Assembly: GCA_049970095.1 (NCBI GenBank) | Contig: JBMFNP010000001.1 | Coordinates: 18,912-82,911 of the forward strand | Origin: Thermoplasmata archaeon | Lineage (GTDB): Archaea > Thermoplasmatota > Thermoplasmata > Lutacidiplasmatales > SKW197 | Length of the DNA: 64,000 nucleotides | Direction of reading: 5' to 3' | Shown here: piece after piece, positions 1 through 64,000 of the stretch | How the letters are laid out: each line of letters opens with the position of its first letter | How positions within the stretch are numbered: position 1 is the stretch's first letter | Notes under the pieces: model-generated | Told to the model about the DNA's origin: nothing | Seen by the model: only the letters and a program-made list of their open reading frames with translations | Database searches by the model: none | Made by a program: the position numbers and the translations under genes

Positions 1-3000
1 TGCTCAAGGAGTTTTTTTATGAAAAACTCAGTGGCTTCAGTGCGGGAAAATCCATGCTCTGGTGTGATTTTGAGGATTCCACCACCTGCCTCATAAACAA
101 TGTTTGTTTTGAGCATTGTACCAAGCACTGCACGAAATCTCCGATGGGAAATGGAGACAGAGGAGTAGAGTTCATCAGCAGTTTTTGGTTTATCCAGATT
201 GGAAAGGATCTCCTTCATTTCTTCAGCAATTCCCTCTGCAAATCCATAGCTCTTGATTGCCTTCAGAATGCTTATCTGCTGCTCTGTAAAGTAGCCACCC
301 CCTGAGAGTCCATAGGCATAATAGATGTTTTTAAGTTCCTCTGGATGTGCAAACCTCATTGCTCTCAGAAGCAATTCCTCTTCATTCATAACTCCGAAGT
401 ATTTTTCAATAACGGTTAAAGCATCATTGGAGAGTTTCGGAATACCTTGAAGCACAAGAACTCTTGCAAAAATTTCATCAAAAGGAAACACTTTCTCAAT
501 GTAAGGCAGTTCGGAATGAATAATTGCACTACCAGATTTGAAAAAACCTTGCTTGAAATATGTTGTAAATTCTGTTGCCCACTTACCTCCGATTTTATTC
601 AGGTGTACAATACTCACATCTCTATATTTCGCATATTTTATCAGCCAGTTCCAGATTTCAGGGAGATGAATGTAGTTTTCTTCTTTAAGCCAGATGCTGT
701 GTACCTGTAGAAAATCATCTCTCACTTCGCAATTCACAAAAGCCGCCAGTGCTGATTTGCTAACATAAACTAGATTGTATGCCTCTGAAAGCATTCCAGC
801 AATTTCTGCCCAGCGGTGTTCAAGATATGGGTCATGCGCAGAAAGCAGGATGCTCTCAGGCATTTTTCCATTCAATTTCTCATCTGAGAAGAAAACAGTT
901 CTTTCAGTACCCAGAATTTTTGCGCGTTTTATTTTATGTTTTGTAACTAGGTTGTTCACAATTGCGTCCACTTTTTCAAAGGGGAGGTTTAGATATCTGG
1001 AAAGAAAATCTACAGAAACAGCCCCAAAACCCTTCACAATTCTCTCTATGCAGATTTCTTCTGCCTCTGATATCCTCGGATACAATGGAAGGGCTTCATA
1101 AATTACTGGATCCCCATCCTTTTTTTTGAGAAGCACACCAATCTCAAGTTTATCTAGTGTCTCTCTGAGAGAGGAAATCCCAGCATATTTTTTCAATTCA
1201 GAAAAACTCATTGGTCTGGCAAGCATTTTCCATACTTTCTTCTCATTTTCTGTAAGCGGGAGTGAGTAAATCGATTGAAGGAGAGGAATATCTGAGACAT
1301 GCACAAACACACTTCTCCCTCCTATGTATTTTCCATACAATACATCATCAGGATGCCAGTTTTTTTCAAGCCCTCTTACAAAAAGCACATAGGGGTCCCT
1401 TATACCCAAAAAGTTTTGGAAGCATTCATCTATATTTTTTACCCCGAAAACTGCGGCGGAAATCCTGCTATCCATCTCTGCACGGGAAATATATTCACTG
1501 GTTTTTGCGAGCACAAATTCAAGGAAGGGAGCGCTGAGGAATTTCTCGTTACCATTAACAATCACGGGTACAATATTTCCATCTTCAAGCAGTTCCTGGA
1601 AAGTTTTCTCTACATCCCTGTGCCCTACACCTAGCATTGTGGCAACTTCTTCTGCAGTTGCTGGCATAGTTAAAATGTATTTGCAAATTTCTCTGAGGAG
1701 TTTGGATTTCAACCCCTTTTTGAGTTCCTCTAAAATTGATGATGCATCTGGGTACAGGTAAACCTTTCTTCCAGCAACATCTCCCTTGTGAATTTTCCCT
1801 TCCTTTACAAGGGCTTCAAGATTTTCATCTGGGTAATGGAAAACATGATATTTCTGCATGAATTCAAGTGCATCTTCTTTGCTTCCGAATCCAAACTTCA
1901 AAATCTCCTCATTGAGTAGGTACCTCTTTACCTCGCTTTCCTTCCTTATTCTCCTTAATTTTTCAATCCAGAAACCGCTATCCTTTGCAACAGAATTGAG
2001 AAGGGTGAGAGAAAATGGAGAAAGGTTATTGCCATTTCCATAATAAACCTGGAGTTCTCTTTTTTTTATTCTTTCAAGGAAGTTAACAGCATTTGGCAGA
2101 TCTAGTGTTTCGTACAAACTTTCCCTCATGGCTTCAATATAAATCGGATGTTTTTGGTGGATTTTTTCAAGCAGGGATTCCATCTGTCTGGAAATCCGAA
2201 ATGAAGAAGCCCGTTTTCCACGAAGATTTCTGAGAATCAAAAAACTTCTGATTGCGGATTGCTTGAATCTTGTGAGAAAAATATCCGAATTCCTAATTAA
2301 TTTTTCCATGGATGTGGTAAATACCTCAGCATTTGGTAGTGCCTCAAGAAATATTCTATCTTCAGTGAGAATTGCGAATCCGTTATCTTCTACAATCATC
2401 TCGCACGGAAGATTTAATTTACTGGCAATATATCTTGCCACCGCTTCATTCACCTTTCTTCCTGCAATTGATAGAACTACCGAGGCAATTCGCCCCTCTT
2501 CTTCCACCCACTCAACAAGGATTTTTTTGTTCCCTGGCATTCCTAATTCCTTCTGTTTTTTTATCATTGTCAGAATGTACATCACACTTTCTTCATTTGC
2601 ACATCTTCTTGAAAGATATTTTTTCAGGTTTGGCTCATCCATTTGTGAGAGCATTTCAAGTGTTTCTCCTATGGCTCTAGATAATTCTGGTGTTCTGGCA
2701 TTGATCTCCCCCACCCACGAGGGGACTGTGGCATGTTTCTGTGTGCTCTCTTTTACAAAAATCTTACTGCTGCTTCGGCGCACAAAATCATACACCCTTG
2801 CACCTAAAATGAAGGAATCACCTGGCTTCAAAAATTCTGCAAATTTTTCAGAAAGCGTACCCAGATGCTCACCATATTCGTCAAAAACCTGGTAATTTTG
2901 TTCCTGAGGAATTGTGCCTACATTCTCATAAAAGTATGTTGCAGCACTTCTTCTGGTAGTGAATTCTTCCAGTTTTGCGTGGTAATCCACTCTTCCAGTT

Positions 3001-4376
3001 TTAGGCTGCGAAAGGGCATGCAGCACACTCTCCAGTTCTTTCTTTTTAAGGTGATGGTAGGCATATGCCCTCTTCAGAATTTTCAGGGCTTCCTTTATCT
3101 TCCAGGTTCTGTGAATTCCCATTCCAATTAACACCTGTGCAAGCACATCTAAAGAGTTCACTGGAATTTCTACATGGTCCAGTTCTCTCCTTTCAATCTT
3201 TTCAATTATTGTGAAACATTCTAGAAAATCCAGGAGGTCTGTGGAAATAAAATAACCCATAGATATGCCGCCCAGTGTGTGTCCTGCCCTTCCAAATCTT
3301 TGGATTGCCTTGGAAATTGATTTTGGAGAAGAGATTTGTATTATACAGTCAACGCTGCCGATGTCAATTCCAAGTTCAAGTGAAGTAGAAGTCACTACAG
3401 CCCTCAATTCTCCTTTCTTTAAACTATCTTCCGTTTCCAGGCGTCTTTTTCTGCTCAAACTTCCATGGTGTGCATCAATGGCAGTTATGCCAAGCCCCCT
3501 CAGAACTTGCACAAGTTCTTCTGTGTGTTTCCTTGTGTTTGTGAAAATCATTACTGTGCGATGACGGTTGATAATCTCAGCACAGATTTTTGCGATCAGA
3601 AGATTTGCTTCTGCCCTTGGTTTGTTTTCTATGCCTGGCTGGTAGATTATCTGGATTTCATACTCTCTGCTGGTGTCTAAATTGAGAATTTCTACTCGTC
3701 TGGGTTTTCGGGCTGAAAAGCCTCCAAGATATTTTGCAATTTCTTCAATAGGGGACTGGGTGGCTGAGAGACCGATACGCACAAAACCTGGGGAGAGCTC
3801 CTCCAGGATTTCCAGTTCTGCAGAAAGCAAGGTTCCTCTTTTGCTGGCACAGAGTTCATGGATTTCATCAAGAATTACATATTCCACCTTATTTAGGTGT
3901 TCCTGGAATCTCCTTGAGTTTAACAGAATTGTGAAGGATTCTGGGGTGGTGATCAGAATGTGTGGTGCATTTTTTAGCATCTTGATTTTTTCTTTTTGAG
4001 GTGTGTCTCCAGTGCGCACTGAAACTCTTATGTTTCCCTCTAGCCCCATCTCTTCAAGGGGTAAAATAAGGTTTTTCCTTATGTCATTAGCCACTGCTTT
4101 GAGCGGAGAAATGTAGATGCAGTATACTCTATTTTCAAGTTTTCCCTTTTCATTGAGCGCTGCAAGATTGCTTAAAATTCCGAGGAATGCACTAAGTGTC
4201 TTGCCAGAACCCGTGGGGGCGCACACCAGCACATTTTTTCTATTCAGGATTCGCGGAATTGCCTGAATTTGTGGTTCGGAGAGTTTTCCATACTTTGATT
4301 TGAACCAGTTTCCAACATGGGGATGCAGCATTTGAATTATTATTTCCGATTGTTGTTCCACCACCACTGTGCCCAT
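1..4376 (-). CDS. lhr: Lhr-like large ATP-dependent (DEAD/DEAH-box) helicase, C-terminal end outside window (partial)
   Basis: I translated the minus strand in the frame whose codon first positions are 4376, 4373 and so on. It gives MGTVVVEQQSEIIIQMLHPHVGNWFKSKYGKLSEPQIQAIPRILNRKNVLVCAPTGSGKTLSAFLGILSNLAALNEKGK (Walker A/motif I). Further down it gives ...GELRAVVTSTSLELGIDIGSVDCIIQISSPKSISKAIQRFG (helicase C-terminal motifs). The frame stays open to position 1 with an Lhr-type C-terminal extension. It is not in the supplied ORF track, presumably because no stop codon lies inside the window. Confidence 0.85.
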   Translation of the reverse strand, partial: MGTVVVEQQSEIIIQMLHPHVGNWFKSKYGKLSEPQIQAIPRILNRKNVLVCAPTGSGKTLSAFLGILSNLAALNEKGKLENRVYCIYISPLKAVANDIRKNLILPLEEMGLEGNIRVSVRTGDTPQKEKIKMLKNAPHILITTPESFTILLNSRRFQEHLNKVEYVILDEIHELCASKRGTLLSAELEILEELSPGFVRIGLSATQSPIEEIAKYLGGFSARKPRRVEILNLDTSREYEIQIIYQPGIENKPRAEANLLIAKICAEIINRHRTVMIFTNTRKHTEELVQVLRGLGITAIDAHHGSLSRKRRLETEDSLKKGELRAVVTSTSLELGIDIGSVDCIIQISSPKSISKAIQRFGRAGHTLGGISMGYFISTDLLDFLECFTIIEKIERRELDHVEIPVNSLDVLAQVLIGMGIHRTWKIKEALKILKRAYAYHHLKKKELESVLHALSQPKTGRVDYHAKLEEFTTRRSAATYFYENVGTIPQEQNYQVFDEYGEHLGTLSEKFAEFLKPGDSFILGARVYDFVRRSSSKIFVKESTQKHATVPSWVGEINARTPELSRAIGETLEMLSQMDEPNLKKYLSRRCANEESVMYILTMIKKQKELGMPGNKKILVEWVEEEGRIASVVLSIAGRKVNEAVARYIASKLNLPCEMIVEDNGFAILTEDRIFLEALPNAEVFTTSMEKLIRNSDIFLTRFKQSAIRSFLILRNLRGKRASSFRISRQMESLLEKIHQKHPIYIEAMRESLYETLDLPNAVNFLERIKKRELQVYYGNGNNLSPFSLTLLNSVAKDSGFWIEKLRRIRKESEVKRYLLNEEILKFGFGSKEDALEFMQKYHVFHYPDENLEALVKEGKIHKGDVAGRKVYLYPDASSILEELKKGLKSKLLREICKYILTMPATAEEVATMLGVGHRDVEKTFQELLEDGNIVPVIVNGNEKFLSAPFLEFVLAKTSEYISRAEMDSRISAAVFGVKNIDECFQNFLGIRDPYVLFVRGLEKNWHPDDVLYGKYIGGRSVFVHVSDIPLLQSIYSLPLTENEKKVWKMLARPMSFSELKKYAGISSLRETLDKLEIGVLLKKKDGDPVIYEALPLYPRISEAEEICIERIVKGFGAVSVDFLSRYLNLPFEKVDAIVNNLVTKHKIKRAKILGTERTVFFSDEKLNGKMPESILLSAHDPYLEHRWAEIAGMLSEAYNLVYVSKSALAAFVNCEVRDDFLQVHSIWLKEENYIHLPEIWNWLIKYAKYRDVSIVHLNKIGGKWATEFTTYFKQGFFKSGSAIIHSELPYIEKVFPFDEIFARVLVLQGIPKLSNDALTVIEKYFGVMNEEELLLRAMRFAHPEELKNIYYAYGLSGGGYFTEQQISILKAIKSYGFAEGIAEEMKEILSNLDKPKTADELYSSVSISHRRFRAVLGTMLKTNIVYEAGGGILKITPEHGFSRTEATEFFIKKLLE

Positions 4377-4424
4377 AAATCCCAGAACAATATACAAAGG
4401 AGGATATGAATTTTTTGCGAGCGA

Positions 4425-4612
4425 GGGGAGGGGGCAGAGCCCCCTCCCCTTACGGTCGGGGTTAACACCCTACGGTACCTGTGTTAAGGGGTATCTAAAG
4501 ATACCCCGAACGCACAAACCCTCACGAGGGGGTTGCACCCCCAAATTGCTCATTCGGTAGACGGGGCTTTGCCACTTACGGTCGGGTTGCCCTCTACACT
4601 ACCTGCATATTT
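4425..4612. ncRNA. candidate structured non-coding RNA (GC-rich island in AT-rich divergent intergenic region); identity unknown
   Basis: About 190 nt of locally high GC lie between the divergent helicase and flippase starts. It contains several perfect hairpins: GGGGAGGGGG-CAGAG-CCCCCTCCCC, GGGGTATC-TAAA-GATACCCC, GGGGG-TTGCA-CCCCC and TTAACAC-N12-GTGTTAA. It also contains an imperfect ~33-nt direct repeat (cttacggtcgggg.../cttacggtcggg...). I could not recognise RNase P, SRP or tRNA consensus motifs. Confidence 0.3.
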
Positions 4613-4674
4613 TCCAGAAAGCACCAGTGTTCCTCCACACAATTGCACGAGTTAACCTTTAATACCCGAATACA

Positions 4675-6213
4675 TTGGGCTCTCAAATGCTTGCAAGAAA
4701 AACAGTGTTTGTAATCTTGAAAGAAGGGATTGCAGGTATTCTGGGCTTTATCACACTGTTTTTTGTTGCCAGATTTATGGGGGCAGAACCCCTTGGAAGC
4801 GTGGGTTTCGCATTGGCATTTGTAAATGTATTTAATATCGTGGCTGACATGGGTTTTAATGCTGCCCATGTGAAAAGGATGTCTGAAGGAAAGACACCAG
4901 AAAACTGTATTGCAGTCTATATCAGATTTAAAACCATACTCACAGTTGCAGCACTCGGCATTCTATTGCTAGTGCTTCTTGCTTTTGAGTTGCTGAAAAT
5001 ACAGTTTTATGACTCCACATACCCCGAAGTAATTTACATAATGCTCGGGTACTTCCTTCTTACCCAGATATTGTCAATCCCGAAATACACATTTGACGCC
5101 CGTCTCCAGATATACCGCGGGCAAATCGCTGCACTCGCTGGTGCAATTGGAAAAGACCTGCTTGTCATAAGTGCATCAGTGATAATGGCTGTGGGCACAT
5201 ACACCACATTTCAGAGAAGCATTGCACTTGCATGCGGGTATGTAATTGAAGTTTTAATTACAGCAATCATTCTCTATATTTTCTTTATTCGTAATGAAAA
5301 AATTGGAAAATTTGATAAAAATGTTGCAAAAACATACTTGAAATTCGCACTGCCGTTCTTTCCGATAGCGATCTTTACAATACTTTCTGTGAGTGCAGAC
5401 AGATTGACAATTGGTTATTTCTGGGATGCAAGAGAGGTTGGATATTACACAGCAGTCCAGCAGATTGCCAACATGCTTCTGGTAATCCAGAGTGCTACAA
5501 CCCTTGTGCTTTTTCCTGCAATTTCATCAGCTCATGCTAAAGGAAATAGAGAAGAAATTGTTAGATTAAGCAGTGAAGCCATCAGATACATACTCATTAT
5601 TCTGATACCCGTAGGTGCAGCAATCACTGTTTTTAGTGCGGGAATCATCCATGTGATTCTGAGTGATGAGTTTATTGTAGCAGAATACTGCTTCATATAC
5701 CTCACCTGGTATTTCATACTGGTCTCTCTAGCCAGTACTGCAGGAACAACGATTGGAGGTATGGATAGACCTGAACTTGGTGCAAAAATCACATTCGTTT
5801 CTGCGATTTCAAACATCGTTCTAAACTTCATGTTTGTGCCGCTCTGGGGGGCAACAGGTGCCGCAATAGCAACACTTATTTCAGGAGTTGTTTACTTCAC
5901 TCTGGTGAGATACTTTTCAAGAAAAATTCTTGGTTTCAACATATTTGGTTTTAGAAACCTGAAGACAGTTTTCGCAGGTATCCTTACTATTTTAGTGTTT
6001 TATGGCATAAAGATTATGTATTTTTCAAAGGTTGATGAGTTTAGATGGTACTCTCTGATTTTACTGCTAGGGGGTGTTGTGGGTTTGTTTGTTTTTATAC
6101 TCTGGCTTATTGGAGAGTTTGGCAGGAAAGAATTTGAATTTTTCGTGAAGAGCTTGCACATCGGAGAAATGCGAAAGGGAATTTTGGAAGAACTCCGTAC
6201 AAAGAATAATTAG
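4675..6213 (+). CDS. polysaccharide/oligosaccharide flippase (MOP superfamily, Wzx/PST family)
   Basis: 512-aa polytopic membrane protein (~12-14 hydrophobic helices) with the typical Wzx N-terminus (…LKEGIAGILGFITLFFVARFMGAEPLGSVGFALAF…). The true start may be the internal Met (MLARK). Confidence 0.7.
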   Translation: MGSQMLARKTVFVILKEGIAGILGFITLFFVARFMGAEPLGSVGFALAFVNVFNIVADMGFNAAHVKRMSEGKTPENCIAVYIRFKTILTVAALGILLLVLLAFELLKIQFYDSTYPEVIYIMLGYFLLTQILSIPKYTFDARLQIYRGQIAALAGAIGKDLLVISASVIMAVGTYTTFQRSIALACGYVIEVLITAIILYIFFIRNEKIGKFDKNVAKTYLKFALPFFPIAIFTILSVSADRLTIGYFWDAREVGYYTAVQQIANMLLVIQSATTLVLFPAISSAHAKGNREEIVRLSSEAIRYILIILIPVGAAITVFSAGIIHVILSDEFIVAEYCFIYLTWYFILVSLASTAGTTIGGMDRPELGAKITFVSAISNIVLNFMFVPLWGATGAAIATLISGVVYFTLVRYFSRKILGFNIFGFRNLKTVFAGILTILVFYGIKIMYFSKVDEFRWYSLILLLGGVVGLFVFILWLIGEFGRKEFEFFVKSLHIGEMRKGILEELRTKNN

Positions 6214-6218
6214 GGGTG

Positions 6219-6782
6219 TCATTTCGCTACAAATATATGGTACTTCTCCTTTGGATTTTCAAGTTCCAGTTTTATCCTATCTGCAATGAGCTTGTCAGGG
6301 GAATGAATTTTGACCCTGTTGCTGAGGTCCTCAAAGGATGTGAACTTTCCTTTCTTTCTTTCCTCCACAATCGCCCACATTGTCTTCTTCCCAAGACCAG
6401 GCAGGAGTTCAAGCATATGAAACCTTGTGGTAATTGGTTGCGCAGTATTGTAAAAATCTACAAACCGTTTTTCCTGTTCATGCACAATCTGGAGAATTAC
6501 ATAAGGGAGTTCCACCTGTGCAGTAGGTGTGAGTTCCTCATAACCGATTCTGCGTTTTATTTGGTGAATCTCTTTCCTTTGCTCTATGTTCTTTCCAATG
6601 TAAACACGGTCACCGATCGAGGGTGTTACATTCGGTTTGACAATAAGTTCAAACAATTTAAATTCCATATCCCCAATTGCAAGTGCCAGTGGTTCCCTTT
6701 TTATTCGCTTGTCATCAAATCTCCCCTGTGGCAAAAAATCAAGTATGTAGGCATACTCTTCATACCGTTCCATCAGCCTCAT
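6219..6782 (-). CDS. DUF655-family helix-hairpin-helix nucleic-acid-binding protein (conserved archaeal partner of rpoF/L21e)
   Basis: 187 aa with a C-terminal HhH motif (MLELLPGLGKKTMWAIVEERKKGKFTSFEDL). It sits immediately downstream of rpoF, as in the conserved archaeal cluster. The antisense ORF 6216..6830 is rejected. Confidence 0.7.
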   Translation of the reverse strand: MRLMERYEEYAYILDFLPQGRFDDKRIKREPLALAIGDMEFKLFELIVKPNVTPSIGDRVYIGKNIEQRKEIHQIKRRIGYEELTPTAQVELPYVILQIVHEQEKRFVDFYNTAQPITTRFHMLELLPGLGKKTMWAIVEERKKGKFTSFEDLSNRVKIHSPDKLIADRIKLELENPKEKYHIFVAK

Positions 6783-6797
6783 CTCCCAGATTTCTTT

Positions 6798-7124
6798 CTA
6801 CTCCTTCCCTGTGTATTTTTTCACAATTGAAAGAACGGTAGAAATTGTGTTCTCATCAAATGCCATCTCTTTCTGGAAAATTGCACGCACTTCTTCTGGT
6901 GTGGATGGTAAAAGGTCTGCCACCTTTACTGCATACTCCTCTTGAATTCCTGACTCCATAATTTTTTTAACAATTTCCACGGCAGTTTCCTTGCTTACTT
7001 TGGAAAAAGTGGTTGCGTGTTCCCTTGCCGTACTTGAAAATTTACCAAGTTCTCTTGTATTTGCTTCAGCATCTAGATATTCCTTTACCTCTGCGAGAGT
7101 AAGGTATTTTCGCATGAATTTCAC
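6798..7124 (-). CDS. rpoF: DNA-directed RNA polymerase subunit F (Rpb4 homologue)
   Basis: 108 aa. Its size, sequence character and position between L21e and DUF655 match the conserved archaeal L21e-rpoF-DUF655 arrangement. Confidence 0.7.
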   Translation of the reverse strand: MKFMRKYLTLAEVKEYLDAEANTRELGKFSSTAREHATTFSKVSKETAVEIVKKIMESGIQEEYAVKVADLLPSTPEEVRAIFQKEMAFDENTISTVLSIVKKYTGKE

Positions 7125-7421
7125 CTACTGAGAAACCCTTCTCAGATGTTGAGGTGCACAAATCACAACCTTGGGTTTGTTTCCCTCTCGCACCTCAACT
7201 AGATAGCATCTTCCTTGCATACCTACAATGGTTCCTGTGAGCCCGTGGAATCTTGGGTGTGGCATACCCTCAGGTGAGCTTGGTTCCAGGTGAATCGCAG
7301 CTTTTTCTCCAATTTCAAATTTCTGGAGATAGTGCGTAACAGGTGGCATGCCTCTCTCTCTTGGTTTTTTCCGAAGTATTCCGCGGGTCCTGCATCTTAT
7401 ACCTTTTGATGCCTTTACCAT
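7125..7421 (-). CDS. rpl21e: 50S ribosomal protein L21e
   Basis: 98 aa basic protein (MVKASKGIRCRTRGILRKKPRERGMPPVTHYL…GLTGTIVGMQGRCYLVEV), characteristic of L21e. Confidence 0.85.
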   Translation of the reverse strand: MVKASKGIRCRTRGILRKKPRERGMPPVTHYLQKFEIGEKAAIHLEPSSPEGMPHPRFHGLTGTIVGMQGRCYLVEVREGNKPKVVICAPQHLRRVSQ

Positions 7422-7423
7422 AC

Positions 7424-8653
7424 TTATTCCTCCAGCCCGTCATTTATCTTTATTACATCCAGTGCCTTTACCCTGCACGGAATTCCCAGTAATTCCGAAA
7501 TACTCGGAGTTGTGCGCCCCTCGTCGCCAGAGACCAATTCCTTCACATAGGTGCCTGATGCACATTCTATTTCCAGTTCTGCGGTGTTTCCGTGCAGCCA
7601 GTTAAGTTTTGCATCATGGATTCTTCTTTTTCTTGTAAGGTCTGAACGTCTGTGGAGTACTCGGTAAGGAGTTTTCTGATATATATCCTTTTCCCTGAGC
7701 TCGCAAAGAACACGCTCAAATCTTTCAGGAGACACTGGCTGATCAAATTCCACAAGTGCAATGTATCTTTTTGTGGCTTTTTCAGATTTTAATGATTCCA
7801 CATCTTTGTGTGTTGCAAATCTGAGCCCCTCTACTTCCACCATCTCCCTTGCATACTCGTTTATTTCCTCAGCAAGTTTTGCAAGGTCAAGTTTTCGTTT
7901 TACTGGCTCTCTTATTTCAAGAATAAAAGGTCTTCCATTTCCCAGCATTCTCACATCAATATCCTCCCTTCCCATTCCATGGAAAAAATGCTCTTTTCCG
8001 CCTGTTGCCTCAATAACCTTGCATGCAATGAGTTCCTGGACACTGGTCTCATACATCTTACCTGTGCCCCCGCATCTCCTGCAACCCTTGCCCCTGCAGT
8101 TTCTGCAATACCATCGGGTCTGGGGAATTCCTCGCACATATTTCCTGTATCTCCCATAAATAAATAGAGGTCTTATTTCCAGTTGAGCCACATCAAATCT
8201 TGTATCAATAATTACCACACAATCTGGCTCTGTGAAATTCACAGATTTTCCACTTATCTCTGCAATTTTTTTCCCTACTTCCCTGTTGAATTCGCTCTTG
8301 ATGGACTCTGCATTTCTGGCACCTAATTCAAGCCAGAGTTTTTCTTCGTAAGCAAGGATTTCTTCATCGTATTTTGAACCTACAAGGAATGTTTCCCATT
8401 CAACATTTTTGAGCACATTTATCCCGATTTCAGCGTATCTGTCAATTTTTCCAAATATTCCCTGACAGAGATTACACTGTGCGGGCTCCACATATTCATA
8501 AGCAGTTTCTGCAATAATCTTTGATGCACGCTGTGGATTGCTCAACCCGCTACCCACTTTTCCAAACAATCTTCCAAGGCAGTGGGCACAGAGACGCACA
8601 CCACTGGAAACTAATTTTTCAACAATTTTTTTATCTGCATCACTGAGAAACAT
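7424..8653 (-). CDS. pus10: tRNA pseudouridine(54/55) synthase Pus10
   Basis: 409 aa with an N-terminal Zn-binding THUMP-like region (CAHCLGR…CNLCQG) and a Cys cluster (CRNCRGKGCRRCGGTGK) before a TruB-like catalytic domain. It lies in the archaeal Pus10-L21e-RpoF neighbourhood. Confidence 0.8.
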   Translation of the reverse strand: MFLSDADKKIVEKLVSSGVRLCAHCLGRLFGKVGSGLSNPQRASKIIAETAYEYVEPAQCNLCQGIFGKIDRYAEIGINVLKNVEWETFLVGSKYDEEILAYEEKLWLELGARNAESIKSEFNREVGKKIAEISGKSVNFTEPDCVVIIDTRFDVAQLEIRPLFIYGRYRKYVRGIPQTRWYCRNCRGKGCRRCGGTGKMYETSVQELIACKVIEATGGKEHFFHGMGREDIDVRMLGNGRPFILEIREPVKRKLDLAKLAEEINEYAREMVEVEGLRFATHKDVESLKSEKATKRYIALVEFDQPVSPERFERVLCELREKDIYQKTPYRVLHRRSDLTRKRRIHDAKLNWLHGNTAELEIECASGTYVKELVSGDEGRTTPSISELLGIPCRVKALDVIKINDGLEE

Positions 8654-8656
8654 TTT

Positions 8657-8881
8657 TCACATCACGGTAGTGACTTCGTACCTTATATGAGTGCCTTTCA
8701 ACGCGCGGTGCATCTTGCCTATCAGTTTAAGCACATCTTCCATTTTTGCCTGTTTATTCCATTTGTATTGAAAGTCATGCATTCCAAATGCTTCCTCAAA
8801 TCCGAGTTCGTGCATTATTGGCACAATTTCCTCTGGCGATACTCCTTCAGTGCTGAAAATCATTCGTACATATGTTCTCAT
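8657..8881 (-). CDS. small hypothetical protein (74 aa), translationally coupled upstream of pus10
   Basis: Its stop codon lies 4 nt before the pus10 start. No recognisable motif. Confidence 0.4.
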   Translation of the reverse strand: MRTYVRMIFSTEGVSPEEIVPIMHELGFEEAFGMHDFQYKWNKQAKMEDVLKLIGKMHRALKGTHIRYEVTTVM

Positions 8882-9063
8882 AGCTTACACCACAAATAGT
8901 AAAGGAATATTGGTATAAATTCTTTTCTTGATGTAAAATTAGAAGACACTTCAGATTTGTTTGAGGGCGCATTCCAGTAATCTCAGAGAAAAGCAAGATT
9001 TCAACTACATCTCCAAAATCTTATAAACCCAGAGCCATATTCGGAAAAGGGGCGAAATGAAAA

Positions 9064-9708
9064 ATGTGGTTCATCAATATCCGCAGAGAACTCCAGAAAC
9101 AAATAGAAAATCTAAATCACCTGGATCCGGAGGTGCGGAGCAGTGCAGCAGATGCCATTGGTAAGATTGCGAGAAACGGACGGGCACAGGCAGTGGTGGA
9201 TGCTGGTGCAATCCCTGTACTGATCCGTGTGCTCAAGGACCCAGATGAAGATGTGCGAGAGCTGGCAGCAAGCGCCCTTGCAGAGATTGCAGATAGCGGA
9301 CATGCCAAGGCGGTGATAGATGCTGGGGCAGTTCCTGAGCTTATCCATCATGCTCTCTCGGATGGCTGTGAATTCATGGGGGAGTGGGCAAGATTCCTTC
9401 TTAATTTGATTGCGGAAAGTGGTCAAAAGCAGGCAGTGATAGATGCTAGGGTGCTCCCTGAAGTTATCCGTGCACTCTCAAATAGCGATAAGTATGTTCG
9501 GGAGTTGGCAATATATGCACTTGGTATGATAGCAGAAAGCGGATATACAGACGAAATAATCTGTAGTGGCGCACTGGAAAAACTGAAAGCGCTGGTGAAT
9601 GATAGCACGAAAGTGAGGGTTTATGATGAAGTGAGGAAAGAGTGGGTGAAAACCACCCTGGGTGCAGTTGCCAGCGACACATTGAAAAAAATAGAGAGGG
9701 CACATTAA
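9064..9708 (+). CDS. HEAT/armadillo-like repeat protein (PBS-lyase HEAT-like repeats)
   Basis: Internal ~38-aa repeats: AVVDAGAIPVLIRVLKDPDEDVRELAASALAEIADSG / AVIDAGAVPELIHHALSDG… / AVIDARVLPEVIRALSNSDKYVRELAIYALGMIAESG. Confidence 0.7.
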   Translation: MWFINIRRELQKQIENLNHLDPEVRSSAADAIGKIARNGRAQAVVDAGAIPVLIRVLKDPDEDVRELAASALAEIADSGHAKAVIDAGAVPELIHHALSDGCEFMGEWARFLLNLIAESGQKQAVIDARVLPEVIRALSNSDKYVRELAIYALGMIAESGYTDEIICSGALEKLKALVNDSTKVRVYDEVRKEWVKTTLGAVASDTLKKIERAH

Positions 9709-9750
9709 AGGCAGGCAAAACTCAAATACTCAATTAGCCTCCATTCATTC

Positions 9751-10743
9751 ATGCGAAAAATCTGCGTGATTCCTGGAGATGGTATCGGTCCGGAAGTTAT
9801 GCAGGCGTGTCTAGATGTTCTCCAGGCAGTTACCAGTGAATTCAGATTTGTGGAAACGCAGCTCGGAATAGAATCCTACAAAAAGTGCGGCAAATATCTT
9901 TCCGAGGAGACAACCCAGATTATCCAGAATACAGATGCATGTCTTTTCGGTGCAATCACAACTCCTCCAGACCCAAACTACCGTTCTCCGCTCCTTGCCC
10001 TCCGTCAAGGCATGCATCTTTATGCCAACCTGCGTCCTGTGTACCAATTCTTACCAGATAAAAAAAAGGTTGATATTGTGATCGTAAGAGAAAATACGGA
10101 GGACCTCTATGCCGGAATTGAGGCAAACCATCAAGGTTATGCTGTAGCTGCAAAAATTGTCAGCAGGGAGGCATGTGAAAGAATTATAGAATTTGCGATA
10201 GATTACGCAAAAATCCACAACAGAAAAAAAATTACCTGTGTGCACAAGGCAAATGTGCTGCGAAAAACAGATGGTCTGTTTGCTTCTGTCTTTCAGGAAA
10301 AGATGAGAAATGAAGAGCATCTAATAGGCGAGGAACTATATGTGGACACCTGCGCACTCAAACTTGTGACCGCACCCGAGAATTTTGACATGATTGTGAC
10401 CCTGAACCTTTATGGAGATATTCTATCAGACCTGGCAGCCGGGCTTATAGGAGGACTTGGGTTCGCACCCTCTGCCAATTTGGGTGAGAGTTATGCAATT
10501 TTCGAGCCTGTGCATGGAAGTGCACCAGACATCGCAGGCAAGGGCATTGCAAATCCCACGGCAATGATACTCTCAGGTGCAATGATGCTGGATTATTTTG
10601 GTTTTTATGAGGCAGCTGATAAAATCAGAAACGGAATTGCAAGTTTGTATGCGAAAGGCATAAAAACAAAGGATATAGGTGGAGAAATTGGAACAGAAAA
10701 GTTCACAGAACTACTGATTAAAGAAATAGATATGGAAAAATGA
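9751..10743 (+). CDS. isocitrate/isopropylmalate dehydrogenase family enzyme (3-isopropylmalate / homoisocitrate dehydrogenase-like)
   Basis: 330 aa. N-terminus MRKICVIPGDGIGPEV… is the family signature. DLYAGIEA, NLYGDILSDLAAGLIGGLG and HGSAPDIAGKGIANP motifs are present. Confidence 0.85.
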   Translation: MRKICVIPGDGIGPEVMQACLDVLQAVTSEFRFVETQLGIESYKKCGKYLSEETTQIIQNTDACLFGAITTPPDPNYRSPLLALRQGMHLYANLRPVYQFLPDKKKVDIVIVRENTEDLYAGIEANHQGYAVAAKIVSREACERIIEFAIDYAKIHNRKKITCVHKANVLRKTDGLFASVFQEKMRNEEHLIGEELYVDTCALKLVTAPENFDMIVTLNLYGDILSDLAAGLIGGLGFAPSANLGESYAIFEPVHGSAPDIAGKGIANPTAMILSGAMMLDYFGFYEAADKIRNGIASLYAKGIKTKDIGGEIGTEKFTELLIKEIDMEK

Positions 10744-11904
10744 TTATTGTTGGATTTTTTCCTTTTTTACAACTCTCTTTTCTGGTATCTCGGCTTTTCC
10801 AGATTCCTCTTCTAGCATCTGGTATCTTTCACCGCCTACCCTCGTAAGCTTGTCGGTCTGCTCTGCCTCTTTCTTGAATTCTTCGTCAAGTTCTTCCAGT
10901 TCACTTTCAATCTCTGAATGCTTAGGAATAGGACCGAGAACATCATCCACCTTGCCCACTGTTTTTTCAATGTCCTCTTGTTTTACTGGCTCTCGTTCAG
11001 GAACTTTCCTTCCAAGCCCGAGATATTCTGCTGCACCTTCTACCAGTTTAGTCACCTCAAAAGGAATTATGAATTTAGTGGATGCACCTTCTCCAAGTTT
11101 CTTTACTGCTTCAAGTGAAAGCACTGTAAGTGATTTCTGATCAAGCGGAATTGCACCCAGTGAAAGAATTCGGAGCCGTTGGGCTTCTCCCTGTGCCTCC
11201 AGAATTGTTCCAAGCCGATTGCCTTCTGCCACCAGAATTCTTGCCTGTCTTGTGCCCTCTGCTTCCAGAATTTTTGCTCTTTTTTTGCCTTCTGCCACCA
11301 GGATTGCAGAGCGTTTTTCTCCATCTGCACGAAGAATTGCTGCCCTTCTCTGCCTTTCAGCTGCTGTTTGTTCTTCCATTGCTGATTTTACTGGTCCAAC
11401 GGGATCAACTTCTCTTATTTCCACTGCCTCTACCTTCACACCCCATTTATCTGTTTCCTCGTCAAGAATATCTCTGAGGCGGGCATTTATTTTTGCACGG
11501 TTGTAAAGGATTTCATCCAGTTCCATGTCTCCGATCACGGATCTCAGCGTGGTCTGGGCAAGTGCAACAGTAGCGACTCTATAATTGGTCACTTCCATGT
11601 ATGCCTTTTTGGGGTCAATTACCTTGATGTAAATAATGGCGTCTACATTCGTGGGGGAATTGTCTTTTGTAATCACTTCCTGGCGTGGCACATCTAACAC
11701 CTGCGTCCTCAAATCCATTCTGATTACATCGGTTATTAGAGGCACCACGAAATTTACACCTGGATGCATGATCCCGCGGTATGTTCCCAGCACTACTTTT
11801 ATTCCCTGTTCGTACGGCGAAATTATCTTTACAGCACTTGCTGCAATTGCGAGCACCACAAAGATCAGCAGTACCGCAAGAAATATTGTCAGTACATCTA
11901 CCAT
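10744..11904 (-). CDS. SPFH/band-7 (stomatin/prohibitin-like) membrane protein
   Basis: N-terminal TM helix, then an SPFH core (…IKVIDPKKAYMEVTNYRVATVALAQTTLRSVIGDMELDEIL…). It has repeated AILxAEG units and an acidic C-terminal tail. Confidence 0.85.
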   Translation of the reverse strand: MVDVLTIFLAVLLIFVVLAIAASAVKIISPYEQGIKVVLGTYRGIMHPGVNFVVPLITDVIRMDLRTQVLDVPRQEVITKDNSPTNVDAIIYIKVIDPKKAYMEVTNYRVATVALAQTTLRSVIGDMELDEILYNRAKINARLRDILDEETDKWGVKVEAVEIREVDPVGPVKSAMEEQTAAERQRRAAILRADGEKRSAILVAEGKKRAKILEAEGTRQARILVAEGNRLGTILEAQGEAQRLRILSLGAIPLDQKSLTVLSLEAVKKLGEGASTKFIIPFEVTKLVEGAAEYLGLGRKVPEREPVKQEDIEKTVGKVDDVLGPIPKHSEIESELEELDEEFKKEAEQTDKLTRVGGERYQMLEEESGKAEIPEKRVVKKEKIQQ

Positions 11905-12044
11905 CGTTTCATCACCACCAAAGGAATAGCGCAGGGAGTATATTAACCTTTCATGGAAACATTCATGGAAAAAGGGAACTAGGGAGTTGCCGCAGGGTGC
12001 AACCCTGACAATATCTTTTTATCTGATAACTCATTTCAATACTC

Positions 12045-13952
12045 ATGGGTCTTGTCAGATTTGGGCCTCTTGTGCTTCGCTGGTGTTTGAACTGCAACAT
12101 ACCAGTAGTGGAACAGAGGGAGTGTGGAATCTGTAAATCGCAGACAGTTGAAGTTCAGGTAACCCCACCAGGGGATGTGAAAATTGCATTTAACAAGGAA
12201 CTTCGGCTTTTCAGAAAAATTCTTGATAAACAGTTTGGCAAGGGATGCGGAACAGCCCTTTTTCCAAGAAATAAACTGGTTGTCCTGAACCCTGTGCCCA
12301 GCATTGACAAGATGTATGAAGTTGTGATGGATGGGCAGGTGGTGGCATCTGTGAGGTATGATATAAAAAAAGGCTGGCAGACACTTCTGAGGATGGAAGG
12401 TGTTTTCAGAATTGAAAAAAATATCTCAAGGCAGTTTGTAGTAGCGGATGACGGTGCCATTGAACCCATCCTGAACGGAAGCAATCTGATGGCTGTCGGG
12501 GTGCTGGAAACATCAAATGATATTGCGGAAGGGGATGAGGTAATAGTTCTTGACAAAATGAAAAAGCCATTTGCAGTGGGTACTGCCAAGATGGATGCAC
12601 AAGAAATGAAATCTGCAATAAATGCGGGGGAAAAAAAAGGAGTGGCTGTGAAAGTGAGATGGAGAGAGGCATGGAGAAAAGCCAGAATCTTACAGGACAG
12701 AATTATAAGCTGGAAGCAGGTTGCAGAGGGGAGCAAAACTGCACTCCAGAACAAGGAACGGATGGCTTTGAATTTCATCCAGAATGTGGCAAAAAAATAC
12801 AACAAAGAAATCGCAGTTTCCTTTAGCGGAGGAAAAGATAGCTTGGTTACGCTTCTTCTCGTGCTGAAAGCAGGTTTTAAGCCCAGAATTTTATTTGTGG
12901 ACACGGGATTGGAACTTCCAGAAACCTTAGAATATGTGAAAAAAATTGCGGAAAAACTTGGAGTTGAAATAATAACAGAAAGTGCAGGAAACGCTTTCTG
13001 GGAAAACCTTGAGATGTTTGGTCCTCCTGGCAGGGACTTTAGATGGTGCTGCAAACTCTGCAAATTAGGTCCCACAACACGGCTAATCAGCAAAAATTTT
13101 CCAGATGGGGCTGTAGTATTTATCGGACAGAGGGTTTACGAGTCAGAACAGCGGGCACAGAAAGGCAACATATGGGAGAATCCTTGGGTCCCTGGACAGA
13201 TTGGTGCCTCCCCTGTGCAGTACTGGAATGCGCTTCACATCTGGCTCTACATTATGAAAGAAGGAATGGATGTGAATCCCTGGTATGCTGAAGGGATGGA
13301 AAGAATTGGGTGTTTTCTCTGCCCTGCATCCAGCATTGGGGACTTCATTATCATAGGCAAGAAATATGAAGGTTTAAAAAAATGGGAAAAGTACTTGAAG
13401 GAATATGCAGAAAAAAATGGTTTTGGAGAAGAATTCTTAAAGTATGCTCTCTGGAGATGGCGAAGGTTGCCCAGGGGAATAAAAGAATACATTGGAGAAT
13501 TTGAATTTGAAAGAAATGGAGCAGATGTGAAACTCAACCTTGCTGATGGTTATTCTCCATGCACCGGTGGTTATTCAATAGAAGGGGTTTACAATAGAAA
13601 ACTGGATATTGAAAGGATAGGAAACCTGCTGAATATCCTTGGAGCCTCAAAAATTGACAGAGAAAACAACCTTTGTGAGATAGAAGGCATCCAAATTTTT
13701 GCAGACGGTGCAGTAGTGGTGAAGGGAAATGATGAACAGGAGCTAAGAGCCAAGCTTACAAACATGCATTCCGTGGTAATGAAGGCACTTTTTTGCGTAA
13801 AATGTGGCATCTGTACAGGGAGATGTGCCCAGAAAGCAATCACACTTAAGGAAAAAGGCATCCACATAAATCCAGAACTCTGCATTCATTGTGGTAACTG
13901 TATCCAGCCATGTCCCGCACTGGTTTACAGGATGGATGCAGAAATCTGGTGA
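12045..13952 (+). CDS. PAPS-reductase-family PP-loop ATPase with N-terminal Zn-ribbon + PUA-like domain and C-terminal 2x[4Fe-4S] ferredoxin domain (paralogue 1)
   Basis: N-terminal Zn ribbon (WCLNCNIPVV…CGICKS). PP-loop AVSFSGGKDS. APS/PAPS-reductase-type cluster ligands RWCCKLCK…GCFLCP. C-terminal CVKCGICTGRCA…CIHCGNCIQPCP ferredoxin motifs. Confidence 0.8.
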   Translation: MGLVRFGPLVLRWCLNCNIPVVEQRECGICKSQTVEVQVTPPGDVKIAFNKELRLFRKILDKQFGKGCGTALFPRNKLVVLNPVPSIDKMYEVVMDGQVVASVRYDIKKGWQTLLRMEGVFRIEKNISRQFVVADDGAIEPILNGSNLMAVGVLETSNDIAEGDEVIVLDKMKKPFAVGTAKMDAQEMKSAINAGEKKGVAVKVRWREAWRKARILQDRIISWKQVAEGSKTALQNKERMALNFIQNVAKKYNKEIAVSFSGGKDSLVTLLLVLKAGFKPRILFVDTGLELPETLEYVKKIAEKLGVEIITESAGNAFWENLEMFGPPGRDFRWCCKLCKLGPTTRLISKNFPDGAVVFIGQRVYESEQRAQKGNIWENPWVPGQIGASPVQYWNALHIWLYIMKEGMDVNPWYAEGMERIGCFLCPASSIGDFIIIGKKYEGLKKWEKYLKEYAEKNGFGEEFLKYALWRWRRLPRGIKEYIGEFEFERNGADVKLNLADGYSPCTGGYSIEGVYNRKLDIERIGNLLNILGASKIDRENNLCEIEGIQIFADGAVVVKGNDEQELRAKLTNMHSVVMKALFCVKCGICTGRCAQKAITLKEKGIHINPELCIHCGNCIQPCPALVYRMDAEIW

Positions 13953-14004
13953 ATGAAAAGGGCAACACAAAAACTTTAAGAACAATTGTGTATTAAACTT
14001 ACAT

Positions 14005-14481
14005 TTGATAAATATGCTACCAATACCAACAAAGTTCTTCGTGACTTCTGGGAAGGCAATAAGCAAGGTATCCGACCTGAACGCATTCGACCTGGCACTG
14101 TTGAGGGCTGGGATCGGTGAGCAGAACCTGGTTTCTGTATCCTCAATTCTGCCAGTTGGAATAAAGCAGGTGGAAAAGCGAACACTTCCCATGGGTGCAA
14201 TCACATACTGCGTGCTTGCCCAGCAGCGTGGCGGTGAGGGTGAAATGATTTCTGCAGGAATTGCTTATGCATTCAGAAAAGATGGGCTCGGAGGTTATGT
14301 GGCAGAGGGGCATATGCATGGCACCCAGAAAAGTTTAAAGGAGGTGCTTCGCTGGAAGATGGAGGAGATGGCAAAGCTGCGTGGTGTAGAACTGGAAAAA
14401 ATAAATTTTAAAACAGAAGAATTGGCAATTCCAATGGACCACTATGGGGTCTGTCTTGCAGCATGTGTGTTTATATTCTGA
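14005..14481 (+). CDS. pdaD: pyruvoyl-dependent arginine decarboxylase
   Basis: 158 aa. LNAFDLALLRAGIGEQNLVSVSSILP closely matches the PdaD self-cleavage region (…[26 protein letters not shown]…), including the Ser-Ser processing site. Confidence 0.9.
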   Translation: MINMLPIPTKFFVTSGKAISKVSDLNAFDLALLRAGIGEQNLVSVSSILPVGIKQVEKRTLPMGAITYCVLAQQRGGEGEMISAGIAYAFRKDGLGGYVAEGHMHGTQKSLKEVLRWKMEEMAKLRGVELEKINFKTEELAIPMDHYGVCLAACVFIF

Positions 14482-14484
14482 GTT

Positions 14485-15366
14485 ATGAAGATAGGAATCC
14501 TTACATACGATGATGAGTGGGCTGAGGAACTCATACACAATCTGAGTGTGCTTTTACCAGATGTGAAGACTGAAATCATTGGAATTTCAAATATGAATTT
14601 GGATGCTTGCATGGAATACAGGATAATTCTAGACAGACAATCATATCTTGACCCTTATCTGAGATGTGCAATGAAGCATGCTGCAATTCATGGAACATAT
14701 GTGATAAATAACCCTTTTTCCTGCTCTCTGGATGATAAATTCTTTTTTTATGGAATTGCAAGGAAACTCAAATTTCAGGTTCCAAAAACCCTGATGCTCC
14801 CACCTTTTGACCCTGATTATGAATTCGGACATGTGATTCCGCAACTCTCATGGGAATGGGTGGAGAAGGAAATAAGATTTCCAGCTGTGCTTAAGCCTGT
14901 GAACGGGTATGCATGGAGAAATGTGTATTTTGTGAACAATATAGAGGAACTCAAAGAAATTTATAAACAGACGGGAAGCGAAACCATGCTTCTCCAGGAA
15001 AAGGTGAATTATGAGGAGTATGTGCGTGCGTTCGTAGTTGGAAAAAAGGCAGTACTTCCTGTAAAATATTTGCCATCTGAACGAAAGTATTTTTCCATGG
15101 AAAATTTTCTATGCGAAAAGATGAAGGAAAAAATCAGAAAAATCTGTGTGAAGTTAAATACAATCCTTGACTATGACATAAACACCGTGGAAATTGGAAT
15201 TGAATCAGGTATTCCTTACCTCATTGACTTCTCAAACTATGTGCCAGAAATAAAGAGATACAATCTCCCTATTGAGTGCTACCACTGGGTTGTGGATAGA
15301 ATTACTGAATTGATTGTGAATTATGCCAGAAATCCGAAAAGGAACAGGAATATGTTTCCAATCTAA
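14485..15366 (+). CDS. ATP-grasp fold protein (RimK/glutathione-synthetase-like ligase)
   Basis: 293 aa in the ATP-grasp size range. It lies 3 nt downstream of pdaD, probably in the same operon. Confidence 0.55.
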   Translation: MKIGILTYDDEWAEELIHNLSVLLPDVKTEIIGISNMNLDACMEYRIILDRQSYLDPYLRCAMKHAAIHGTYVINNPFSCSLDDKFFFYGIARKLKFQVPKTLMLPPFDPDYEFGHVIPQLSWEWVEKEIRFPAVLKPVNGYAWRNVYFVNNIEELKEIYKQTGSETMLLQEKVNYEEYVRAFVVGKKAVLPVKYLPSERKYFSMENFLCEKMKEKIRKICVKLNTILDYDINTVEIGIESGIPYLIDFSNYVPEIKRYNLPIECYHWVVDRITELIVNYARNPKRNRNMFPI

Positions 15367-15515
15367 ATTCAGGGGATGTGGAATTACTCAAGAGTGTTCC
15401 GCACTATATATATAATTTTCTACATCGCCCTAACCAAGATGCTTCGTTCTCTACATCTCCACCAAAACCTTAATTTCTGACAAAATTTTTATCACAGAAA
15501 TGCATATCTCCCCCG

Positions 15516-17462
15516 ATGGAAGTAAATACTGTTTGTGCCAGGGACTGCTATGATGCCTGTCTGATGAAGGTTATTATAGAGGAGGGAGGAATAAAGCGGG
15601 TTCAGGGAAGCAAAGCGCATCCGTTTACAAACGGATTTCTGTGTCCAAAGGGTTATAATTATATAAAATATCAGTATCATGAGGAAAGATTGCGATTTCC
15701 GATGAAAAGGTGCGGAAAAAAAGGTGAGGGAAAGTTTGAAAAAATCACATGGGAAGAGGCACTGAAAATCATTTCAGAAAAGATAAATGAAGTTTCTACA
15801 GAATTTTCTCCACTTTCTATTCTTGTGTATGAGTATGCTGGGCACATGGGGTTCCTAAGCCGTTTCTTTCCATACAGAATTTTTAACAAGCTCAATGCCT
15901 CTTTCGTAAACCATACACTCTGTGATGCTGCAGGGAACGAAGCGTTAAATCTGCACTTTGGCACCAGTTGTGGTGTCTCCCCGCTTATGCTGGAAAATGC
16001 AAAACTGATTGTTGTTTGGGGTGCAAACCTGTACAACACCTCAATTCATGCCTACCAGAAGATTTTAAGGGCAAGAAATAAAGGTGCAATTCTCATTGTT
16101 GTTGACCCTATAAAAAATAAACTTGCGGAAAATGCAGATGTGTTCCTCCAGGTAAAGCCTGGTACAGATGCGCTCCTTGCCTATTCAATTATAAAGATAC
16201 TTATTGAAAGCCAGCTAGTTGATTACGAGTTTATAAACACCTATACATCAGGGTTTGAGGAACTCAAGGCAGTATCACACACGGTTGATTTAAACCAGGC
16301 AGAGAAAATCACAGGAATTTCTGTTGAAAAACTGCGAGATGTTGCAGGCATAGTTGCATCTCTTAAACCAGCGATTTTTGTAATCGGTTATGGAATGCAG
16401 CGCAGAGCATTTGGAGGAAATGCTGTAAGGGCGGTTGCAATGCTTCCTATACTCACAGGAAATATCACCAGAGAGAGCGGAATAATCTATAACAACGCCA
16501 TAATCCCGGTGGATTTTGAGAAATTCACAGGGAAACATCTGAGAAAACTGGAACAGAGAATTTTTAACATGCAGGAACTCGGGAAAGTGCTTACAAACTC
16601 AAAATTGAATCCACCTGTAAAAATGGTGTTTGTTTACAATTCAAATCCTTGTGCTACGCTCCCAAACAGGAAAAGCGTGCTGAAGGGTTTTGAAAGAGAA
16701 GACCTTTTCACTGTGGTCCATGATATATTTCTCACAGAAACCGCACTTTATGCGGACATCCTCCTCCCTGCAAAAACCATGTTTGAGTTTGATGATGTGA
16801 TTTTCGGTTATTTTCTATCAAGTGTTGCAATTCAGAACAAAGTTGTAGATGCTGATGGAGAAGCGGTTTCCAATGCTGAGCTTGCAAGAATGTTAGCAAA
16901 GGCAATGAATTTTATTGAAAAGGAGTTATATGAGGAGGATTCAAAACTCATTGAAGAAGTCATAGAATTCGTGCCCCAGGATGCCAGAGCATTTTTAAAA
17001 AACGAGGGGTATTTGGTGCTTGAAAACAATCCTGCAATAACTGGCTTTGGTACAAAAACTGGAAAAATTGAGATTGCCTCCACTACCGCATGGAAGATAG
17101 GTGCACCCAAAGTACCTCTGCCAATATATGAAAAAACTGATGACTTCTGGCTACTCACTCCTCTCTCCAGGGACACAATTCACACCCAGTTTTCAAATAT
17201 ATCTTTGCAACCCCAAGAGATTGTTTACCTGAGCCCTGGGGATGCAGAGAGAATTGATGTGTGCAATGGAGACATTGTGGTAGTAGAGAGCATAAATGGA
17301 AAGCTTGAACTCGCAGTTGAGATCTGGGAAGCAGTGCAGCCAGGCACCGCAATAATTTTCTTTAGCAAATATGCAAATGTGCTTACTACAGATGAAAAAG
17401 CGGACCTTGGTGCTGGCTCAACATACAATTCTACACAGGTTAAGATCAAGAAAAAAACTTAA
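15516..17462 (+). CDS. molybdopterin (bis-MGD) oxidoreductase catalytic subunit, cytoplasmic, formate-dehydrogenase/formylmethanofuran-dehydrogenase-like
   Basis: N-terminal Fe4S4 motif CARDCYDAC. A long molybdopterin-binding core with a C-terminal molybdopterin dinucleotide-binding barrel. No signal peptide and no in-frame TGA. Confidence 0.75.
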   Translation: MEVNTVCARDCYDACLMKVIIEEGGIKRVQGSKAHPFTNGFLCPKGYNYIKYQYHEERLRFPMKRCGKKGEGKFEKITWEEALKIISEKINEVSTEFSPLSILVYEYAGHMGFLSRFFPYRIFNKLNASFVNHTLCDAAGNEALNLHFGTSCGVSPLMLENAKLIVVWGANLYNTSIHAYQKILRARNKGAILIVVDPIKNKLAENADVFLQVKPGTDALLAYSIIKILIESQLVDYEFINTYTSGFEELKAVSHTVDLNQAEKITGISVEKLRDVAGIVASLKPAIFVIGYGMQRRAFGGNAVRAVAMLPILTGNITRESGIIYNNAIIPVDFEKFTGKHLRKLEQRIFNMQELGKVLTNSKLNPPVKMVFVYNSNPCATLPNRKSVLKGFEREDLFTVVHDIFLTETALYADILLPAKTMFEFDDVIFGYFLSSVAIQNKVVDADGEAVSNAELARMLAKAMNFIEKELYEEDSKLIEEVIEFVPQDARAFLKNEGYLVLENNPAITGFGTKTGKIEIASTTAWKIGAPKVPLPIYEKTDDFWLLTPLSRDTIHTQFSNISLQPQEIVYLSPGDAERIDVCNGDIVVVESINGKLELAVEIWEAVQPGTAIIFFSKYANVLTTDEKADLGAGSTYNSTQVKIKKKT

Positions 17463-17510
17463 TATGGAACATAAAGACTCGGTGATCTCACATTTGCGGC
17501 AAACTGATAC

Positions 17511-17712
17511 GAGACTGTCAACTTAACACATCCTTGATCCAATAATTTGTAAACCCGACATCCTATACATGGATGGCAATGGCTTGCTCGTCATCAATAT
17601 CCCAAGCACACCATACCCTATATTCTTTCAATCATCCCATCCCTCCATAGGTAAACCTATGCTTAAGAGGGGGATGGGATTGGGAGTATTTAACCCTTAA
17701 GTTGACACTCTC
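17511..17712. repeat. 202-bp MITE-like element with 16-bp terminal inverted repeats (15/16 match) in a convergent 3' intergenic region
   Basis: Left end gagaCtgtcaacttaa (17511-17526) versus the reverse complement of the right end ttaagttgacaCtctc (17697-17712). The interior holds a ~12-bp stem (atcccatccctcc…gagggggatgggat) enclosing the palindrome ataggt-aa-acctat. Confidence 0.4.
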
Positions 17713-17735
17713 AGAATGAAAAAGGAAAAGGTTTT

Positions 17736-20700
17736 TTAGCGGACGATGGCTCCGCAGTATGGGCACACCACAAATTCGTTGCTGATTTCTTTTCCGCACT
17801 TCGGACATACCTTGCTGAGCGGTTTTTCAGGTGTTTCCATAACTGGTTCCGGTTTCCTTATCACTTTTTTCGGAGGAACAGGTGCCTGTGGTGGCGGTGG
17901 GACTTGTGCCTGCACTTCTGCCGGTGGTGAGGACTTCAAAACTACGGGTTTTGAGCGCGGTGGTGCATATGCTGGAGGTGGCTGGTATTGAGGTTGTGGG
18001 GGTGCATATTGAGGCAGGGGTTGCTGTACTGGTGGTCTATATTCTTCTGCCGGAGGTGCAGTTCTTACTGCTGGCGGTTGTTGTAGCATTGAAGTACCAC
18101 ATCTATAGCACACAGTTGCATATGCTTCATTGATGGCACCGCAACTCGGACATTTAACAGTTGCCCGTTTTGCCTTTTCTTCCTTGTTAAGCCACTGATT
18201 GTATGTCATGTATGTGGGCTGTGTTCTCCACCATCTCCAGAATGCGGCTTCAGAGAAACTTGCACCCATTTCCCTCTTTGCCTGTGCCCTGTACTTCTCA
18301 ACATATGCTTCGTATTGCTGGCGCATTGTTTTCTCATGACTCGTGGCTTCAACTTTCTTGCCAGTGAATGTTGTGCCACATTCTGGGCAAGTCTTGGCAT
18401 TTGCAGGAATCCACGCACCACACTCACTGCATCTTACTGTGCTAGTTTCGAATTCAGCACCGCATTTTGGACATTTTGTAGCATTTTCAGGAATTGGTGC
18501 ACCACATTCTCCACATTCGCCAAGTTTTCCAATACCCATTCTGGAAAGTAATAAAAGTACTACAATTACAACTACAACTATGATTATTATTATCACAATT
18601 ATAAGAATGAGCCACGATGGAATTCCTCCTTGCTGTGGTGCATTGACTTCCACCACATTGGGCACCTCGTAGGAGAGCGGGTTTACATCTGCACCCGCTA
18701 CCTCAAAATCAAGTATGTATTTGCCTGGCTTGTCAAACTTTGCATAAATTACAAACTGTCCATCCGAAGCCACAGTAGCAGGATATCTGGTTACGACATT
18801 TCCAGTGGATGCATCTTTGAGATAGAGAGTAACTCCCATCTGTATATCTAGATTTTCGGGTACCTTTACCTTCCCAACAAAGGTGCAATCTTCTGTTGTG
18901 GAGTATCCATCCGCTTTTATGAATGGCCGTGCATCCCAGTCAAGAGTCAACCTCTCTACGAAAATTGTATTGGAAGCATTCATGCCAGTATTGTTTACCT
19001 TTGCATAAATCGTGTGGCTGGCGTTGAGAAGTTTTGTGGTTACAACCCATGTGAATTCACATACAACCATACCTTTCCCTGGCACCTTCTGAATATTGGT
19101 CTTTCCAAGGAAGTTTGATTTTGTGAGACCATCAAGATAAAAGTCCACAGAAACACTTGAGGAATCAAGATCTCCGTCATTTGTGAGATTTACCCTGCAG
19201 ACAACTGTGGAACCGTACTGGGTTGAAGTGATCGGGGTGTTTTCTGTATCATAGAACCACACCTTACTCGCCATTGAGAGTTTAGCAGCGTACTTTACAT
19301 ATATATTGGTTTTAACTGCCTGTGTAGAGACGCCCTCTGTACATGAAGTTACCTGCACAGACACATTCTGGGAGCCACCTATGCCTGAGGGGATATCCCA
19401 ATTAATGCTTGCCACCGCTGTTGATTTTGCGTTTATTTTTGGAATTGTGGTTGTACCAATCTCACCAGCATCTGTGCTGAACACCACAACTACATTGGAT
19501 GCAAATCCGTTCCCATCGTTATAAATTTCCACACTGATTGTTGTGGAACCATTTTCAGTGGGTTCTGGAGATACAGTTAGGGCGCCAGCATTTATCTGCA
19601 AATCTGGGTATGTGATGATCACGGATTTTGTAGCAGTATTATCCCCCTTGTCTGAGATGGATTCTGTGGGTTCAGATGAAATTATGGATGCGGTGATTGT
19701 GTAATATGTTCCGGATGTGGGTGTCCATGAAACTTTTGCATCTCTCCTCTCTCCAATAGGGATGCTTGAAATGGTGTCTGTACCCAGATCACCGGATGCT
19801 GTACTGAATTTTACTATCACATTTCTTGCATCTCCGTCACCGCTGTTTTTAATTGTTGTGCGCACTTCTGCAGTTTGATTCACATTTACACTTTCGCTTG
19901 GTGCACCATTAACTAGCACAAATAGGAACTCAATTGAAAGAGAGGGTCTTCCTGCGATATTTAGGTTTGTGGAGTATGTGTTATCATTCTCACTCATTTC
20001 TGAAATGCTGTTATCTGGGTCCACTGTCGCATTGATGCTGAATATTCCCGATGCGTCAAAGGTGTATTGATAAACAAGATTCTGGCTTGAACCAGGTGTT
20101 ATGTCTGCAGGTAGAGAATCTCCGATGACAACACCATTTACTTCAAATCTAACAATTACACCCTTTGCCAGGGAAAGCCCATTGTTTTCTACACTCGCAG
20201 TCAGGTTGATAACATCTCCTTTTAGTGGCTGGGCAGGTGTTGTAAACAAATTGGTTATCTTCAAATTCGGAAGGTCAATTGAAATTCCTACGGGCGATGT
20301 TTCAAAGATGTTGTCTTCCTCAACCAAGTCAGGATATGGTGGGAGTGTAATGATTCCACTTCCTCTCTTAGTGTTCTGATAGGTGCAGTTTGCAATATAT
20401 GAGCCTATGAATATACTGTTTGGCAGTGTAGTCACATTAATAACATCAGAAGCCACAGGGTATCTGATTATTCCCGAAGCATCTGAGCGATTTGTTATTC
20501 CGTTTGCTGTAAGATACATTTTTATTAATGGATGTGCGTTGAGATCATTTGCAAGGGCTGCAAGGTTGTACTGGATCATAGAGGAAGAAGGAGTGTATTC
20601 CAGTGATGTGAGCTGGGCATTTTGAATTGGCATCCTATTCTGGTCATACACGGGAATCTTTGCCCAGCGGTATATAATTACCTGACTTGTGTTAAATGTA

Positions 20701-21944
20701 AAAATTGCAGGTGCATATTTCTGGCCATGGCCTGCAGCATCCAGCGGGGGTGTTTCTGCTTCATCAAATCCTACATTGAGAAGTTCCACTCTTGCGGAAT
20801 CGTAGAGCACCAGTTTATTTGATGTACCAAAAGAGAATACATTTGAATCCCAATCTATTGATATATTTGAGTTTATTACGGTCATCTGAGTGCTTCCATA
20901 CAATGTGAAGTTAAATTCATAGGCAGGCCTTACAATAACATCAAATCTTGTTATGGTTATATTTCCAGTAGTTCCATTATGGTTAAACCTGAACCTCAGT
21001 TTTTCCAGTCCCGCCAGTGTGGTTACAGAAAGCGGGATAACATCGCTCACCTGTTCACTAGCATTTGGTGTGAGCGGTAAATCCTCCCATGAAGTTCCTC
21101 CATTGTATGAAACCTCAAAACTTTTTGAACCATTATATTCTGATGTTGTGGTATAATCAATCTGGACAGATACTTTGCTGAGTTTCTCATATGCGATTTC
21201 AGTTGTATCCAACTGAGAGATGTTCAACCACTCCCCAGGATTGAGCTCTACATAACCTGGAAAGTCCTTTGGTGTAATCTGATAATCTACAATGTTTACA
21301 TTCTCATAGTATTTTTCAATTTTAGAATCTGCAATATATATCTTGGAGTTTATCGCAGTAATTACTGGTGCATCGTCATTGTCGTCTGTTTTTGCAGCAT
21401 CATTTGCCCATACAGAAGGCATTTCAGAAAGTCCTGTGATTGTGGATTCGTTCATGTACACTTCTGCTCCGTTAAGGTAGAGATATCCTGGAAACGAAAG
21501 TCTGGAATTTTTCATCACAATCTTTCCACCATTGCAGGTTAGATTGAATTTAAGATAGGGATTCACCATCATTACCGAGACGGTGATTGCACTGTCTTCC
21601 AGATATAGAATTCCACCCGAATTCACTACGAGGGTGTACTTTTTCTTTGGAGAATATGGATACACCCCACCGTCCTGAAGAAACTGAATTTCAATTCCTT
21701 TAACTGTCAGATTTCCACCAGAGTTTATTGTAATGTTTCCATCCATGCCTAAAATACCACTGGGTGCAGTTGAACGATCCAGTATTACAGTTGTATCCAC
21801 GACTAAATCATTTACAGAACTTTTGTTGCTTCCAGATTCGCTTGCCAGTATGCTCATGGAAAGCGGTAATGTGAGCAGCAATCCTATACACATTGCCCAA
21901 ACCATTTGCTCAGCTTGCTTTTTTGAATGCATCATACTTATCAT
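17736..21944 (-). CDS. giant type-I membrane surface protein: signal peptide, CARDB/beta-helix-like ectodomain, single TM, cytoplasmic tail with four double-zinc-ribbon motifs and Pro/Gln-rich linker
   Basis: 1402 aa. It has an N-terminal signal (…CIGLLLTLPLSMSILASESG) and CARDB-like repeats (e.g. LKGDVINLTASVENNGLSLAKGVIVRFEVNG). A TM helix IPSWLILIIVIIIIIVVVVIVVLLLL is followed by CGECGAPIPENATKCPKCG…CSECGAWIPANAKTCPECG…CPSCGAINEAYATVCYRCG…CPKCGKEISNEFVVCPYCG and a PPVQQPLPQYAPPQPQYQPPPAYAPP stretch. Confidence 0.8.
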   Translation of the reverse strand: MISMMHSKKQAEQMVWAMCIGLLLTLPLSMSILASESGSNKSSVNDLVVDTTVILDRSTAPSGILGMDGNITINSGGNLTVKGIEIQFLQDGGVYPYSPKKKYTLVVNSGGILYLEDSAITVSVMMVNPYLKFNLTCNGGKIVMKNSRLSFPGYLYLNGAEVYMNESTITGLSEMPSVWANDAAKTDDNDDAPVITAINSKIYIADSKIEKYYENVNIVDYQITPKDFPGYVELNPGEWLNISQLDTTEIAYEKLSKVSVQIDYTTTSEYNGSKSFEVSYNGGTSWEDLPLTPNASEQVSDVIPLSVTTLAGLEKLRFRFNHNGTTGNITITRFDVIVRPAYEFNFTLYGSTQMTVINSNISIDWDSNVFSFGTSNKLVLYDSARVELLNVGFDEAETPPLDAAGHGQKYAPAIFTFNTSQVIIYRWAKIPVYDQNRMPIQNAQLTSLEYTPSSSMIQYNLAALANDLNAHPLIKMYLTANGITNRSDASGIIRYPVASDVINVTTLPNSIFIGSYIANCTYQNTKRGSGIITLPPYPDLVEEDNIFETSPVGISIDLPNLKITNLFTTPAQPLKGDVINLTASVENNGLSLAKGVIVRFEVNGVVIGDSLPADITPGSSQNLVYQYTFDASGIFSINATVDPDNSISEMSENDNTYSTNLNIAGRPSLSIEFLFVLVNGAPSESVNVNQTAEVRTTIKNSGDGDARNVIVKFSTASGDLGTDTISSIPIGERRDAKVSWTPTSGTYYTITASIISSEPTESISDKGDNTATKSVIITYPDLQINAGALTVSPEPTENGSTTISVEIYNDGNGFASNVVVVFSTDAGEIGTTTIPKINAKSTAVASINWDIPSGIGGSQNVSVQVTSCTEGVSTQAVKTNIYVKYAAKLSMASKVWFYDTENTPITSTQYGSTVVCRVNLTNDGDLDSSSVSVDFYLDGLTKSNFLGKTNIQKVPGKGMVVCEFTWVVTTKLLNASHTIYAKVNNTGMNASNTIFVERLTLDWDARPFIKADGYSTTEDCTFVGKVKVPENLDIQMGVTLYLKDASTGNVVTRYPATVASDGQFVIYAKFDKPGKYILDFEVAGADVNPLSYEVPNVVEVNAPQQGGIPSWLILIIVIIIIIVVVVIVVLLLLSRMGIGKLGECGECGAPIPENATKCPKCGAEFETSTVRCSECGAWIPANAKTCPECGTTFTGKKVEATSHEKTMRQQYEAYVEKYRAQAKREMGASFSEAAFWRWWRTQPTYMTYNQWLNKEEKAKRATVKCPSCGAINEAYATVCYRCGTSMLQQPPAVRTAPPAEEYRPPVQQPLPQYAPPQPQYQPPPAYAPPRSKPVVLKSSPPAEVQAQVPPPPQAPVPPKKVIRKPEPVMETPEKPLSKVCPKCGKEISNEFVVCPYCGAIVR

Positions 21945-22070
21945 CCCTCTGTCTTTGTTTTTTCTCCTATATGTGTATTCTATATATATACCTTTGGCAT
22001 CACATTGCTACTTGTAGGCTTAGGGGGTATGCCAAAATGCATATATCTTTAGAGAACTTAATCCATCTGA

Positions 22071-23015
22071 ATGGAACAAATAGGGGCTCATTTGAAGGCA
22101 AAGTTGCTAGTTAGTGGTACGGTGGATGTTAAGGTAAGATTGCCAGTGGGTTATGTGTGCAGAGATGCAGCAGGACCACATGGCAACAGAAAGAGTGTGT
22201 TTGTTAAGATTGGAAACCATAAAGTGAAATTGGGCGTGGGTAGATCAAACTATTCTATTGTGTCCCGTGGAAAAGAATACTATCTTTTAGAATCAGGAAG
22301 AGAGGTCTGCAGGGTAGAATTCTTGAAGCCGGTTTTCCATGCACCGGAAATGGCATTTTTCAATCTTGTGCCATACTGTGATTACGATTGTGCATTTTGC
22401 AATTTGCCACATGGAAAACAGAAGGAAGTTCCGAGTGTGCGGTATATTGAGCTTATCAGGGGAAACATTGACAAAATCAAGAGCATCGCTGTTACATCTG
22501 GCGTTAGCAATGTAGAAACATGCGTGAAACTTACTGGCAAATTTTTAACAGAAGTAAAGCAGTTTGCACTCCCAGTTGGTGTGGAGCCCTTTGTGAGTAT
22601 GCACTTTCAAATAGACTATCTAAAAAGTTGTGGTGCAGATGAAATCAAGATAAACCTTCACTCTTTTGATCCAAATGTGCTTGAAAAATATTGCCCAGCA
22701 TTTAAAAGGAACACTTTCTCACTTCTGGAACATGCTGTGAAGGTGTTTGGCGATGGAAAGGTGTGCACAAATGTGCTTGTTGGACTGGGTGAAAATATGG
22801 AAAACACAATTGCTGGACTTGAAAAATTAACAGAAATTGGTGTGCTCGCAAATCTGAGGTATGTGCATGGTTTTGCAGGAATGCCCCCAGAAAAACTGCT
22901 TTATTTGGCTAAGGAATATAAGAAAATCCTCATAAATTCAAATCTGAAACCTGTGATGAAAACAATGTGTCTCAGATGCACAGCCTGTGATATCGTGCCC
23001 TTTGTTGACATCTGA
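22071..23015 (+). CDS. radical SAM domain protein (CX3CX2C), function unknown
   Basis: CDYDCAFC motif at about residue 103 of the called ORF. The real start is probably an internal Met (…MAFFNLVPYCDYDCAFC…). A C-terminal Cys pair CLRCTAC is present. Confidence 0.65.
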   Translation: MEQIGAHLKAKLLVSGTVDVKVRLPVGYVCRDAAGPHGNRKSVFVKIGNHKVKLGVGRSNYSIVSRGKEYYLLESGREVCRVEFLKPVFHAPEMAFFNLVPYCDYDCAFCNLPHGKQKEVPSVRYIELIRGNIDKIKSIAVTSGVSNVETCVKLTGKFLTEVKQFALPVGVEPFVSMHFQIDYLKSCGADEIKINLHSFDPNVLEKYCPAFKRNTFSLLEHAVKVFGDGKVCTNVLVGLGENMENTIAGLEKLTEIGVLANLRYVHGFAGMPPEKLLYLAKEYKKILINSNLKPVMKTMCLRCTACDIVPFVDI

Positions 23016-23016
23016 T

Positions 23017-24138
23017 TCAATCTCTTAGCATGTATTTCTCCACAATATCCCTTGCTTTCTCTCTTTTTTCCTGGTGCCTCTTTAGAAATTCCAAAACTCT
23101 TTCCGTTAGTTCTATCTTACATTCACCGCAAAGAATTTTTCCGCTGCGACAGTTTTCCTCCCGTTCCCTGAGTTTCTCGTCTATGCTTTCAAACATGAAC
23201 TGGTAGTATGCAAACACAGAGCACACATCTGGCCTACCTCCATATTTCCGCTGCTCCTCAACAGAAACTGCACCACCAGTAAATGCGTTCATGATTTTCT
23301 TTTTTGCAATTTTTGGAGTATCTGTAGTGAATACTGAGGTTTCTGGCATGGAAGCAGACATTTTTGTTTCTGCACTCTGAAGCGAGGGAAAAAGTTTACA
23401 GTGCAGAAGTGAGGGTTTCGGAAAATTGAGTTTGGGCGCAACATCCCTGCAAATGCGAAAATGGGGATCCTGGTCTATACCACATGGTATTAGTACTGGA
23501 GTCTCTTTCTCTTCCATCAATGTTGGCAAAAATGCAGGAGCTGACTGAAGCGCTGTGTAGAAAATTTCACCAATGTTGTTGCTGTTTTCCATACCAAACA
23601 CTGCTTTTACAGTGGAAAAAGTAATTTTTTTTGCTACCTTTGCAGCGATTGGGTAAAGGGTTTTGATGTATTCGGTATCTAAGAAAATTTTTGTCTTTTC
23701 AGGTGTGAAACCGAGGGCAATTATGTCTAGAATATTTTCGTATGCCATTTTTTTTGTCTCTTCCAGAGTGAGTTCCTCTTTGAAATAGAATTTTTCATCA
23801 TCCGTCAATTGAAAGAGAAGAGTTGCTCCAGTTCTGTCCTGAATATACTTTGTGAAAATCCATGGAAGAATATGCCCTAAATGTGTGTTTCCCGAAGGAC
23901 CTCGTCCTGTGTATAGATAGAATTTCTTATTGTTTTCCAGAGCATCAAGAATAAGATTAAAATCGCGGTGTGAGAAAAAGATGTTTCTCCTTAGAAAAGT
24001 GTGGAGTTCACCAAAGTCCTTTTTTATCCTTTCCTTCAAGGCATCATCGATAACTGTGGTTCCAAATTCCTGAATTAATCGGTCATAGTCCACTTTGCCT
24101 TCAACTTCCCAGGGCGTCACTTTGAAACTTTCAGCCAT
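23017..24138 (-). CDS. trpS: tryptophan--tRNA ligase (archaeal/eukaryotic type)
   Basis: Class I aaRS with HIGH-type motif GPSGNTHLGH and KMSAS, the TrpRS variant of KMSKS. 373 aa. Confidence 0.8.
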   Translation of the reverse strand: MAESFKVTPWEVEGKVDYDRLIQEFGTTVIDDALKERIKKDFGELHTFLRRNIFFSHRDFNLILDALENNKKFYLYTGRGPSGNTHLGHILPWIFTKYIQDRTGATLLFQLTDDEKFYFKEELTLEETKKMAYENILDIIALGFTPEKTKIFLDTEYIKTLYPIAAKVAKKITFSTVKAVFGMENSNNIGEIFYTALQSAPAFLPTLMEEKETPVLIPCGIDQDPHFRICRDVAPKLNFPKPSLLHCKLFPSLQSAETKMSASMPETSVFTTDTPKIAKKKIMNAFTGGAVSVEEQRKYGGRPDVCSVFAYYQFMFESIDEKLREREENCRSGKILCGECKIELTERVLEFLKRHQEKREKARDIVEKYMLRD

Positions 24139-24153
24139 GTGTACAAAGAATAC

Positions 24154-25392
24154 TCAGTGGTTGTTAAATTTTTCTGCAACTGTGGATGGTGAGATTAAAT
24201 CAAAAATTCTTTCTGCAATTTCTTCTTTTGTCCCTTTAATTTTCTGGTGTTTTCCATTTCTGTCTAAAACAAGAACCTCTCCGCTATCAGCACCTACATT
24301 CCTCAATTGATTTGCACACACATAATCTATTTTATTCTTAATCAATGCGTCATATGCTTTATTTGCCAGAATTTCTTCATTTTCAGTAGCCTCTGCCTTA
24401 AAGCCCACAATTATTGCATCGCTCTGTTTTCGCAATTCTATTATAACCTTCGGCAGGGGTTTGAGAGTAATTTCTAGCGTGCGATCAGAAGGGATTTTGC
24501 CTTTTTTCATATCTACTCCGAAATCAGAGAGGGCAGCAGGCACAAAGATATACTGAAAATCTTGAATTCTTAATTTTCCCAGTTTCTCCATGAGGTCTTC
24601 AACAGTGTGAAATCTTGTCACAGGAATATATGGAGGAACCTGGACTTCCATTCTGCCTGCGAGCATCTCTACATCTCCACCACGCTCAAATGCAGTTTTT
24701 GCAATTGCCATACTCATTTTACCAGTAGAAAGGTTTGTTATTACTCGCATCTCGTCAAGTGGCTCATAGGATGCCCCACCAATCACGAGGATTTTTTTTC
24801 CGAGATAGTCCCGTTTTCCGAGTATTCTTATCACCCATTCAACAATTTCCTCAATTTCTGGGAATTTTGCCTTTGACTCAGCAATTTTGGGGTTTATAAA
24901 GAGTACTCCTAATTTCTCCAGTTTTTTGATATTTTCCTGGAGCACTGTATGTCTGTACATCGTTTCATGCATTGCGGGTACAATCATCACAGGGATCCCA
25001 GTACCTATGGCAGTTGTAGCAAATGTGGTAACTGGCGTATCATCTATTCCTGATGCAATTTTTGAGATTGTATTGGCAGTTGCGGGTGCTATCAGGAGGA
25101 GGTCAGCACGCGTTTCTCTTGCACCGCAGTACTTCACATGTTCTACCTCACCAGATATTTCTGTAATTACCTTTTCACCTGAAGCAAAATGGAGGGCTTT
25201 TTCACCGATGATTTCCTGGGCACTTTTTGTCATTACTGGGATCACGGTGGCGCCGTGTCTTATCAGTTCTCTCACAAGTTTTACGGTTTCTACCGCAGCG
25301 ATACTTCCAGTAACTCCAAGTATAATCTTCTTACCCGAAAGTTTCTTTGATTTTGTTTCCAGTATGTCTTTTGCGGGATGCAAATCCCTCAC
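24154..25392 (-). CDS. coaBC: bifunctional phosphopantothenoylcysteine decarboxylase / phosphopantothenate--cysteine ligase
   Basis: 412 aa. N-terminal flavoprotein domain (KIILGVTGSIAAVETVKLVRELIRHGATVIPVMTKSA) followed by a CoaB-type ligase domain. Confidence 0.85.
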   Translation of the reverse strand: MRDLHPAKDILETKSKKLSGKKIILGVTGSIAAVETVKLVRELIRHGATVIPVMTKSAQEIIGEKALHFASGEKVITEISGEVEHVKYCGARETRADLLLIAPATANTISKIASGIDDTPVTTFATTAIGTGIPVMIVPAMHETMYRHTVLQENIKKLEKLGVLFINPKIAESKAKFPEIEEIVEWVIRILGKRDYLGKKILVIGGASYEPLDEMRVITNLSTGKMSMAIAKTAFERGGDVEMLAGRMEVQVPPYIPVTRFHTVEDLMEKLGKLRIQDFQYIFVPAALSDFGVDMKKGKIPSDRTLEITLKPLPKVIIELRKQSDAIIVGFKAEATENEEILANKAYDALIKNKIDYVCANQLRNVGADSGEVLVLDRNGKHQKIKGTKEEIAERIFDLISPSTVAEKFNNH

Positions 25393-26474
25393 TCCGGTGC
25401 GAATCTAACGGCAATTTTCTTATACATTTCAGAGGCTTTCAGCACATCCTCCAGTTTCACATATTCGTTTACATGATGAGAAACCTCTTCGTCTCCACAG
25501 CCGAAAAGCACTACATTTCTATTCACCTCGTAATACTTTACGAGCTCTGATGTGTACTTCAGCCCGACAAGCTGGGTTTTTGCAATTTCCAGTGTAGCAG
25601 TTATTACTTCGGATTTAGGATCTATTTCAATTGCTGGAAGTTCAAATGTTTTGTTAAGTACAAAATCTTTTTTTGCACTATGCATGTGTTTGCTTAATGC
25701 CTCGTAGATGCTTTTTACAGTGTGAGGGGGAGGAAACCGCACATCAATCATTGCATTGCATCTGTCAGCTACAACATTCACCTTCTCTCCACCATTAATC
25801 ATGCCTATGTTTATAGTCACACCACCGAGCTGTGGATGGTCTACTGTATCTTTGAAGGTTTCAAGAGTTCTTAACACTTTCATCATTTTCAATATTGCAT
25901 TTTCGCCCAGATGTGGCATTGCACCATGTGCAGCCTTTCCAAAGGTTTCTACCTGCAGGAACATGAGCCCTTTCTCTGCATAACCCACATTCAGGTTTGT
26001 GGGTTCCCCAATCACAATAATGGGTGCGTTTCTTATGGCTTTTGCCCTGGAAAGCGAAGAAGCTCCCCGCATTGTAGTCTCTTCATCAGTGGTCAGCGCA
26101 ATGGAGAAAGGAATTTTGCGCTTTACCAGTTCACTTGCGGCATTTAGCATTGCAGTGACCGAACCCTTCATGTCTGCAGCACCTCGCCCATATATTTTTC
26201 CATCTGCTGTCTGTGCCTGTGCGTATGTCCAGAATTCTCCAATCGGGCATGTATCCAGATGCCCTGCAAAAACAGCACCACCCTCACCAAACTCAGCCAG
26301 AATTGCGGGTGAGCTGTCATCCCCGTACTCCGTAATTTTCATGTTCAGGGGTTTCAGGTAATCCACAACATACCTAACAATATCCGCTTTCTCTTCTTCA
26401 AGATATGACTTGAATTTAATCAGGTCTGCCAGAGTCTCAGTAATTTGTTTTCTCATGCTTGACCAATAATACAA
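25389..26474 (-). CDS. M20-family metallopeptidase/deacylase (ArgE/DapE/LysK-like)
   Basis: 361 aa with AGHLDTCP and GRGAADMKGS motifs typical of the ArgE/DapE family. It overlaps coaBC by 4 nt, so they are probably co-transcribed. Confidence 0.8.
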   Translation of the reverse strand: MYYWSSMRKQITETLADLIKFKSYLEEEKADIVRYVVDYLKPLNMKITEYGDDSSPAILAEFGEGGAVFAGHLDTCPIGEFWTYAQAQTADGKIYGRGAADMKGSVTAMLNAASELVKRKIPFSIALTTDEETTMRGASSLSRAKAIRNAPIIVIGEPTNLNVGYAEKGLMFLQVETFGKAAHGAMPHLGENAILKMMKVLRTLETFKDTVDHPQLGGVTINIGMINGGEKVNVVADRCNAMIDVRFPPPHTVKSIYEALSKHMHSAKKDFVLNKTFELPAIEIDPKSEVITATLEIAKTQLVGLKYTSELVKYYEVNRNVVLFGCGDEEVSHHVNEYVKLEDVLKASEMYKKIAVRFAPE

Positions 26475-26572
26475 GTAGTTAATTAAAACTTTTGAAGGGT
26501 GCGGGGAGGCGATTTAAACTGAAAAATTTGGAAACAGTTAACCTAATATAATTTTCCTCTATTCTTTTATTT

Positions 26573-27910
26573 ATGAAAGCAAAGGTCCTGGTTATTGGTG
26601 GCGGAGGCAGGGAACACGCAATTGCAAGGGCACTTGTGTCCTCCGGTGCAAGGATCTATACTGTGATGCGGAACAGGAACCCTGGGATTTCAAGGATTTC
26701 TGAAAAAATAAAAGTGACGAAGGAAACTGAAATTTCTGCAGTGTGTGAATTTGCAAAAGAAAATGGTGTGGATATTGCAGTTTGTGGTCCTGAAGAACCT
26801 CTCGTGAATGGAATTGCAGATGCACTGGAGAAATTGGGAATTCCGTGTGTAGGCCCCCACAGCCGGGCAGCTATGATTGAAGGCTCCAAGATGTTTGCAA
26901 GGGAACTAATGAAAAAACACGCTATACCTGGTGCAGTAAGATTCAGGGTTGTTGGGAACATAGAGGATGCAAGATGTGCATTTGATGAATACGAAAACAA
27001 TTTTGTGATCAAACCCATTGGACTTACTGGCGGTAAAGGCGTAAAGGTGATGGGCGAACATCTGAAGGATGTGGGTGAGGCAATGGCGTATGTAAAGGAG
27101 ATAATTGAAAAAAAGATAGGAAATAGCCAGAATGTGCTCATTGAGGAAAAACTTGAGGGAGAGGAGTTTACATTGCAGGCATTTGTCAATGAAAAGACGG
27201 TGTGTTTTTCTCCGCCAGTTCAGGATCACAAACGGCTCTATGAAGGTGATTGCGGACCAAACACAGGTGGTATGGGCTCATATTCATGCGAGAATTTCCT
27301 GCTGCCCTTTCTTACTGAGGAGGACCTAACAATGGCTAGGGAGATTATAATAAAAACAGTGGCTGCGCTTAAGAAAGAGGGAACACAATACCGCGGTTTT
27401 CTCTATGGACAGTTCATGGTGGCAGCAGATGGTGTGCATGTAATTGAGTTTAACTGCAGGCTAGGTGACCCCGAAGCAATGAATATCCTCACGCTGATAA
27501 CTTCAAATTTTACAGAACTCTGCTATAAGATTGCAAACGGAGAGCATTTGCCAGCACCAGAATTCAAGCGTCTGGCTACAGTCTGCAAGTATGTGGTACC
27601 AGAAGGTTATGGTATAAACCCAAGGAGGGGAGAGGAAATAAGAATTGAGGAAGAAGGAATTCTAAAATCTGGTTGTGTTCCATATTATGCAATGGTTGAT
27701 GAGATAGACGGTAAAATTTATACAACAACATCAAGAAGCGTGGGGATTGTGGGTGCTGCACCCACTTTAAGTGAGGCAGAACAAATTACTGAGAAGGCGC
27801 TGGCGTTTATAAGTGGGAAAGTGTATGTCAGGCATGATATCGGCAAACCAGAAGTGATTGAGAAAAGAATAAATCACATGAAAGCACTGCGCTCTATGCA
27901 CTCTTCGTAA
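26573..27910 (+). CDS. purD: phosphoribosylamine--glycine ligase (GAR synthetase)
   Basis: 445 aa. MKAKVLVIGGGGREHAIARAL… N-terminus and an ATP-grasp core typical of PurD. Confidence 0.9.
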   Translation: MKAKVLVIGGGGREHAIARALVSSGARIYTVMRNRNPGISRISEKIKVTKETEISAVCEFAKENGVDIAVCGPEEPLVNGIADALEKLGIPCVGPHSRAAMIEGSKMFARELMKKHAIPGAVRFRVVGNIEDARCAFDEYENNFVIKPIGLTGGKGVKVMGEHLKDVGEAMAYVKEIIEKKIGNSQNVLIEEKLEGEEFTLQAFVNEKTVCFSPPVQDHKRLYEGDCGPNTGGMGSYSCENFLLPFLTEEDLTMAREIIIKTVAALKKEGTQYRGFLYGQFMVAADGVHVIEFNCRLGDPEAMNILTLITSNFTELCYKIANGEHLPAPEFKRLATVCKYVVPEGYGINPRRGEEIRIEEEGILKSGCVPYYAMVDEIDGKIYTTTSRSVGIVGAAPTLSEAEQITEKALAFISGKVYVRHDIGKPEVIEKRINHMKALRSMHSS

Positions 27911-28373
27911 TTTCTACATATATTCCAACACCAGGATTATATTTGCATGTAAGTGTAAGTGTGTGTAAGCCCCTTCCGAGTTGGAAGGTGTCATTTTTAT
28001 CAGAACACATTCTTACATTCGGGTTTGTGATTATTATTTTTCCTTCCCCTGCGCTTGTAAGCTTATAAATGATGGAAGTAGTTGTGGTTGTTTGGGTGAT
28101 TGGACCCCCAATTTTTATGTACTCAATTTTTGTGAAAAAACCTTCATTAATATGGAGTGTGACTTCGTCAGAACTATTAAGAGTACCGAGATACACCTTT
28201 TTCACGCTGTTTGCAAGTATATTTAGTTCATTTCGGAGTTGTTGTTCTGTGTTGAATTTATCGTATGAAAAAAACGCTCCGAAAATTAAGGGTATGGAAA
28301 TACCTAAAACTACCGCAATTATTGTCAATTGTAAAGGGAGACCTTCTAAACCCTTATAATCCCAGGCAAACAT
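27894..28373 (-). CDS. small secreted/pilin-like protein with class-III-like signal peptide
   Basis: N-terminus …YKG|LEGLPLQLTIIAVVLGISIPLIF (basic residue, Gly, then a hydrophobic stretch). It shares the LEGLPLxLxII motif with its neighbour. Thr-rich. Confidence 0.5.
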   Translation of the reverse strand: MFAWDYKGLEGLPLQLTIIAVVLGISIPLIFGAFFSYDKFNTEQQLRNELNILANSVKKVYLGTLNSSDEVTLHINEGFFTKIEYIKIGGPITQTTTTTSIIYKLTSAGEGKIIITNPNVRMCSDKNDTFQLGRGLHTLTLTCKYNPGVGIYVEITKSA

Positions 28374-28409
28374 ACAAAAACCAAAATAAAAAAAGAGTTA
28401 AATAACTTT

Positions 28410-28862
28410 TTAGTCGTGCACTGTTATAAGGCCCTGAACAATCTTCATGGTGGTACCTGTGTACTGGGCAGTCACCTTTATTTCTCCGGTATGCACATTC
28501 ATTGGAAGTGTCGGGGTCACATCAAACGCTGCCTGTCCGTTCTTGTCTGTAAGTTTCTTTTGATCCACGCCACAGCCCTCAAGGTGTATTTCTACACCCT
28601 CCAGTACTTTTCCGTTCACATCATAGGCTGTTACTGTTACTGTAACGGTGTTTCCCACTGTCAGGTCTGTATTGTCAATAGAGATATGGTCCAGTTCTGG
28701 TTTCTTTACCATGTACATCCAGCCGACAAGAATGGCAATGCCGACCGCTGCAATGATCACCATGATTATTAGGTACAGCGGAAGTCCCTCAAGTGCGCCT
28801 TTCCTGTTTACTTTGTATCGCCTCATATTTTTTATCACCGTCCAATATATGGCATTTGTCAT
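28410..28862 (-). CDS. small pilin-like protein with class-III-like signal peptide and Ig/prealbumin-like beta domain
   Basis: N-terminus …NRKG|ALEGLPLYLIIMVIIAAVGIAILVG; C-terminal TVTVTVTAYDVNGKVLEGVEIHLEG beta-rich domain. Paralogue of 27894..28373. Confidence 0.5.
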   Translation of the reverse strand: MTNAIYWTVIKNMRRYKVNRKGALEGLPLYLIIMVIIAAVGIAILVGWMYMVKKPELDHISIDNTDLTVGNTVTVTVTAYDVNGKVLEGVEIHLEGCGVDQKKLTDKNGQAAFDVTPTLPMNVHTGEIKVTAQYTGTTMKIVQGLITVHD

Positions 28863-28967
28863 ATTTAAGTTTTGTGGGGTATTGAGAATTCAACCTGAAA
28901 TTAACGACAGTATATCGTTTATATATGCTACCAGAAAACCTTAAAATCTAATAGCATATGGGGTTAT

Positions 28968-30281
28968 ATGTGGTATGTATATAGCAGTGAAATCATTCCA
29001 GAAATGGAAGGGCAGGAAGTAAAGGTTGCTGGCTGGATCGAAGAGATAAGAAATTTGGGGAGCATTGCCTTTCTTATATTGAGGGACCGCAAGGGCAGAG
29101 TCCAGTTAACTGCACTCAAGAAGGAAATGGGGAAAGAAAAATTCTTAGAGTTAGCAGGGCTTCCAAGAGAGAGTGTTATTGAGGTTACTGGAAAAGTTCA
29201 GAGAAGCAATGAAGCAAGAGCTGGATTTGAGATTATTCCAAAGAATTACCGTGTGCTTTCAACCGCAAAAACACCCCTGCCACTAGGAGTGGTAGATAAA
29301 GTGAATGCAGAACTGGACACCCGATTAGATAACCGTTTCATAGACCTGAGAAAGGATGATGTGCGCGCAATTTTTTTAATTAGAAATCTGGTATGTGCAG
29401 GCATGCGAAAGTATTTTTTTGAAAATGGATATATTGAGGTGCATACGCCAAAAATTGTTTTTGCAGGTGCAGAAGGTGGAGCTACCTTGTTTGAAATAGA
29501 ATACTTCGGGAGAAAAGCATATCTTGCCCAGAGCCCTCAACTATACAAACAAATGCTAATGGCTACAGGTCTGGACAGGATCTATGAAATTGCTCCCGCT
29601 TTTCGTGCGGAACCCTCAGATACAGTTAGACATCTCTCTGAGTTTATATCGCTTGATGTGGAAATTGCATATATCCAGGATTCTGGAGATGTAATGCGTG
29701 CATTAGAAAACCTGATAGCCAGCACACTCTCATTTGTTGCTGAACACGGGAGGAGAGAACTTGAGAAACTCAGATGTAATGTGAAGGTTCCAAGTGTTCC
29801 ATTCAGGAAAATTACCCACAGGGAATGTCTTGAAATACTTAAATCACTGGGTTGGAATGGAGGAAATACTGTAGATACAGAAGGAGAAAAACTTCTAGGC
29901 GATTATGTATTGAAAAATTATGGAGAGGAATTTTTCTTCATAACAGAGTTCCCTACTGAGGTAAAGAGAGGAACTTTCTATGCGATGAGGAAAGATGAGA
30001 ATCCAGAACTGACAGCGTATTTTGATCTTGAGTACAAGGGACAGGAACTAGTGTCTGGAGGTCAGCGAGAGCACAGATATGAAAAACTTGTTGCTCAGAT
30101 GGCTGAAAACGGAATAAATATTTCTACATTTGAGCCCTACTTGAAAGCGTTCAGATACGGAATGCCCCCACATGGTGGCTTCGGTTTGGGTATAGATAGA
30201 TTTGTGCAGAAAATGCTGAATCTTGGGAACATAAGGGAAGCTGTGCTTTTCCCGAGAGATAGGGTGAGAGTGACACCTTAA
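28968..30281 (+). CDS. aspS: aspartate--tRNA ligase (archaeal type)
   Basis: 437 aa. N-terminal OB fold (EVKVAGWIEEIRNLGSIAFLILRDRKGRVQLT) and class II motifs (FRAE, GGQREHRY, …GMPPHGGFGLGIDR). Confidence 0.9.
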   Translation: MWYVYSSEIIPEMEGQEVKVAGWIEEIRNLGSIAFLILRDRKGRVQLTALKKEMGKEKFLELAGLPRESVIEVTGKVQRSNEARAGFEIIPKNYRVLSTAKTPLPLGVVDKVNAELDTRLDNRFIDLRKDDVRAIFLIRNLVCAGMRKYFFENGYIEVHTPKIVFAGAEGGATLFEIEYFGRKAYLAQSPQLYKQMLMATGLDRIYEIAPAFRAEPSDTVRHLSEFISLDVEIAYIQDSGDVMRALENLIASTLSFVAEHGRRELEKLRCNVKVPSVPFRKITHRECLEILKSLGWNGGNTVDTEGEKLLGDYVLKNYGEEFFFITEFPTEVKRGTFYAMRKDENPELTAYFDLEYKGQELVSGGQREHRYEKLVAQMAENGINISTFEPYLKAFRYGMPPHGGFGLGIDRFVQKMLNLGNIREAVLFPRDRVRVTP

Positions 30282-30928
30282 ATTAGTGGTTCCAGAACAG
30301 GTATCAGGGCTTTCATATCAGTACTTTTTACCACAAGATCCGCATCCCTGCACACTTCTTCGTCCACCGGAGAAAATGCTATTCCATACCCGGAAACTCT
30401 GAACATCTGACAGTCTATGAAACTGTTACCAATGGAAATGATTTCCGATTTTCTAATGTTAAGGCGCCTTGCAATTTCTTTAACAGCCACATCCTTTTCT
30501 AGAAGCTTTACCCTGAGAATCCCTCTACCTGTAAGGAATCCGTTCTTATCTGTTTCCAATCCGTTTGCAAGCACCTCATGAATTCCAAGTGCTCTACCCA
30601 CCCGATTTGCAAGCAAATCAATACCACCACTTGCTATTGCAATGTACACCTTTTCTTTCCTCAAAAAATCAAAGAGCTCTGTTGCACCTTTTTTCAGGGG
30701 CACTTTTGATAGAATTTCCTCTATCTCAGAAATGTGAATTCTCCCTTTTTTTGATAGCCAGAGAGATATATCCCTTCTCATGAATTCCTCATCGTCAATA
30801 ATCCCATTCAAAAATTGATTTAGTGCCTGGTCATTGTTCACAGAGTAATGTTTGTGTACCCAAGACCATGAACTCTCAATATCTACGAGCGTACCGTCCA
30901 GGTCAAAAATGAGCAGGCGGTAGACCAT
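30278..30928 (-). CDS. HAD-superfamily hydrolase (phosphoserine-phosphatase-like)
   Basis: 216 aa. Motif I LLIFDLDGTLVD at the N-terminus, HAD architecture. Confidence 0.75.
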   Translation of the reverse strand: MVYRLLIFDLDGTLVDIESSWSWVHKHYSVNNDQALNQFLNGIIDDEEFMRRDISLWLSKKGRIHISEIEEILSKVPLKKGATELFDFLRKEKVYIAIASGGIDLLANRVGRALGIHEVLANGLETDKNGFLTGRGILRVKLLEKDVAVKEIARRLNIRKSEIISIGNSFIDCQMFRVSGYGIAFSPVDEEVCRDADLVVKSTDMKALIPVLEPLI

Positions 30929-30990
30929 ATAGCCACCAAACCTAAATTAAAATAAAATAAAAAGAGATTTTTTGTGTTTTTATATTGTTT

Positions 30991-33900
30991 TTATTTTTTC
31001 TTCTCTTTTTTCTCTTCCTTTGTTTCTTTTTCTGGCTTTTTCTTCTTAATCTTTTCCTCTTCTTCCTCTTCACCGCCTTTCCGTCTCTTGCTGACTATGT
31101 AAATTACCAGTAGGGCGATTACTACAGCTGCAATACCTCCGCCGTACATTGCGTAGGTTTTCCATGCTGCCTCGTTTACTGTAATCTCTTTCTTCATCCC
31201 ATTGTTATCTGTATAGGTGTAGTACTCCTGAGCAGAATAAACACTTACATTGAGGCTGAAAGTTCCCGCAGTGTCAGGAGTCCATCTGAATTCCACAGTC
31301 ATTGTTTCATTATATTTAAGGGCGGTACCGTTGGGGTATGTGAATGTTGTGATGTTGCCCACTTCCCTTGCATCACCAGCACTTGAAATCAGCGTGAATG
31401 AAAGGTAATTGATGACTGCACTGGAGTTTTCACCACCAATGTTTTTGATTTCCACTTTGATTGTGCACTGAGTGCCCACTTCAAATTTATCTGGCAAAGT
31501 TACATTCGTGATTTCTAAGTCAGGCCTCGCGCTGGTGTTCAGCCGCACATTCAGAACCACAGTAGTATTTTTTGAATTACCAGCAATATCCCAAACCGTT
31601 AGGGTGATGTTCCAGTCGCCAGGTTCCAAGCCATTTTCAATGAAGTATGTGGTATTGTTTGATTCATTCTGGAGGAAAATTTGACCCTTCTTTTCAACCG
31701 TCCAGTTGTATTTTACAATAGTTCCTCCATGTGGATCATAGGACTCATTTGCTTTCAATGTGAGATTTGTCTTTTCAATCACACTCGTGGTTTCTGTGTT
31801 TTCTGCGTCATACACCTTGATTACTGGTTCAGGTGCCTCAGTGTCATTTACAATCACTGTAATCGTAGTGTTTGCCCAGTTACCTGCAATATCTGTCACA
31901 TTCAGTGTCACATTGTAAATCCAGCATCCCTTTACTGTCACTGTCCTACCAGATATATTGAAGGTGGTAATATTTACATAGTTTGCTCCTCCAACAAATG
32001 TATGGGAAATGTTGTAAAGGCGATTATCCATGGTCTCAGTAACCGTGGTGTTATCACCAAAGTCCCATGCCCAACTCCTTATTGTTCCGTTTCTGTCGCT
32101 TCCTGTTATGCTGTCTGAGGAGTAAGAGCCGTTGAACACTACCGGTGTGGTTACATTCGTAAATACATAGGTTGTGTTGTTGCCATTTGCATTAATCACT
32201 GCCAAAGGCACAACGCCATCCACATGTAGCGTCATGTTAGTTGTGTTTGTCTGCCCACCACTTCCGAGCACCGTGAGTTTTACTGTAATTCTCTCCCCTG
32301 CTTTTGTGTAGGTGTGGTTGATGGTAATATTCTCTGTTGAGGTTACTGTGCCATCACCGAAATCCCATGTGTATTTTGTAATATTGCCAACAGGAATTAT
32401 GGAATTCTGGGCACTGAAAGTCACATTTTCATTTGCCTTCACGATTACAGTATAGTTTTCGTATGTAGCATTTATGATATTGTAATCTCCCCATTCTTCC
32501 GCAGTTACATTGATCACTGGCTTTACCTCGGAGAACTTCTCAAACTCCATTCTTGCAGAAGCATAAGTGTAGCCACTCCCTGTTTTTGGATCTATTTCAA
32601 ATTTTTGCCAGTTGTTTATAGGCCAGAGGTCAACAAAACCTCTGTCAAATGTGTGATCCGTAAGTACATATCCAGGTGGCAAAGTAATCTGGTATTTGTA
32701 GTCGGAAAATACACTGTCGTAGAGAAAACCAAAGTTGCATTCGTAAGCATCACTTGTGTTTATTGTAGCATCCGAGTGGAATGTATAGGTGTAATTTATG
32801 TATATGGGTGCATCGGTGGTGACATCAATAGGATTGCTTGTGTTTGTTATACCTGTATCCTTCACACTCACACTGAAGCCAGATATATTTGTGAAACTAG
32901 TAGCATTTATTTCAAATCCGAACTGGTTAGGGACATATAGAGGTCCTGCCTTTGCTAGATACTCTTTGAATGCATCCATTTCTGTCTGGCTCACCTTGAA
33001 ATCTCTGTTTCCAAATGTGAAATCAATCTGGAGTCTAAGAATGCCTGTATCTGCCAGTTCCAGCCACGGAAACGAATAATGTGGGTAAATTTTTGCCTTT
33101 GTGGTTGCAGTAAAATTGTTCATATCAGTGAGGTTGAGTTCAGTCAATATTTCTCCTTTGGTTACCTGCTTTACTTTTGCATCCTTGATCTGGAGGATTC
33201 CGCTACTTACACTCACACTCTTGTTAATGTATGTGGTGTAACCCTCAGAAGCAACAATCAGCACAAAGTTACCTGGATATGCACCGATTTCAAAGTATGG
33301 TGTGTTTTCAAATTCTCTTGTGAAAGCTTTAAGTGTGTTCTGGTCAATGAGGATTACCGTAGTATGTTTTGCATCTGTGATTATGTTGCCTTCCATATCC
33401 CTAAGCACACCTTTAATGAAGGTTTTATACAGTGTAATGTTTATATCAATTCCACCGTTCTCTGGCAGTGTCACTGTCACATTGTAGGTTGGAGAGTACT
33501 GCGGATATTCTACGATGAGGTTATATGTTCCTGGATAGAATGAGATGTTAAATCCCTGCACTTTCGGGTCGGTAACATTCACATCATTGGGCAGCGGGAT
33601 CCCATAACTTCTCGTTTCCTCACTGTACTTGTGTGCAATGTCCACAATTTTAACTGTAGCGTTGGTAGTGAAATCCCCGCCAGTTGCAAGCCGAATTGTG
33701 CCATTAACATACGCGTTCACATCCTTTTTCTCAGTTGTGAGTTCCTTCTCTACATTTTGTGTGAATACACCAAAGGGCTCAGTTTCTGTGTAAAGGAAAA
33801 CTTCATTAATTTTCTTTTGCGAATCCATCACCAGTTTATAGTAACCTGGGGATGCTGAGAAGATAAAGAAACCACCAGTCCTCGTGGTCGTGGTGCTTGT

Positions 33901-34089
33901 CACCTCTCCTTTTGCAAAAGAGTAGAGCTTGACTGTAAGTCCTTCTGGTGCAAAATCCCCATCAGTTGTGTACACGGTGCCAGATATTGTCACCGTAGGG
34001 GATGTTCCATTCGCCTTCAGCGTAGAGCACACTAGCAGTCCAAGCACCAATATTGTACCTATTATTTTCAGACACTGTTGTTGTTTCAT
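30991..34089 (-). CDS. large surface protein with signal peptide, PKD domains and C-terminal TM anchor plus Glu/Lys-rich tail
   Basis: 1032 aa. N-terminal signal; PKD signatures WDFGDGTVTS… and WAWDFGDNTTVT…; many N-glycosylation sequons. C-terminus YAMYGGGIAAVVIALLVIYIVSKRRKGGEEEEEEKIKKKK…. Confidence 0.8.
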   Translation of the reverse strand: MKQQQCLKIIGTILVLGLLVCSTLKANGTSPTVTISGTVYTTDGDFAPEGLTVKLYSFAKGEVTSTTTTRTGGFFIFSASPGYYKLVMDSQKKINEVFLYTETEPFGVFTQNVEKELTTEKKDVNAYVNGTIRLATGGDFTTNATVKIVDIAHKYSEETRSYGIPLPNDVNVTDPKVQGFNISFYPGTYNLIVEYPQYSPTYNVTVTLPENGGIDINITLYKTFIKGVLRDMEGNIITDAKHTTVILIDQNTLKAFTREFENTPYFEIGAYPGNFVLIVASEGYTTYINKSVSVSSGILQIKDAKVKQVTKGEILTELNLTDMNNFTATTKAKIYPHYSFPWLELADTGILRLQIDFTFGNRDFKVSQTEMDAFKEYLAKAGPLYVPNQFGFEINATSFTNISGFSVSVKDTGITNTSNPIDVTTDAPIYINYTYTFHSDATINTSDAYECNFGFLYDSVFSDYKYQITLPPGYVLTDHTFDRGFVDLWPINNWQKFEIDPKTGSGYTYASARMEFEKFSEVKPVINVTAEEWGDYNIINATYENYTVIVKANENVTFSAQNSIIPVGNITKYTWDFGDGTVTSTENITINHTYTKAGERITVKLTVLGSGGQTNTTNMTLHVDGVVPLAVINANGNNTTYVFTNVTTPVVFNGSYSSDSITGSDRNGTIRSWAWDFGDNTTVTETMDNRLYNISHTFVGGANYVNITTFNISGRTVTVKGCWIYNVTLNVTDIAGNWANTTITVIVNDTEAPEPVIKVYDAENTETTSVIEKTNLTLKANESYDPHGGTIVKYNWTVEKKGQIFLQNESNNTTYFIENGLEPGDWNITLTVWDIAGNSKNTTVVLNVRLNTSARPDLEITNVTLPDKFEVGTQCTIKVEIKNIGGENSSAVINYLSFTLISSAGDAREVGNITTFTYPNGTALKYNETMTVEFRWTPDTAGTFSLNVSVYSAQEYYTYTDNNGMKKEITVNEAAWKTYAMYGGGIAAVVIALLVIYIVSKRRKGGEEEEEEKIKKKKPEKETKEEKKEKKK

Positions 34090-34281
34090 TTTCCATCCTC
34101 CAATTTGGCTATGCCTGATTTTTTCAGTTTAACACCTACTCATTAATATAATTTTGCCTTCACCGGGTTTCATTGAGTGTTTCTCAAAACTGCCCTCTCA
34201 CCCAGGTACCATCTTTTTCTGCCGTCTTAGAAGTTTGAGGTCGTGGAAAAATCTATATCTCTTTGTAAACTTCGCCATTCA

Positions 34282-36135
34282 ATGCAAAAATCACATGAGC
34301 GCCGCACACAAATCTTCTGGTGCAGCAGGTGCAATGTTCCCATTCTCAGCGAAAAGTGTGGAATTTGTGGCAGCAATGGAAACAAGATTATGCTCCACCA
34401 TGGGAGAGAAATCAGGCCCGGGTTTGAGTACACGCTGAATAAAATCAACCAGATACTTGAAAAAAAGTATGGAGTGAAGGAGGCTTTGAATGGAAAACTT
34501 GTGCTTCTTCACAAAGTAGCAGGTATTGATAGGACAGAAGAAATAATTGTTGATGGAAAGATTTTTGGTACATTTTCCTACATACCTGAAGAGAGGGAAT
34601 TTCAGATTTTTCTGAGAAGTTACGGCGCTGCCTATCTGCGGGGGAAGGGAGCACATAAAAATATAGTAACTGTAAATGAGAAAGCACTGGAGAGACATCT
34701 GAAAAACACATGGATTTTTGCAGAGGAACTACTGGATATTGCAGAGATTTCTCCACATCAGGACATTATTCTCTCCATAGGTAAATACACAGGTGTAGGA
34801 ATCCCTAAATTCCATAGTAGGGAAAAAATTCCAAAAAAGTGCATAAAGGTAAGGGATATTGGGGTCTGTGAATTCCAGGAGAACAACCCTGATTTTCACA
34901 CGATAGTAAAGGCAAATGCAGATTATATTGATATTCTTGAAAAAACAGCAATATCGGAAATAAAAAGGACGCTGATGCAACATAAAAATATGAAAATTGC
35001 TGTATCTTTCAGCGGAGGTAAAGATAGTGCAGTAGCATTTCATCTTCTCAGCAAAGTGACAAGCCAGTTTGATGTTATTTTCGTGGACACAGGTCTTGAA
35101 TTTCCTGAGACGGTAGAATATGTGAAAAAAATGGCTAAGGGAAAGCCTCTCTTCATTCTGAAACCCGAACACTCATTCTGGGATCTTGTGGATTCCATGG
35201 GACCACCAGCAAAGGATTACAGATGGTGCTGCAAGGTATGCAAGTTAGCACCAGTTGCCAGCCATGTAGGTAAATATGGAGAAATTCTAACTGTTGAGGG
35301 TAGAAGAAGGGCTGAGTCCTTTGCAAGAGAGAAAATAAATTTGATTGAAAAAAATCCGTTTGTGCCAGGGCAAATACTCGTGAACCCCATAAGAAACTGG
35401 TGTGCATTTGAGATCTGGCTATACATTCTAAAAGAACATATTCCAGTGAATCCGCTTTACTTCCATGATTTTGAAAGAATTGGGTGCTATCTCTGCCCCT
35501 CTGCACATGCCTGTGAATTTGATGAGGTTGCCTCTCTCCATCCAGAAATGTATGAGCGCTGGCAGAATTATCTAAAATTTTGGGCTGAAAAAAATGGAAT
35601 GGACGAAGATTACTGGAGAAAAGGTTTATGGCGATGGAAAACTCCACCGAGGAAAATCAGGAGAGAGAAAAGCTGGGAGGAGAAAAGAAATATTCACATC
35701 AAGGAAAGCATCACATGCAATGGAGAATATTTGATTGATGGGAACTTCAATACTGGGTTGAGCCAGATAGAAATCGGAAATGCACTGGGAATCCTGGGAG
35801 AAATGAGATATCTTGAGAGCACTGGCACAATTATGATAAAGCTCAGAAAATCTAGAATTCTATTTTTTGCAAACTCTGATTTCTCTGTAGTCTCAACTAA
35901 CCGTGAGGAGGGAAGAAAACTTCTTGTAAAGATTATCCAGCAATTGCTGAGGGGGATGTTCTGCACATCCTGCATGATCTGCAAAAGGGCATGCCCAGTA
36001 GGGTGCATAGATATAAGGGATGGAAAACCAGAGTACAACCTTCAGAAATGCAAAAAATGTGGGCATTGTATTGAGGCGTGTGTTGTGGCGAGATACTGGG
36101 ACAAGCGGATTGCACTTGTTTTTTCCCACACATAA
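34282..36135 (+). CDS. PAPS-reductase-family PP-loop ATPase with N-terminal Zn-ribbon + PUA-like domain and C-terminal ferredoxin domain (paralogue 2)
   Basis: WCSRCNVPILSEKCGICGS Zn ribbon, AVSFSGGKDS PP-loop, RWCCKVCK…GCYLCP, and C-terminal CTSCMICKRACP…CKKCGHCIEAC. About 50% identical to 12045..13952 in the catalytic core. Start chosen at the Met aligned with paralogue 1 (track ORF begins at 34243). Confidence 0.8.
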   Translation: MQKSHERRTQIFWCSRCNVPILSEKCGICGSNGNKIMLHHGREIRPGFEYTLNKINQILEKKYGVKEALNGKLVLLHKVAGIDRTEEIIVDGKIFGTFSYIPEEREFQIFLRSYGAAYLRGKGAHKNIVTVNEKALERHLKNTWIFAEELLDIAEISPHQDIILSIGKYTGVGIPKFHSREKIPKKCIKVRDIGVCEFQENNPDFHTIVKANADYIDILEKTAISEIKRTLMQHKNMKIAVSFSGGKDSAVAFHLLSKVTSQFDVIFVDTGLEFPETVEYVKKMAKGKPLFILKPEHSFWDLVDSMGPPAKDYRWCCKVCKLAPVASHVGKYGEILTVEGRRRAESFAREKINLIEKNPFVPGQILVNPIRNWCAFEIWLYILKEHIPVNPLYFHDFERIGCYLCPSAHACEFDEVASLHPEMYERWQNYLKFWAEKNGMDEDYWRKGLWRWKTPPRKIRREKSWEEKRNIHIKESITCNGEYLIDGNFNTGLSQIEIGNALGILGEMRYLESTGTIMIKLRKSRILFFANSDFSVVSTNREEGRKLLVKIIQQLLRGMFCTSCMICKRACPVGCIDIRDGKPEYNLQKCKKCGHCIEACVVARYWDKRIALVFSHT

Positions 36136-36316
36136 CTCTATATAAGCCTAAAATCTTTCTGTATCAGGATACCGTCGAAGGGTCCCTCCATGAGATATGG
36201 TGTGACATCATTCTGTGAGTTGAGGACAACCCCGGTATCCAACACCCTCGAATGGGTCAGGGCAATGAGCAATGGCAGTGCCAGCAATGAAATTCCCTGT
36301 TACTTTCGAGGGACAT

Positions 36317-37381
36317 CTACAAACTTAATTTTATGTGGTGTTCGCTTCCCCTCACCACAACCTGGTATGCGGGCTCAGAAAGTGGTAAATCTAAAATCAT
36401 AAGGTCTGGTTTCTTTCCTCTATCAAAAGATTCACATTCTCCAAGGAAAAACTTTCTGGGAATATCAACACTCATTTTGAGGAGAGTTTCTGGAGAAATA
36501 TAGTGCAATGCCCTATTCTTCCTGTACAATAACTCCATTTCTCTGAAAAGCGAGGGTGTGCTGAACATTGCGTTATCTGTGCCAAGCATCACTTCAATAC
36601 CTGCATCCAGCATTTTGGGCACATCAGGAAAATTTCCAAATAGCAGATTGCTTCTTGGACACACCACAACTGGCACATTTTTTGCCGCACAGGCATCAAG
36701 GTCTTCCTTCTCTGCCTTGCACATGTGCACCAAGAAATCTGGTTTGAGCGAAAGCACCTTATCAATATCCTCTCTTGAGCGCTCTGAAGCGTGCAGGGCA
36801 AACATCTTGCTTTCTTCCCCTGCCATTCCACTAAGTTTAGAAAGATAATTGTAATCCCAGTCAGAAATAGAACTCATTGCAATCCCATCTGAGATTTTTA
36901 GGAGTTGTTTGGTTTCCTTCTCACTTCCTTCTACAGGTCTGCCAAGTGCTTTTACTTGAATGTTTATGCCCCCAAGTGCCTTTCTAAGGTTTTTCACACC
37001 CTCAATTCCTTCTTCCCTGAAATCCACAAAACATGATGTTGTGCTTTCCATCATTCTTGCAAACTTTTTCATTGCCTCAATTTTTTCAGCACTCTTTTTT
37101 TCCCTCAAAACCCTAAATTTCAACCCATCAGGTGGTGCAACCAGTTCCTCCAGAGTTCCCTTCGGTTCTATCTCTACAACTGCATCTCCAATATGCGTAT
37201 GTGCATTCACAAACCTTGGAAGCACAATACCCACATAATCTTCAGACGGAGATATCCCACTATTTATCTCTAAAATCTCATTTTCCTTTATTCTTATGTA
37301 TCCCCTGAAAAATTTTCCGCTGCCAGAATATATCATTCCCCCTATTGTCAATGCTCTTGGTGTTTTTTGAGGCATCAGCAT
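36317..37381 (-). CDS. amidohydrolase-superfamily metal-dependent hydrolase (chlorohydrolase/deaminase-like)
   Basis: 354 aa. FVNAHTHI (HxH metal-binding motif near the N-terminus) is typical of the amidohydrolase fold. Confidence 0.65.
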   Translation of the reverse strand: MLMPQKTPRALTIGGMIYSGSGKFFRGYIRIKENEILEINSGISPSEDYVGIVLPRFVNAHTHIGDAVVEIEPKGTLEELVAPPDGLKFRVLREKKSAEKIEAMKKFARMMESTTSCFVDFREEGIEGVKNLRKALGGINIQVKALGRPVEGSEKETKQLLKISDGIAMSSISDWDYNYLSKLSGMAGEESKMFALHASERSREDIDKVLSLKPDFLVHMCKAEKEDLDACAAKNVPVVVCPRSNLLFGNFPDVPKMLDAGIEVMLGTDNAMFSTPSLFREMELLYRKNRALHYISPETLLKMSVDIPRKFFLGECESFDRGKKPDLMILDLPLSEPAYQVVVRGSEHHIKLSL

Positions 37382-37427
37382 CTATAACCACCACAACATA
37401 AAAATATTTCTCCCTGTATTCCCACAC

Positions 37428-38600
37428 ATGCAAGACCCAGATTACGATGCAATCATAGTGGGTGGGGGACCTGCAGGCCTAACGCTTGGCAGGGAACTCG
37501 GTAAAAAATTTCGTGTTCTGGTTGTTGAGGAACATAAAAAGGTGGGCTTGCCTGTACAATGTGCGGGGCTAGTTTCTTCAAGGGTGCTGGAACTCACAAG
37601 ATTATGGGAGTGTGTGGTTGCAAAGCACAGGGGTGCAATTCTCTATTCCCCATCTGGTAATGCATTCGCATTTTCTGCCTATACAATTAAGGCATATGCA
37701 ATTGATCGTGAAAAATTTGACGAAAAACTCGCTGAAAAGTGCAAAAGATATGCGAAGGTTGTTACTGGTATGAAATTTCTTGGTGCAAAATATGAAGAGG
37801 GTGGAGTTGTAGTAACTGTTTCTGGGAATGGAACAGAAAAAAAACTCAAAACCAGGTTGTTAGTGGGTGCGGATGGTGTGGTAAGCAGTGTCCGAAGAGC
37901 CTTTGGGTTTGAGGAGCCAGAAGAATATATTTCTACATATGGCATGGAAGTGAAAAATTTCGGGGTTGAAAGTGTGGAAATTTACACAGGCAGAGCATAT
38001 GCACCAGGATTTTTTGGATGGGCAATTCCATGTGGTGATTTTGTGCGGCTCGGGGTAGGAAGTGCTCAGGGCCATGCAAAATTATGCTTTGACAGGTTGG
38101 TGAATGTAATTCAGCAGAGAAAAAATATTAAAATTGAGGGATTGAGGACAATCACAGGTGCAATTCCAATTGGACTTTATTCTTCGTTTACGAGAGACCA
38201 TGTGGTGCTCGTGGGTGATGCTGCAGCCCATGTAAAGCCTGTGAGTGGGGGTGGAATTTACCTTGGAATTTCGGGTGCACTCATATGTGCAGATGTGGTT
38301 GGGAGGTCACTTGCTGAGAACAATTTGAGTGGAAAAAATCTAGCAGAGTATACAAAGAGGTTCAATGCCACTTTTAAGAAAGAAATTAAATTTGGATTAA
38401 GGGCAAGGAAGTTTTTGCGGAATATCTCAGATTCAACAATTGAGAAGGCGGTAGAGATGCTAAGTTCATGTGAAAGTGCAAAAGAGGTAATTGCAAAGTA
38501 CGGAGATATAGACTATCCCTCACTTCTTCTTAAGCCGATGCTTAAAAAGTGCCCTCAGCTGATAAAACTTACCCTTCCATCTATAGGTGATATGCTCTAG
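37428..38600 (+). CDS. geranylgeranyl reductase family flavoprotein (digeranylgeranylglycerophospholipid reductase-like)
   Basis: 390 aa. FAD-binding N-terminus YDAIIVGGGPAGLTLGRELGKKFRVLVVEEH and the GDAAAHVKPVSGGGI motif. Confidence 0.85.
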   Translation: MQDPDYDAIIVGGGPAGLTLGRELGKKFRVLVVEEHKKVGLPVQCAGLVSSRVLELTRLWECVVAKHRGAILYSPSGNAFAFSAYTIKAYAIDREKFDEKLAEKCKRYAKVVTGMKFLGAKYEEGGVVVTVSGNGTEKKLKTRLLVGADGVVSSVRRAFGFEEPEEYISTYGMEVKNFGVESVEIYTGRAYAPGFFGWAIPCGDFVRLGVGSAQGHAKLCFDRLVNVIQQRKNIKIEGLRTITGAIPIGLYSSFTRDHVVLVGDAAAHVKPVSGGGIYLGISGALICADVVGRSLAENNLSGKNLAEYTKRFNATFKKEIKFGLRARKFLRNISDSTIEKAVEMLSSCESAKEVIAKYGDIDYPSLLLKPMLKKCPQLIKLTLPSIGDML

Positions 38601-39377
38601 CCATGGAAACATTCCTCGGGTCTCGTTGAGATAATACATGACTGAAAGTGTGCCAGTGGCGCCCGCAAGGACAATAAGCACAAAGAACGGAATCAAATTC
38701 GGTCCTGAGGAAACAGAAAATGAAGTATCTGGCAAAATTCCATCAACCCCCAGTCGTGTAATATTCACACCACCATGTGCACTCATATCAAAGTCAGAAA
38801 CATTGGTGGTTGCAGACTTCCACTCCTCATTTGTAAAACATCCTCTTGATTTTAAAATATGTAAATTGCCCAGTGGGTCATAGAATGTGAGTGTAAATCT
38901 GACAAAATATGTGCCCTCTGGGGTATTCTTCTGTGTGGCAATTCCCAGTGTTGCATAGTATTGGTTGTATGGCTGATTTGCATAAATGCGCCAATCGCTC
39001 CAGCTCAAAGTTGCTAATAGTTCATCAGATATCCGGAAACGCGGAGGATTCGTAAATTTGCTGTCCACATACCTCCCACTTTCAATTGTCGCATAGAAAT
39101 AGATTTCAATTTGAAGGGTGATGTTATAAACTGGTGTTGAGTAGTAGTTCCGTATTGTGAAGTTTAGAATTCCAGATTCGCCAGGCTTTATGACGGGTGT
39201 GGTGAAGTTGCCAAACAATTTGTTAACATTGCCTGGATTTGTATAATCCACACCAGAGGTTACAGTGTTAGGGGGTGCAAAGGCAACAATGGATAAGAGC
39301 ATTGCACACACAAATACCGTACTTATTCGCATTCTGCTGTAAATTACGGAGGAGGTATTTGAAACTTTACCTGGCAT
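38520..39377 (-). CDS. hypothetical secreted/membrane-anchored protein
   Basis: The internal Met gives a signal peptide (MRISTVFVCAMLLSIVAFA). It has a C-terminal TM (LIPFFVLIVLAGATGTLSVMYYL) and a basic tail. Its 3' end overlaps the geranylgeranyl reductase gene by 81 nt (convergent). Confidence 0.5.
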   Translation of the reverse strand: MPGKVSNTSSVIYSRMRISTVFVCAMLLSIVAFAPPNTVTSGVDYTNPGNVNKLFGNFTTPVIKPGESGILNFTIRNYYSTPVYNITLQIEIYFYATIESGRYVDSKFTNPPRFRISDELLATLSWSDWRIYANQPYNQYYATLGIATQKNTPEGTYFVRFTLTFYDPLGNLHILKSRGCFTNEEWKSATTNVSDFDMSAHGGVNITRLGVDGILPDTSFSVSSGPNLIPFFVLIVLAGATGTLSVMYYLNETRGMFPWLEHITYRWKGKFYQLRALFKHRLKKK

Positions 39378-39431
39378 TCACTCCCAAAAATTTATATTCG
39401 GGAAGGAAATAGTGGTAAGCGAGGTCAGAAC

Positions 39432-40490
39432 ATGGTGGATATTGATGATGTAGCAGAGATGAGGCGGATTGATAAAAGCGGATTGCTTACCCTCACAGAG
39501 CATTTCCCAGAACAGTTGGAAGAGGCGGGAAATATTGCAAGGAAGGCGCTCCAGGATTTCAATTTTAGGCCAAAAAATATTGTAATCTGCGGAATGGGGG
39601 GTTCAGCAATAGGGGGGGATATTGTAGCCACATGGGCTCTTGATAAGGCAGAGATTCCGATTTTTGTGGTGAGGGATTACTTTATTCCAGCATTCTCAGA
39701 TGAACACACCCTCGTCATTGCTGCCAGTTATTCTGGGAATACGGAAGAGACGATTTCAGCGTTCAATGATGCGCTGGCGAAGAGAGCAAAAATCGTAAGT
39801 ATTTCCTCTGGTGGAATTCTGGAAAAAATCTCAGTTGCCAATGGGGTGCCTCACATAAAAATTCCATCTGGAATGCCTCCAAGGGGTGCAACTGCATACA
39901 TGCTTGTTCCACAACTCCTTGTTCTGGGTGCGGTGGCTAATCTGGATGTTGAAAGAGAACTTGAGGAAAGTATAGATGTGTGCAGAAGAGAGAGAGAAAA
40001 TTTGAAGGCAGACACACCATTAGAGATAAATCTGTCAAAGAGGATTGCAAAGAAACTCATTGGATCAATTCCTAACATATTTGGAATGGGAATATCTGCG
40101 CCCATCGCAAAGAGATGGAGGACACAATTAAATGAGAACTCAAAGATAATTGCAAGGGAAGATGTGTTCCCGGAGATGAATCACAATGACACTGTTGGAT
40201 GGAGTGGTGACCCGAAACCAGAGAGATTCACAGCAGTGCTACTCCGCCATAAACAGGAATTTGAGCGAAATAGGATGCGCATTGAACTCACAAAGAATCT
40301 TGTGTTGAACAGGGCAAAAGAAATTATTGAGGTATGGGGGGAAGGGGAGACAGACCTCTCAAAGATGCTCTCGCTTATGTATGTAGGTGACTTTGTAAGC
40401 ATATATATCGCGATGCTGAGAGATATTGACCCAACTCCTGTTCCTGTAATAGAAAACCTCAAAAAACTTTTGGCAGAAAAAAAGGAGTGA
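39432..40490 (+). CDS. bifunctional phosphoglucose/phosphomannose isomerase (archaeal SIS-domain PGI/PMI)
   Basis: 352 aa. CGMGGSAIGGDIV SIS motif and the characteristic size of archaeal bifunctional PGI/PMI. Confidence 0.8.
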   Translation: MVDIDDVAEMRRIDKSGLLTLTEHFPEQLEEAGNIARKALQDFNFRPKNIVICGMGGSAIGGDIVATWALDKAEIPIFVVRDYFIPAFSDEHTLVIAASYSGNTEETISAFNDALAKRAKIVSISSGGILEKISVANGVPHIKIPSGMPPRGATAYMLVPQLLVLGAVANLDVERELEESIDVCRRERENLKADTPLEINLSKRIAKKLIGSIPNIFGMGISAPIAKRWRTQLNENSKIIAREDVFPEMNHNDTVGWSGDPKPERFTAVLLRHKQEFERNRMRIELTKNLVLNRAKEIIEVWGEGETDLSKMLSLMYVGDFVSIYIAMLRDIDPTPVPVIENLKKLLAEKKE

Positions 40491-40548
40491 ACCCCCTGCT
40501 GCAATTACAGAAATAAGAGGTGCAGGTTGTAAGGTGGAAGAAGTGAGT

Positions 40549-40678
40549 GGGAAACCCTAACTTTGGTTTCTAATAATCTCAGCCAGGAAACCGAGAGCCT
40601 GCCAGATAGTAATGGTAAGACCTAAGTCCAAAATTTTGAATTTTCAAACAAAACTTATGTTTCTCGGTGCTGGCAAGG
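40549..40678 (+). repeat. copy A of a ~135-bp element, inverted relative to copy B at 62974..63111; contains palindrome TTTGAATTTTCAAA (40635..40648)
   Basis: gggaaaccctaactttggtt…tctaataatctcagccaggaaaccgagagcctgccagatagtaatggtaagacctaagtccaaaattttgaattttcaaacaaaactt… is nearly identical to the reverse complement of 62974..63111. Differences are one 12-nt indel plus about 3 substitutions. Confidence 0.85.
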
Positions 40679-40949
40679 GGGTTTCTGGGAATTGCCAGGC
40701 ATATGACAGCGTGGGTGGGAACTACTGGTATTACGGTACAGGTACAGCAAAGGAAGGAAACTACTGGAGCAACTGGGATGGGAGTGGGTGGGGCACATCA
40801 AGTGCATATCCAATAGATGGGGTGCAGGTGCAAGCGATTACTATCCGCTATCAGATCCAGTAGTAAGCGAATTTTCTGGGATAACCGCAATTGCATTTTG
40901 CATTGGAATCCTAATGATTGCGATGGCACGAAAACGGAAAAAGAGGTAA
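40657..40949 (+). pseudogene. 3' remnant of a NosD-like right-handed beta-helix surface-protein gene with archaeosortase-type (PEF/PGF-like) C-terminal anchor; disrupted by a -1 frameshift near 40833 and lacking its 5' part
   Basis: Frame 1 reads …GNYWYYGTGTAKEGNYWSNWDGSGWGTSSAYPIDGVQVQ, the NosD-family C-terminal NYWS-NYDG-DGIGD-PY-I signature. The -1 frame continues SDYYPLSDPVVSEFSGITAIAFCIGILMIAMARKRKKR* (D-YPL motif, TM helix, Arg/Lys tail). The called ORF 40612..40863 starts inside repeat A. Confidence 0.55.
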
Positions 40950-41077
40950 AACAGATTTTATTTTTTCATTTTTGTTTTTTGGGGTTAATGTTTTATTCCA
41001 TAACTTCAATATATGAGCGCTATTTTCTGTTTGGGGATGGGAGAATTGTTAAATATTGGATATAGTTAAAACATCGT

Positions 41078-42259
41078 ATGCGAAAAGATAGATTGGTGCT
41101 CGGGCTCTCAATGAATATTATCCTGCTTGGAATTGTGAGTTTTCTCACTGACATGAGTACTGAGATGATTGTGCCCCTACTTCCATTTTTTCTGGTAGGG
41201 CTTGGGGCAACATACTGGTTAATTGGAGTGATCGAGGGTGTGGCAGAGAGCATTAGCAGTTTTCTTAAACTTGCGTTTGGAATTTACTCGGATAAGCTCA
41301 GAAAAAAGAAGGCATTTGTTATTTCTGGCTATTCAATAAGCAATCTTGTAAAACCCCTTCTTGCCCTTGCAACCTCACCCATGCATGTGCTTGCCATCAA
41401 GGTGACTGACCGTATAGGAAAAGGAATAAGAACAACACCTAGAGATGCCCTCATTGCAGATGCATCCAAGGCGCAAGATAGAGGAAAGGCGTTTGGGCTG
41501 CACAGGGCACTTGATACCAGCGGTGCAGTAGTGGGTCCACTCATCGCCCTGATTGTGCTTATTGCCTTCGGGTGTGCTGGTACTCTCAATAACATAGGTA
41601 TCTACCGTGTGATTTTTGCGATTTCCGCAATACCAGGCATTGCTGCAATCCTTGTGCTTTCTTTTGTGAAAGAAAGTAAAAAAATTACAAGAAAAAAATA
41701 CACTCTCTCGCTCTCAAAGTTTCCGAAAAATTTCAGAATTTTTGTGGTTGGCGTGGGAATATTCTCACTTGGAAATTTTAGCATTGCATTTTTCCTTCTG
41801 CGCTCGGAGCAAATACTCTCCATCGGGATCTGTGGAGATGTGGCACTCTATGTATTTATGAACCTCACATATGCCCTTTTATCCTTTCCATTTGGATTGG
41901 TTGCTGACAGAATTGGAAGAAAAAATATTCTGCTATCTGGCTTCATGATATTTTCTATAGTGATGCTTCTGTTTGCATTTGCAAATTCTCTGGCTGTTAT
42001 CATTCTCGGTTTTCTGCTCTTTGGAGTTTTCATGGCAATGACAGATGGAGTGATAAGGGCAATGGGTTCCGTGATGGTCCCACAGGATGTGTGTGGCTCT
42101 GCGCTTGGCATCATTAACCTCATTACAAGTATCACCATCTTCCCTGCGAATTTCATTGCAGGCATTCTCTGGGATGCGTTCGGCTCATGCTTTGCGTTCC
42201 TGCTTAGTGCTTCTCTTGGAATTATTGCCTCGCTCCTTATCGGGCTTTTTGTGCGGTGA
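41078..42259 (+). CDS. MFS transporter
   Basis: 393 aa, 12 predicted TM helices, MFS loop motif (…ATSPMHVLAIKVTDRIGKGIRTTPRDALIAD…). Confidence 0.8.
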   Translation: MRKDRLVLGLSMNIILLGIVSFLTDMSTEMIVPLLPFFLVGLGATYWLIGVIEGVAESISSFLKLAFGIYSDKLRKKKAFVISGYSISNLVKPLLALATSPMHVLAIKVTDRIGKGIRTTPRDALIADASKAQDRGKAFGLHRALDTSGAVVGPLIALIVLIAFGCAGTLNNIGIYRVIFAISAIPGIAAILVLSFVKESKKITRKKYTLSLSKFPKNFRIFVVGVGIFSLGNFSIAFFLLRSEQILSIGICGDVALYVFMNLTYALLSFPFGLVADRIGRKNILLSGFMIFSIVMLLFAFANSLAVIILGFLLFGVFMAMTDGVIRAMGSVMVPQDVCGSALGIINLITSITIFPANFIAGILWDAFGSCFAFLLSASLGIIASLLIGLFVR

Positions 42260-45200
42260 TTTTTGCTCTCTTCTAACACGCTGCAATCTTCCTGGCGCCC
42301 ACCAGTTCCATTTCTTCAGCAAAATCATCATTGAAGGCACAAGATAGATTCTCATTATTGCGGTATCTATTAGAATTCCTGCACAGAGTGCAAATCCGAA
42401 CTGGCGGAGCATTCCCATTCCAGAAATCATCATACTTCCCAGCGCCCCTGCCATAATCAATCCACAGATTGTGATTATACCACCTGTTTTTTCCACGGCA
42501 GTAACAATTGCCTCCTCATCACTCTTACCTTTAGAAACTTCTTCACGAATTCTGGTTGTAAGAAGAATATCATAGTCAAGTCCGAGACCCACGAGCACCA
42601 CAAATAGAATCAGGGGCATGAGCCAGAGCAAGGGCTGTGCAAGAATAATTGAAAATACAAACATTGTGAGGGCAAGTGTCCAGGTAGCGGTCATAAGGGT
42701 GACACCTAGCAATCTGAGGGGAATGATTACTGAACCAAGAACAACTAACAGCACAATATATGCACCCACAAGGACAATCATGACCATGTAAGGAAAGTCT
42801 TTATCCATAACCAATTTTATATCTTGCATACCTGCAGTGCTTCCTGTGAAATAAAATTCTGCGCTTCTGAAACTCTGATAGTTGCCTTTTTCTCTATTCA
42901 CAAGCTCCCTAATTTCATTTATCTTTTTGATTGCGTTTGCGTGGAATGGTTGTTCCTCAAGTACCACAGAAATCAGCAGTGTTTTTGAATTGTTGCCTAT
43001 GTTGGTGTCTATGACTGGTTTATAGAAGGAAAGCGTGTCTGGGTGTGTGTAATTAATGGGCTCTCCAAATGGACGGGTAATGCTGTAAACTTTTGTAATG
43101 CCTCCCAGTTGCTGAATTTTTGCGCAAAGGATCTCAGTGTCATTAAATACTGGCATATTGTATGTGTCCCCAAGTTTCACTGGTTCTGTTAAATTAATCA
43201 CAATATATGTGGGCATGATGTTCCCCTTACCAAAACCTGTGCCCATTGCATCCATTCCTTTTTTGCTTTCTACATCTGGCATCGTTGAAACAAAGTCGTA
43301 GCCTGTTTCAAGTGTGAGAGTGGCATAGACAGCTGGAATTGTTATCAGAAATGCCACAAGCGTTATTGCCTTTGCATGCTTGAGCGAAAATCTAGCAGCA
43401 TACCAGAAATAACTCTTTTTTATGGCACCTCCGAGTTCCAGTTTAACCTTTGATGGCCAGAAAACTCTATCCCCTACTAAAAGAATGATGGATGGGAGTA
43501 AAGTAAGTGCAGCCAGTAAGCCTATTCCAATTCCCACGAATACAATTCCACCTATTGTCTGCACGAGCGGCAGGGAACTTATCGTAAGCGCACCAAACGA
43601 GATCATCACAGTCACCCCACTTGTGGCGATACTTTCGCCAGCCCAGGTAATTGCAGTTCTTACAGACACTTCTTTCGAATGTCCCTTTCGCCTTTCTTCA
43701 CGGTACCTTGAAAGAATGAAAATTGTGTAGTCAGTGCCTGCACCCAGTAACACTGTGAACAGGAATGTGGGTACAATGTAGTAAATCCGAATAAAGAAGG
43801 TTCCAATAATGAAGATAATTGCATCGGCAATGAGAATAACTATACCCACAGCACCCAGTGGAATAAACGGTGCTACTAGTGAAAGGAAGTATATCGCCAT
43901 GAAAAGTATTGCAAACCCAATGGCAAATGAGTCAATATGGGAAACCTCGCCCCATGATGCCTTTGCAATATCATGGGAGAGGGGTACATCTCCTGTGAGG
44001 TAAATGGTGTAGTTGTAATCCTTATTCAAATTTGCAGCAATTTCTCTCAGCACAATCACATTATTGCTCACACTCTCATTTCTTGAATCTTTCAGGAAGG
44101 TAAGTGAGATGATAATTGTTTTGTTATCAGGGCTGATGAATTTGTGAATAATTGCAGGATGAATCTCTATTGGCAGGTTCCATACTCCACATGCTTCAAT
44201 TGTTTCTCTCACAATTGCTCGCAAAATGGATTCATTGTTCGCAGACACAATCCTCTCAATGTATCTATCATCTTTGAGTGGCGTGTGATTTGCTAGATAA
44301 CTGCAACTGAACTTTCTGTACTCAGTGGTGTTCCCATAATTTCTTAAATTGAACCAGTTTGCAAGTTCAAGCATAAATTTCTGTTCCTCTCCTGTGAAAA
44401 CCCTGGTTATGTGTGGAATTAAAAAGCTATCAAGCACCAACTGAGTGCGGTTAGATGTGTCATTGTATGCTGTTGCGTTCAGGTGTGTCCAGTTCTCATA
44501 GAAACTGGTAAGGTATGCAATTGTGGTATTCAGCATTTCCGGGGGTGTGCTCTGCACAACAATTTCATGCATGTAGTCATATGTAAATTTATCAATTACT
44601 GTTCGGTTGTTCCATGTGAACAGATTGAATGCGGTGGAAACATTTTCAAAGAATTCTCTAGTAGTGTTATCTGTGATGTTAGTGATGAATGAGGGTATTG
44701 TGTGATTGAGTGTGTTGAGGAGGCGTTCATATGCATTTCCAGTTGTGTGGTTCCATACATTGAAATACACTCCTGCATACTGTAGAAACATCTCTGTTGC
44801 TCCAGCAGTTGCAATCTCCATGAAAAGCTTGTATGAAAATTGGTCTATTGCTGTGGTGTTTGCATAACTGCTTCTATACCCTGTATCCTGATAATCAAAG
44901 GTTTCATTCAGTTTTGTTAGAAAATCAATGGGAGTTATATTCACATCTGGATATAGCGGTGTGGTTATATTTGCAAATTCCTCAGCCAGCACCACCTGGG
45001 ATGTATTCCCAGCATTCATTGCAGTTTCCTCAAGTGTGGAATAACTGCCAAGCATAATTGACCAATTTTCTGCGAATGCCATTATGTAATGATTTACTGG
45101 CTCAAGAAGCGCCTGCGGAATTTCTTTCGCAAACATCCCTATGTTTTCAAGAATAAGGTTTGTTGTAAAGTTGTTCAGCATTGGTGTGTTGTTCCCTTCA

Positions 45201-46225
45201 ACTATGAGTGGGGGCATGCAAAGATACCATGTATGTACATTCCAGAATTGCATGATCTTCTGGAAAAATTCTTTTTCATCAGTGGTATTGAATGTTAGAT
45301 TTACCCAGTCGTTCAGGGCATTTTGCTCTATAGCTTTCTGGGCTCTGTCTAGTGAAACATTCATATCTTCGCTTGTATTGTGTTCCGCAGCTGAAGCATT
45401 CCAATAACCTGCAAAGAGATTGTAATATGTGTGGAGCATTTCCGTCTCATTTTTACTGAGACCATACTGTGCTGCAACTCCATCAATGTTAGAGGAAATA
45501 AAAGAATATGTGCGGTTATCTTTCTCTTCCACGGTTGATCCAGGTGTCATGTTCCATTCATACACATGCGCTTTGGGAATTGAATATACAAGAGTTGCAG
45601 AGAAGTTTGTGTAATTCCAGAGTTGAGCATATTGCAATGGCATGCCATACAAAAGAAATGCAGATTGTTCTGAGATATTCCAGAGCATCACATAATTTGA
45701 GGGAAAACCGTACAGCATAAACCCTATGGATTGCGCATTACTGGCGGTTGTGTTGAAGTTATCGGGTATTCCGTAAATGAAATTTGCACTTGCATTTACA
45801 TTTGCTTCTAAGGGGGGATAGGCACTCCATACTTCTTCTGAAGATGTGTACAGAATATCTTCTGTAAGTGTGTATACAGATGTTATCTTGTCAAGAAGTG
45901 CAATATTTTCAGATTTCTTAATTCTTTCTGTGAGATTTTCAACAAAATGCTTCGTTTCCTGTGAAGAAACATTATGGTTCTGAATAACAAATACTGCAGA
46001 ACCGTTTGGTACATTACCTGGAAATTCTTTTTGAATAATTCTGTCTGCAACCTTTGACTCAAGGTTCTCTGGAGTAATTTTTGACTCTTCATAGACCAGC
46101 ACATCCCCGTATTTGAGTGCAAAGGGTACTGCTATCAACAGAAAAATTGCCCAGACCACCACTATTTTTTTGTAATTCTTTGACACTTTATTTGCAAGTT
46201 TTCCAAACATGTTTTGGCATATCAA
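42185..46225 (-). CDS. MMPL/RND-superfamily membrane transporter with large glycosylated extracytoplasmic domains
   Basis: 1346 aa. Two TM bundles, each ending in the SSD/MMPL signature (…LLGAGTDYTIFILSRYREE… and …LVGLGLDYDILLTTRIREE…). Asn-rich NxS/T ectodomain. Its 3' end overlaps the MFS gene by 75 nt (convergent). Confidence 0.8.
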   Translation of the reverse strand: MICQNMFGKLANKVSKNYKKIVVVWAIFLLIAVPFALKYGDVLVYEESKITPENLESKVADRIIQKEFPGNVPNGSAVFVIQNHNVSSQETKHFVENLTERIKKSENIALLDKITSVYTLTEDILYTSSEEVWSAYPPLEANVNASANFIYGIPDNFNTTASNAQSIGFMLYGFPSNYVMLWNISEQSAFLLYGMPLQYAQLWNYTNFSATLVYSIPKAHVYEWNMTPGSTVEEKDNRTYSFISSNIDGVAAQYGLSKNETEMLHTYYNLFAGYWNASAAEHNTSEDMNVSLDRAQKAIEQNALNDWVNLTFNTTDEKEFFQKIMQFWNVHTWYLCMPPLIVEGNNTPMLNNFTTNLILENIGMFAKEIPQALLEPVNHYIMAFAENWSIMLGSYSTLEETAMNAGNTSQVVLAEEFANITTPLYPDVNITPIDFLTKLNETFDYQDTGYRSSYANTTAIDQFSYKLFMEIATAGATEMFLQYAGVYFNVWNHTTGNAYERLLNTLNHTIPSFITNITDNTTREFFENVSTAFNLFTWNNRTVIDKFTYDYMHEIVVQSTPPEMLNTTIAYLTSFYENWTHLNATAYNDTSNRTQLVLDSFLIPHITRVFTGEEQKFMLELANWFNLRNYGNTTEYRKFSCSYLANHTPLKDDRYIERIVSANNESILRAIVRETIEACGVWNLPIEIHPAIIHKFISPDNKTIIISLTFLKDSRNESVSNNVIVLREIAANLNKDYNYTIYLTGDVPLSHDIAKASWGEVSHIDSFAIGFAILFMAIYFLSLVAPFIPLGAVGIVILIADAIIFIIGTFFIRIYYIVPTFLFTVLLGAGTDYTIFILSRYREERRKGHSKEVSVRTAITWAGESIATSGVTVMISFGALTISSLPLVQTIGGIVFVGIGIGLLAALTLLPSIILLVGDRVFWPSKVKLELGGAIKKSYFWYAARFSLKHAKAITLVAFLITIPAVYATLTLETGYDFVSTMPDVESKKGMDAMGTGFGKGNIMPTYIVINLTEPVKLGDTYNMPVFNDTEILCAKIQQLGGITKVYSITRPFGEPINYTHPDTLSFYKPVIDTNIGNNSKTLLISVVLEEQPFHANAIKKINEIRELVNREKGNYQSFRSAEFYFTGSTAGMQDIKLVMDKDFPYMVMIVLVGAYIVLLVVLGSVIIPLRLLGVTLMTATWTLALTMFVFSIILAQPLLWLMPLILFVVLVGLGLDYDILLTTRIREEVSKGKSDEEAIVTAVEKTGGIITICGLIMAGALGSMMISGMGMLRQFGFALCAGILIDTAIMRIYLVPSMMILLKKWNWWAPGRLQRVRREQKSPHKKPDKERGNNSKRSTKQERKA

Positions 46226-46304
46226 AAGGACTTTAAATTATTTTCTATTCATCCCTGGTGGATGAGCAAAATCATGATATAAAAGGAGAAAACTAAAAAT
46301 GTTA

Positions 46305-48449
46305 TCAAAATGTTTTTCTATCTGTGGCTATCGGTGAGAAGATGATGCCGGGTGGAGAAGAATGAGAATTGTAATGCTGGAGGAATTCATCCCACTGGGT
46401 TTGGTTTGTGAACACCCCTGATGAAGAATATTCCCCAAGCCAGCTTGCATCCCCATCAGGGAAGAATATACTTATGCCGTGGCAGAAGCTCACGGTCGGT
46501 GTTGCCCTGTAAACCATCACTGTAGAAGAAACTTGGCTCATCACATTTGCTGCTGCACTCTTCAAACTGCTGGAATTTGCATACTTCTGGATGTTCTCTG
46601 CAAACTGGTAGAGGTCAACAGTGTTGTAGCCAGTTGAGTCAAGGATACTCCCGCATGCCTTTCTTGCTTTGGAAATATTTTCATAATCTTTCTGTAGTTC
46701 GCTTGTTAGTGCACTTGCGAAGCTGTTAACGGCACTCACAAGCCCTGGCACCGCTGCAGCATTGTATGCGGCAATTGCCTGCGTTGTGTAACAGGCATCA
46801 TCTACAGGTGTAGCTACATTTATGATAGTAGTTGCCAGGGCACTTCCTGAGATGCTTGGGTTGGATACAATTGCTCCTACAATTCTATTCTGGGGGAACG
46901 TGGATGTCCAGCCAATAGTTTCACTTGCAACTATATAATCCACATATGGATACACCTGCGCGAGCACTTCAATTGCACCCATCAAACAGTCATCAAAATA
47001 GAGCACATCCACATTATGCCCGATGAGTTGCTTCAATGCCTCAACCCCATTAGCAATTTCTGTAAGGTCAAGGTTGTCCCCTCCGTTCGTATCATCCCAG
47101 CAACAACCAAGCCATGACCCACCATGGTCCTCCGGGTTCACCAGATAGTGGTCTGCCTGGAATCTCTGGGCACCCCAGATAAGGAAGTAAATCCAGGTAT
47201 ATCTATCTCCCATGTTAACTTCGCCCAAACTCTGTACTGCATTCTGTGGTGTGGGAGAAAGCCCTTTGGTTACAAAGTACCTGTATGCCCCACTGTTCGC
47301 ATGGTCTATCTGGACTGCGATGCTCACATCCCTTGTTGAGCCTATACTTGCAATATCATTGAAATCCTCAACCATGTAATCATCAAGGTTGTTGTCACCA
47401 TCGTAGTACATCAGCACAGTCCATTTCGCTTTCACCACTGTAAAACTCATGGTGACGCCGTTGTTACTCTCCCCAGTGCCGATATAAGTGCCCGTAGCTT
47501 TGTTCGCTTCACTCACAGCATTCGTTGTATCCACTACTACACGCACTGTATGGGTTCCTGGTGTAGATATAAAGAGAGAGGAAGAAGAGAAGGAGAAAGA
47601 GGCACCCACTGAAAGGCTAGAGGTTGTTTTTGTTCCATAGAGGGTCCCATCTACATAGATTTTGGTGTAAAATGTGGTTGATGCACTGTTATCTCCAGCG
47701 TTCTTTATTTTCGTGTAAACCTTGAACGGCTGTCCAGATGTTATGGTTGTAGTTGTGCTCCCATATGTGTCCACAATCCAGGTACTTTCCACCACAAGGT
47801 CTGGTGCTTTGAACCATACCAGGGTGGATTTTATGTTGTCGTTTTCATTGCTTTCTGGTACACTGTTTGTGGAATCGGCAATTACCATCACATTATGATA
47901 TCCAGGTCCAAGTCTGTTTGTGGTCTTATACACCGTTGTGGAAGTTTCTGGTTCAAGAACATCCACCCAGACAGTTCCAAGAGAGATATTCGTATTCCCG
48001 TATTTGCTCTTGAATTCCACTGAGAAACCTGATGCGGCAACTTCTCCGTAGTTAGTAAGGGTGGCAGTAATTGTAATTGTCTGGTAGGCAGTAGGTGTTG
48101 AGGGCGAGACGGAAATACTTTTTACTACAATATTTGCCGCTCCCCCTGCGGCGTTGATTTCTGGGGGTGTATATTCAGATACCACCTCAGGTAGATTCTC
48201 TACACTCATTTCAAAAGCAGATTCGCCAATCAATTCTGGCGATCCGATGGTCCCTTCCGAGAATTCTTTCAATAGAACTGGATTTTGTTTCACTTCCTTT
48301 TTACTGACATCTGTCCTTATTCCCTTCTCCGAGTTATTCATTCCTGACACTGAAACCGTGAAAACACCAGCTACTAGTACTACCAAGAGCATAGCACATA
48401 TCATTTTTTTAGATTTTTTAGAGTTGAACATTTTATCACCTCCTTTCAC
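46305..48449 (-). CDS. secreted CARDB-domain protein with C-terminal clostripain-like (peptidase C11) cysteine-protease domain
   Basis: Signal peptide, then CARDB-like repeats (…YQTITITATLTNYGEVAASGFSVEFKS…). C11 signatures WTVLMYYDGDNNLDDYM, EDHGGSWLG (catalytic His) and LYFDDCLMGAIEVLAQ (catalytic Cys). Confidence 0.75.
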   Translation of the reverse strand: MKGGDKMFNSKKSKKMICAMLLVVLVAGVFTVSVSGMNNSEKGIRTDVSKKEVKQNPVLLKEFSEGTIGSPELIGESAFEMSVENLPEVVSEYTPPEINAAGGAANIVVKSISVSPSTPTAYQTITITATLTNYGEVAASGFSVEFKSKYGNTNISLGTVWVDVLEPETSTTVYKTTNRLGPGYHNVMVIADSTNSVPESNENDNIKSTLVWFKAPDLVVESTWIVDTYGSTTTTITSGQPFKVYTKIKNAGDNSASTTFYTKIYVDGTLYGTKTTSSLSVGASFSFSSSSLFISTPGTHTVRVVVDTTNAVSEANKATGTYIGTGESNNGVTMSFTVVKAKWTVLMYYDGDNNLDDYMVEDFNDIASIGSTRDVSIAVQIDHANSGAYRYFVTKGLSPTPQNAVQSLGEVNMGDRYTWIYFLIWGAQRFQADHYLVNPEDHGGSWLGCCWDDTNGGDNLDLTEIANGVEALKQLIGHNVDVLYFDDCLMGAIEVLAQVYPYVDYIVASETIGWTSTFPQNRIVGAIVSNPSISGSALATTIINVATPVDDACYTTQAIAAYNAAAVPGLVSAVNSFASALTSELQKDYENISKARKACGSILDSTGYNTVDLYQFAENIQKYANSSSLKSAAANVMSQVSSTVMVYRATPTVSFCHGISIFFPDGDASWLGEYSSSGVFTNQTQWDEFLQHYNSHSSPPGIIFSPIATDRKTF

Positions 48450-48542
48450 TATGTAATATGTGGGTGTGAGTATATATATTTGTTGGGGTAACTACCACAA
48501 CTTTACCATGTAGGTAAAATTGCTATTGTGAAGTGCAAGAAT

Positions 48543-48572
48543 ACCACCACACTACCACCACACTACCACCAT
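48543..48572. repeat. tandem 11-nt repeat (ACCACCACACT x ~2.7) in divergent promoter between C11-peptidase gene and pilin-like operon
   Basis: ataccaccacactaccaccacactaccaccat. A related actaccacaac lies ~50 nt upstream. The TATA-like tttatatata follows. Confidence 0.7.
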
Positions 48573-48606
48573 ATGTTTATATATACGCTTGCAGATATAG
48601 ATTAGT

Positions 48607-48614
48607 GAGGAGGT
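48607..48614 (+). promoter_or_regulatory. Shine-Dalgarno GAGGAGGT 3 nt upstream of ATG 48618
   Basis: gaggaggtaccATG. Confidence 0.7.
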
Positions 48615-48617
48615 ACC

Positions 48618-49121
48618 ATGCACAGAAGTTTCCATAAACCGAAAAGTTTTTTATTCTCAAAAAAAGGTGCGGCGGATTTTTATGAAGAGATACCTACGGT
48701 TATCATCGCCATCACCTCAATCACGCTTTTCTTTCTCGCTGCAACAGTGGCATATGCCAATTACCAGGCAACTTACACGCACATAGACTACCGTGCAAAA
48801 TGCAATAAATTCCTGCGGGACATAAGAGGCTGGGAAAACCTAACATATGGGAACATGGAAGGGCTCTTTGATGCCAGAAAAGTGGCTACATACACACTGG
48901 ATAATCTCACCCGTGCGTTCCAGCCGGATTTTGATTTTGAGGTAAATATCACAGACACAAGCCCCTATTACTGGAAGTATAATCGTATTGTTAAAACAGG
49001 GACTATTCCTGACACCAGTTCACTCACCTACGGTGTGTATGTAATTTCATGTGGAATTGCAATATTTGTGAATGAAGAGGAAATACATGAAGGTAAATTA
49101 ACAGTAACCATCTGGAGGTGA
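48618..49121 (+). CDS. pilin-like / class-III-signal-peptide protein 1 of operon
   Basis: N-terminus …SKKG|AADFYEEIPTVIIAITSITLFFLAATVAY (basic residues, Gly, hydrophobic stretch). 167 aa, strong SD. Confidence 0.55.
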   Translation: MHRSFHKPKSFLFSKKGAADFYEEIPTVIIAITSITLFFLAATVAYANYQATYTHIDYRAKCNKFLRDIRGWENLTYGNMEGLFDARKVATYTLDNLTRAFQPDFDFEVNITDTSPYYWKYNRIVKTGTIPDTSSLTYGVYVISCGIAIFVNEEEIHEGKLTVTIWR

Positions 49122-49122
49122 G
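49115..49122 (+). promoter_or_regulatory. Shine-Dalgarno GGAGGTGA 3 nt upstream of TTG start 49126
   Basis: ctggaggtgagaaTTGaacagaaag. Confidence 0.6.
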
Positions 49123-49125
49123 AAT

Positions 49126-49644
49126 TTGAACAGAAAGAAGAGGGGACAGAGTTCACTTTTTGACATGGTTTTTTTCATTCCACTCTTAATTCTTGCGGGC
49201 TTAATACTCAATTTTTCCACAGTTAAAATTTATGACAACACCGTAAAAGACGACGAAAAAATCGTTGTGGTGTCCGAAACCCTGGAGAACATTCTCAGGG
49301 TAACAATAGACAAAGCCACATACACTGCGAGCAGTGCAACCATTCTTCTTGAGGACCAGAGTGTTCTGGAACTGATTTTTGAGGATTTGTATTTGAGAGA
49401 TAAAGGTGTGGCGGATGTGAACAATATTAAGCAGGGCATTGAGGCGAAAATAAATGCCGCAATAAGAGGTGTGGTATCTCCGGAATACCACTATAATCTT
49501 TCTGCCACTTACAAAAATGTAAATATCTGGATGTCAGATTATGGTCCCAGTCCACAGATCAAATACACCTCAACGGAATATTTCAAGATGCCATATGAAC
49601 CCACAAATGTGGTGAAGGTAACCCTTGCAATTTGGCTCCGTTAA
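49126..49644 (+). CDS. pilin-like / class-III-signal-peptide protein 2 of operon (TTG start)
   Basis: N-terminus MNRKKRG|QSSLFDMVFFIPLLILAGLILNF fits the archaeal prepilin-peptidase substrate pattern (K/R-G, then a small residue, then a hydrophobic stretch). Confidence 0.55.
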   Translation: MNRKKRGQSSLFDMVFFIPLLILAGLILNFSTVKIYDNTVKDDEKIVVVSETLENILRVTIDKATYTASSATILLEDQSVLELIFEDLYLRDKGVADVNNIKQGIEAKINAAIRGVVSPEYHYNLSATYKNVNIWMSDYGPSPQIKYTSTEYFKMPYEPTNVVKVTLAIWLR

Positions 49645-49652
49645 GGAGGTGA
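49645..49652 (+). promoter_or_regulatory. Shine-Dalgarno GGAGGTGA 5 nt upstream of ATG 49658
   Basis: ttaaggaggtgagaaaaATGaataaagg. Confidence 0.65.
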
Positions 49653-49657
49653 GAAAA

Positions 49658-52600
49658 ATGAATAAAGGAAAATTGAGAAAAATAAGAATGAATGAGAGGG
49701 GCAGAGTTCCATTTGCTCTGGTTGCACTCGTAATCCTCTCGCTTGCAACAGTAAGCACATTGTATATCGCAGAAATTGATAAGGAACGCTCAGAAAAGGT
49801 AATAGAACACTATCAGGCAGATACGAATAATATTGCGAGGGCATGTGGTGAGGAACTGGAAACAGTGGCATACTATATTCTGATGCAAGTGATTGCAGAT
49901 ATGAATAATCAGCACAATCCACCACTTGACCAGATAAACAAAAGGTTACAGGATAATTTCGCTGCGTATGTGAACACATATTATAAGCCGAAGCGGATGG
50001 ATACATACTGGATAACTGTGAAAGAACACCATGTGTATTTTATCATGGATATTTTCAATGTGAATGATTCTATAGATATCTCAAACCAGAGCAAGCCCGA
50101 GTTTTTGCTGTTTGCATCACCCAGCACAAATGAAATAGACATGACAACAAACACAATGTTAAGCCAGACAAAGAAGGTTGCATATCCGAGGGTAGCGGGA
50201 AATGTAACACTGGAATTAAAAGATGTGCGTGCAAATTACATAGTGACCAAAACAATGGAGTTTGACAAGAATCTGTATTCTGCATTGCCGATGATGCGCA
50301 GTGCCTATGACTTTCTCTCAAGAACCTCTTTTGGTGATTTTGGGGAGTTAGGAAGATTGACAAAATTCATACTTACAACGATTGCCCAGTATAGAGTACT
50401 GCTTGGTTATGCTGGTGGCGGCTATGGCATCTACACCTATCCAAAGGAACAGATACTCACGCAGGATGATGTAAAAATTGCAGTGAATGTGGCAATGCTT
50501 CTGCTCTCTGCAAGATATTTTAGAGATTATGATAAAGATGCTGCTACCCAGCTCGGTGTAAACGCATTGTTTGAGAACTGGGTGAAAAATGGAACGGTGG
50601 ATGCTGCGGACATCTGGGCGTTGTATAAGAATATCATGGACACAAAAATAGACACAGGCAAGATTTTAGCCCAGAGCATCTATTCCTTTGCAGATAGATT
50701 TGCGTATGAACTCCTGACAATATTCTGGGATCCGGACACAGATTATTTTGCAGACCCAATCTTGAAGGAGCCATTCAGGGACTGGAATGAGGCAAAGGGT
50801 AAGGGAGAGACATGGGCAAAGGCAATGCTTAAAATCTGGCTTGGAAAATTCCGTTCATGGCTGGGAATTGCAGAAAGCATTGGGGATTACGAGAGTTCAG
50901 CATATATTAACGAAATGTCTGGTTTCTATGTGGCATACTGTCCTGTGCACGATGAGATTGTTGCAGGAACCTATACAGTGTTCCCTGGTGGTACATGGTA
51001 TGTGCATGCGTACGGAGTGCCAGACACAAGAGATCTTATTCTTGGAGAATCTGGAAATCCAAATCTTGATGCTCAACCCTATAAAGTTGAGACCTGGGAT
51101 GATTTCAGTGGCATTGGAAAGAGGTTATATAATTACTATGTGGTGAAGGAATCATTGATAAAGAAACATGCACACAGTAGCACACCCTACTATGACACGC
51201 TCTATGATATTCTTGAGGCTCTGAATAGAACCATGAAAAAACTTTCACCGAGTGTAAATGACAAACCGAACAAAGGATTTATGGATTATATGGCATACGA
51301 TATCTCAAAACGGCACAATCTTGAAGATACTGGTCTACAGGTAGATCCGAGTGATAAAACCACAATTCTTCTCAACCACTCAGACTATCTGATAAACACA
51401 GGTGCAATAAAGCAGGGAATCAATGATATGGCATCCTATGCAAGTGCGTTCAATGTGAGAGATAACTGGTGGAGATATGGCGCATACCATAGAGAGCAAA
51501 CAAATCCCAAAACTGGCTATCTATATGCAATCACGCAGGAAACTGTGGACCTCTGGTACGAAATGGTAGTAAACCTCTTCATGAGTGCAATAAAGGACTT
51601 TGACCCGTTTCCCTCAAGGGGTTTCCCGCCCTCAGTACAGCGGAGCGACTGGTATAATCCAAATGGTGCCTTTAAATTCAAAAATGACTTACTGAAAGAC
51701 GCTTTCATGCGTGTGTGCATAAAGTATGCAGATCCAAGGCGTGCGTCCTGGCATGATGAGGCATGGGATGGAACCCCACCCTGCTGTTCAATTCCAAAGA
51801 TGATTATTCTTGCAGAGGTGAATGCAGAATGGACAGATCTCAATATCTGGAACCATATAATGGCTGACATACGAGAAGCAGTTGAGGATACTGTTGGAAG
51901 AAACGGGCTCTTGATGGACATTACCAGGGATATGAAAGAAAATCTTGACGAAGTTACAGACATGCATGCCTATCAAGAAAATTATTACCGATTCATAAGG
52001 GAGTACATTGGCACCAAATTCATTGGAACTTCCGGATCAAATACCTGCCTGGTTGTAGCCCTTACGAAGCAGGGTGGCTGGGTTGAGAACATAATGCAGA
52101 CCACACTTAATCACATAAGAGACAATGCGGATTTGAGCAACATTGTATTATTTGAGCAAACAAACTATAGAATGGTATATGATTTCTGGGAGAACAATCT
52201 CACCACAGCATCCCAGAATGAAAGTATCCTCCATGAGGAATTGAGGGTGAAGCAGTATCCCACAGTGCTCTCACCCGGCTCTGGAATTAATGTCCAGATC
52301 ACCATACCTACAAAGGGAGTGCATTATGTAGATGCACAGGATGTGGAGCATAACATGGGTGATGCGCCCTTCACCACCCAGTGGGATGTAACAATAACAG
52401 GCAGTGTGCGAATTACAGTGAATGCTCTCAGATACTCACTGCTAAAAGGTCCAACGCATATCCAGACAATTTACAACAATACCGTTAAAATAGACATGAA
52501 TTTTCCAGTGGTGGTTTATTCTGGATGGAATTTAGAATCAGGATGGCGCAGATATGATATTGACTATCCAATGACACGCGGATACTTTGGAATTCCACCA

Positions 52601-53872
52601 AAAGACGACTCCTTTGACCCCTGGTTTATAAGCAAGCCCTTTGTTGAGTTGATAGAAGGAATGAAGGATGCAGCGGATTGGGTAATGGACAGAGACATGC
52701 GCATGAACCTCCTGCTGATGAATTATCTGGACAAAGGTGTGGAGCAGGAAGTGCATCTTTCAAAGATAATATCAGATGTGCTGAAGACAAACTGCATTCT
52801 ATTGCGTGATGCAGCCAAATCCAACTATCTCTCCGAGTTAAGCCAGAGATTCAATGCTGTGTTCTCTGCAGGAAGGGTGAGCACATACAACATTAAATTT
52901 TATGGATTTGATGCCACCTTCAAAAGTGGCTCAAAAGTTCTGGATTACAAGAGTAAATACTTTACCACAGAGATTGACTATGCAAATCTGAAAAACCAAC
53001 TCAAGTATGAGGCAAATGATTTTGATTTCAACGACGCAAGTGAACCACTGAGTGGAACATTCGGGAAGTTCAGTTTGACTGCACACAACACATACTTCGG
53101 AGAGACATTCACCACAAACATTGAGGAACCGAGCAGGACGCCCATAAGATGCGAATGGGCAGCAACAGTTAACGGAATATATGTGCCTTACCTGCATAAG
53201 ACCATCACTCTGAATATTGGAGCGATTTTGATGGGAAGTTCCACAATGCCTTCAAGTGTGTCCAGCGCCTTCAGCAATAACGCGGTGTATTTGAAGGCAA
53301 ATATGGAAGACCTGAGTGTATTCCTCAAATACTCACTGGGAGATGTGTATTCCCACTGTGTGAATGACCTTACAAGCAGTCAGGGCTTTGGCTTCTTCTT
53401 TGAATATACAGATGGTGGAAAAACCTACAGACAGGAATATGTGATTGCACAGTTTCCAGGTGCGAGCTGGAGCGAGGGACATATAAGAACATATCTGATA
53501 TCAGTTATTAACCACATACGCCAGATTGTATATAACATAGGAAATCCAGAAATTCCCACAGCACTTTATTCCTCCTATCCCACAGATATAGGAAATGCGA
53601 TGAAAGTGCAGAATCGCTGGAAGAATTATGATTATCTGGGAGATGCTGTAACATCCGTTACAATCAATGCTCATGCATCACTGCTTGGAAAGGTGGGTGC
53701 AGGAATAGACGCAGGTATCGTGCGAATTGAGTTTGAGGTTGTGGGCAAAGACAACTGGATTGTAGAAGGGAGAACAATGAATGGCGGCAGTTCTCCGCCG
53801 CCTCCACCACCACCTCCACCACCACCGCCACCCGGTGGAAGGCTAGATGGAATTGATGTATCTAACTGGTAG
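49658..53872 (+). CDS. giant (~1400 aa) protein with pilin-like N-terminus, large domain of unknown fold, 13-residue poly-Pro linker and the first strand of a GH25 muramidase domain; terminated by TAG inside the GH25 GIDVSxWQG motif
   Basis: SD-supported start MNKGKLRKIRMNERG|RVPFALVALVILSLATVSTLYIAEI. It ends …NGGSSPPPPPPPPPPPPPGGRLDGIDVSNW-TAG. The GH25 homology continues in the same frame immediately after the TAG. Confidence 0.8.
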   Translation: MNKGKLRKIRMNERGRVPFALVALVILSLATVSTLYIAEIDKERSEKVIEHYQADTNNIARACGEELETVAYYILMQVIADMNNQHNPPLDQINKRLQDNFAAYVNTYYKPKRMDTYWITVKEHHVYFIMDIFNVNDSIDISNQSKPEFLLFASPSTNEIDMTTNTMLSQTKKVAYPRVAGNVTLELKDVRANYIVTKTMEFDKNLYSALPMMRSAYDFLSRTSFGDFGELGRLTKFILTTIAQYRVLLGYAGGGYGIYTYPKEQILTQDDVKIAVNVAMLLLSARYFRDYDKDAATQLGVNALFENWVKNGTVDAADIWALYKNIMDTKIDTGKILAQSIYSFADRFAYELLTIFWDPDTDYFADPILKEPFRDWNEAKGKGETWAKAMLKIWLGKFRSWLGIAESIGDYESSAYINEMSGFYVAYCPVHDEIVAGTYTVFPGGTWYVHAYGVPDTRDLILGESGNPNLDAQPYKVETWDDFSGIGKRLYNYYVVKESLIKKHAHSSTPYYDTLYDILEALNRTMKKLSPSVNDKPNKGFMDYMAYDISKRHNLEDTGLQVDPSDKTTILLNHSDYLINTGAIKQGINDMASYASAFNVRDNWWRYGAYHREQTNPKTGYLYAITQETVDLWYEMVVNLFMSAIKDFDPFPSRGFPPSVQRSDWYNPNGAFKFKNDLLKDAFMRVCIKYADPRRASWHDEAWDGTPPCCSIPKMIILAEVNAEWTDLNIWNHIMADIREAVEDTVGRNGLLMDITRDMKENLDEVTDMHAYQENYYRFIREYIGTKFIGTSGSNTCLVVALTKQGGWVENIMQTTLNHIRDNADLSNIVLFEQTNYRMVYDFWENNLTTASQNESILHEELRVKQYPTVLSPGSGINVQITIPTKGVHYVDAQDVEHNMGDAPFTTQWDVTITGSVRITVNALRYSLLKGPTHIQTIYNNTVKIDMNFPVVVYSGWNLESGWRRYDIDYPMTRGYFGIPPKDDSFDPWFISKPFVELIEGMKDAADWVMDRDMRMNLLLMNYLDKGVEQEVHLSKIISDVLKTNCILLRDAAKSNYLSELSQRFNAVFSAGRVSTYNIKFYGFDATFKSGSKVLDYKSKYFTTEIDYANLKNQLKYEANDFDFNDASEPLSGTFGKFSLTAHNTYFGETFTTNIEEPSRTPIRCEWAATVNGIYVPYLHKTITLNIGAILMGSSTMPSSVSSAFSNNAVYLKANMEDLSVFLKYSLGDVYSHCVNDLTSSQGFGFFFEYTDGGKTYRQEYVIAQFPGASWSEGHIRTYLISVINHIRQIVYNIGNPEIPTALYSSYPTDIGNAMKVQNRWKNYDYLGDAVTSVTINAHASLLGKVGAGIDAGIVRIEFEVVGKDNWIVEGRTMNGGSSPPPPPPPPPPPPPGGRLDGIDVSNW

Positions 53873-53974
53873 GGCACAATCAACTGGGTTTCTGTCAGGG
53901 CTGCAGGATATTACTTTGCGTTTGCAAAAGCCACGGAAGGTGTAAGTTATGTAGACCCAACTTTCAGTACAAAT

Positions 53975-54457
53975 ATGAGAAATGCCAAGGCAGCAGGAAT
54001 TTACATAGGAGCATATCATTATGCCCACCCGGACAGGAATTCAGCAATTGCAGAAGCAGACCACTTCGTGAGTGTGATAATGCCATATATCTCTACTGGC
54101 TATATGGTACCTGCGCTTGACCTGGAGGAGGGTTATTCTATCGGGAAGCCTGCGCTTTCCCAGTGGGTAAATACTTTTATGAACAGAGTGAAGGCAAGGA
54201 CAGGAGTGACACCTGTAATTTATACAAGCGCAAATTATGCAAGGAACTATCTTGATTCCTCAGTCACTGTATGGCCACTGTGGATTGCGCACTGGACATA
54301 CAATCCTGGGAGTTCCCCAAGTACGGGTGTCTGGAGTACCTGGTATTTCTGGCAGTATAGTGATAAAGGCCATGTGCCAGGCATCTCAGGCAATGTTGAT
54401 CTGGATGTTTTTAATGGAGATCTATCTGCGCTGGAAGCGAGTTTTGTAATCCATTGA
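53975..54457 (+). CDS. GH25-family lysozyme/muramidase domain, as called from an internal Met; the homology actually starts at 53846 in frame with the upstream giant ORF across TAG 53870-53872
   Basis: GRLDGIDVSNW*GTINWVSVRAAGYYFAFAKATEGVSYVDPTFSTNMRNAKAAGIYIGAYHYAHP…ALDLEEG…WIAHW…WYFWQYSDKGHVPGISGNVDLDVFNG aligns residue-for-residue with the Streptomyces GH25 (Cellosyl) pattern GIDVSHWQGSINW…AYIKATEG…GAYHFA…LDIE…FWQYS…GDVDRNKFNG. The TAG replaces the conserved Gln. Confidence 0.8.
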   Translation: MRNAKAAGIYIGAYHYAHPDRNSAIAEADHFVSVIMPYISTGYMVPALDLEEGYSIGKPALSQWVNTFMNRVKARTGVTPVIYTSANYARNYLDSSVTVWPLWIAHWTYNPGSSPSTGVWSTWYFWQYSDKGHVPGISGNVDLDVFNGDLSALEASFVIH

Positions 54458-54621
54458 TTTTCTCTAATTTTTTTGTTGCTTCTAACAAAGATTTTAAAAA
54501 TGTGCTGGTACCTGTATCAAGCACTGCGTTTGAGGGCAAGCATCTACCTAATGAGAGAATTGAGAAGGTATATCAAAAACTTTATTACACCCTTCTGATA
54601 TACCGCTCGCTGGTGAAATCT

Positions 54622-55950
54622 ATGAACAAGAAACAGAAATTTTTTTTGTTAGTTGTAATTGTATCGGTTATCATCCTCATCGGTGCCACCGCATGGTTTG
54701 CCAGCGTGCGTGAGAGTACTGAGAAACTCCAGGTAGTGGCAACTTTTTATCCACTGTATTTTTTTGCTAGTGAGGTAGGAAAGGATAAAGCGGAGGTAAG
54801 CATGTTGATTCCAGACAACAGCGAAGTGCATTCTTGGGAACCTGGAATCCCTGATATTCTCAAGGTTGAAAAAGCGAAAATTTTTATATACAACGGAGCT
54901 GGCCTTGAGCCATGGGTACCAGATGTAATTTCAGCAGTAAAGAATAGGCCCCTGATTGTTGATGCCTCCAAGGACATTTCGCTTGCGCTCTCACCAGCAA
55001 TTCAGGAAATTCTAGACACCGCTAAAAATCTGATGGAGACACAGAATTACACCACGGTTAACACCTCACAAAACCCCACGCTTTATCCCACTGAGACGCA
55101 ATACTATCAAATTATTCTCGGGCAAAACAGCACTGAATATGCTGGAACGCTAAAAATTGAAAACACACAAGGAGGAGAATTTTTCATAGGTGCAGATACA
55201 AATATTCCCTTTGATCTTCGGGTAAACGGAACCCTCCTTGTCCCCAAGATTACTGTAAACGGAACCCAGATAGAGGCGTACCCACCTCTGAAAATGGCCC
55301 AGATTTTTTCGCTTAATTCCAGTGCTATAGCTAGCATGAATATAATGGCAACTAGCCCATGTATTAATCTGACTATCTTCCAAATTAAGGAGATGGAACA
55401 TGAGAGTGAAATGCATGAACATGCACTCTATGACCCGCACATCTGGGTTGACCCAATACTCGCAAAAATCCAGGTGGATAACATTCTCAAAGCATTCATA
55501 GATACAGACCCGCAAAACTCTGATTATTACATCCAGAATGCAAAAATTCTCAAACAGAAACTTGACAAACTACACGCAGACTTTTTATCTGGTCTGAGAA
55601 ACAAGACAAAGAGTGACATTGTCTGTACACATCTAGCATTCAATTATCTCGGTAAAAGGTATGGGTTCAATGTGCATGCTGCTGTAGGAATTACCGCAGA
55701 CAAAGAACCGAGCCCCGCAGACCTTGCAAATCTCTCAGCACTCATCAGAGCACTTGGCCTGCGGTATGTTTATGTGGAACCTGGTTTTTCTGATAGATAT
55801 ATGCAAACCCTTGCGAACGAAACTGGCGCACAGATTTTGATACTGGATGCGGTACATGGTAGAACAGGAGTGCATGCAAATATGGATTATTTTCAGATAA
55901 TGTATGAAAATCTGAAGAACCTGCGCATCGGATTGGAGGTAAACCCTTGA
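54622..55950 (+). CDS. znuA: metal (Zn/Mn) ABC transporter substrate-binding protein, ZnuA/TroA-like, with ~150-aa inserted beta-rich domain and His-rich loop
   Basis: Signal/anchor MNKKQKFFLLVVIVSVIILIGATAWFA. TroA-fold N-lobe. The insertion NLMETQNYTTVNTSQ…INLTIFQIKEMEHESEMHEHALYDPHIWVDP contains the conserved DPHIW motif. The C-lobe follows. Start chosen at the internal Met (track ORF begins at 54454). Confidence 0.7.
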   Translation: MNKKQKFFLLVVIVSVIILIGATAWFASVRESTEKLQVVATFYPLYFFASEVGKDKAEVSMLIPDNSEVHSWEPGIPDILKVEKAKIFIYNGAGLEPWVPDVISAVKNRPLIVDASKDISLALSPAIQEILDTAKNLMETQNYTTVNTSQNPTLYPTETQYYQIILGQNSTEYAGTLKIENTQGGEFFIGADTNIPFDLRVNGTLLVPKITVNGTQIEAYPPLKMAQIFSLNSSAIASMNIMATSPCINLTIFQIKEMEHESEMHEHALYDPHIWVDPILAKIQVDNILKAFIDTDPQNSDYYIQNAKILKQKLDKLHADFLSGLRNKTKSDIVCTHLAFNYLGKRYGFNVHAAVGITADKEPSPADLANLSALIRALGLRYVYVEPGFSDRYMQTLANETGAQILILDAVHGRTGVHANMDYFQIMYENLKNLRIGLEVNP

Positions 55951-56723
55951 CACAACCAGTGATTGAGGTTGAACATCTTTCGGTAAGGAGGGGTAACACG
56001 ATTGTTGTAAGTGATGCAACATTCACAATCAACAGAGGAGATTATGTTGGAATTGTGGGACCGAATGGAGGGGGTAAAACAACACTTGTGGAGGCAATTC
56101 TGGGACTGCTACCCAAAGAAAGTGGGAAAATAACAATTTTAGGAAAGCCTGTTGAAGAGTTTGACATGTGGGAAAAGGTGGGTTATGTCCCACAGCATGC
56201 GATTAATTTTGACACAATGTTTCCGCTCACTGTAAAAGAACTTGTTGCTCTGGGGAGAATCGGGAGATGGAACCTCGGAAAGAAACTGAATCCTGAGGAC
56301 TGGAAAGAAATCAAGGAGGCGATGGAATTTCTTGAAATCGCCCACCTTGCAGAGAGACGGGTTGGGAAATTGTCTGGTGGGCAGATGCAGCGGGTGTTTA
56401 TTGCCCGTGCCATTACCAGAAAACCAGAAATTCTGATTCTTGATGAGCCCGTGGCAGGTATTGACCCAAGTTTGCAAGAAAGATTCTACAAACTTCTGAG
56501 CAATCTAAATCTGAAAAAAAGGACAACAATTGTTGTGGTTTCCCATGACCTATCAGTGGTATTCTGCAGGATGTCCAAAGTAATCTGCGTCAACAGAAAA
56601 ACCTATACATGCGAGGTAAATGAAACTACAGAACCCGAGAAAATATTGAGAGAGGTATATGGAGAACACTTCCATTTTGTATTTCACAAACATGAGTGCA
56701 GGGGGATTTTTGGAAATGAGTGA
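55947..56723 (+). CDS. znuC: metal ABC transporter ATP-binding protein (ZnuC-like), TTG start with SD GGAGGT
   Basis: Walker A GPNGGGKTT, ABC signature LSGGQMQRV, Walker B ILILDEP. Translationally coupled to znuA (stop/start overlap). Confidence 0.85.
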   Translation: MTQPVIEVEHLSVRRGNTIVVSDATFTINRGDYVGIVGPNGGGKTTLVEAILGLLPKESGKITILGKPVEEFDMWEKVGYVPQHAINFDTMFPLTVKELVALGRIGRWNLGKKLNPEDWKEIKEAMEFLEIAHLAERRVGKLSGGQMQRVFIARAITRKPEILILDEPVAGIDPSLQERFYKLLSNLNLKKRTTIVVVSHDLSVVFCRMSKVICVNRKTYTCEVNETTEPEKILREVYGEHFHFVFHKHECRGIFGNE

Positions 56724-57540
56724 ACTCTCATTTTTTGACATTGTTACCCTTTTCACCTACCAGTTCTTCAGGTATGCTATCATAGGTGGAATCCTTGTGG
56801 CTGTCGCATGTGCCCTAATTGGCATATTCGTTGTTCTGAGAAAACAATCAATGCTTGGAGATGGCCTTGCCCATGCCTCTTTTGGCGGAATCGCACTTGG
56901 GCTATTTATTGGGGTTCTCCCACTGATTACCGCACTCCTTGTTTCCATCATAGCAGTGCTATCCATATCATATCTGAAAAGGCATGGAATTGCACCTTCA
57001 GATGCCTCCATTGCAGTTTTTCTGGCACTGGGATTTGCAACAGGGCTGGTGCTTATAAGTTTATCTGGCGGATTTAATGTTGACCTGTTCGCCTACTTAT
57101 TCGGTTCAATTCTGACAATTGATGCCGGGGATCTGTTTCTAATCCTTATCCTCAGTGGTGTGATCATCGTGTTTATTGCAGTATTTTACAAAGAACTGGT
57201 TGCAATATGCTTTGACGAACAATATGCAAAACTCTCTGGGATTCCAGTCAATGTGCTAAACATTGTATTTGACATTCTTGTGGCAAGCACTATTGTAATT
57301 TCAATAAAAATTGTAGGTGTAATTCTAGTTTCTGCAATGATTGTTATCCCTGCACTTTCTGCCCTCCAACTGAATTTATCTTTCAAAAAAACAATAATTT
57401 CAAGTGTGGCATTTGCAATCACCAGTGTTGTAATAGGTATCATGCTCTCTGCCATTTACGGCGTGGCTACCAGTGGTGTAATTGTATTTACTGCAGGCGC
57501 AATATTTCTTATTACTGCAATTTACAAAAAACTGGAGTGA
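56716..57540 (+). CDS. znuB: metal ABC transporter permease (ZnuB-like)
   Basis: Start MSELSFFDIVTLF… overlaps the znuC stop by 8 nt. Polytopic membrane protein with a typical ZnuB/TroCD profile. Confidence 0.8.
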   Translation: MSELSFFDIVTLFTYQFFRYAIIGGILVAVACALIGIFVVLRKQSMLGDGLAHASFGGIALGLFIGVLPLITALLVSIIAVLSISYLKRHGIAPSDASIAVFLALGFATGLVLISLSGGFNVDLFAYLFGSILTIDAGDLFLILILSGVIIVFIAVFYKELVAICFDEQYAKLSGIPVNVLNIVFDILVASTIVISIKIVGVILVSAMIVIPALSALQLNLSFKKTIISSVAFAITSVVIGIMLSAIYGVATSGVIVFTAGAIFLITAIYKKLE

Positions 57541-57557
57541 AAATAGAGCATGCAAAC

Positions 57558-58082
57558 TTACAACCTCTTATCCCCTTCTCTTATGATTGCACTGATACCT
57601 GTGGGATCTTCAATTACAACCGTCAGTTTTTCGGTGCCTGCAATAATTCGCTCTATTCTTTCTTTAATATCATAATATTTTGCCAGTTCCTTTCCACTGA
57701 GCGAGGGTCTTATATTCTCCAGCACATCCTCAAATCTTCTCAGAATACCCTCCACATTTGAGATATATGTTTCGGATTCAGGACCTGGCACAATTTCAAC
57801 ACCAAGTTCCTTGAATATAATCTTAGCCTTTGAGGATTTTACCACTCTCGCATCTAAGTCTTCTGGTTTCTCAATTACAAATTCAATTTTCACTGCACCT
57901 CTATTCTCCACAGGGCTCACATCTGAGGACTTATACCCGCAATCTTTACAAATAATTGTGCTCTGGATACATGTGCCCACATATGGAATGTCTAGCAATG
58001 TGGTATGCATTGAAACCTTTTTTTTCCCACACGAGGGACAGGGAATATCCACAAATACACCGAAATCACACCCTTCAGTCAT
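57558..58082 (-). CDS. ZPR1-type zinc-finger domain protein
   Basis: 174 aa. CPSCGKKK…(26 aa)…CKDCGYKS zinc ribbon followed by a beta domain, as in archaeal ZPR1 homologues. Confidence 0.55.
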   Translation of the reverse strand: MTEGCDFGVFVDIPCPSCGKKKVSMHTTLLDIPYVGTCIQSTIICKDCGYKSSDVSPVENRGAVKIEFVIEKPEDLDARVVKSSKAKIIFKELGVEIVPGPESETYISNVEGILRRFEDVLENIRPSLSGKELAKYYDIKERIERIIAGTEKLTVVIEDPTGISAIIREGDKRL

Positions 58083-58551
58083 CCTCTCCCTTTGATAATG
58101 CCTTGAGAATATCTCCTCTTGTCACTATTCCCAGAATTTTATGGTCTCTCACAATTGGAATACGATTTACTTTGTGCTTTACCATGAGCTGAATTACCTG
58201 CCCAAGATCGTCATCTGGTGAGGCTGTGATTACATCCCTCGTCATAATTTCTTCCACTTTTGTGTTCACAAGTTCATCATACACCTCCCTTGCTTTCCTT
58301 TCTTTCGGAATTTCTACAAATCCGACGCTAATAAGTGGGAGGCTGGGAAACACAAGGTGTAATTCCCTGAATTCTGTGCGTAATTTTTCAAATATATCCG
58401 CCTCGGAAATTATTCCAAGAAGGTTTCCGTCTTTATCAGTAACTGGTGCGCCACTTATATTGTGCTTTGCAAGAATATCCACTGCCTCTTTTATGTTAGC
58501 ATTTATAGGGATGGTAATTACCTTCTTTCGCATGCATTTTGAGACTTTCAT
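58075..58551 (-). CDS. CBS-domain pair protein
   Basis: Two CBS motifs (…ISGAPVTDKDGNLLGIISEADIF… and …VNRIPIVRDHKILGIVTRGDILKAL). Start chosen at the internal Met MKVSKCMRKK; the track ORF extends to 58689. Confidence 0.7.
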   Translation of the reverse strand: MKVSKCMRKKVITIPINANIKEAVDILAKHNISGAPVTDKDGNLLGIISEADIFEKLRTEFRELHLVFPSLPLISVGFVEIPKERKAREVYDELVNTKVEEIMTRDVITASPDDDLGQVIQLMVKHKVNRIPIVRDHKILGIVTRGDILKALSKGEDD

Positions 58552-58666
58552 GGTGGAACTTATTGCACACGGGTATATGTGTGTTTCTACGGTTGGGGAT
58601 GTAGAAATTTGTTTTGGTGCCACCATAGAAAAAAATATGTGAGAGTTCTTATATATCCCAGTTGGT

Positions 58667-59413
58667 GTGAGTATGAATAAAGAACGCATAGTAATCGGAT
58701 GCTGTGGATTGCCTGTTGCCCTTGAAAAATATGCAGGGATGCTTAATGCTGTGGAGACCCAGCAGACCTTCTACCAGTTAATCCCAGAAAAAACAGCTCA
58801 GACCTGGAGGGAAAAAGCAGATAAAGTAAAATCCGGGTTTGAGTTTACAGTGAAAGCACATCAGTTCATTACACATAACCCTAATGGAAGTACCTATCTT
58901 CGTGCAGGAATTAAAATTCCTGAGGAAAAGAAACAAAATTACGGATTTTTCAAGCAAACAGAAGAAGTTTTCAGTGCATGGGAACACACTGTAAAGATTG
59001 CCACGATACTGAGGGCTAAAGCCATTTTGATCCAGTCCCCACCTCAATTCAGTGAAAAACCTGACAATGTGACAAACCTGAAGAGTTTTTTTGAAAGAGC
59101 AAAGGATTCTAACTTTTTGTTATTTTGGGAACCGCGAGGAAAATGGAAGGATGAAACCGTGAAAGAAATCTGTGCACAATATGGGGTATATCACTGTGTT
59201 GACCCCACAAGAAGAAGGCCAGTGACGGAAAAGTTCTTTTATTTCAGATTGCACGGGGGTGCGAGATACAGGGGTTCATATAGCCTGCATCAACTATCAG
59301 ATCTTGCATTAATGTTGAGGGCACTGGATGGAGAACTTGCATTTGTGTTCTTCAATAATGAATACATGCTGGCTGATGCACAGAAGTTCGTAAAAATTAT
59401 AGAAGAAATTTGA
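58667..59413 (+). CDS. DUF72 (UPF0759) family protein
   Basis: 248 aa. N-terminal IVIGCCGLPVALEKYAGMLNAVETQQTFYQ resembles the DUF72 signature (IGTSGWSY…FYP). Confidence 0.6.
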   Translation: MSMNKERIVIGCCGLPVALEKYAGMLNAVETQQTFYQLIPEKTAQTWREKADKVKSGFEFTVKAHQFITHNPNGSTYLRAGIKIPEEKKQNYGFFKQTEEVFSAWEHTVKIATILRAKAILIQSPPQFSEKPDNVTNLKSFFERAKDSNFLLFWEPRGKWKDETVKEICAQYGVYHCVDPTRRRPVTEKFFYFRLHGGARYRGSYSLHQLSDLALMLRALDGELAFVFFNNEYMLADAQKFVKIIEEI

Positions 59414-59418
59414 TACAC

Positions 59419-60279
59419 TCACATTTTTCCAGCACGCTGGAGAATTATTAACTCCTCTGTGGTAATCTTTTTACCACTCAGAAACTTCTGGTAGATCTCT
59501 TCTGCCTGCTTATCACTGTCAGATTTTGCTTCTCTTCTGGTTTTCTGCCTCAGTGCATGCACCATTTTTTCAAGGTCATGGATTTCTCTTATTTTTTCCA
59601 GATGCTTTCTGTGTGCCTCATCTGCTTCAAGTTTTGCCTTCACAAATTTTTCTTGGGCTTCATCAGCCTGTCTTCTGATGTCATCAGCCTTTGAATAGAG
59701 TTCTACCATCTTTTCATGTTCAGACTGGGCTATCTCAGCATACTCATTTACCAGCTTATGATGACGCTCTGCTTCCTCCTTTGCCTGTTCATACTCCCGC
59801 ACAAGTGCCTTTATTTCTGGATCTTCTTCAATTTCCTTTTCTCTCTTTTTTATCTCTGCCTGGATTCTTGCAATTGATTTTATGAGTTCCTCTTCCTTCT
59901 CTCTAGATAGCACTGAAGTCATCTGTTTGAACTCCAGCTCTTTAAGTTCCTTTCGCAATTTGGCAATGGAATCACCATTCTTCGGAATCTTCTTTCGTTT
60001 TGCATATCGGATTTTATCTGCCAGCTCAAATGTCTTTTTATTCCACTTCTCCCTCTCCATCTTCTCTTCCTTTACCTTGTTATTATATTCTTCCCGCTTC
60101 TTTTTGTGCTCATTTGCAGCATCTGCTAGTTTCTTTGCTTCATTGTTTAACCTGTCTCGCTCTTCTACCCATTTCCTGGCTTCATCATTTAACCTATCTC
60201 TTTCTATCCTGTATTTTTCTGCTTCTGCATTTAGATTCTGAATCTTTTTTTCCAATTCGTGAAGCACTTCATCGGGCAT
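59419..60279 (-). CDS. archaeal coiled-coil protein (Lys/Glu-rich, COG1340-like)
   Basis: 286 aa of almost uninterrupted heptad-like K/E/R-rich sequence. Real, since it sits downstream of the STAND gene on the same strand; the antisense ORF 60000..60788 is low-complexity. Confidence 0.6.
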   Translation of the reverse strand: MPDEVLHELEKKIQNLNAEAEKYRIERDRLNDEARKWVEERDRLNNEAKKLADAANEHKKKREEYNNKVKEEKMEREKWNKKTFELADKIRYAKRKKIPKNGDSIAKLRKELKELEFKQMTSVLSREKEEELIKSIARIQAEIKKREKEIEEDPEIKALVREYEQAKEEAERHHKLVNEYAEIAQSEHEKMVELYSKADDIRRQADEAQEKFVKAKLEADEAHRKHLEKIREIHDLEKMVHALRQKTRREAKSDSDKQAEEIYQKFLSGKKITTEELIILQRAGKM

Positions 60280-60336
60280 ATGTGTTCCTCTTTAGAAGTG
60301 TAAAGCACCTATACTTTCACTTATTTATAATTGTTT

Positions 60337-62937
60337 CTATCTGCACTCTGCACTCAAACTTCCTCCAAATTTTTTCACTATTTCTGCCATTGCTTCCTCA
60401 ACCTCACTCTCAATACCGATTTTTGCAGCAACTTTCCGTGCCTCCTCTATTGCCTCCATGTATTTTTCCTTATCTCCCTTCTCTGCGTAAAGTTCTGCAA
60501 TGTCTATCTGGTTGTATACAAACATCCACTTATTTCCTGTCTTATTACACAGATGCTTTGCCTCCAGATACTCTGCCAGCGCCTTTTCAAACTCATTATT
60601 TTCAAAATATACATTCCCAAGATTGTTCTTTGAGATTGCCATACCATCCAGGTCGTGAATTCTTTTCTTCAGTTCGATACTCTTCTCAAGGATTTCCCTT
60701 GCATTTTCAAAATCCTCAAGTTCATAATACACCATTCCAAGATTGTTGTAAACAAGTGAAAGTCCATAGTAATCCTTTTTCCTCATGAAAATCTCCTCGC
60801 TTTTCCTCAGATAATCCATGCTTTCAGAATATCTCCCTTCATAGTAAAGAATCGCCCCAATACGGTTATAGGCACGGGCAATTTCAACATCCATATTGTA
60901 CTTCTCAAACACCCCAATTGCTTTCTTCTGAGCCTCAATTGCTTCGGCATATCTTCCACATCTTTCATGAATATAACCCTCAGTTGCCAGTGCTTTACCC
61001 ATCTCCAGATTTTTCTCGTCCTCCGGCAGTTTTTCAAATTCTTCAAATGCAACATTTATCCTTTCAAGTGCTGCAGCATGTTCCCCCATTTTTAGCAGTA
61101 CCTCTGCAAGTGCAAGATAACCCCTTCCCTTCTCCAGTGCATTCTCACCAGCCAGATTAATTTTTTCCTCAATCTTATCAGCTGCCTCAACAAACAGCCC
61201 TGATGATATCAATATTTCCACAATTTTTTCAAGTACATCAAGTGCAATCTTTTTTTCCTGGACATTGCACTTATCCAGCACATCATACAATCTCTGCAAG
61301 ATCTCTATGGCTTCTGTGTATGCAAATCTTTCTGCAAGTTTTTCACCTGCAGCAAACCCGTACTCTTTCAACTTGTCTATTCGCCCAGCTTTCAGATAAT
61401 GATACACCATAACCAGCATTTTATCAGCATCACCTTTTTGATATTCCTCCTCAAAAATTTTACCTGCAATCTCATGAAGTGCCGTTCTCAATTCCTCTCC
61501 TAACTCATTGTAGACTACTTCGCGGATTCTTGAGGGCTCAAATTTATAAGTGTTCTTTTCATGCCTTAACAACCCATAAGCCTTCTCAATTTTTGATAAA
61601 ATCCGCAGAACAGTTACCCTGTCCATTCCAAGCATTTTTTCCAGAACATTCGCAGTGAATTCATTACCTAGAACACTAGCGCTCTCAAGAATTTCAATCT
61701 CCTCCTCATTTAGCCTGGTGAGCTTCTCCTTTATGATTTCGTAAACTCTCTCTGGCACTTTTATCTCTTTTTTGTCGTATAACCAGACGTTTCCTTCTTT
61801 TCTTAGGAATTCTTTGTCGCTCAGATACTTCAAAACCTCAATAATAAACAGAGGATTTCCTTCCGTCTCCGCATAGATTGTGTCTTTAAATTCCTGATTT
61901 ATATAACCCTCTAGCACACTTTCAATCAATTGACATACACCTTCTTTATCCAGTGGTTCAAGCGTCAAAATATCCAGCAACTCTTCCCCTCTCATGGCAT
62001 TGATCAATTCAGAAAGGGATTGCCCTCCTGCTGCCTTGATCTCATCACTTCTTACTGTTCCAAAAATTCCGATGCGCTCACTCTGGATGTCTCTCGCAAT
62101 ATAATGCAGAAGTGAGAGAGTAGAGGAGTCTGCCCACTGAAGGTCATCCATTATAATTACAACTGGCTTCTCCCGTGAAATCCTTTTGATTCCAAGAAGT
62201 ACATTCTGGAATACACCAATTTTTCTTGTGGAACTGTCTATTCCAAGCATACTTCCATCATATTTCTCGCTTTCTACAAGGGCTTTCAGATAGTGCTGAA
62301 GGATATCATTCTCTTTATCATTGTCATTGCCTACCTCTTCAACTTTTGACAGAATCGCTTTCATATCCTCTATCAGATACTCGTTCTCAATCCCATCAAC
62401 AAGGGCTACAAGGTTTATTTTTTTTCCAGGGAGATTTATGATTGTGAAATCCCCATGTCTCATCACTCCAAGTTTTCCTTCTTCAACTTCATCTGCTCTC
62501 CCAGAAATTTGGTTCATAGAATCCTTTATAAAATTTTCCACGGCAGTTACCATACCCAGAAATATATCGGAATCAATATTCTGGTTTTTTCTTTCATACT
62601 TCGCTAAAATTATTCCTCCCTTATTTACAGCATACAAAGCATCCAGAGAGGGGATACTCTCAGCAAGAAGATATTCCTTGTTTATTTCTTTCAACATCTC
62701 ATAAATAGGAGTGAATGGTGCCATCCCAGGTACACATTTTCCAGACATCACATTAACTCCTCTGCTCTCACAGATTTTTCGGAGTTCTTCCAGAAGCCGT
62801 GTTTTTCCAACACCACCCTCCCCGAGCAAGAACACGGTTCTTCCCCTGCCCTTTCCTACATCATCAACAAAATGCTCACAGAATTTGAGCTCTTTTCTCC
62901 TGTCAACAAACTCGGGTGGCAACTTCAGGATGCTCAT
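60337..62937 (-). CDS. STAND-class NTPase (AAA_16-type) with ~150-aa domain inserted between Walker A and Walker B and C-terminal TPR-repeat array
   Basis: Walker A LLGEGGVGKTRLL near the N-terminus. Walker B VVIIMDDLQWAD. Insert …GDFTIINLPGKKINLVALVDGIENEYLIEDMKAILSKVEE…. At least 8 TPR-like repeats (…AYNRIGAILYYEGRYSESMDYLRKS…). Confidence 0.8.
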   Translation of the reverse strand: MSILKLPPEFVDRRKELKFCEHFVDDVGKGRGRTVFLLGEGGVGKTRLLEELRKICESRGVNVMSGKCVPGMAPFTPIYEMLKEINKEYLLAESIPSLDALYAVNKGGIILAKYERKNQNIDSDIFLGMVTAVENFIKDSMNQISGRADEVEEGKLGVMRHGDFTIINLPGKKINLVALVDGIENEYLIEDMKAILSKVEEVGNDNDKENDILQHYLKALVESEKYDGSMLGIDSSTRKIGVFQNVLLGIKRISREKPVVIIMDDLQWADSSTLSLLHYIARDIQSERIGIFGTVRSDEIKAAGGQSLSELINAMRGEELLDILTLEPLDKEGVCQLIESVLEGYINQEFKDTIYAETEGNPLFIIEVLKYLSDKEFLRKEGNVWLYDKKEIKVPERVYEIIKEKLTRLNEEEIEILESASVLGNEFTANVLEKMLGMDRVTVLRILSKIEKAYGLLRHEKNTYKFEPSRIREVVYNELGEELRTALHEIAGKIFEEEYQKGDADKMLVMVYHYLKAGRIDKLKEYGFAAGEKLAERFAYTEAIEILQRLYDVLDKCNVQEKKIALDVLEKIVEILISSGLFVEAADKIEEKINLAGENALEKGRGYLALAEVLLKMGEHAAALERINVAFEEFEKLPEDEKNLEMGKALATEGYIHERCGRYAEAIEAQKKAIGVFEKYNMDVEIARAYNRIGAILYYEGRYSESMDYLRKSEEIFMRKKDYYGLSLVYNNLGMVYYELEDFENAREILEKSIELKKRIHDLDGMAISKNNLGNVYFENNEFEKALAEYLEAKHLCNKTGNKWMFVYNQIDIAELYAEKGDKEKYMEAIEEARKVAAKIGIESEVEEAMAEIVKKFGGSLSAECR

Positions 62938-62973
62938 TGCTGCATGTAATTACACCTGAGTATTAATTTCTTT

Positions 62974-63111
62974 CTGAGAACCGAGGAACACAAGTTTTGT
63001 TTGAAAATTCAAAATTTTTGGACTTAGGTCTTACCATTACTATCTGGCAGGCTCTCGGTTTCCTGGCTGAGATTATTAGATAAATCTCATCAACCAAAGT
63101 TAAGGTTTCCC
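62974..63111 (-). repeat. copy B of the ~135-bp element (inverted relative to copy A), in divergent promoter region between STAND ATPase and DUF2156 genes; palindrome TTTGAAAATTCAAA at 63000..63013
   Basis: Its reverse complement is cacacagggaaaccttaactttggtt[gatgagatttat]ctaataatctcagccaggaaaccgagagcctgccagatagtaatggtaagacctaagtccaaaaattttgaattttcaaacaaaacttgtgttcctcggttctcag. An AAATTAATA TATA-like box lies ~30 nt before ATG 62937. Confidence 0.85.
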
Positions 63112-63274
63112 TGTGTGCCGCGCCCACTCATTTTCTAGTGATTTTCTAGTGAATTGCAATAAATTGCACAGGGGAATTGTTTTCAATAAACTTCTGACAG
63201 CGCCTTACCAAGGCATAGAACGCACAGTTGCCTGGTTAGGAAAGAATATAACGCCCTTTGTGTTTACTCATTCA

Positions 63275-64000
63275 ATGAAAGAGTTCCCAGAGTTTGAGCC
63301 ACTTACACTGGAACATAGATATCTCCTCCGAGAATCCTTACTGAATGCAAATCCTACAATTTCTGAGATGTGCTTTGGAAACCTGTATATCTGGCAGGAC
63401 ACATATCCTGCCTATGTTTCTATGATTGAAGATAGTTACATCCTGAGAGGGGAAAATGCATTTCTGGTACCTGTTTGTGAGAGAAATCATGAAAAAACAA
63501 TACATCTCATTGAAAAAATAGAAGGATACTGCACCAACCAGAAAAAGGATGTAATCTTCAAATATACTCCTGCACAATGTGCGAATGTGCTGAAAACGCG
63601 AGGATATGAGGTAATTCCAGACAGGGACAACTGGGACTATCTGTATTTGACAGAGCACCTGGCTGAACTCCAGGGACAGAAATACTACAGCAAAAGAAAG
63701 GATATCAAGAAATTTATGGTGGCTACTAATGAAAAGGCGGAATTTCTCCCTCTTGCTGAAAATCATCTTCTGGAATGCCTTGAAATTAATAGGAACTGGT
63801 TGAAAGAAAAAAACGTGAGGATGAGAACTACCTTGCAGGGGAGCAGCTTGCACTTACCCGTGCATTGAAAGATTATTCCGCACTTGAATTTATTGGCTTT
63901 GCGGTACTGCTGGATGGAGATGTAATAGGGTTTACTATTGGAGAGCAACTTAACAGAGAAACCGTGGTAGTGCATTTTGAAAAAGGAGATTACAGGTATC
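63275..64000 (+). CDS. DUF2156-family protein (LPG-synthase C-terminal-domain-like), interrupted by a frameshift at A7 run 63807..63813; runs off the window end
   Basis: Frame A gives MKEFPEFEPLTLEHRYLLRESLLNANPTISEMCFGNLYIWQDTYPAYV… up to stop 63866-63868. The +1 register from ~63808 continues KKREDENYLAGEQLALTRALKDYSALEFIGFAVLLDGDVIGFTIGEQLNRETVVVHFEKGDYRY with no stop to the window end. The junction is A AAA AAC. Confidence 0.6.

Follow-up and report, generated by a model that had tools for sequence, protein, structure and literature searches.

The GH25 muramidase B5ID12 of Aciduliprofundum boonei is an antibacterial enzyme of bacterial origin (Metcalf et al. 2014, PMC4241558). Peptidoglycan hydrolases have precedent in archaea more broadly, and Thermoplasmatota are rich in such homologues; Woldo and Danwoldo, archaeal enzymes that cut bacterial peptidoglycan, are soluble, Sec/Tat-secreted and equipped with peptidoglycan-binding domains, and the survey that describes them demanded such a domain (PMC12352652). 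As for surface filaments, the Sulfolobales bindosome and other 'functionalised' type IV filaments combine a prepilin-like N-terminus with diverse domains, the examples being substrate-binding proteins beside ABC transporters (bioRxiv 10.64898/2026.04.22.720090), and PilY1-like DUF2341 proteins occur in Methanococcus T4P loci (PMC4858521). Overall, little is understood of how archaea attack bacteria or feed on them. To our knowledge, the peptidoglycan hydrolases described from archaea so far are soluble and secreted. The locus described here would present such a hydrolase in tethered form, on a widespread, uncharacterised and structurally novel scaffold family.

The locus lies in the 64-kb stretch of DNA analysed here (the window), and was originally predicted to encode a contact-dependent antibacterial surface system of two small pilin-like proteins and one giant protein with a lysozyme domain. 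Its coordinates agree with that prediction in that three tightly spaced genes on the plus strand, for the small proteins p167 and p172 and a large scaffold protein, are separated by gaps of only 4 nt and 13 nt, each with a GGAGGT motif (Table 1). The divergent intergenic region upstream of them contains AT-rich TATA-like stretches, read directly, and a direct repeat (ACCACCACACT, 2.5 copies at 48545-48575). Downstream, a T-rich tract is likely the archaeal transcription terminator of the operon, as read from its composition. The promoter and terminator scan was of bacterial type and was uninformative for this archaeal host.

Table 1. Features of the cassette and its surroundings, in window positions.
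Feature	Position	Strand	Remarks
Two further small genes, prepilin-like N-termini	27894..28862	-	150 aa and 159 aa
CARDB + Peptidase_C11 protein, secreted	46305..48449	-	divergent to cassette; Pfam
Divergent intergenic (promoter) region, C11 peptidase gene versus cassette	48450..48617	.	read from sequence
Shine-Dalgarno GGAGGT of gene 1 (p167)	48609-48614	+	3 nt upstream of ATG
p167 gene	48618-49121	+	167 aa, ATG start (ORF)
GGAGGT of gene 2 (p172)	49114-49119	+	6 nt upstream of TTG; overlaps p167 stop codon
p172 gene	49126-49644	+	172 aa, TTG start (ORF)
GGAGGT of gene 3 (large protein)	49645-49650	+	7 nt upstream of ATG
Large ORF	49658-53872	+	1404 aa counted from ATG, ends at TAG
Large scaffold protein, residues 1-1379	49658..53794	+	ORF, AF2 model
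Polyproline spacer	53795..53833	+	13 Pro codons; sequence
First seven GH25 codons (GIDVSNW)	53849..53869	+	first catalytic Asp included; still joined to scaffold
In-frame TAG	53870-53872	+	replaces conserved Gln codon of GH25 'WQG' motif; seven codons into GH25
Remaining 194 GH25 codons and TGA stop	53873..54457	+	in scaffold's frame
T-rich tract TTTTCTCTAATTTTTTTGTTG	54458..54482	+	read from sequence

Cassettes of p167, p172 and the large protein were found at nine loci of Thermoplasmata MAGs, at approximately 30% identity and in three gene orders. The comparison of these loci supports the view that the three genes are conserved as a unit, beyond chance. Homologues of p167 are present at L006, L007, L008, L011, L012, L013, L019 and L026, and homologues of p172 were found at the same loci. 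Many distant members of the large-protein family have no p167 or p172 neighbours and stand solo among housekeeping genes. The neighbouring genes fared differently. Pfam confirmed a CARDB + Peptidase_C11 protein and an MMPL protein next to the cassette, as first noted. Neither MMPL nor ZnuABC is conserved beside the cassette in L006 or elsewhere, and both were dropped as system parts. A C11 homologue (E 7e-33) also adjoins the other GH25-bearing cassette, at L019/L020 (the P0014 locus), but it recurs at no other locus, and L006 has no C11 gene in its flanks. This recurrence hints that the C11 peptidase may possibly be an accessory of the cassette.

The large protein was described at the outset as having no recognisable domains before its polyproline run, and a structure prediction was suggested. 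Pfam agrees, with no above-threshold domain in the first ~1375 aa and an N-terminal DUF7286 match of 14.6 bits as the sole hit. This match covers profile positions 1-52 only, of a profile 1000 positions long, and stays below the gathering score of 27, so that the window protein is not placed in DUF7286; relatives scoring 28.6 and 30.7 bits match at positions 2-63 only. The first ~60 residues of the large-protein family thus resemble the start of the profile, but only 60 of its 1000 positions are matched. No papers were returned by a literature search on the numbers DUF7285, DUF7286 and DUF7287, and tblastn of the DUF7286-like N-domain against plasmids gave no match. The AF2 model of residues 1-1200 is confident (pLDDT 87.9, pTM 0.81), and its Foldseek comparison with the PDB returned no fold match, with nothing below E 0.33. 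In the model, a predicted 64-residue helix (residues 19-82), which contains the membrane segment, is followed by long beta-strands (24-residue) and by large helical and beta modules.

The size of the family only became visible with an exhaustive profile search, which gave at least 239 representative sequence clusters; a word-indexed search returned only 5 homologues for the large protein, also when run with a profile, and only 3 for the small proteins. All named members are Thermoplasmata archaea. Across 29 family members, Pfam domains comprised LTD (7), PKD (3), Big_5 (3), TGase_elicitor (3), TSP3 (3), GH25 (1), Metallophos (1) and Peptidase_C39_2 (1), placed C-terminally or internally. Judged by these assignments, the accessory domains of the family are interchangeable, and include GH25, metallophosphoesterase, C39-like peptidase, transglutaminase-elicitor-like, LTD, PKD and Ig modules. 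By contrast with its very low overall identity, the family conserves the N-terminal motif [GA]-x-x-[PS]-F-A.

The predicted run of 13 prolines and the GH25 domain behind it are both present in the window DNA. The domain is a clear match to Pfam PF01183 (E 6.8e-48, 163.8 bits against a cut-off of 27), and its best PDB match is cellosyl 1JFX (E 5.6e-41), to which the catalytic Asp (GIDVS) and DxE (LDLEE) align intact. The spacer varies between related loci, with 13 residues in L005, 18 in L006 and 16, including one Leu, in L021. Between the window and L006, the GH25 domains are 92% identical in amino acids and 79% in nucleotides, with a pN/pS of 0.06, a value measured across saturated synonymous divergence. 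The polyPro-GH25 fusion is thus real, and purifying selection on it in the lineage is strong. A second GH25 insertion was found in P0014, a member of the large-protein family with 31% identity. GH25 has been joined to the scaffold on two occasions, at different sites, and its two copies share 59.5% identity, compared with at most 41% to phage endolysins. This independent second insertion argues that presenting a muramidase on the scaffold is selected. L004, the closest relative without GH25, shows the cargo to be dispensable.

The third gene was further predicted to run into the GH25 domain. The domain is there, but the reading frame stops at the in-frame TAG, which lies between GIDVSNW and GTINW. 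The same codon is CAG (Gln) in L005 and L006, relatives with 83-86% identity; L006 holds an intact 1606-aa scaffold-GH25 fusion and the frame of L005 is intact up to the contig end. L021, an independent MAG contig, carries TAG at the same codon, so that neither the window nor L021 has an uninterrupted complete GH25 reading frame. Because of this second occurrence, a random sequencing error was ruled out. Downstream of the TAG, no start codon precedes ATG 53975 (same frame, 53873-54454). The low pN/pS and the absence of further lesions ruled out an old pseudogene. General TAG recoding was also ruled out, since TAG ends other ORFs (6 of the 41 tabulated in the window, the large ORF among them and the 5 others well supported) and the 64 kb contain a single credible TAG junction, the one at 53870-53872. 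Two scans for the TAG/CAG site in metagenomes found no contigs.

We also considered whether the TAG is decoded here, by low-level read-through or as pyrrolysine, in which case the full-length scaffold-GH25 fusion would still be made. The TAG is common to two independently assembled strains whose polyPro tracts differ, and the 3 SNPs that separate L021 from the window past the TAG are all synonymous third-position changes, with no other lesion in the 194 codons. Moreover, Methanomassiliicoccales, among the Thermoplasmata, use Pyl. However, three SNPs are too few as proof of selection, TAG serves as the stop of those five other genes, and the junction is the only one of its kind. The expected signs of pyrrolysine recoding (rare TAG stops, several in-frame TAGs, and PYLIS or pyl) were not seen in the window: Rfam gave no PYLIS-like RNA match at the TAG, the downstream fold was not unusual (z = -0.79), and no pyl or methyltransferase genes were found within the 64 kb. 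Decoding is therefore very unlikely in our estimate. The best reading of the sequence is that the GH25 cargo was recently severed here, or depends on read-through. With the CAG-to-TAG change, GH25 is cut off after 7 residues, and the product is therefore the scaffold with a stub of polyproline, barring occasional read-through of the TAG. Since the cargo is interrupted, the muramidase function may be absent at present in this genome.

How the three proteins are held at the cell surface depends on the reading of their N-termini, which the original prediction took to be class-III-signal-like. All three fit the loose class III rule (basic start, [KRDE][GA], and a ~20-residue H-domain within the first ~40 residues), as checked by eye against published processing sites (PMC4371748), not by a validated FlaFind run. 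The N-termini read KKG-AA in p167, KRG-QS in p172 and ERG-RV in the large protein, each followed by ~20 hydrophobic residues, and the motifs beside the hydrophobic helix are conserved in homologues at <20-30% identity in all three families. In p167, KKG-AADFYEEIP leads into a ~22-residue hydrophobic helix, which is directly preceded by the invariant motif FYE[ED][IV]P in the homologue alignment. In p172, KRG/QSSLFD is followed by a hydrophobic helix, and the invariant motif is G-Q-S-S-L-x-D. The large protein begins ERG-RVPFALVALVIL, read as ERG-RVPFALV plus a transmembrane segment. The +1 Gln of p172 is of the EppA-substrate type listed in Table 1 of PMC4371748, appearing as RG/Q, KG/Q, RA/Q and TG/Q across loci, and by the same by-eye comparison its acidic residue at +6 is likewise as in EppA substrates. 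On the other hand, the large protein has Arg/Lys at +1 and p167 has acidic residues following its Gly, both of which are atypical of class III signals.

The small proteins themselves gave little structural information. The p172 model is moderate (pLDDT 61 overall, ~80 in the C-terminal alpha/beta domain), because the alignment behind it holds 3 sequences, and a fold search with this weak model gave no PDB match, pilin-like or other. Searches of PDB sequences with p167 and p172 profiles returned noise only, and hhalign detected no paralogy between the two. Relatives of p167 weakly match DUF7287 over its full length (E 0.006), which is listed with DUF7285 and DUF7286 as uncharacterised archaeal families. 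The two further small genes of the window encode an Ig-like 150-aa protein with the N-terminus RKG/ALEGLPL and a 159-aa protein with YKG/LEGLPL; the latter is homologous to a small protein adjoining the cassette in L007, L008, L012 and L013.

With these N-termini, p167 and p172 could be minor pilins and the large protein the tip of a true type IV pilus, driven by a PilB/PilC-type machine encoded elsewhere and bringing the lysozyme into contact with bacteria. Besides the conserved basic-G/A-hydrophobic N-termini and the EppA-like positions of p172, the predicted 64-residue N-terminal helix and the prepilin-like genes at 27894-28862 point this way, and archaeal pilin genes are often distant from assembly genes (PMC12448462; PMC4371748). 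However, curated pilin and class III models found nothing in the three proteins and their homologues (Pfam E <= 0.1, NCBIfam E <= 1), TadE and Tad N-terminal Pfam models matched neither the cassette proteins nor their relatives, the cassette has no candidate major pilin, and distant family members occur solo. Within the 64-kb window and the flanks of ~20 related loci, no prepilin peptidase, assembly ATPase or platform protein was found either. We consider a true type IV pilus unlikely. A place at a pilus tip is plausible but putative for the large protein, and so is its use as a contact weapon.

Alternatively, the three could be ordinary type II signal-anchored envelope proteins that undergo no prepilin processing, the large one belonging to a glycoprotein coat and the small ones being unrelated membrane partners. 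An unordered glycoprotein layer is reported to replace the S-layer in Thermoplasmatales (PMC12448462), and the solo family members among housekeeping genes, the atypical +1 residues (R/K for the large protein) and the unmatched pilin fold suit this alternative. Against it, the motifs [GA]-x-x-[PS]-F-A, G-Q-S-S-L-x-D and F-Y-E-[ED]-x-P are strongly conserved directly ahead of the helix and into its first part, despite very low overall identity, which is unusual for plain anchors; the large protein carries just 9 N-x-S/T sequons over its 1404 residues, and the linkage of p167 and p172 is tight in 9 loci. We consider this alternative rather unlikely.

We regard it as fairly probable that the large protein is a membrane-anchored surface display scaffold, possibly prepilin-like in its processing, which in this clade carries a muramidase directed at peptidoglycan as its cargo. 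Against this reading stand the atypical residues near the putative cleavage sites of the large protein and p167, the poor p172 model, the many distant members that have no p167 or p172 beside them, the GH25-less L004 and the interruption of the cargo in the window. The three genes would then form a cell-surface display complex of Thermoplasmata. The large protein would be held in the membrane by its conserved N-terminal helix, or alternatively be cleaved in the prepilin manner and then be held in a short bundle of helices that includes the N-terminal ones of p167 and p172. The elongated scaffold would project outward, with different lineages attaching different accessory domains; in the clade of the window, this domain would be the GH25 muramidase on a rigid polyproline spacer. 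Because archaea have no murein, GH25 must act on bacterial peptidoglycan near the archaeal surface, where it may kill or weaken neighbours or harvest cell-wall material.

The latter use would make GH25 a tool of nutrition and not of antagonism, acting beside the secreted C11 peptidase to free muropeptides from the walls of dead bacteria close to the cell. In agreement with this, the C11 peptidase flanks both types of GH25-bearing cassette, other cargos (phosphoesterase, peptidase) resemble scavenging enzymes, and the same alternative was proposed for A. boonei (PMC4241558). But the C11 gene is missing beside L006, and the locus has no linked genes for taking up amino sugars or muropeptides. 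The sequence by itself does not distinguish feeding from killing, and we treat nutrition as possible, though doubtful. A bolder reading of the display scaffold, which we hold to be speculative and unlikely, is that of an unrecognised surface organelle of Thermoplasmata, a three-subunit prepilin-like stalk (p167, p172 and the giant novel-fold scaffold) showing interchangeable effectors, namely the muramidase, phosphoesterase, C39-like peptidase and transglutaminase-like domains, to neighbouring cells. If true, the stalk would be what archaea have in place of the polymorphic, contact-dependent effector systems of bacteria, and close strains would differ by gain, movement, truncation and loss of its cargo.

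On the display-scaffold reading, the family would combine swappable enzyme and adhesin modules with two dedicated partner proteins, and the tethering suggests proximity-dependent action on the surface of Thermoplasmata, which are wall-less. It would also add a candidate class, large substrates, to those of archaeal prepilin peptidases. The locus offers a concrete, testable gene set, and close strains with the cargo intact, truncated or absent provide natural controls.

Compared with known systems, the cassette resembles minor-pilin and tip sets (TadE/TadF/TadG; PilY1-like DUF2341) in having two small proteins and one large, N-terminal helices, and genes in a row, but it has no TadE, Tad or DUF2341 match in Pfam and no adjacent machinery genes; its likeness to the Tad set we take to be one of gene arrangement only. 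With the bindosome it shares prepilin-like N-termini joined to diverse domains and a location away from assembly machinery, whereas here a novel 1,400-aa scaffold bears hydrolase and adhesion domains, and cleavage is putative. Compared with Woldo and Danwoldo, the enzyme has no binding domain and is tethered to a giant anchored scaffold. Like B5ID12, it is a Thermoplasmatota GH25 lysozyme within a larger multidomain gene. Identity with that gene was ruled out, since it is only 1725 bp (~575 aa) compared with the 1,400-1,600-aa scaffold here; the combination of a scaffold of this size with a conserved N-terminal anchor, a spacer of prolines and a pair of small partner genes sets the present system apart from it.

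The most solid new points of our analysis are a stop codon inside the muramidase frame, a conserved three-gene unit, a large, structurally novel, modular and Thermoplasmata-restricted family of scaffold proteins, and the repeated capture of a GH25 muramidase domain (PF01183) by that scaffold. In the window, the unit consists of three forward-strand ORFs lying head to tail with gaps of 4 and 13 nt, which encode the small membrane-anchored proteins p167 and p172 and a large protein of 1404 aa. GGAGGT stands 3, 6 and 7 nt 5' of the respective starts, and at the N-terminus of all three products, basic residues and a Gly precede a hydrophobic stretch of about 20 residues. The original prediction had described these genes, their GGAGGT sites and hydrophobic N-termini, the 13 prolines and GH25, all of which were seen in the sequence. 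This observation was real yet incomplete, as a stop codon had been missed, and its interpretation as a pilus-like surface weapon was partly supported.

The window has a G+C content of ~41% and carries archaeal housekeeping genes (Pus10, pyruvoyl arginine decarboxylase, aspartyl- and tryptophanyl-tRNA synthetases, GAR synthetase and DUF7121), and the database entries closest to the gene of interest are annotated as 'Thermoplasmata archaeon'. This marks the stretch as part of the chromosome of an uncultivated Thermoplasmata archaeon. Also encoded here are two giant predicted surface proteins, one combining three CARDB domains with several zinc ribbons at its C-terminus, the other with PKD and CARDB domains, as well as two paralogous ~630-aa proteins with a PAPS-reductase-like domain and a C-terminal 4Fe-4S dicluster, the first of which additionally has a PUA domain.

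Features of the window, of related loci and of large-protein family members
Feature	Location	Strand	Remark
p167	48618-49121	+	ATG start
p172	49126-49644	+	TTG start
Large ORF	49658-53872	+	best start ATG 49658
13 consecutive Pro codons	53795-53833	+	in large ORF, followed by GH25 start
TAG within GH25	53870-53872	+	ends large ORF
TGA ending the downstream GH25 frame	54455-54457	+	
Direct repeat	48545-48575		ACCACCACACT ACCACCACACT ACCACCAT
Secreted Peptidase_C11 gene	46305-48449	-	
Secreted Peptidase_C11 gene, locus L019	14494-16251	-	
159-aa small protein	27894-28373	-	20 kb from cassette; prepilin-like N-terminus DYKG/LEGLPLQLTII
150-aa protein, adjoining the 159-aa gene	within 27894-28862	-	prepilin-like N-terminus NRKG/ALEGLPLYLII; Ig-like Big_1/Big_3_5 C-terminus
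Giant CARDB/zinc-ribbon protein, 1402 aa	17736-21944	-	
Giant PKD/CARDB protein, 1032 aa	30991-34089	-	
PAPS-reductase-like paralogue with PUA	12045-13952	+	
PAPS-reductase-like paralogue	34243-36135	+	
Continuous helix	residues 19-82		AlphaFold2 model; first third is the hydrophobic segment
Second helix	residues 91-108		AlphaFold2 model
Very long strands	residues 117-140, 166-189		AlphaFold2 model
Shorter strand	residues 195-205		AlphaFold2 model
Large helical and beta modules	beyond residue 205		AlphaFold2 model
Metallophos	P0033, C-terminus		
TSP3 + TGase_elicitor	P0077, C-terminus		
TSP3 + TGase_elicitor	P0078, P0112, C-terminus		by direct sequence similarity
C39-like peptidase	P0039, internal insertion		

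Homologues of p167 and p172 (~30% identity) lie directly upstream of a large-protein homologue in loci L006, L007, L008, L011, L012 and L013; in L019/L020 they stand behind an extra 1507-aa LTD protein, and in L026 downstream of the large gene on the opposite strand. Several loci also encode a ~1200-1500-aa Ig/LTD-type protein and two more small proteins with N-terminal helices, which match DUF7311 and DUF7266 weakly. A small protein next to the cassette in L007, L008, L012 and L013 is a homologue of the 159-aa window protein (E 3.6e-18). In the marine Thermoplasmatota contigs L001, L002, L003, L014 and L015, the large-protein homologue comes immediately after a ~1510-aa Ig-like (Big_7) protein, and NurA and a DUF87/HerA-type ATPase precede the latter; no p167 or p172 homologues were detected in these contigs.

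The neighbouring genes named in the original prediction are not conserved; L006 differs on both sides of the cassette. MMPL and ZnuABC were rejected as unrelated housekeeping neighbours that are not conserved. A secreted Peptidase_C11 gene flanks both types of GH25-bearing cassette, the window's and that of the family member P0014, and none of the other loci examined, L006 included; this recurrence at two loci is suggestive. A direct repeat between the divergent C11 gene and p167 may serve as a site where a regulator binds.

When 1.84 billion representative proteins were searched exhaustively with a profile, 239 clusters related to the large protein were returned at E <= 0.001, 90 of them at <= 1e-30. 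All named members are from Thermoplasmata, and those listed as full-length span about 1250 to 2145 aa, sharing mainly the first ~370-430 residues and a central 'YSGW.L.GV.Y' block. Their N-terminus is stereotyped: basic residues, G or A, x, x, P/S, F, A/S, then ~20 hydrophobic residues. At <20% identity across >100 members, nine positions (G181, R246, G250, D271, A275, R289, D292, D315 and D346), all within residues ~180-350 of the window protein, are nearly invariant, which hints that the core of the scaffold contains a putative site for binding or catalysis. Pfam recognised only a DUF7286-like segment in the first ~60 residues, with two relatives, not the window protein, passing the gathering score; our literature search found no mention of DUF7286 or related DUF numbers. 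AlphaFold2 modelled residues 1-1200 from a 58-sequence alignment with a pLDDT of 87.9 and a pTM of 0.81.

What the members carry varies. Among 29 diverse members, Pfam detected LTD in 7, PKD in 3, Big_5 in 3, TSP3 repeats with a transglutaminase-elicitor domain in 3, and GH25, Metallophos and Peptidase_C39_2 in 1 each. P0014, the member with GH25, shares 31% identity with the window protein, and its GH25 is not C-terminal; it is an internal insertion (residues 824-1011) with a flanking Gly/Asn-rich linker. The two GH25 domains share 59.5% identity, compared with <=41% between either and phage endolysins. Their different placement indicates that the same kind of enzyme was put on the scaffold at least twice, which argues that muramidase display would be useful and that the scaffold is probably a general carrier of extracellular functions.

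The original prediction had read the scaffold and muramidase as one uninterrupted ORF, straight through an in-frame TAG. This codon ends the large ORF seven codons into GH25 (GIDVSNW, stop, GTINW); the remaining 194 GH25 codons continue in the same frame, with no ATG, GTG or TTG before 53975. Two relatives of 83-86% identity (L005 and L006) have CAG (Gln) at this position. In L006 the frame is uninterrupted over 1606 aa, with 18 prolines and the whole of GH25, where intactness means frame continuity across a run of N (~123 codons masked, 10418-10954 region); the L005 contig ends within GH25. The independently assembled MAG contig L021 (GCA_049699375.1) has TAG at the same codon. Compared with the window, its polyproline tract is 9 nt longer and has a Pro-to-Leu change, and 3' of TAG there are three substitutions, all third-position and synonymous (AGT/AGC, GCA/GCG and GGC/GGA). 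The stop is thus real and recent. Given these synonymous changes, read-through retains a small possibility; in the window TAG serves as an ordinary stop, ending 5 other genes of 41, this is the sole credible TAG junction there, and no PYLIS-like RNA or unusual structure was found downstream. In L004, an 83% identical relative, the protein ends where polyproline would begin and GH25 is absent. Comparing L006, the window with L021, and L004, the muramidase is intact, truncated or absent within a narrow clade. The tract itself (13 Pro in the window and in L005, 18 in L006, and 16 residues including one Leu in L021) behaves like a slippage-prone spacer whose length varies between close strains.

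The interrupted domain matches Pfam GH25 at 6.8e-48, and among solved structures it is closest to Streptomyces cellosyl (1JFX, 5.6e-41), sharing the catalytic Asp and the DxE motif. Synonymous sites have reached saturation between the window and L006 (pS 0.75-0.79), with pN/pS of 0.06 for GH25 (92% protein identity) and 0.13 for the scaffold (85%). Such GH25 conservation despite saturation indicates strong selection during nearly all of the time since the lineages separated.

Prepilin-type processing of the cassette proteins has roughly even odds. The conserved G/A-proximal motifs of the three families fit the loose class III rule, and the p172 homologues (RG/QSSLFD, KG/QSS, RA/QSAVVD and TG/QIALFD) come close to Methanococcus EppA substrates, which have KGQ[VIL] or RAQI with Gln at +1 and an acidic residue at +5 (PMC4371748). 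The large protein's predicted 64-residue N-terminal helix would be expected of a pilin-like subunit, large functional proteins with class III signals are, according to a recent report, widespread (bioRxiv 10.64898/2026.04.22.720090), and pilin genes are often far from machinery genes (PMC12448462; PMC4371748). Against this, we counted the Arg or Lys at +1 of the large protein, three acidic residues between Gly and helix in p167, and the occurrence of distant family members as solo genes amid housekeeping genes. The three proteins matched none of the curated pilin models of Pfam and NCBIfam, PDB fold searches with the large-protein and p172 models gave no pilin-fold match, and the flanks examined contained no genes for pilus machinery. 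Within the prepilin reading, a long pilus tipped by the large protein is less likely.

We propose that the three proteins would assemble at the cell surface into a membrane-anchored complex, from which the large subunit projects accessory domains. In the clade of the window, GH25 on a stiff polyproline spacer would cleave bacterial peptidoglycan near the archaeal surface for antagonism, feeding or both, and in the window strain this cargo has just been severed by the nonsense codon. The same roles have been considered for other archaeal peptidoglycan hydrolases (PMC12352652) and for the GH25 of Aciduliprofundum boonei (PMC4241558), a soluble enzyme whose gene, at only 1725 bp, falls outside the scaffold family. 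The system is a variation on archaeal peptidoglycan hydrolases and on surface proteins functionalised in the class III manner, rather than a proven new machine.

Follow-up and report, generated by a model that had tools for sequence, protein, structure and literature searches.

Archaeal peptidoglycan hydrolases are an emerging theme of archaeal-bacterial antagonism (Metcalf et al. 2014; Strock et al. 2025). The GH25 muramidase of Aciduliprofundum boonei (UniProt B5ID12) is encoded by a gene of 1725 bp, corresponding to ~575 amino acids (Metcalf et al. 2014, eLife 3:e04266, PMC4241558), and homologues of peptidoglycan hydrolases have been found in ~5% of archaeal genomes, prominently in Thermoplasmatota and in diverse architectures (Strock et al. 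2025, PLoS Biol, PMC12352652). Here, we describe a GH25 domain encoded in a 64,000-nucleotide stretch of DNA (the window) from a member of an uncultured hot-spring Thermoplasmata group. All coordinates refer to this window unless a related locus is named, and all features given with coordinates lie on its + strand. The locus adds to the known systems a carrier architecture in which a GH25 domain is joined through a poly-proline linker to a giant protein encoded beside two prepilin-like genes.

Compared by description, the window and A. boonei have in common a bacterial-type GH25 domain in a Thermoplasmata-class archaeon, archaeal gene neighbours, and a larger multidomain, presumably secreted protein, and bacterial peptidoglycan would be the expected target of both. 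In contrast to A. boonei, the window domain is carried by an unrelated, uncharacterised protein of about 1400 aa, follows a poly-proline linker, and is interrupted by a stop codon, and the relatives of the window organism belong to the order UBA184 rather than to DHVE2. A preliminary description of the window, made from the DNA letters, had suggested that this was the same locus as in Aciduliprofundum or a related one; the 1725-bp gene of A. boonei, set against a 1404-aa carrier of another family, and the placement of a relative in UBA184 speak against this. Its view of a bacterial-type GH25 domain among archaeal genes held, since the neighbouring genes in the window include archaeal Pus10 and pyruvoyl arginine decarboxylase and the domain groups with archaeal copies. 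Sequence comparison was made with a DHVE2 metagenome-assembled genome (MAG; L004), whose GH25 domains are the closest outside the clade. In a neighbor-joining distance tree without support values, the GH25 clade of the window was sister to these copies, to which it is about 61-65% identical. The DHVE2 copy sits in a different multidomain protein.

When the TAG codon is read as glutamine, the translation matches the Pfam profile PF01183 (Glyco_hydro_25) over its full length (residues 7-184 against profile positions 1-180 of 180; E = 6.9e-53), with a score of 180 bits against a cut-off of 27 bits; the match holds only for the translation across the TAG. The domain call of the preliminary description is thus confirmed by profile search. 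The closest solved structure is Cellosyl (PDB 1jfx; E = 5.6e-41), the N-acetylmuramidase M1 of Streptomyces coelicolor and the reference GH25 structure. The match spans the whole domain and brings four motifs into register: GIDVS(H/N)WQG, LD(I/L)E, FWQYS, and G(D/N)VD. The Asp in GIDVS and both acidic residues in LDLE, expected to be catalytic as in GH25 enzymes generally, align with their Cellosyl counterparts. While Cellosyl is a free secreted bacterial enzyme of 217 aa, the window GH25 is a C-terminal module in which the codon for the conserved Gln is TAG. The LDxE and FWQYS motifs were present as first described, whereas the supposed GDVD reads GNVD in the window and in all orthologues.

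The reading frame passes through a poly-proline linker of 13 Pro codons (53795-53833) into the first GH25 strand, GGRLDGIDVSNW (53834-53869), which is covered by the Pfam profile from position 1 and aligns with Cellosyl. The conserved Asp of this strand (GAT, 53855-53857) corresponds to the Asp of GIDVSHWQG in Cellosyl. The frame is then closed by an in-frame TAG (53870-53872), flanked by SSPPPPPPPPPPPPPGGRLDGIDVSNW before the stop and GTINWVSVRAAGYYFAFAKATEG after it. As first described, the 1404-aa open reading frame (ATG at 49658) is followed beyond the TAG by an in-frame continuation, which is open for 194 codons until a TGA (54455-54457). This remainder (53873-54457), identified by translation, the Pfam match, and the 1jfx alignment, contains LDLE (Asp, 54119-54121; Glu, 54125-54127), FWQYS (54347-54361), and GNVD. 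The GH25 domain is therefore not encoded in one frame, and the stop parts the first-strand Asp from the DxE motif and the rest of the domain, just as had been proposed. The TAG is a single clear event and no chance pattern. A T7 tract right behind the GH25 stop codon (54468-54474) is a candidate archaeal transcription terminator, presumably active by the general rule of archaeal oligo-T termination, and no run of five or more T occurs from 50107 to 54407.

NCBI annotation splits the gene at the TAG, independently in three MAGs, and records the 3' part as a separate 192-aa 'GH25 family protein' starting at ATC 53879. We considered separate expression of this remainder and rejected it. The remainder has neither a nearby start codon nor a signal peptide of its own, the first ATG past the TAG is 35 codons on (53975), no TATA-like box is found within 53700-54000, and the first-strand Asp is missing. 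Surveys of archaeal lysozymes would count this 192-aa protein, which lacks both the first-strand Asp and an export signal, as a functional enzyme.

The interrupted gene is the last of a putative three-gene operon. A TATA-like box, TTTATATATA (48576-48585), is by its sequence a candidate archaeal promoter of the operon, and GGAGGT lies directly 5' of the first ATG. Gene 1 (48618-49121), annotated by NCBI as a hypothetical protein, encodes a 167-aa small protein with a prepilin-like N-terminus that resembles a class III signal peptide (SKKG followed by AADFYEEIPTVIIAITSITLFFLAATV). Gene 2 (49126-49644) encodes a small protein of 172 aa with a class-III-like N-terminus as well (KKRG followed by QSSLFDMVFFIPLLILAGLIL). 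The two are 84% and 86% identical to their counterparts in the related locus L002 (5238-5744 and 5752-6270, respectively), and in both the sequence is variable ahead of the Gly and invariant past it. Gene 3 (49658-53872) encodes the giant protein, 1404 aa up to the TAG, whose N-terminus (NERG followed by RVPFALVALVILSLATVSTLYIA) is kept across the giant-protein family. An alternative TTG start at 49625 would give 1415 aa instead of 1404. An exact-sequence look-up of the 1404-aa product returned no record, probably owing to a different start call, and a 1394-aa variant likewise returned none.

A motif like that of archaeal type IV pilin-like proteins, a short charged N-terminus up to (K/R)G ahead of a hydrophobic helix, is visible in all three operon proteins, with conservation setting in directly past the Gly; in the giant protein, the Gly is followed by Arg, which is atypical for a class III signal peptide. 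Scans of the giant protein and both small proteins against Pfam and NCBIfam gave no match. The pilin-like nature ascribed to the locus in the preliminary description is thus plausible from the N-terminal motifs, and the profile searches do not add to it. Homologues of the giant protein comprise 128 cluster representatives (E ≤ 1e-3) of 1250-2100 aa. This uncharacterised family is distantly linked to DUF7286 (PF23957), whose members are long archaeal proteins of unknown function, and has in common with it the motif (R/K)(G/A)-R-(V/I)-P-F-A ahead of a hydrophobic helix. One distant homologue (P0005) matches PF23957 only over the N-terminal 40 profile positions; the window protein itself, at most a putative member, has no Pfam or NCBIfam match. 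For residues 205-1404 of the giant protein, AlphaFold2 run on a 6-sequence alignment gave an unusable model (mean pLDDT of 34.7, pTM of 0.28).

The position of the TAG is conserved among GH25 enzymes: of 52 aligned homologues, 50 have Q in this column, and the solved GH25 enzyme 4kru has Lys there. The orthologous codon is CAG in the related loci L002 and L003, and the residue is Q in L026. The codon from which the TAG arose is CAG, as the preliminary description had expected.

The domain is intact in related species. L002 contains an uninterrupted fusion of giant protein, poly-proline linker, and GH25 in a 1606-aa open reading frame. In L026, where the contig edge cuts off the 5' end of the gene, nothing interrupts the frame from the linker across GH25 as far as the stop codon. 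In the near relative QQ_201709_bins_14, the GH25 domain is divided between the ends of two contigs, L003 and L005, and both pieces are free of stops. The linker has 20 Pro in L002 and 17 Pro in L026. The intact L002 and L026 fusions fit the picture drawn by the survey of Strock et al. 2025 (PMC12352652); a search of its text turned up neither pseudogenes nor stop codons. A further locus, L001 (source sample JGI 3300045900), shares 98.65% identity with L026 along 2153 nt, and its gene ends exactly at the start of the linker, with neither linker nor GH25; its contig is 3.5 kb long and may be a chimeric assembly. Because L001 and L026 are nearly identical and L001 lacks the GH25 domain, the domain appears to be dispensable in this clade. 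Three species retain the whole module, L001 has apparently lost it by deletion, and in the window species a stop cuts it. On the sequences compared, this rapid turnover argues for an antibacterial domain that is accessory and subject to fluctuating selection. Other members of the giant-protein family carry C39-like peptidase, metallophosphoesterase, or PKD/Big_5 domains. Given these other domains and the presence of GH25 in L026 and its absence from L001, we considered a polymorphic-toxin-like system, with a conserved carrier and a swappable C-terminal effector, and treat it as a resemblance only.

The TAG is also present in three further assemblies of the window species, L023 (ENA ERZ3623746), L024 (GCA_049971275.1), and L025 (GCA_049699375.1), making four with the window. 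These are 99.4-99.6% identical to the window and differ from it by SNPs and indels, which refutes the assembly error that had been considered at first. The assemblies fall into two haplotype groups, {window, L024} and {L023, L025}, with the TAG common to both. The linker has 16 Pro in L024 and L025 by way of an in-frame 9-nt indel, compared with 13 Pro in the window. No secondary decay past the TAG (frameshifts, more stops, or raised dN) was seen, and this is no argument against a recent lesion, since none is expected at a within-species divergence of 0.2-0.5%. Compared with the orthologues, dN/dS is ~0.02 with dS saturated, and the window GH25 has 5 lineage-specific amino acid changes against 8, 5, and 3 in the other lineages. 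By this relative-rate test the window GH25 is not faster, a result that gives no precise date for the mutation and is no proof that selection has continued. Together, the low dN/dS and the unraised number of changes indicate that the stop is recent relative to the divergence of the species.

We consider it probable (roughly 70%) that a recent CAG-to-TAG nonsense mutation, a one-base change that recurs in every sampled strain across the four assemblies, disabled a dispensable antibacterial domain. The operon (48618-54457) encodes two small proteins of prepilin-like appearance together with a giant protein that would be anchored in the membrane or secreted. Its counterpart in related species runs via the poly-proline linker into a bacterial-type GH25 muramidase, presumably displayed extracellularly, where it would cut the peptidoglycan of neighbouring bacteria. 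In the window species, a single C-to-T transition turned the codon for the conserved Gln in the GIDVSxWQG strand into TAG. Translation would stop at residue 1404, giving a product that has the linker but no more of GH25 than its first 12 residues. The remaining 194 codons would be transcribed and not usefully translated, and muramidase activity would be lost as a result. The mutation would be young relative to the species split, which would explain why the downstream codons still look intact. A nonsense mutation was one of three readings in the preliminary description and is the one we favour; its companion suggestion of a polymorphism private to one strain does not hold, since all four sampled assemblies of the species carry the TAG.

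We regard as unlikely the idea that the stop is subject to leaky or programmed read-through, in which a near-cognate tRNA decodes UAG in a fraction of ribosomes and the full 1599-aa muramidase protein is made at a low or regulated level; decoding by tRNA-Gln would restore the wild-type residue, and the downstream codons would stay under selection. The GH25 sequence past the TAG is fully intact, which is compatible with continued use, and the TAG occurs in both haplotype groups. All three within-species SNPs in the 585 nt past the TAG (53968, 53995, and 54370) are synonymous third-position changes. By our own rough estimate, about 1/4 of random changes would be synonymous, and three of three would have a chance of ~0.015-0.03 under neutrality; however, with three SNPs the sample is too small for the argument to rest on. 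The length polymorphism of the linker is in frame (9 nt), but an indel of this kind in a CCN repeat is equally a product of replication slippage. In yeast, UAG read-through inserts Gln, Tyr, and Lys (PMC4150775), and several inserted residues might be tolerated here, as Lys occupies the TAG column in 4kru. The mRNA should include the GH25 remainder because no oligo-T terminator lies between the TAG and the end of GH25.

Other observations weigh against read-through. The stop is confined to the window species, with CAG or Q in three sister species, rather than being conserved across related species as a programmed signal would be. The predicted RNA fold of 53864-53990 was no better than that of shuffled sequence (z = -0.48), giving no sign of a downstream structure. 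The stop is followed by G, and in bacteria and eukaryotes TAG-G does not count as a context for read-through, a rule that does not come from archaea. Read-through had also been raised in the preliminary description; structure and context lend it no support, and the three synonymous SNPs are weakly suggestive. Slightly less probable still is that the TAG serves as a throttle. Rare decoding by tRNA-Gln would then yield mostly the plain giant protein and a small fraction of active muramidase, with the 194 codons under selection. If read-through were true, the locus would represent a natural functional amber read-through in an archaeon that does not use pyrrolysine (Pyl).

It is improbable that the TAG arose as an artefact of assembly or consensus calling, or that the site is polymorphic with functional CAG alleles still common in the natural population. 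All of the sequences are from metagenome assemblies, and the coverage of L023 is ~2.6x. Nevertheless, the same TAG appears in four assemblies with different SNP patterns, annotation split the gene here independently in three MAGs, and no CAG-bearing contig of the window species was found in genome or metagenome scans.

The organism of the window uses TAG as a normal stop. It terminates 5 of the 41 other genes in the window, a small sample, with unrelated short tails behind it. In L026 it closes the intact fusion gene, and in L001 the gene that lacks GH25. Of ~42 genes in the window, the GH25 fusion is the only one with an interrupting TAG. The class Thermoplasmata includes the Pyl-using Methanomassiliicoccales. 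Like the TAG read as Pyl in Methanomassiliicoccales and Methanosarcinales, the window TAG lies in frame within a coding sequence that is otherwise intact, here in an archaeon of the class Thermoplasmata, and Lys is tolerated at this position in 4kru. Pyrrolysine or another reassignment of TAG is nonetheless very improbable: the codon is a normal terminator that is neither rare nor avoided, the orthologues carry CAG (L002 and L003) or Q (L026) rather than a conserved TAG, no tRNA gene was detected in the window or in eight related loci, which cover a minor portion of the respective genomes, no methanogenesis or methyltransferase genes were found in the 64-kb window, and the related genomes belong to the order UBA184, not to Methanomassiliicoccales. 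The near relative QQ_201709_bins_14 is placed in GTDB order UBA184, family DTFW01 (PMC11094006 supplement); a literature search on the placeholder name UBA184 yielded mostly unrelated bacterial lineages that bear it too.

Three closely packed genes on the forward strand (48618-54457) encode proteins of 167 aa and 172 aa and one long frame, which opens with an ATG at 49658 and runs for 1404 codons to a TAG at 53870-53872. A linker of 13 proline codons (53795-53833) is followed by GGRLDGIDVSNW and then by the TAG, past which the frame stays open for 194 further codons, to a TGA at 54455-54457. The preliminary description of an in-frame TAG that interrupts a GH25 muramidase domain, with an open frame beyond, was accurate; its sole slip was the last GH25 motif, given as GDVD, which reads GNVD.

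When Q was placed at the stop, the final 207 residues matched positions 1-180 of the 180-position Pfam Glyco_hydro_25 profile (E 6.9e-53) and the reference GH25 structure Cellosyl (1jfx; E 5.6e-41). The Cellosyl alignment puts the Asp of GIDVS before the TAG and the LDLE motif after it. The column occupied by the TAG is Q in 50 of 52 aligned GH25 homologues. The orphaned 3' part (53879-54457) is annotated by NCBI in three MAGs as a separate 192-aa "GH25 family protein" with an ATC start (P0007). This free-standing entry is probably an annotation artefact and, if so, would inflate tallies of functional archaeal lysozymes.

Using exact-sequence look-ups, we recovered three more assemblies of the same organism, L023 (ENA ERZ3623746), L024 (GCA_049971275.1), and L025 (GCA_049699375.1). 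Identity to the window is 99.4-99.6%, and the three are distinct from it and from one another by SNPs and small indels. The sequence ...AACTGGTAGGGCACA... is present in all three, and the TAG is common to both SNP haplotype groups, one comprising the window and L024 and the other L023 and L025. Because the TAG recurs in three further, SNP-distinct assemblies, and NCBI annotation of three MAGs divides the gene at this codon, the assembly or sequencing error considered in the preliminary description was ruled out. A tandem duplication has added 21 nt (TGGTGAAATCTATGAACAAGA) to L024 and L025 at window position 54610, either at the beginning of a ZnuA-like gene or immediately 5' of it.

Scans of species-representative genomes and metagenome contigs identified the giant-protein/GH25 fusion in three other species. 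In L002 (Thermoplasmata MAG SKW197), the fusion is encoded by a single unbroken ORF of 1606 aa, and the same two small genes lie ahead of it. In MAG QQ_201709_bins_14 (L003 and L005), GH25 spans two contig ends, and neither piece contains a stop. In L026 (Ga0207433_10010513), the frame is open through the linker and GH25 to the stop, with a contig edge cutting the 5' end. The CAG expected at the position of the TAG is indeed found in L002 and L003, and L026 encodes Q; the window differs from the orthologous CAG by a single C-to-T transition. The poly-Pro linker varies in length, always in frame, from 13 Pro in the window to 16 in L024 and L025, 17 in L026, and 20 in L002. QQ_201709_bins_14 has been assigned to GTDB order UBA184, family DTFW01 (PMC11094006, supplementary table), which sets its lineage apart from both DHVE2 and Methanomassiliicoccales. 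The gene 3' of the operon is different in each species: the window has a ZnuA-type ABC transporter, L026 has DNA polymerase DP2, and L002 has (at 11178-14009) a gene combining GH18, a pseudomurein-binding repeat, and a transglutaminase-like core, the product of which may be a second cell-wall-directed enzyme beside the muramidase.

Of the readings first proposed, we favor (probability of about 0.7) a real nonsense mutation, CAG to TAG, that arose recently, is shared by all strains sampled, and severs an accessory antibacterial muramidase from the giant surface protein. Comparison of the window GH25 region with its orthologues gives a dN/dS of ~0.02, with saturation at synonymous sites. The window lineage has five private amino acid changes in GH25, the stop apart, compared with eight, five, and three in the three other lineages, and no frameshifts were found in its GH25 region. 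Strong constraint therefore held for nearly all of the history of the window lineage, and relative to species divergence the stop is recent. The transition would have arisen recently in the window species and cut the muramidase, whose antibacterial activity is predicted, off its carrier; the nonsense allele would then mark the beginnings of domain loss, in a clade that gains and loses the GH25 module. The observation is sound and its most likely cause ordinary, and the locus can inform annotation and illustrates how archaeal antibacterial domains turn over.

A related locus, L001 (JGI 3300045900), matches L026 across 2153 nt of the giant gene with 98.65% identity, and the two diverge at the exact start of the linker. 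The L001 protein stops three codons past this point, and an unrelated gene follows. If L001 is not a chimeric contig, near-identical strains differ in having the whole GH25 module, which together with the window nonsense allele would make two independent losses among close relatives and suggest that the domain is dispensable in this clade.

Leaky read-through that keeps some function is an unlikely alternative. Within the species, the 585 nt past the TAG contain three SNPs, all of them synonymous third-position changes, compared with a roughly even split in neighboring genes (P ~0.015-0.03 under neutrality by our own rough calculation); three sites can only hint at continued constraint on the post-TAG codons. 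A 127-nt stretch spanning the stop and the sequence past it folds no better than shuffled sequence (z = -0.48), and the base directly 3' of the TAG is G. The read-through raised in the preliminary description thus lacks the usual hallmarks of its programmed form. Basal near-cognate read-through may occur: in yeast, Gln, Tyr, or Lys is inserted at UAG (PMC4150775), and an occasional full-length product might therefore have the native Gln. A still-segregating polymorphism or artefact has a small probability, and an artefact is opposed by the TAG in L023, L024, and L025, across both haplotype groups. Pyrrolysine insertion or other recoding is very unlikely: TAG is an ordinary terminator of 5 of 41 other confidently delimited window genes (each followed by a short unrelated tail), of the intact fusion gene in L026, and of the shortened L001 gene, and it was found to interrupt none of the other window genes. 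In addition, the lineage is not Methanomassiliicoccales, and window genes gave no sign of methylotrophic methanogenesis. No tRNA genes were found in the window or the related loci scanned, a small part of the genome that is uninformative on the rest.

Pfam and NCBIfam scans of the giant protein yielded no match. An exhaustive HMMER search at E<=1e-3 returned 128 cluster representatives, most of them 1250-2100 aa long, and one distant homologue matches DUF7286 at its N-terminus. All inspected homologues begin with (K/R)(G/A)-R-(V/I)-P-F-A and then a hydrophobic helix. The two small upstream proteins carry KKG|AADF... and KRG|QSSLF..., each followed by a hydrophobic helix, and in both, conservation with L002 starts directly after the Gly. 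By sequence, this is the pattern of an archaeal class III (prepilin-like) signal peptide. Such N-terminal motifs make the earlier label "pilin-like" reasonable for the giant protein and are its sole basis. Other family members have a C39-like peptidase, a C-terminal calcineurin-like metallophosphoesterase, or PKD/Big_5 domains (proteins P0170, P0190, and P0210), and the family may be a scaffold or modular carrier for accessory modules or enzymes. Structure prediction gave no usable model (pLDDT 34.7). Window segment 50558-51158 (residues ~300-500) is 21-46% identical to L002, compared with ~70-94% for the rest, and is followed closely by a cluster of four same-species SNPs (51172-51179); the segment may be hypervariable and surface-exposed.

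Peptidoglycan hydrolases occur in ~5% of archaeal genomes, prominently in Thermoplasmatota (Strock et al., PMC12352652), and Aciduliprofundum boonei has a horizontally acquired antibacterial GH25 encoded by a 1725-bp gene (Metcalf et al., PMC4241558). A distance tree groups the window clade as sister to both GH25 copies of a DHVE2 MAG (L004), with ~61-65% identity, and places the window GH25 in a Thermoplasmata GH25 clade; the best bacterial or metagenomic matches are ~45-58% identical. Compared through L004, this clade probably includes the A. boonei case. The same or a related locus had been proposed; the relationship extends to the GH25 domain, whereas locus, carrier protein, and organism all differ. 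In L004, unlike in the window, GH25 sits inside a different multidomain protein, which by eye has a putative protease-like N-terminal region and a fibronectin-III-like tail. Its GH25 domains are in tandem (9701-11260 of JALWEL010000014.1); the second copy is without the GxDVSHW strand, has ALALVSG where the first has ALDLEDG, and from these residues looks catalytically dead.

Three further genes, on the reverse strand, have large products predicted to be surface-located or secreted: one of 1423 aa that combines CARDB domains with several zinc ribbons (17736-22007), one of 1045 aa that has PKD and CARDB domains (30991-34128), and a C11 peptidase of the clostripain type that also carries CARDB domains (46305-48449). 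On the forward strand, a PAPS-reductase-domain gene of ~635 aa with additional PUA and C-terminal 4Fe-4S dicluster domains (12030-13952) has a paralogue, also of ~635 aa and likewise with a PAPS-reductase domain, at 34231-36135.

Follow-up and report, generated by a model that had tools for sequence, protein, structure and literature searches.

STAND NTPases of the MalT/AfsR/LAL type contain a P-loop NOD with an hhhhDD-LQWAD Walker B, a sensor arginine, a GNPLF motif, a winged helix and a C-terminal TPR region. All these elements recur in the protein described here, which is encoded in a 64-kb stretch of DNA from a Thermoplasmata archaeon, referred to below as the window. It departs from the MalT/AfsR/LAL proteins in that neither end bears an HTH, SARP, kinase or cyclase effector, and in carrying a longin-like insert of ~145 aa, with Walker A and Walker B ~220 aa apart instead of ~100-127 aa.

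Regulation of small GTPases by longin and Roadblock domains is ancient, and these domains hold a central place in models of the origin of eukaryotic trafficking and nutrient signalling; discussion of them has so far centred on the Asgard archaea and the MglA-MglB pair. Dimers of these domains are established GTPase platforms (PMC10933270). In the Roadblock/LC7-MglB and longin platforms (MglB-MglA, Ragulator-Rag, Mon1-Ccz1, TRAPP, FLCN-FNIP, GATOR1) the domain is free-standing or terminally fused, whereas the window insert belongs to a distinct sequence family with no Pfam model and is embedded in an ATPase. In the Rag/Gtr proteins and the Asgard GTPase-Roadblock/longin fusions, too, a single polypeptide combines a P-loop NTPase with a Roadblock/longin domain, but their NTPase is a small GTPase and their fusion is terminal, while here a STAND ATPase carries an internal insertion.

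A folded regulatory domain between Walker A and Walker B is likewise present in RuvBL1/2 (Rvb1/2, TIP49), which are the best Foldseek matches to our N-terminal model, with TM-scores of only ~0.31. Domain II, the insert of RuvBL, has an OB-fold, and RuvBL1/2 are hexameric AAA+ proteins, not STAND proteins. The KAP family P-loop NTPases, which Aravind et al. reportedly described in 2004, are said to be STAND-related and to have transmembrane helices as the segment inserted within the P-loop domain; going by that description, they differ from the window protein in that its insert is a globular longin domain.

Architecture of the STAND NTPase and its inserted domain

Judged by its Pfam matches (AAA_16, E 6.6e-22, above the gathering score; TPR_12, E 1.3e-22; TPR_MalT, E 2.5e-9), the gene product is a STAND NTPase of the AAA_16/MalT type (Table 1). 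The start codon lies at the position found in homologues, and an identical protein is recorded in the MAG GCA_049971275.1. The preliminary description of this DNA, made from the sequence alone, had given the reading frame with exact coordinates and had placed Walker A near residue 40 and Walker B near residue 265, close to where we find them. Its C-terminal TPR repeats correspond to matches of TPR_12, TPR_2, TPR_8, TPR_10, TPR_1 and TPR_MalT at residues ~605-850, and the PDB also returned TPR matches. It was equally right in seeing no N-terminal effector domain, for AAA_16 already begins at residue 10; the TPRs run to the C-terminus, Pfam gave no further domains, and no effector or output domain (HTH, kinase, cyclase, death-fold and the like) was detected by Pfam at either terminus. 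Among the functions it had offered, a signal-transducing regulator fits best, the flanks of the insert resembling the AAA_16-TPR module of kinase, cyclase, SARP and MalT-type regulators.

Table 1. Coordinates of the features in the window (residues refer to the STAND protein).
Feature	Residues	Position	Strand	Basis
Whole gene, 866 aa: AAA_16 STAND NTPase carrying an inserted longin/Roadblock-like domain, TPR array at the C-terminus		60337..62937	(-)	ORF, Pfam
NTPase core part 1 (b1, Walker A, a1, b2, a2)	1-87	62677..62937	(-)	AF2 model
Walker A / P-loop GEGGVGKT	39-46	62800..62823	(-)	Direct sequence reading
Inserted domain with predicted longin/Roadblock fold, ~145 aa	~88-232	62242..62676	(-)	
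NTPase core part 2, helical and winged-helix domains	233-480	61498..62241	(-)	Alignment, AF2, Foldseek
Walker B VVIIMDD, with the typical AAA_16 signature LQWAD after it	259-265	62143..62163	(-)	Alignment, AF2
C-terminal helical/TPR sensor array	~520-860	60358..61380	(-)	Pfam and PDB TPR matches
Predicted core promoter: BRE-like AGAAAG (62970-62975) and TATA box TTAATA (62961-62966)		62961..62975	(-)	Sequence, orthologues
Repeat copy B, ~105-135 nt, abutting the core promoter without including it		62977..63110	(.)	Alignment with copy A
Repeat copy A, inverted relative to copy B, intergenic		40540..40671	(.)	Alignment with copy B
DUF7121 coiled-coil gene, downstream neighbour only		59419..60279	(-)	Pfam DUF7121, E 7.7e-42

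In the alignment of homologues, G39, G42 and G44 of Walker A are nearly invariant, D265, W268 and D270 in the Walker B region are invariant, with P258 and L266 nearly so, and the sensor-1 arginine R296 and residues G360, N361, P362 and F364 of the GNPLF motif (360-364) are invariant or nearly so. Read in this way, the putative catalytic motif set of a STAND NTPase is intact. The AF2 model has residues 1-87 at pLDDT 89-98 (helices 14-28, 45-58 and 76-84, strands 34-39 and 62-67), a strand at 259-264, and helical and winged-helix elements at 297-480; across residues 233-480 the pLDDT is mostly 83-96 in the core and falls to 57-78 nearer the C-terminal end. Foldseek matched this core and winged-helix region to Cdc6/Orc1, RFC, RuvBL1/2 and MalT (8bob).

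The insert follows helix a2 and precedes the helix that runs into the Walker B strand. The AAA_16 match covers residues 10-286 of the protein and positions 2-161 only of the profile, and therefore ~115-145 extra residues lie within the domain. Correspondingly, Walker A and Walker B are 220-227 aa apart in the protein and its clade, whereas other AAA_16 relatives have ~100-127 aa between them, and alignment shows the insert as a conserved block absent from ordinary AAA_16 relatives. Because the block is missing there and folds as an independent domain, an ordinary AAA lid is ruled out. A segment of ~150 aa foreign to canonical AAA_16/MalT proteins was what the preliminary description had claimed, and it stands with size and boundaries corrected as in Table 1; the insert sequence that it quoted is present in the protein, and its fold had been left unnamed.

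The insert is predicted to be a longin/Roadblock-fold domain. It has an a/b fold in which the antiparallel sheet is five-stranded and the elements follow the longin/Roadblock order, bb-a-bbb-a(-a); the model of the insert alone is of moderate confidence only. Conserved motifs are G108, R116, D122-x-D-I-F126-x-x-M129-x-x-x-V133-x-x-F136-x-x-D-S140, G182-x-E-N-E186-x-L188 and KYDG at 225-228. The window insert itself had no match to the Roadblock family models (Pfam Robl_LC7, COG2018), and the Pfam and PDB sequence searches gave only noise or sub-threshold hits; Robl_LC7 matched two of eight clade members below threshold (best E 0.022), and one relative (P0103) carries a JGI COG-type label of the Roadblock/LC7/MglB family. 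Longin-domain GAPs of the FLCN, NPRL2 and SMCR8 type have a GP motif at b2 and a catalytic arginine finger after a1 (PMC12290439). In contrast, the family consensus of the insert has no arginine finger at this position; G108 is present and the proline of the GP motif absent. The only highly conserved arginine, R116 (92% of the family), is ruled out as an FLCN-type finger by its position at the end of b2, before a1.

Linkage of the family to Rab-like GTPases and DUF835 proteins

The family of the inserted domain is large and mostly found in Thermoplasmatota, with 3209 representatives at E<=1e-3 and 925 at E<=1e-10, the domain mostly occupying residues ~90-240 of proteins of ~1000 aa. A word-indexed homologue search with the insert profile returned nine proteins, and scans of genomes and metagenomes with a narrow peptide pattern returned 18 and 11 loci, respectively. 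Public annotations label the family members only as 'TPR protein' or 'AAA ATPase'.

Family members are repeatedly linked to genes for Rab-like small GTPases and for DUF835 proteins. A Rab-like GTPase of ~290 aa (Pfam Ras-family E 1e-26 to 1e-35) directly adjoins family members in about seven distinct arrangements (loci L015/18/19/37/38, L017, L023, L021/25, L032, L040 and L042), and in L042 the STAND gene (3257-6004) and the GTPase gene (6001-6876) overlap by 4 nt, stop codon over start codon. Reciprocally, a gene with the insert domain lies next door in five of six diverse GTPase loci sampled. One of these five (L041) carries the domain on a membrane protein that is not a STAND protein, and for this reason the GTPase appears to be tied to the insert domain and not to the ATPase. 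The linked GTPases have a DxxGR G3 motif from which the catalytic Gln is absent; its Asp is present, and they are thus Rab/Rup-like and not MglA, unlike the partner of MglB. DUF835 proteins, whose domain has been assigned to the signalling output domains of iKaiC (PMC5847659), are encoded next door in L021/25 and L026/27, and no more than 2.6-7 kb away in L010 and L001-4.

This gene linkage points to a putative signalling link from ATPase to GTPase that was previously undescribed. The locus brings to light a large and so far unnamed longin-like family of Thermoplasmatota, which forms part of STAND ATPases and is coupled in the genome to Rab-like GTPases. In the subclade of the window protein (a neighbour-joining tree groups it with L001/2, L009 and L026/28, with L010 as sister) no GTPase adjacency was seen, so for this protein the GTPase link is transferred from paralogues of ~30% identity. 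Nor does the 64-kb window contain a small GTPase or DUF835 gene.

The domain is also found C-terminally on polytopic membrane proteins (L036, L041), and CARDB-containing giant proteins carry multiple copies of it; L017 and L024 hold tandem arrays of paralogues, four copies in the case of L024; and the GTPase-linked L040 lies beside toxin-antitoxin-like genes (PIN, MazE, HEPN/NTP_transf_2).

A proposed switch and its alternatives

The reading that we favour, with a probability of about 0.5, is a STAND switch gated by ATP, with a longin platform for GTPase docking as its output. Ligand binding to the TPR array would license ATP-dependent opening or oligomerisation of the STAND module, and this would reposition or dimerise the inserted longin domains into a platform of the GTPase-binding type. 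The ATP switch could in this way be coupled to the nucleotide state or the localisation of a Rab-like GTPase, with the platform acting as GAP, GEF or scaffold. For the window copy, the GTPase partner may be encoded elsewhere, or signalling may pass through DUF835-type proteins.

For Rup-type GTPases no Roadblock partner has been reported, and an unknown GAP acting in trans has been suspected (PMC4316618). If the coupling is physical, the family would supply candidate regulators for these prokaryotic GTPases, STAND proteins would gain a new output mode (an internal platform as opposed to a terminal effector), and L040 and L042 would offer simple two-gene pairs for biochemistry. More specifically, the STAND switch might directly gate a longin/Roadblock platform that is itself the missing GAP or GEF for Rab/Rup-like GTPases devoid of the catalytic Gln, forming an ATPase-to-GTPase relay outside the Asgard archaea, in Thermoplasmatota, with the domain deployed on membrane and giant surface proteins as well; this version is less likely than not, and we put it forward tentatively.

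The longin-like insert could instead have no small-GTPase partner and act in cis only, as a dimerisation or oligomerisation module or as a lid that controls the nucleotide cycle of the protein itself, much like domain II of RuvBL1/2, with the GTPase adjacency of the paralogues reflecting a shared pathway and no direct contact. Roadblock and longin domains are obligate dimerisers, RuvBL1/2, the top Foldseek matches of the N-terminal model, carry their regulatory domain between Walker A and B, the window subclade has no GTPase neighbour, and the tandem arrays in L017 and L024 would permit hetero-oligomers. What makes a role restricted to cis doubtful is that the domain adjoins a GTPase even on the non-STAND membrane protein of L041, and that the adjacency, with overlapping stop and start codons in L042, has been kept through several rearrangements.

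It is unlikely, to our mind, that the insert is a small-molecule or peptide sensor gating the ATPase allosterically from within, in addition to the TPR sensor. GAF/PAS-like sensors are relatives of the profilin-like longin/Roadblock fold, the location of the insert inside the NTPase domain would be ideal for allostery, and polytopic membrane proteins and multi-copy CARDB giant proteins are typical sensor contexts.

The preliminary description had also raised the possibility that the protein is the sensor/ATPase half of a defence-type STAND system, with the downstream coiled-coil gene as its partner. Neither suggestion was supported by the checks made. Homologues of the DUF7121 product were found within 6-8 kb at 0 of 36 homologue loci, which rules it out as a conserved partner, and its gene has a TATA-like element of its own, TTATAAATA, and a Shine-Dalgarno-like GAGG ahead of the ATG. 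PADLOC detected no defence system, giving generic TPR and weak Csa3 matches only, and the neighbours in the window are of housekeeping type by Pfam (DUF72, CBS, ZPR1, an ABC permease-like protein, LPG_synthase_C). The pairing with DUF7121 as a defence system is therefore largely refuted, and an antiviral (Avs/NLR-like) system with DUF7121 as effector or partner is very improbable. In its favour, several Avs-type sensors combine STAND and TPR modules, the family has expanded in particular lineages and forms tandem arrays, and L040 adjoins toxin-antitoxin-like genes, but no nuclease, protease, TIR or other effector is present and the recurrent partners of the family are signalling proteins. At the position equivalent to DUF7121, L026 has a gene of 292 aa with no BLAST match to DUF7121, which by eye resembles an HtpX-type M48 peptidase.

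Promoter and upstream repeat

The STAND gene has a conserved BRE/TATA promoter of its own, predicted from its sequence and from orthologues, at a distance typical of leaderless transcription. The TTAATA box is centred ~26-27 nt upstream of the ATG, from which a leaderless mRNA is predicted, and the five orthologue loci L001, L002, L009, L026 and L028 all have AGAAAG-N3-TTAATA unchanged and almost equally far from the ATG; they amount to about four distinct orthologues since L026 and L028 are near-identical. A scan for sigma-70 promoters and terminators was uninformative for an archaeon. A leaderless start behind a TATA-like box had already been proposed, and this footprint bears it out. The accompanying claim, that the gene is driven by a repeat-B promoter, had to be dropped: the last base of copy B that matches copy A is 62977, which leaves the conserved BRE/TATA outside, and both the repeat (~130 nt, lying upstream of the core promoter) and its palindrome are absent upstream of the orthologues.

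The palindrome TTTGAAaaTTCAAA, noted previously as common to both repeats and ~60 nt from the start, is indeed found in both; it lies at 63000-63013 in copy B, 63-76 nt upstream of the ATG, and its one other copy is at 40635-40648, against a chance expectation of 0.04 matches. No match of the repeat to Rfam or tRNA models was obtained, which speaks against a known RNA. As an inverted repeat, copies A and B have arms of 85 nt at 91% and 42 nt at 93% identity, and the fold z-scores reach only -2.0 to -2.8 on the strand running towards the STAND gene, the other strand giving -0.95 and -2.33.

An additional domain between Walker A and Walker B

The open reading frame claimed for the STAND gene (Table) is borne out, and both Walker motifs lie where the preliminary description had placed them (Walker A, G39-E-G-G-V-G-K45-T46; Walker B, V259-V-I-I-M-D264-D265, then LQWAD). 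Downstream of Walker B, the alignment and a 480-residue model of the N-terminal module give a sensor-1 R296, a GNPLF motif (360-364) and a winged helix; the catalytic motifs are all intact. Residues ~605-850 match TPR families in Pfam, including TPR_12 at 1.3e-22, and no effector domain was found at the N- or C-terminus. The best partial NCBIfam match is the AAA_16-TPR part of a TOMM kinase/cyclase fusion protein (E 1.6e-39, well under the model's cutoff), and further matches are to the TPR regions of AfsR and FimS, which places the scaffold among signal-transduction STANDs. Across the gene (60001-62000, plus strand) the GC skew is very strongly negative (-0.40) and the AT skew is -0.22, in keeping with a purine-rich (Glu/Lys-rich) minus strand as the coding strand.

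The Pfam AAA_16 match (E 6.6e-22) spans protein residues 10-286 and profile positions 2-161 only; more than 100 extra residues therefore lie inside the domain. A search with the N-terminal 538 residues gave 95 relatives. Ordinary AAA_16 proteins among them have ~100-127 aa between Walker A and Walker B, against 220-227 aa for the window protein and its nearest relatives (P0001-P0008). The block at residues ~88-232 is well conserved within this clade and missing from the other relatives, which rules out ordinary AAA lid sequence. The longer spacing and the clade-restricted block show that the insertion is genuine, as had been claimed.

The insert was not recognised by Pfam, NCBIfam or PDB sequence searches. 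An AlphaFold2 model of the insert alone, from an eight-sequence alignment, has the order bb-a-bbb-a-a (pLDDT 72, pTM 0.69), and the same elements recur in the 480-residue model (pLDDT 82.5, pTM 0.77). The insert has no N-terminal helix but two at the C-terminus, and is longin-like by the topology criteria set out in PMC10933270. Weak sequence-level support comes from Robl_LC7 (two of eight clade members match it, E 0.022, and no other Pfam family matches more than one) and from the JGI label of the homologue P0103 ('Roadblock/LC7/MglB family'). On these models the insert is a longin/Roadblock-fold domain. The modelled order is b1 (34-39), P-loop, a1 (45-58), b2 (62-67), a2 (76-84), insert (88-232), helix 235-256 and b3/Walker B (259-264), meaning that the insert is grafted between a2 and the helix leading into Walker B. 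With Foldseek, the N-terminal model is matched best by RuvBL1/2, in which a domain likewise separates Walker A from Walker B, and then by Cdc6/Orc1, RFC and MalT; TM-scores are low (~0.3), as a multi-domain query would lead one to expect.

A large family with several architectures

An exhaustive search with an insert-profile HMM yielded 3209 representatives of 50% clusters at E<=1e-3, 925 at E<=1e-10 and 85 at E<=1e-30. Most members have the domain at residues ~90-240 of a ~900-1050-aa protein, the architecture of the window protein. It also occurs in two or three copies in giant CARDB...DUF5915 proteins (P0096, P0133, P0143 and P0201; 1092-2171 aa), in ~560-aa proteins without a Pfam match, and at the C-terminus of polytopic membrane proteins. 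Across 167 copies, conserved insert positions are G108 (96%), R116 (92%), F126 (89%), M129 (93%), F136 (99%), G182 (97%) and L188 (89%).

Where a source is named, it is a Thermoplasmata, Methanomassiliicoccales, 'Thermoplasmatota' or 'Methanobacteriota' MAG, and in one case a Hodarchaeales MAG; an identical window protein is recorded in MAG GCA_049971275.1. Several paralogues per genome are common, and tandem STAND-longin-TPR arrays (four genes within 12.4 kb in locus L024, two in L017) suggest lineage-specific expansion of a sensor family. Public names are limited to 'tetratricopeptide repeat protein', 'AAA family ATPase' and 'predicted ATPase', and a full-text literature search found no paper describing a STAND with an inserted longin-like domain. 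The architecture belongs to a large, undescribed family and is a variation on two known kinds of protein, STAND NTPases and longin/Roadblock GTPase platforms.

Rab-like GTPases as recurrent neighbours

Clustering of all flanking ORFs of the homologue loci exposed two recurrent neighbours. One, a Ras-family GTPase of ~290 aa (Pfam Ras, E 1e-26 to 1e-35), is directly adjacent in several arrangements (Table). The other is a set of proteins with DUF835, which is classed as an inactivated-KaiC output domain used by archaeal response regulators (PMC5847659); they adjoin the homologue in L021/25 and L026/27 and lie at a distance of 2.6 kb in L010 and 7 kb in L001-4.

Features of the window and of loci holding homologues or linked GTPases
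Feature	Sequence or locus	Coordinates	Strand or arrangement	Remarks
STAND gene	window	60337-62937	minus	866 aa
TATA-like TTAATA	window	62961-62966	upstream of ATG (62937)	from sequence
BRE-like AGAAAG	window	62970-62975	upstream of ATG (62937)	from sequence
Repeat copy B	window	62977-63110 (end approximate)	minus	intergenic, ends just upstream of STAND promoter
Repeat copy A	window	~40540-40671	plus	intergenic, inverted relative to copy B
DUF7121 coiled-coil gene	window		57 nt downstream of STAND gene	286 aa; Pfam E 7.7e-42
Direct-repeat segments	window	12889-13068; 35075-35248		61 and 49 nt
GTPase	L015/18/19, also L037/38	L015 4782-5666	upstream, co-directional	~290 aa
GTPase	L017	8531-9406	downstream, behind tandem STAND pair	~290 aa
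GTPase	L023, L032, L040, L042	L023 8828-9703	downstream	5-nt gap (L023), 21 nt (L040), 4-nt overlap (L042)
GTPase	L037-L042	6001-6876		~290 aa
GTPase-DUF835-GTPase operon	L021/25		divergent	
Second small GTPase	L042	2128-2673	~0.6 kb upstream of STAND-longin gene	181 aa
Membrane protein with domain	L036	4018-5091		
Membrane protein with domain	L041	4459-5778		
Tandem STAND array	L024	27-12423		
Tandem STAND pair	L017	2904-8529		
Putative conjugation-type cluster	L001; L002	1080-6148; 1082-6147	co-directional	

The reciprocal test took the GTPase family as its starting point, with six diverse members on long contigs as the sample. An AAA_16-TPR protein adjoins four of the six, and the insert is present in each of these four proteins (HMM E 1e-57 to 1e-62, Walker spacing 227). 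The neighbour of a fifth (L041) is a divergently oriented polytopic membrane protein ending in the same longin-like domain (E 6e-20); the L039 GTPase has neither kind of protein adjacent. It is thus the longin-like domain itself that the link tracks.

These GTPases, mostly from Thermoplasmata and Methanomassiliicoccales, form a large family with a Rab-like G1 (GDSAVGKT), G4 NKxD, G5 SAK and a conserved ~110-aa C-terminal extension without a Pfam match. Their G3 is DxxGR, with Arg at the catalytic Gln position of Ras and Rab; both GTPases of the L021/25 operon keep Gln (DxxGQ). Wuichet and Sogaard-Andersen found Rup-type prokaryotic GTPases coupled to MglB in 0 of 121 cases, and those without the G3 Gln were speculated to need an unidentified GAP in trans (PMC4316618). 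In L042, where the GTPase is assigned to Hodarchaeales by NCBI, the STAND-longin and Rab-like genes overlap, and the second small GTPase is Arf/Rag-like.

In MalT-type STANDs, ligand binding releases autoinhibition and allows ATP-dependent opening or oligomerisation. By analogy, a ligand on the TPR array would release autoinhibition of the window protein and permit the same transition. Since Roadblock and longin domains are dimeric platforms for small GTPases (PMC10933270), oligomerisation could bring two inserts together, or expose them, and so create a GTPase-binding surface in the ATP state only. The insert's effect on the GTPase could be that of a GAP, a GEF or a scaffold. R116 is ruled out as a FLCN/NPRL2/SMCR8-type arginine finger by its different position, and the GP motif is missing; for this reason no GAP claim is made. 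The hypothesis raised by the architecture is testable and moderately surprising.

No small GTPase or DUF835 gene lies within the 64-kb window. A neighbour-joining tree of the N-terminal modules joins the window protein to L001/2, L009 and L026/28 and makes L010 their sister; these loci all lack an adjacent GTPase, though DUF835 is near several of them. The loci with an adjacent GTPase are scattered through the other major clade, so that the function proposed for the window copy is carried over from paralogues ~30% identical to it. The conserved insert residues are nevertheless common to the whole family. As alternatives to a GTPase platform, the insert may be a purely cis-acting dimerisation or regulatory module, or a ligand sensor. 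Of the two functions offered in the preliminary description, the signal-transducing regulator is supported and the defence sensor is not: PADLOC gave no defence-system match and the neighbours (DUF72, CBS pair, ZPR1-like, ABC permease-like and LPG_synthase_C-like genes) are housekeeping-type.

In L001 and L002 the closest orthologues (P0001/P0002) are preceded, at a distance of about 2-7 kb, by a cluster that encodes, in order, a single protein with Zn-ribbon and DUF835 domains, an E2 (UQ_con), a ~874-aa protein without a Pfam match and an E1 (ThiF). The C-terminus of the DUF835 protein is by eye ubiquitin-like, ending ...PEGGI; possibly, an iKaiC signalling protein is here linked to an archaeal system of ubiquitin-like conjugation.

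Promoter, upstream repeat and downstream gene

The downstream coiled-coil protein had been proposed as a possible partner. No DUF7121 homologue was found by tblastn and blastp in 36 homologue loci with 6-8 kb flanks, so the pairing is not conserved and the proposed partnership fails; at the equivalent position in L026, the closest informative orthologue, the gene is by eye HtpX-type peptidase-like, with no DUF7121 match. The DUF7121 gene has its own TATA-like TTATAAATA and GAGG before the ATG.

When the window was aligned with five orthologue loci (L001, L002, L009, L026 and L028, the last two near-identical), AGAAAG-N3-TTAATA proved invariant at a near-fixed distance to the ATG, with diverged flanks, and so forms a BRE/TATA footprint. 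Archaeal TATA boxes are centred at about -26/-27. The TATA centre lies ~26-27 nt from the ATG and a leaderless mRNA is thus predicted, as first proposed.

A promoter belonging to repeat B was the other part of that proposal, and it fails: the BRE/TATA lies outside the repeat, the repeat and its palindrome are absent upstream of the orthologues, palindrome matches elsewhere in those loci all fall within coding sequence, and no similar promoter follows copy A. The repeat is thus not what drives the gene, and is at most a window-specific additional upstream site. The two copies (~105-135 nt, 22.3 kb apart) are 91-93% identical, copy B having an extra ~18 nt, and each contains the palindrome TTTGAAnnTTCAAA (two in the window against 0.04 expected). 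The repeat has no Rfam or tRNA match, and its predicted structure is modest (fold z-scores -0.95 to -2.8); candidate identities are a MITE-like element, a small RNA and a shared regulator site. Elsewhere in the window, two short direct-repeat segments (73-79% identical) share a spacing of ~22.18 kb, which suggests a pair of diverged paralogous genes.
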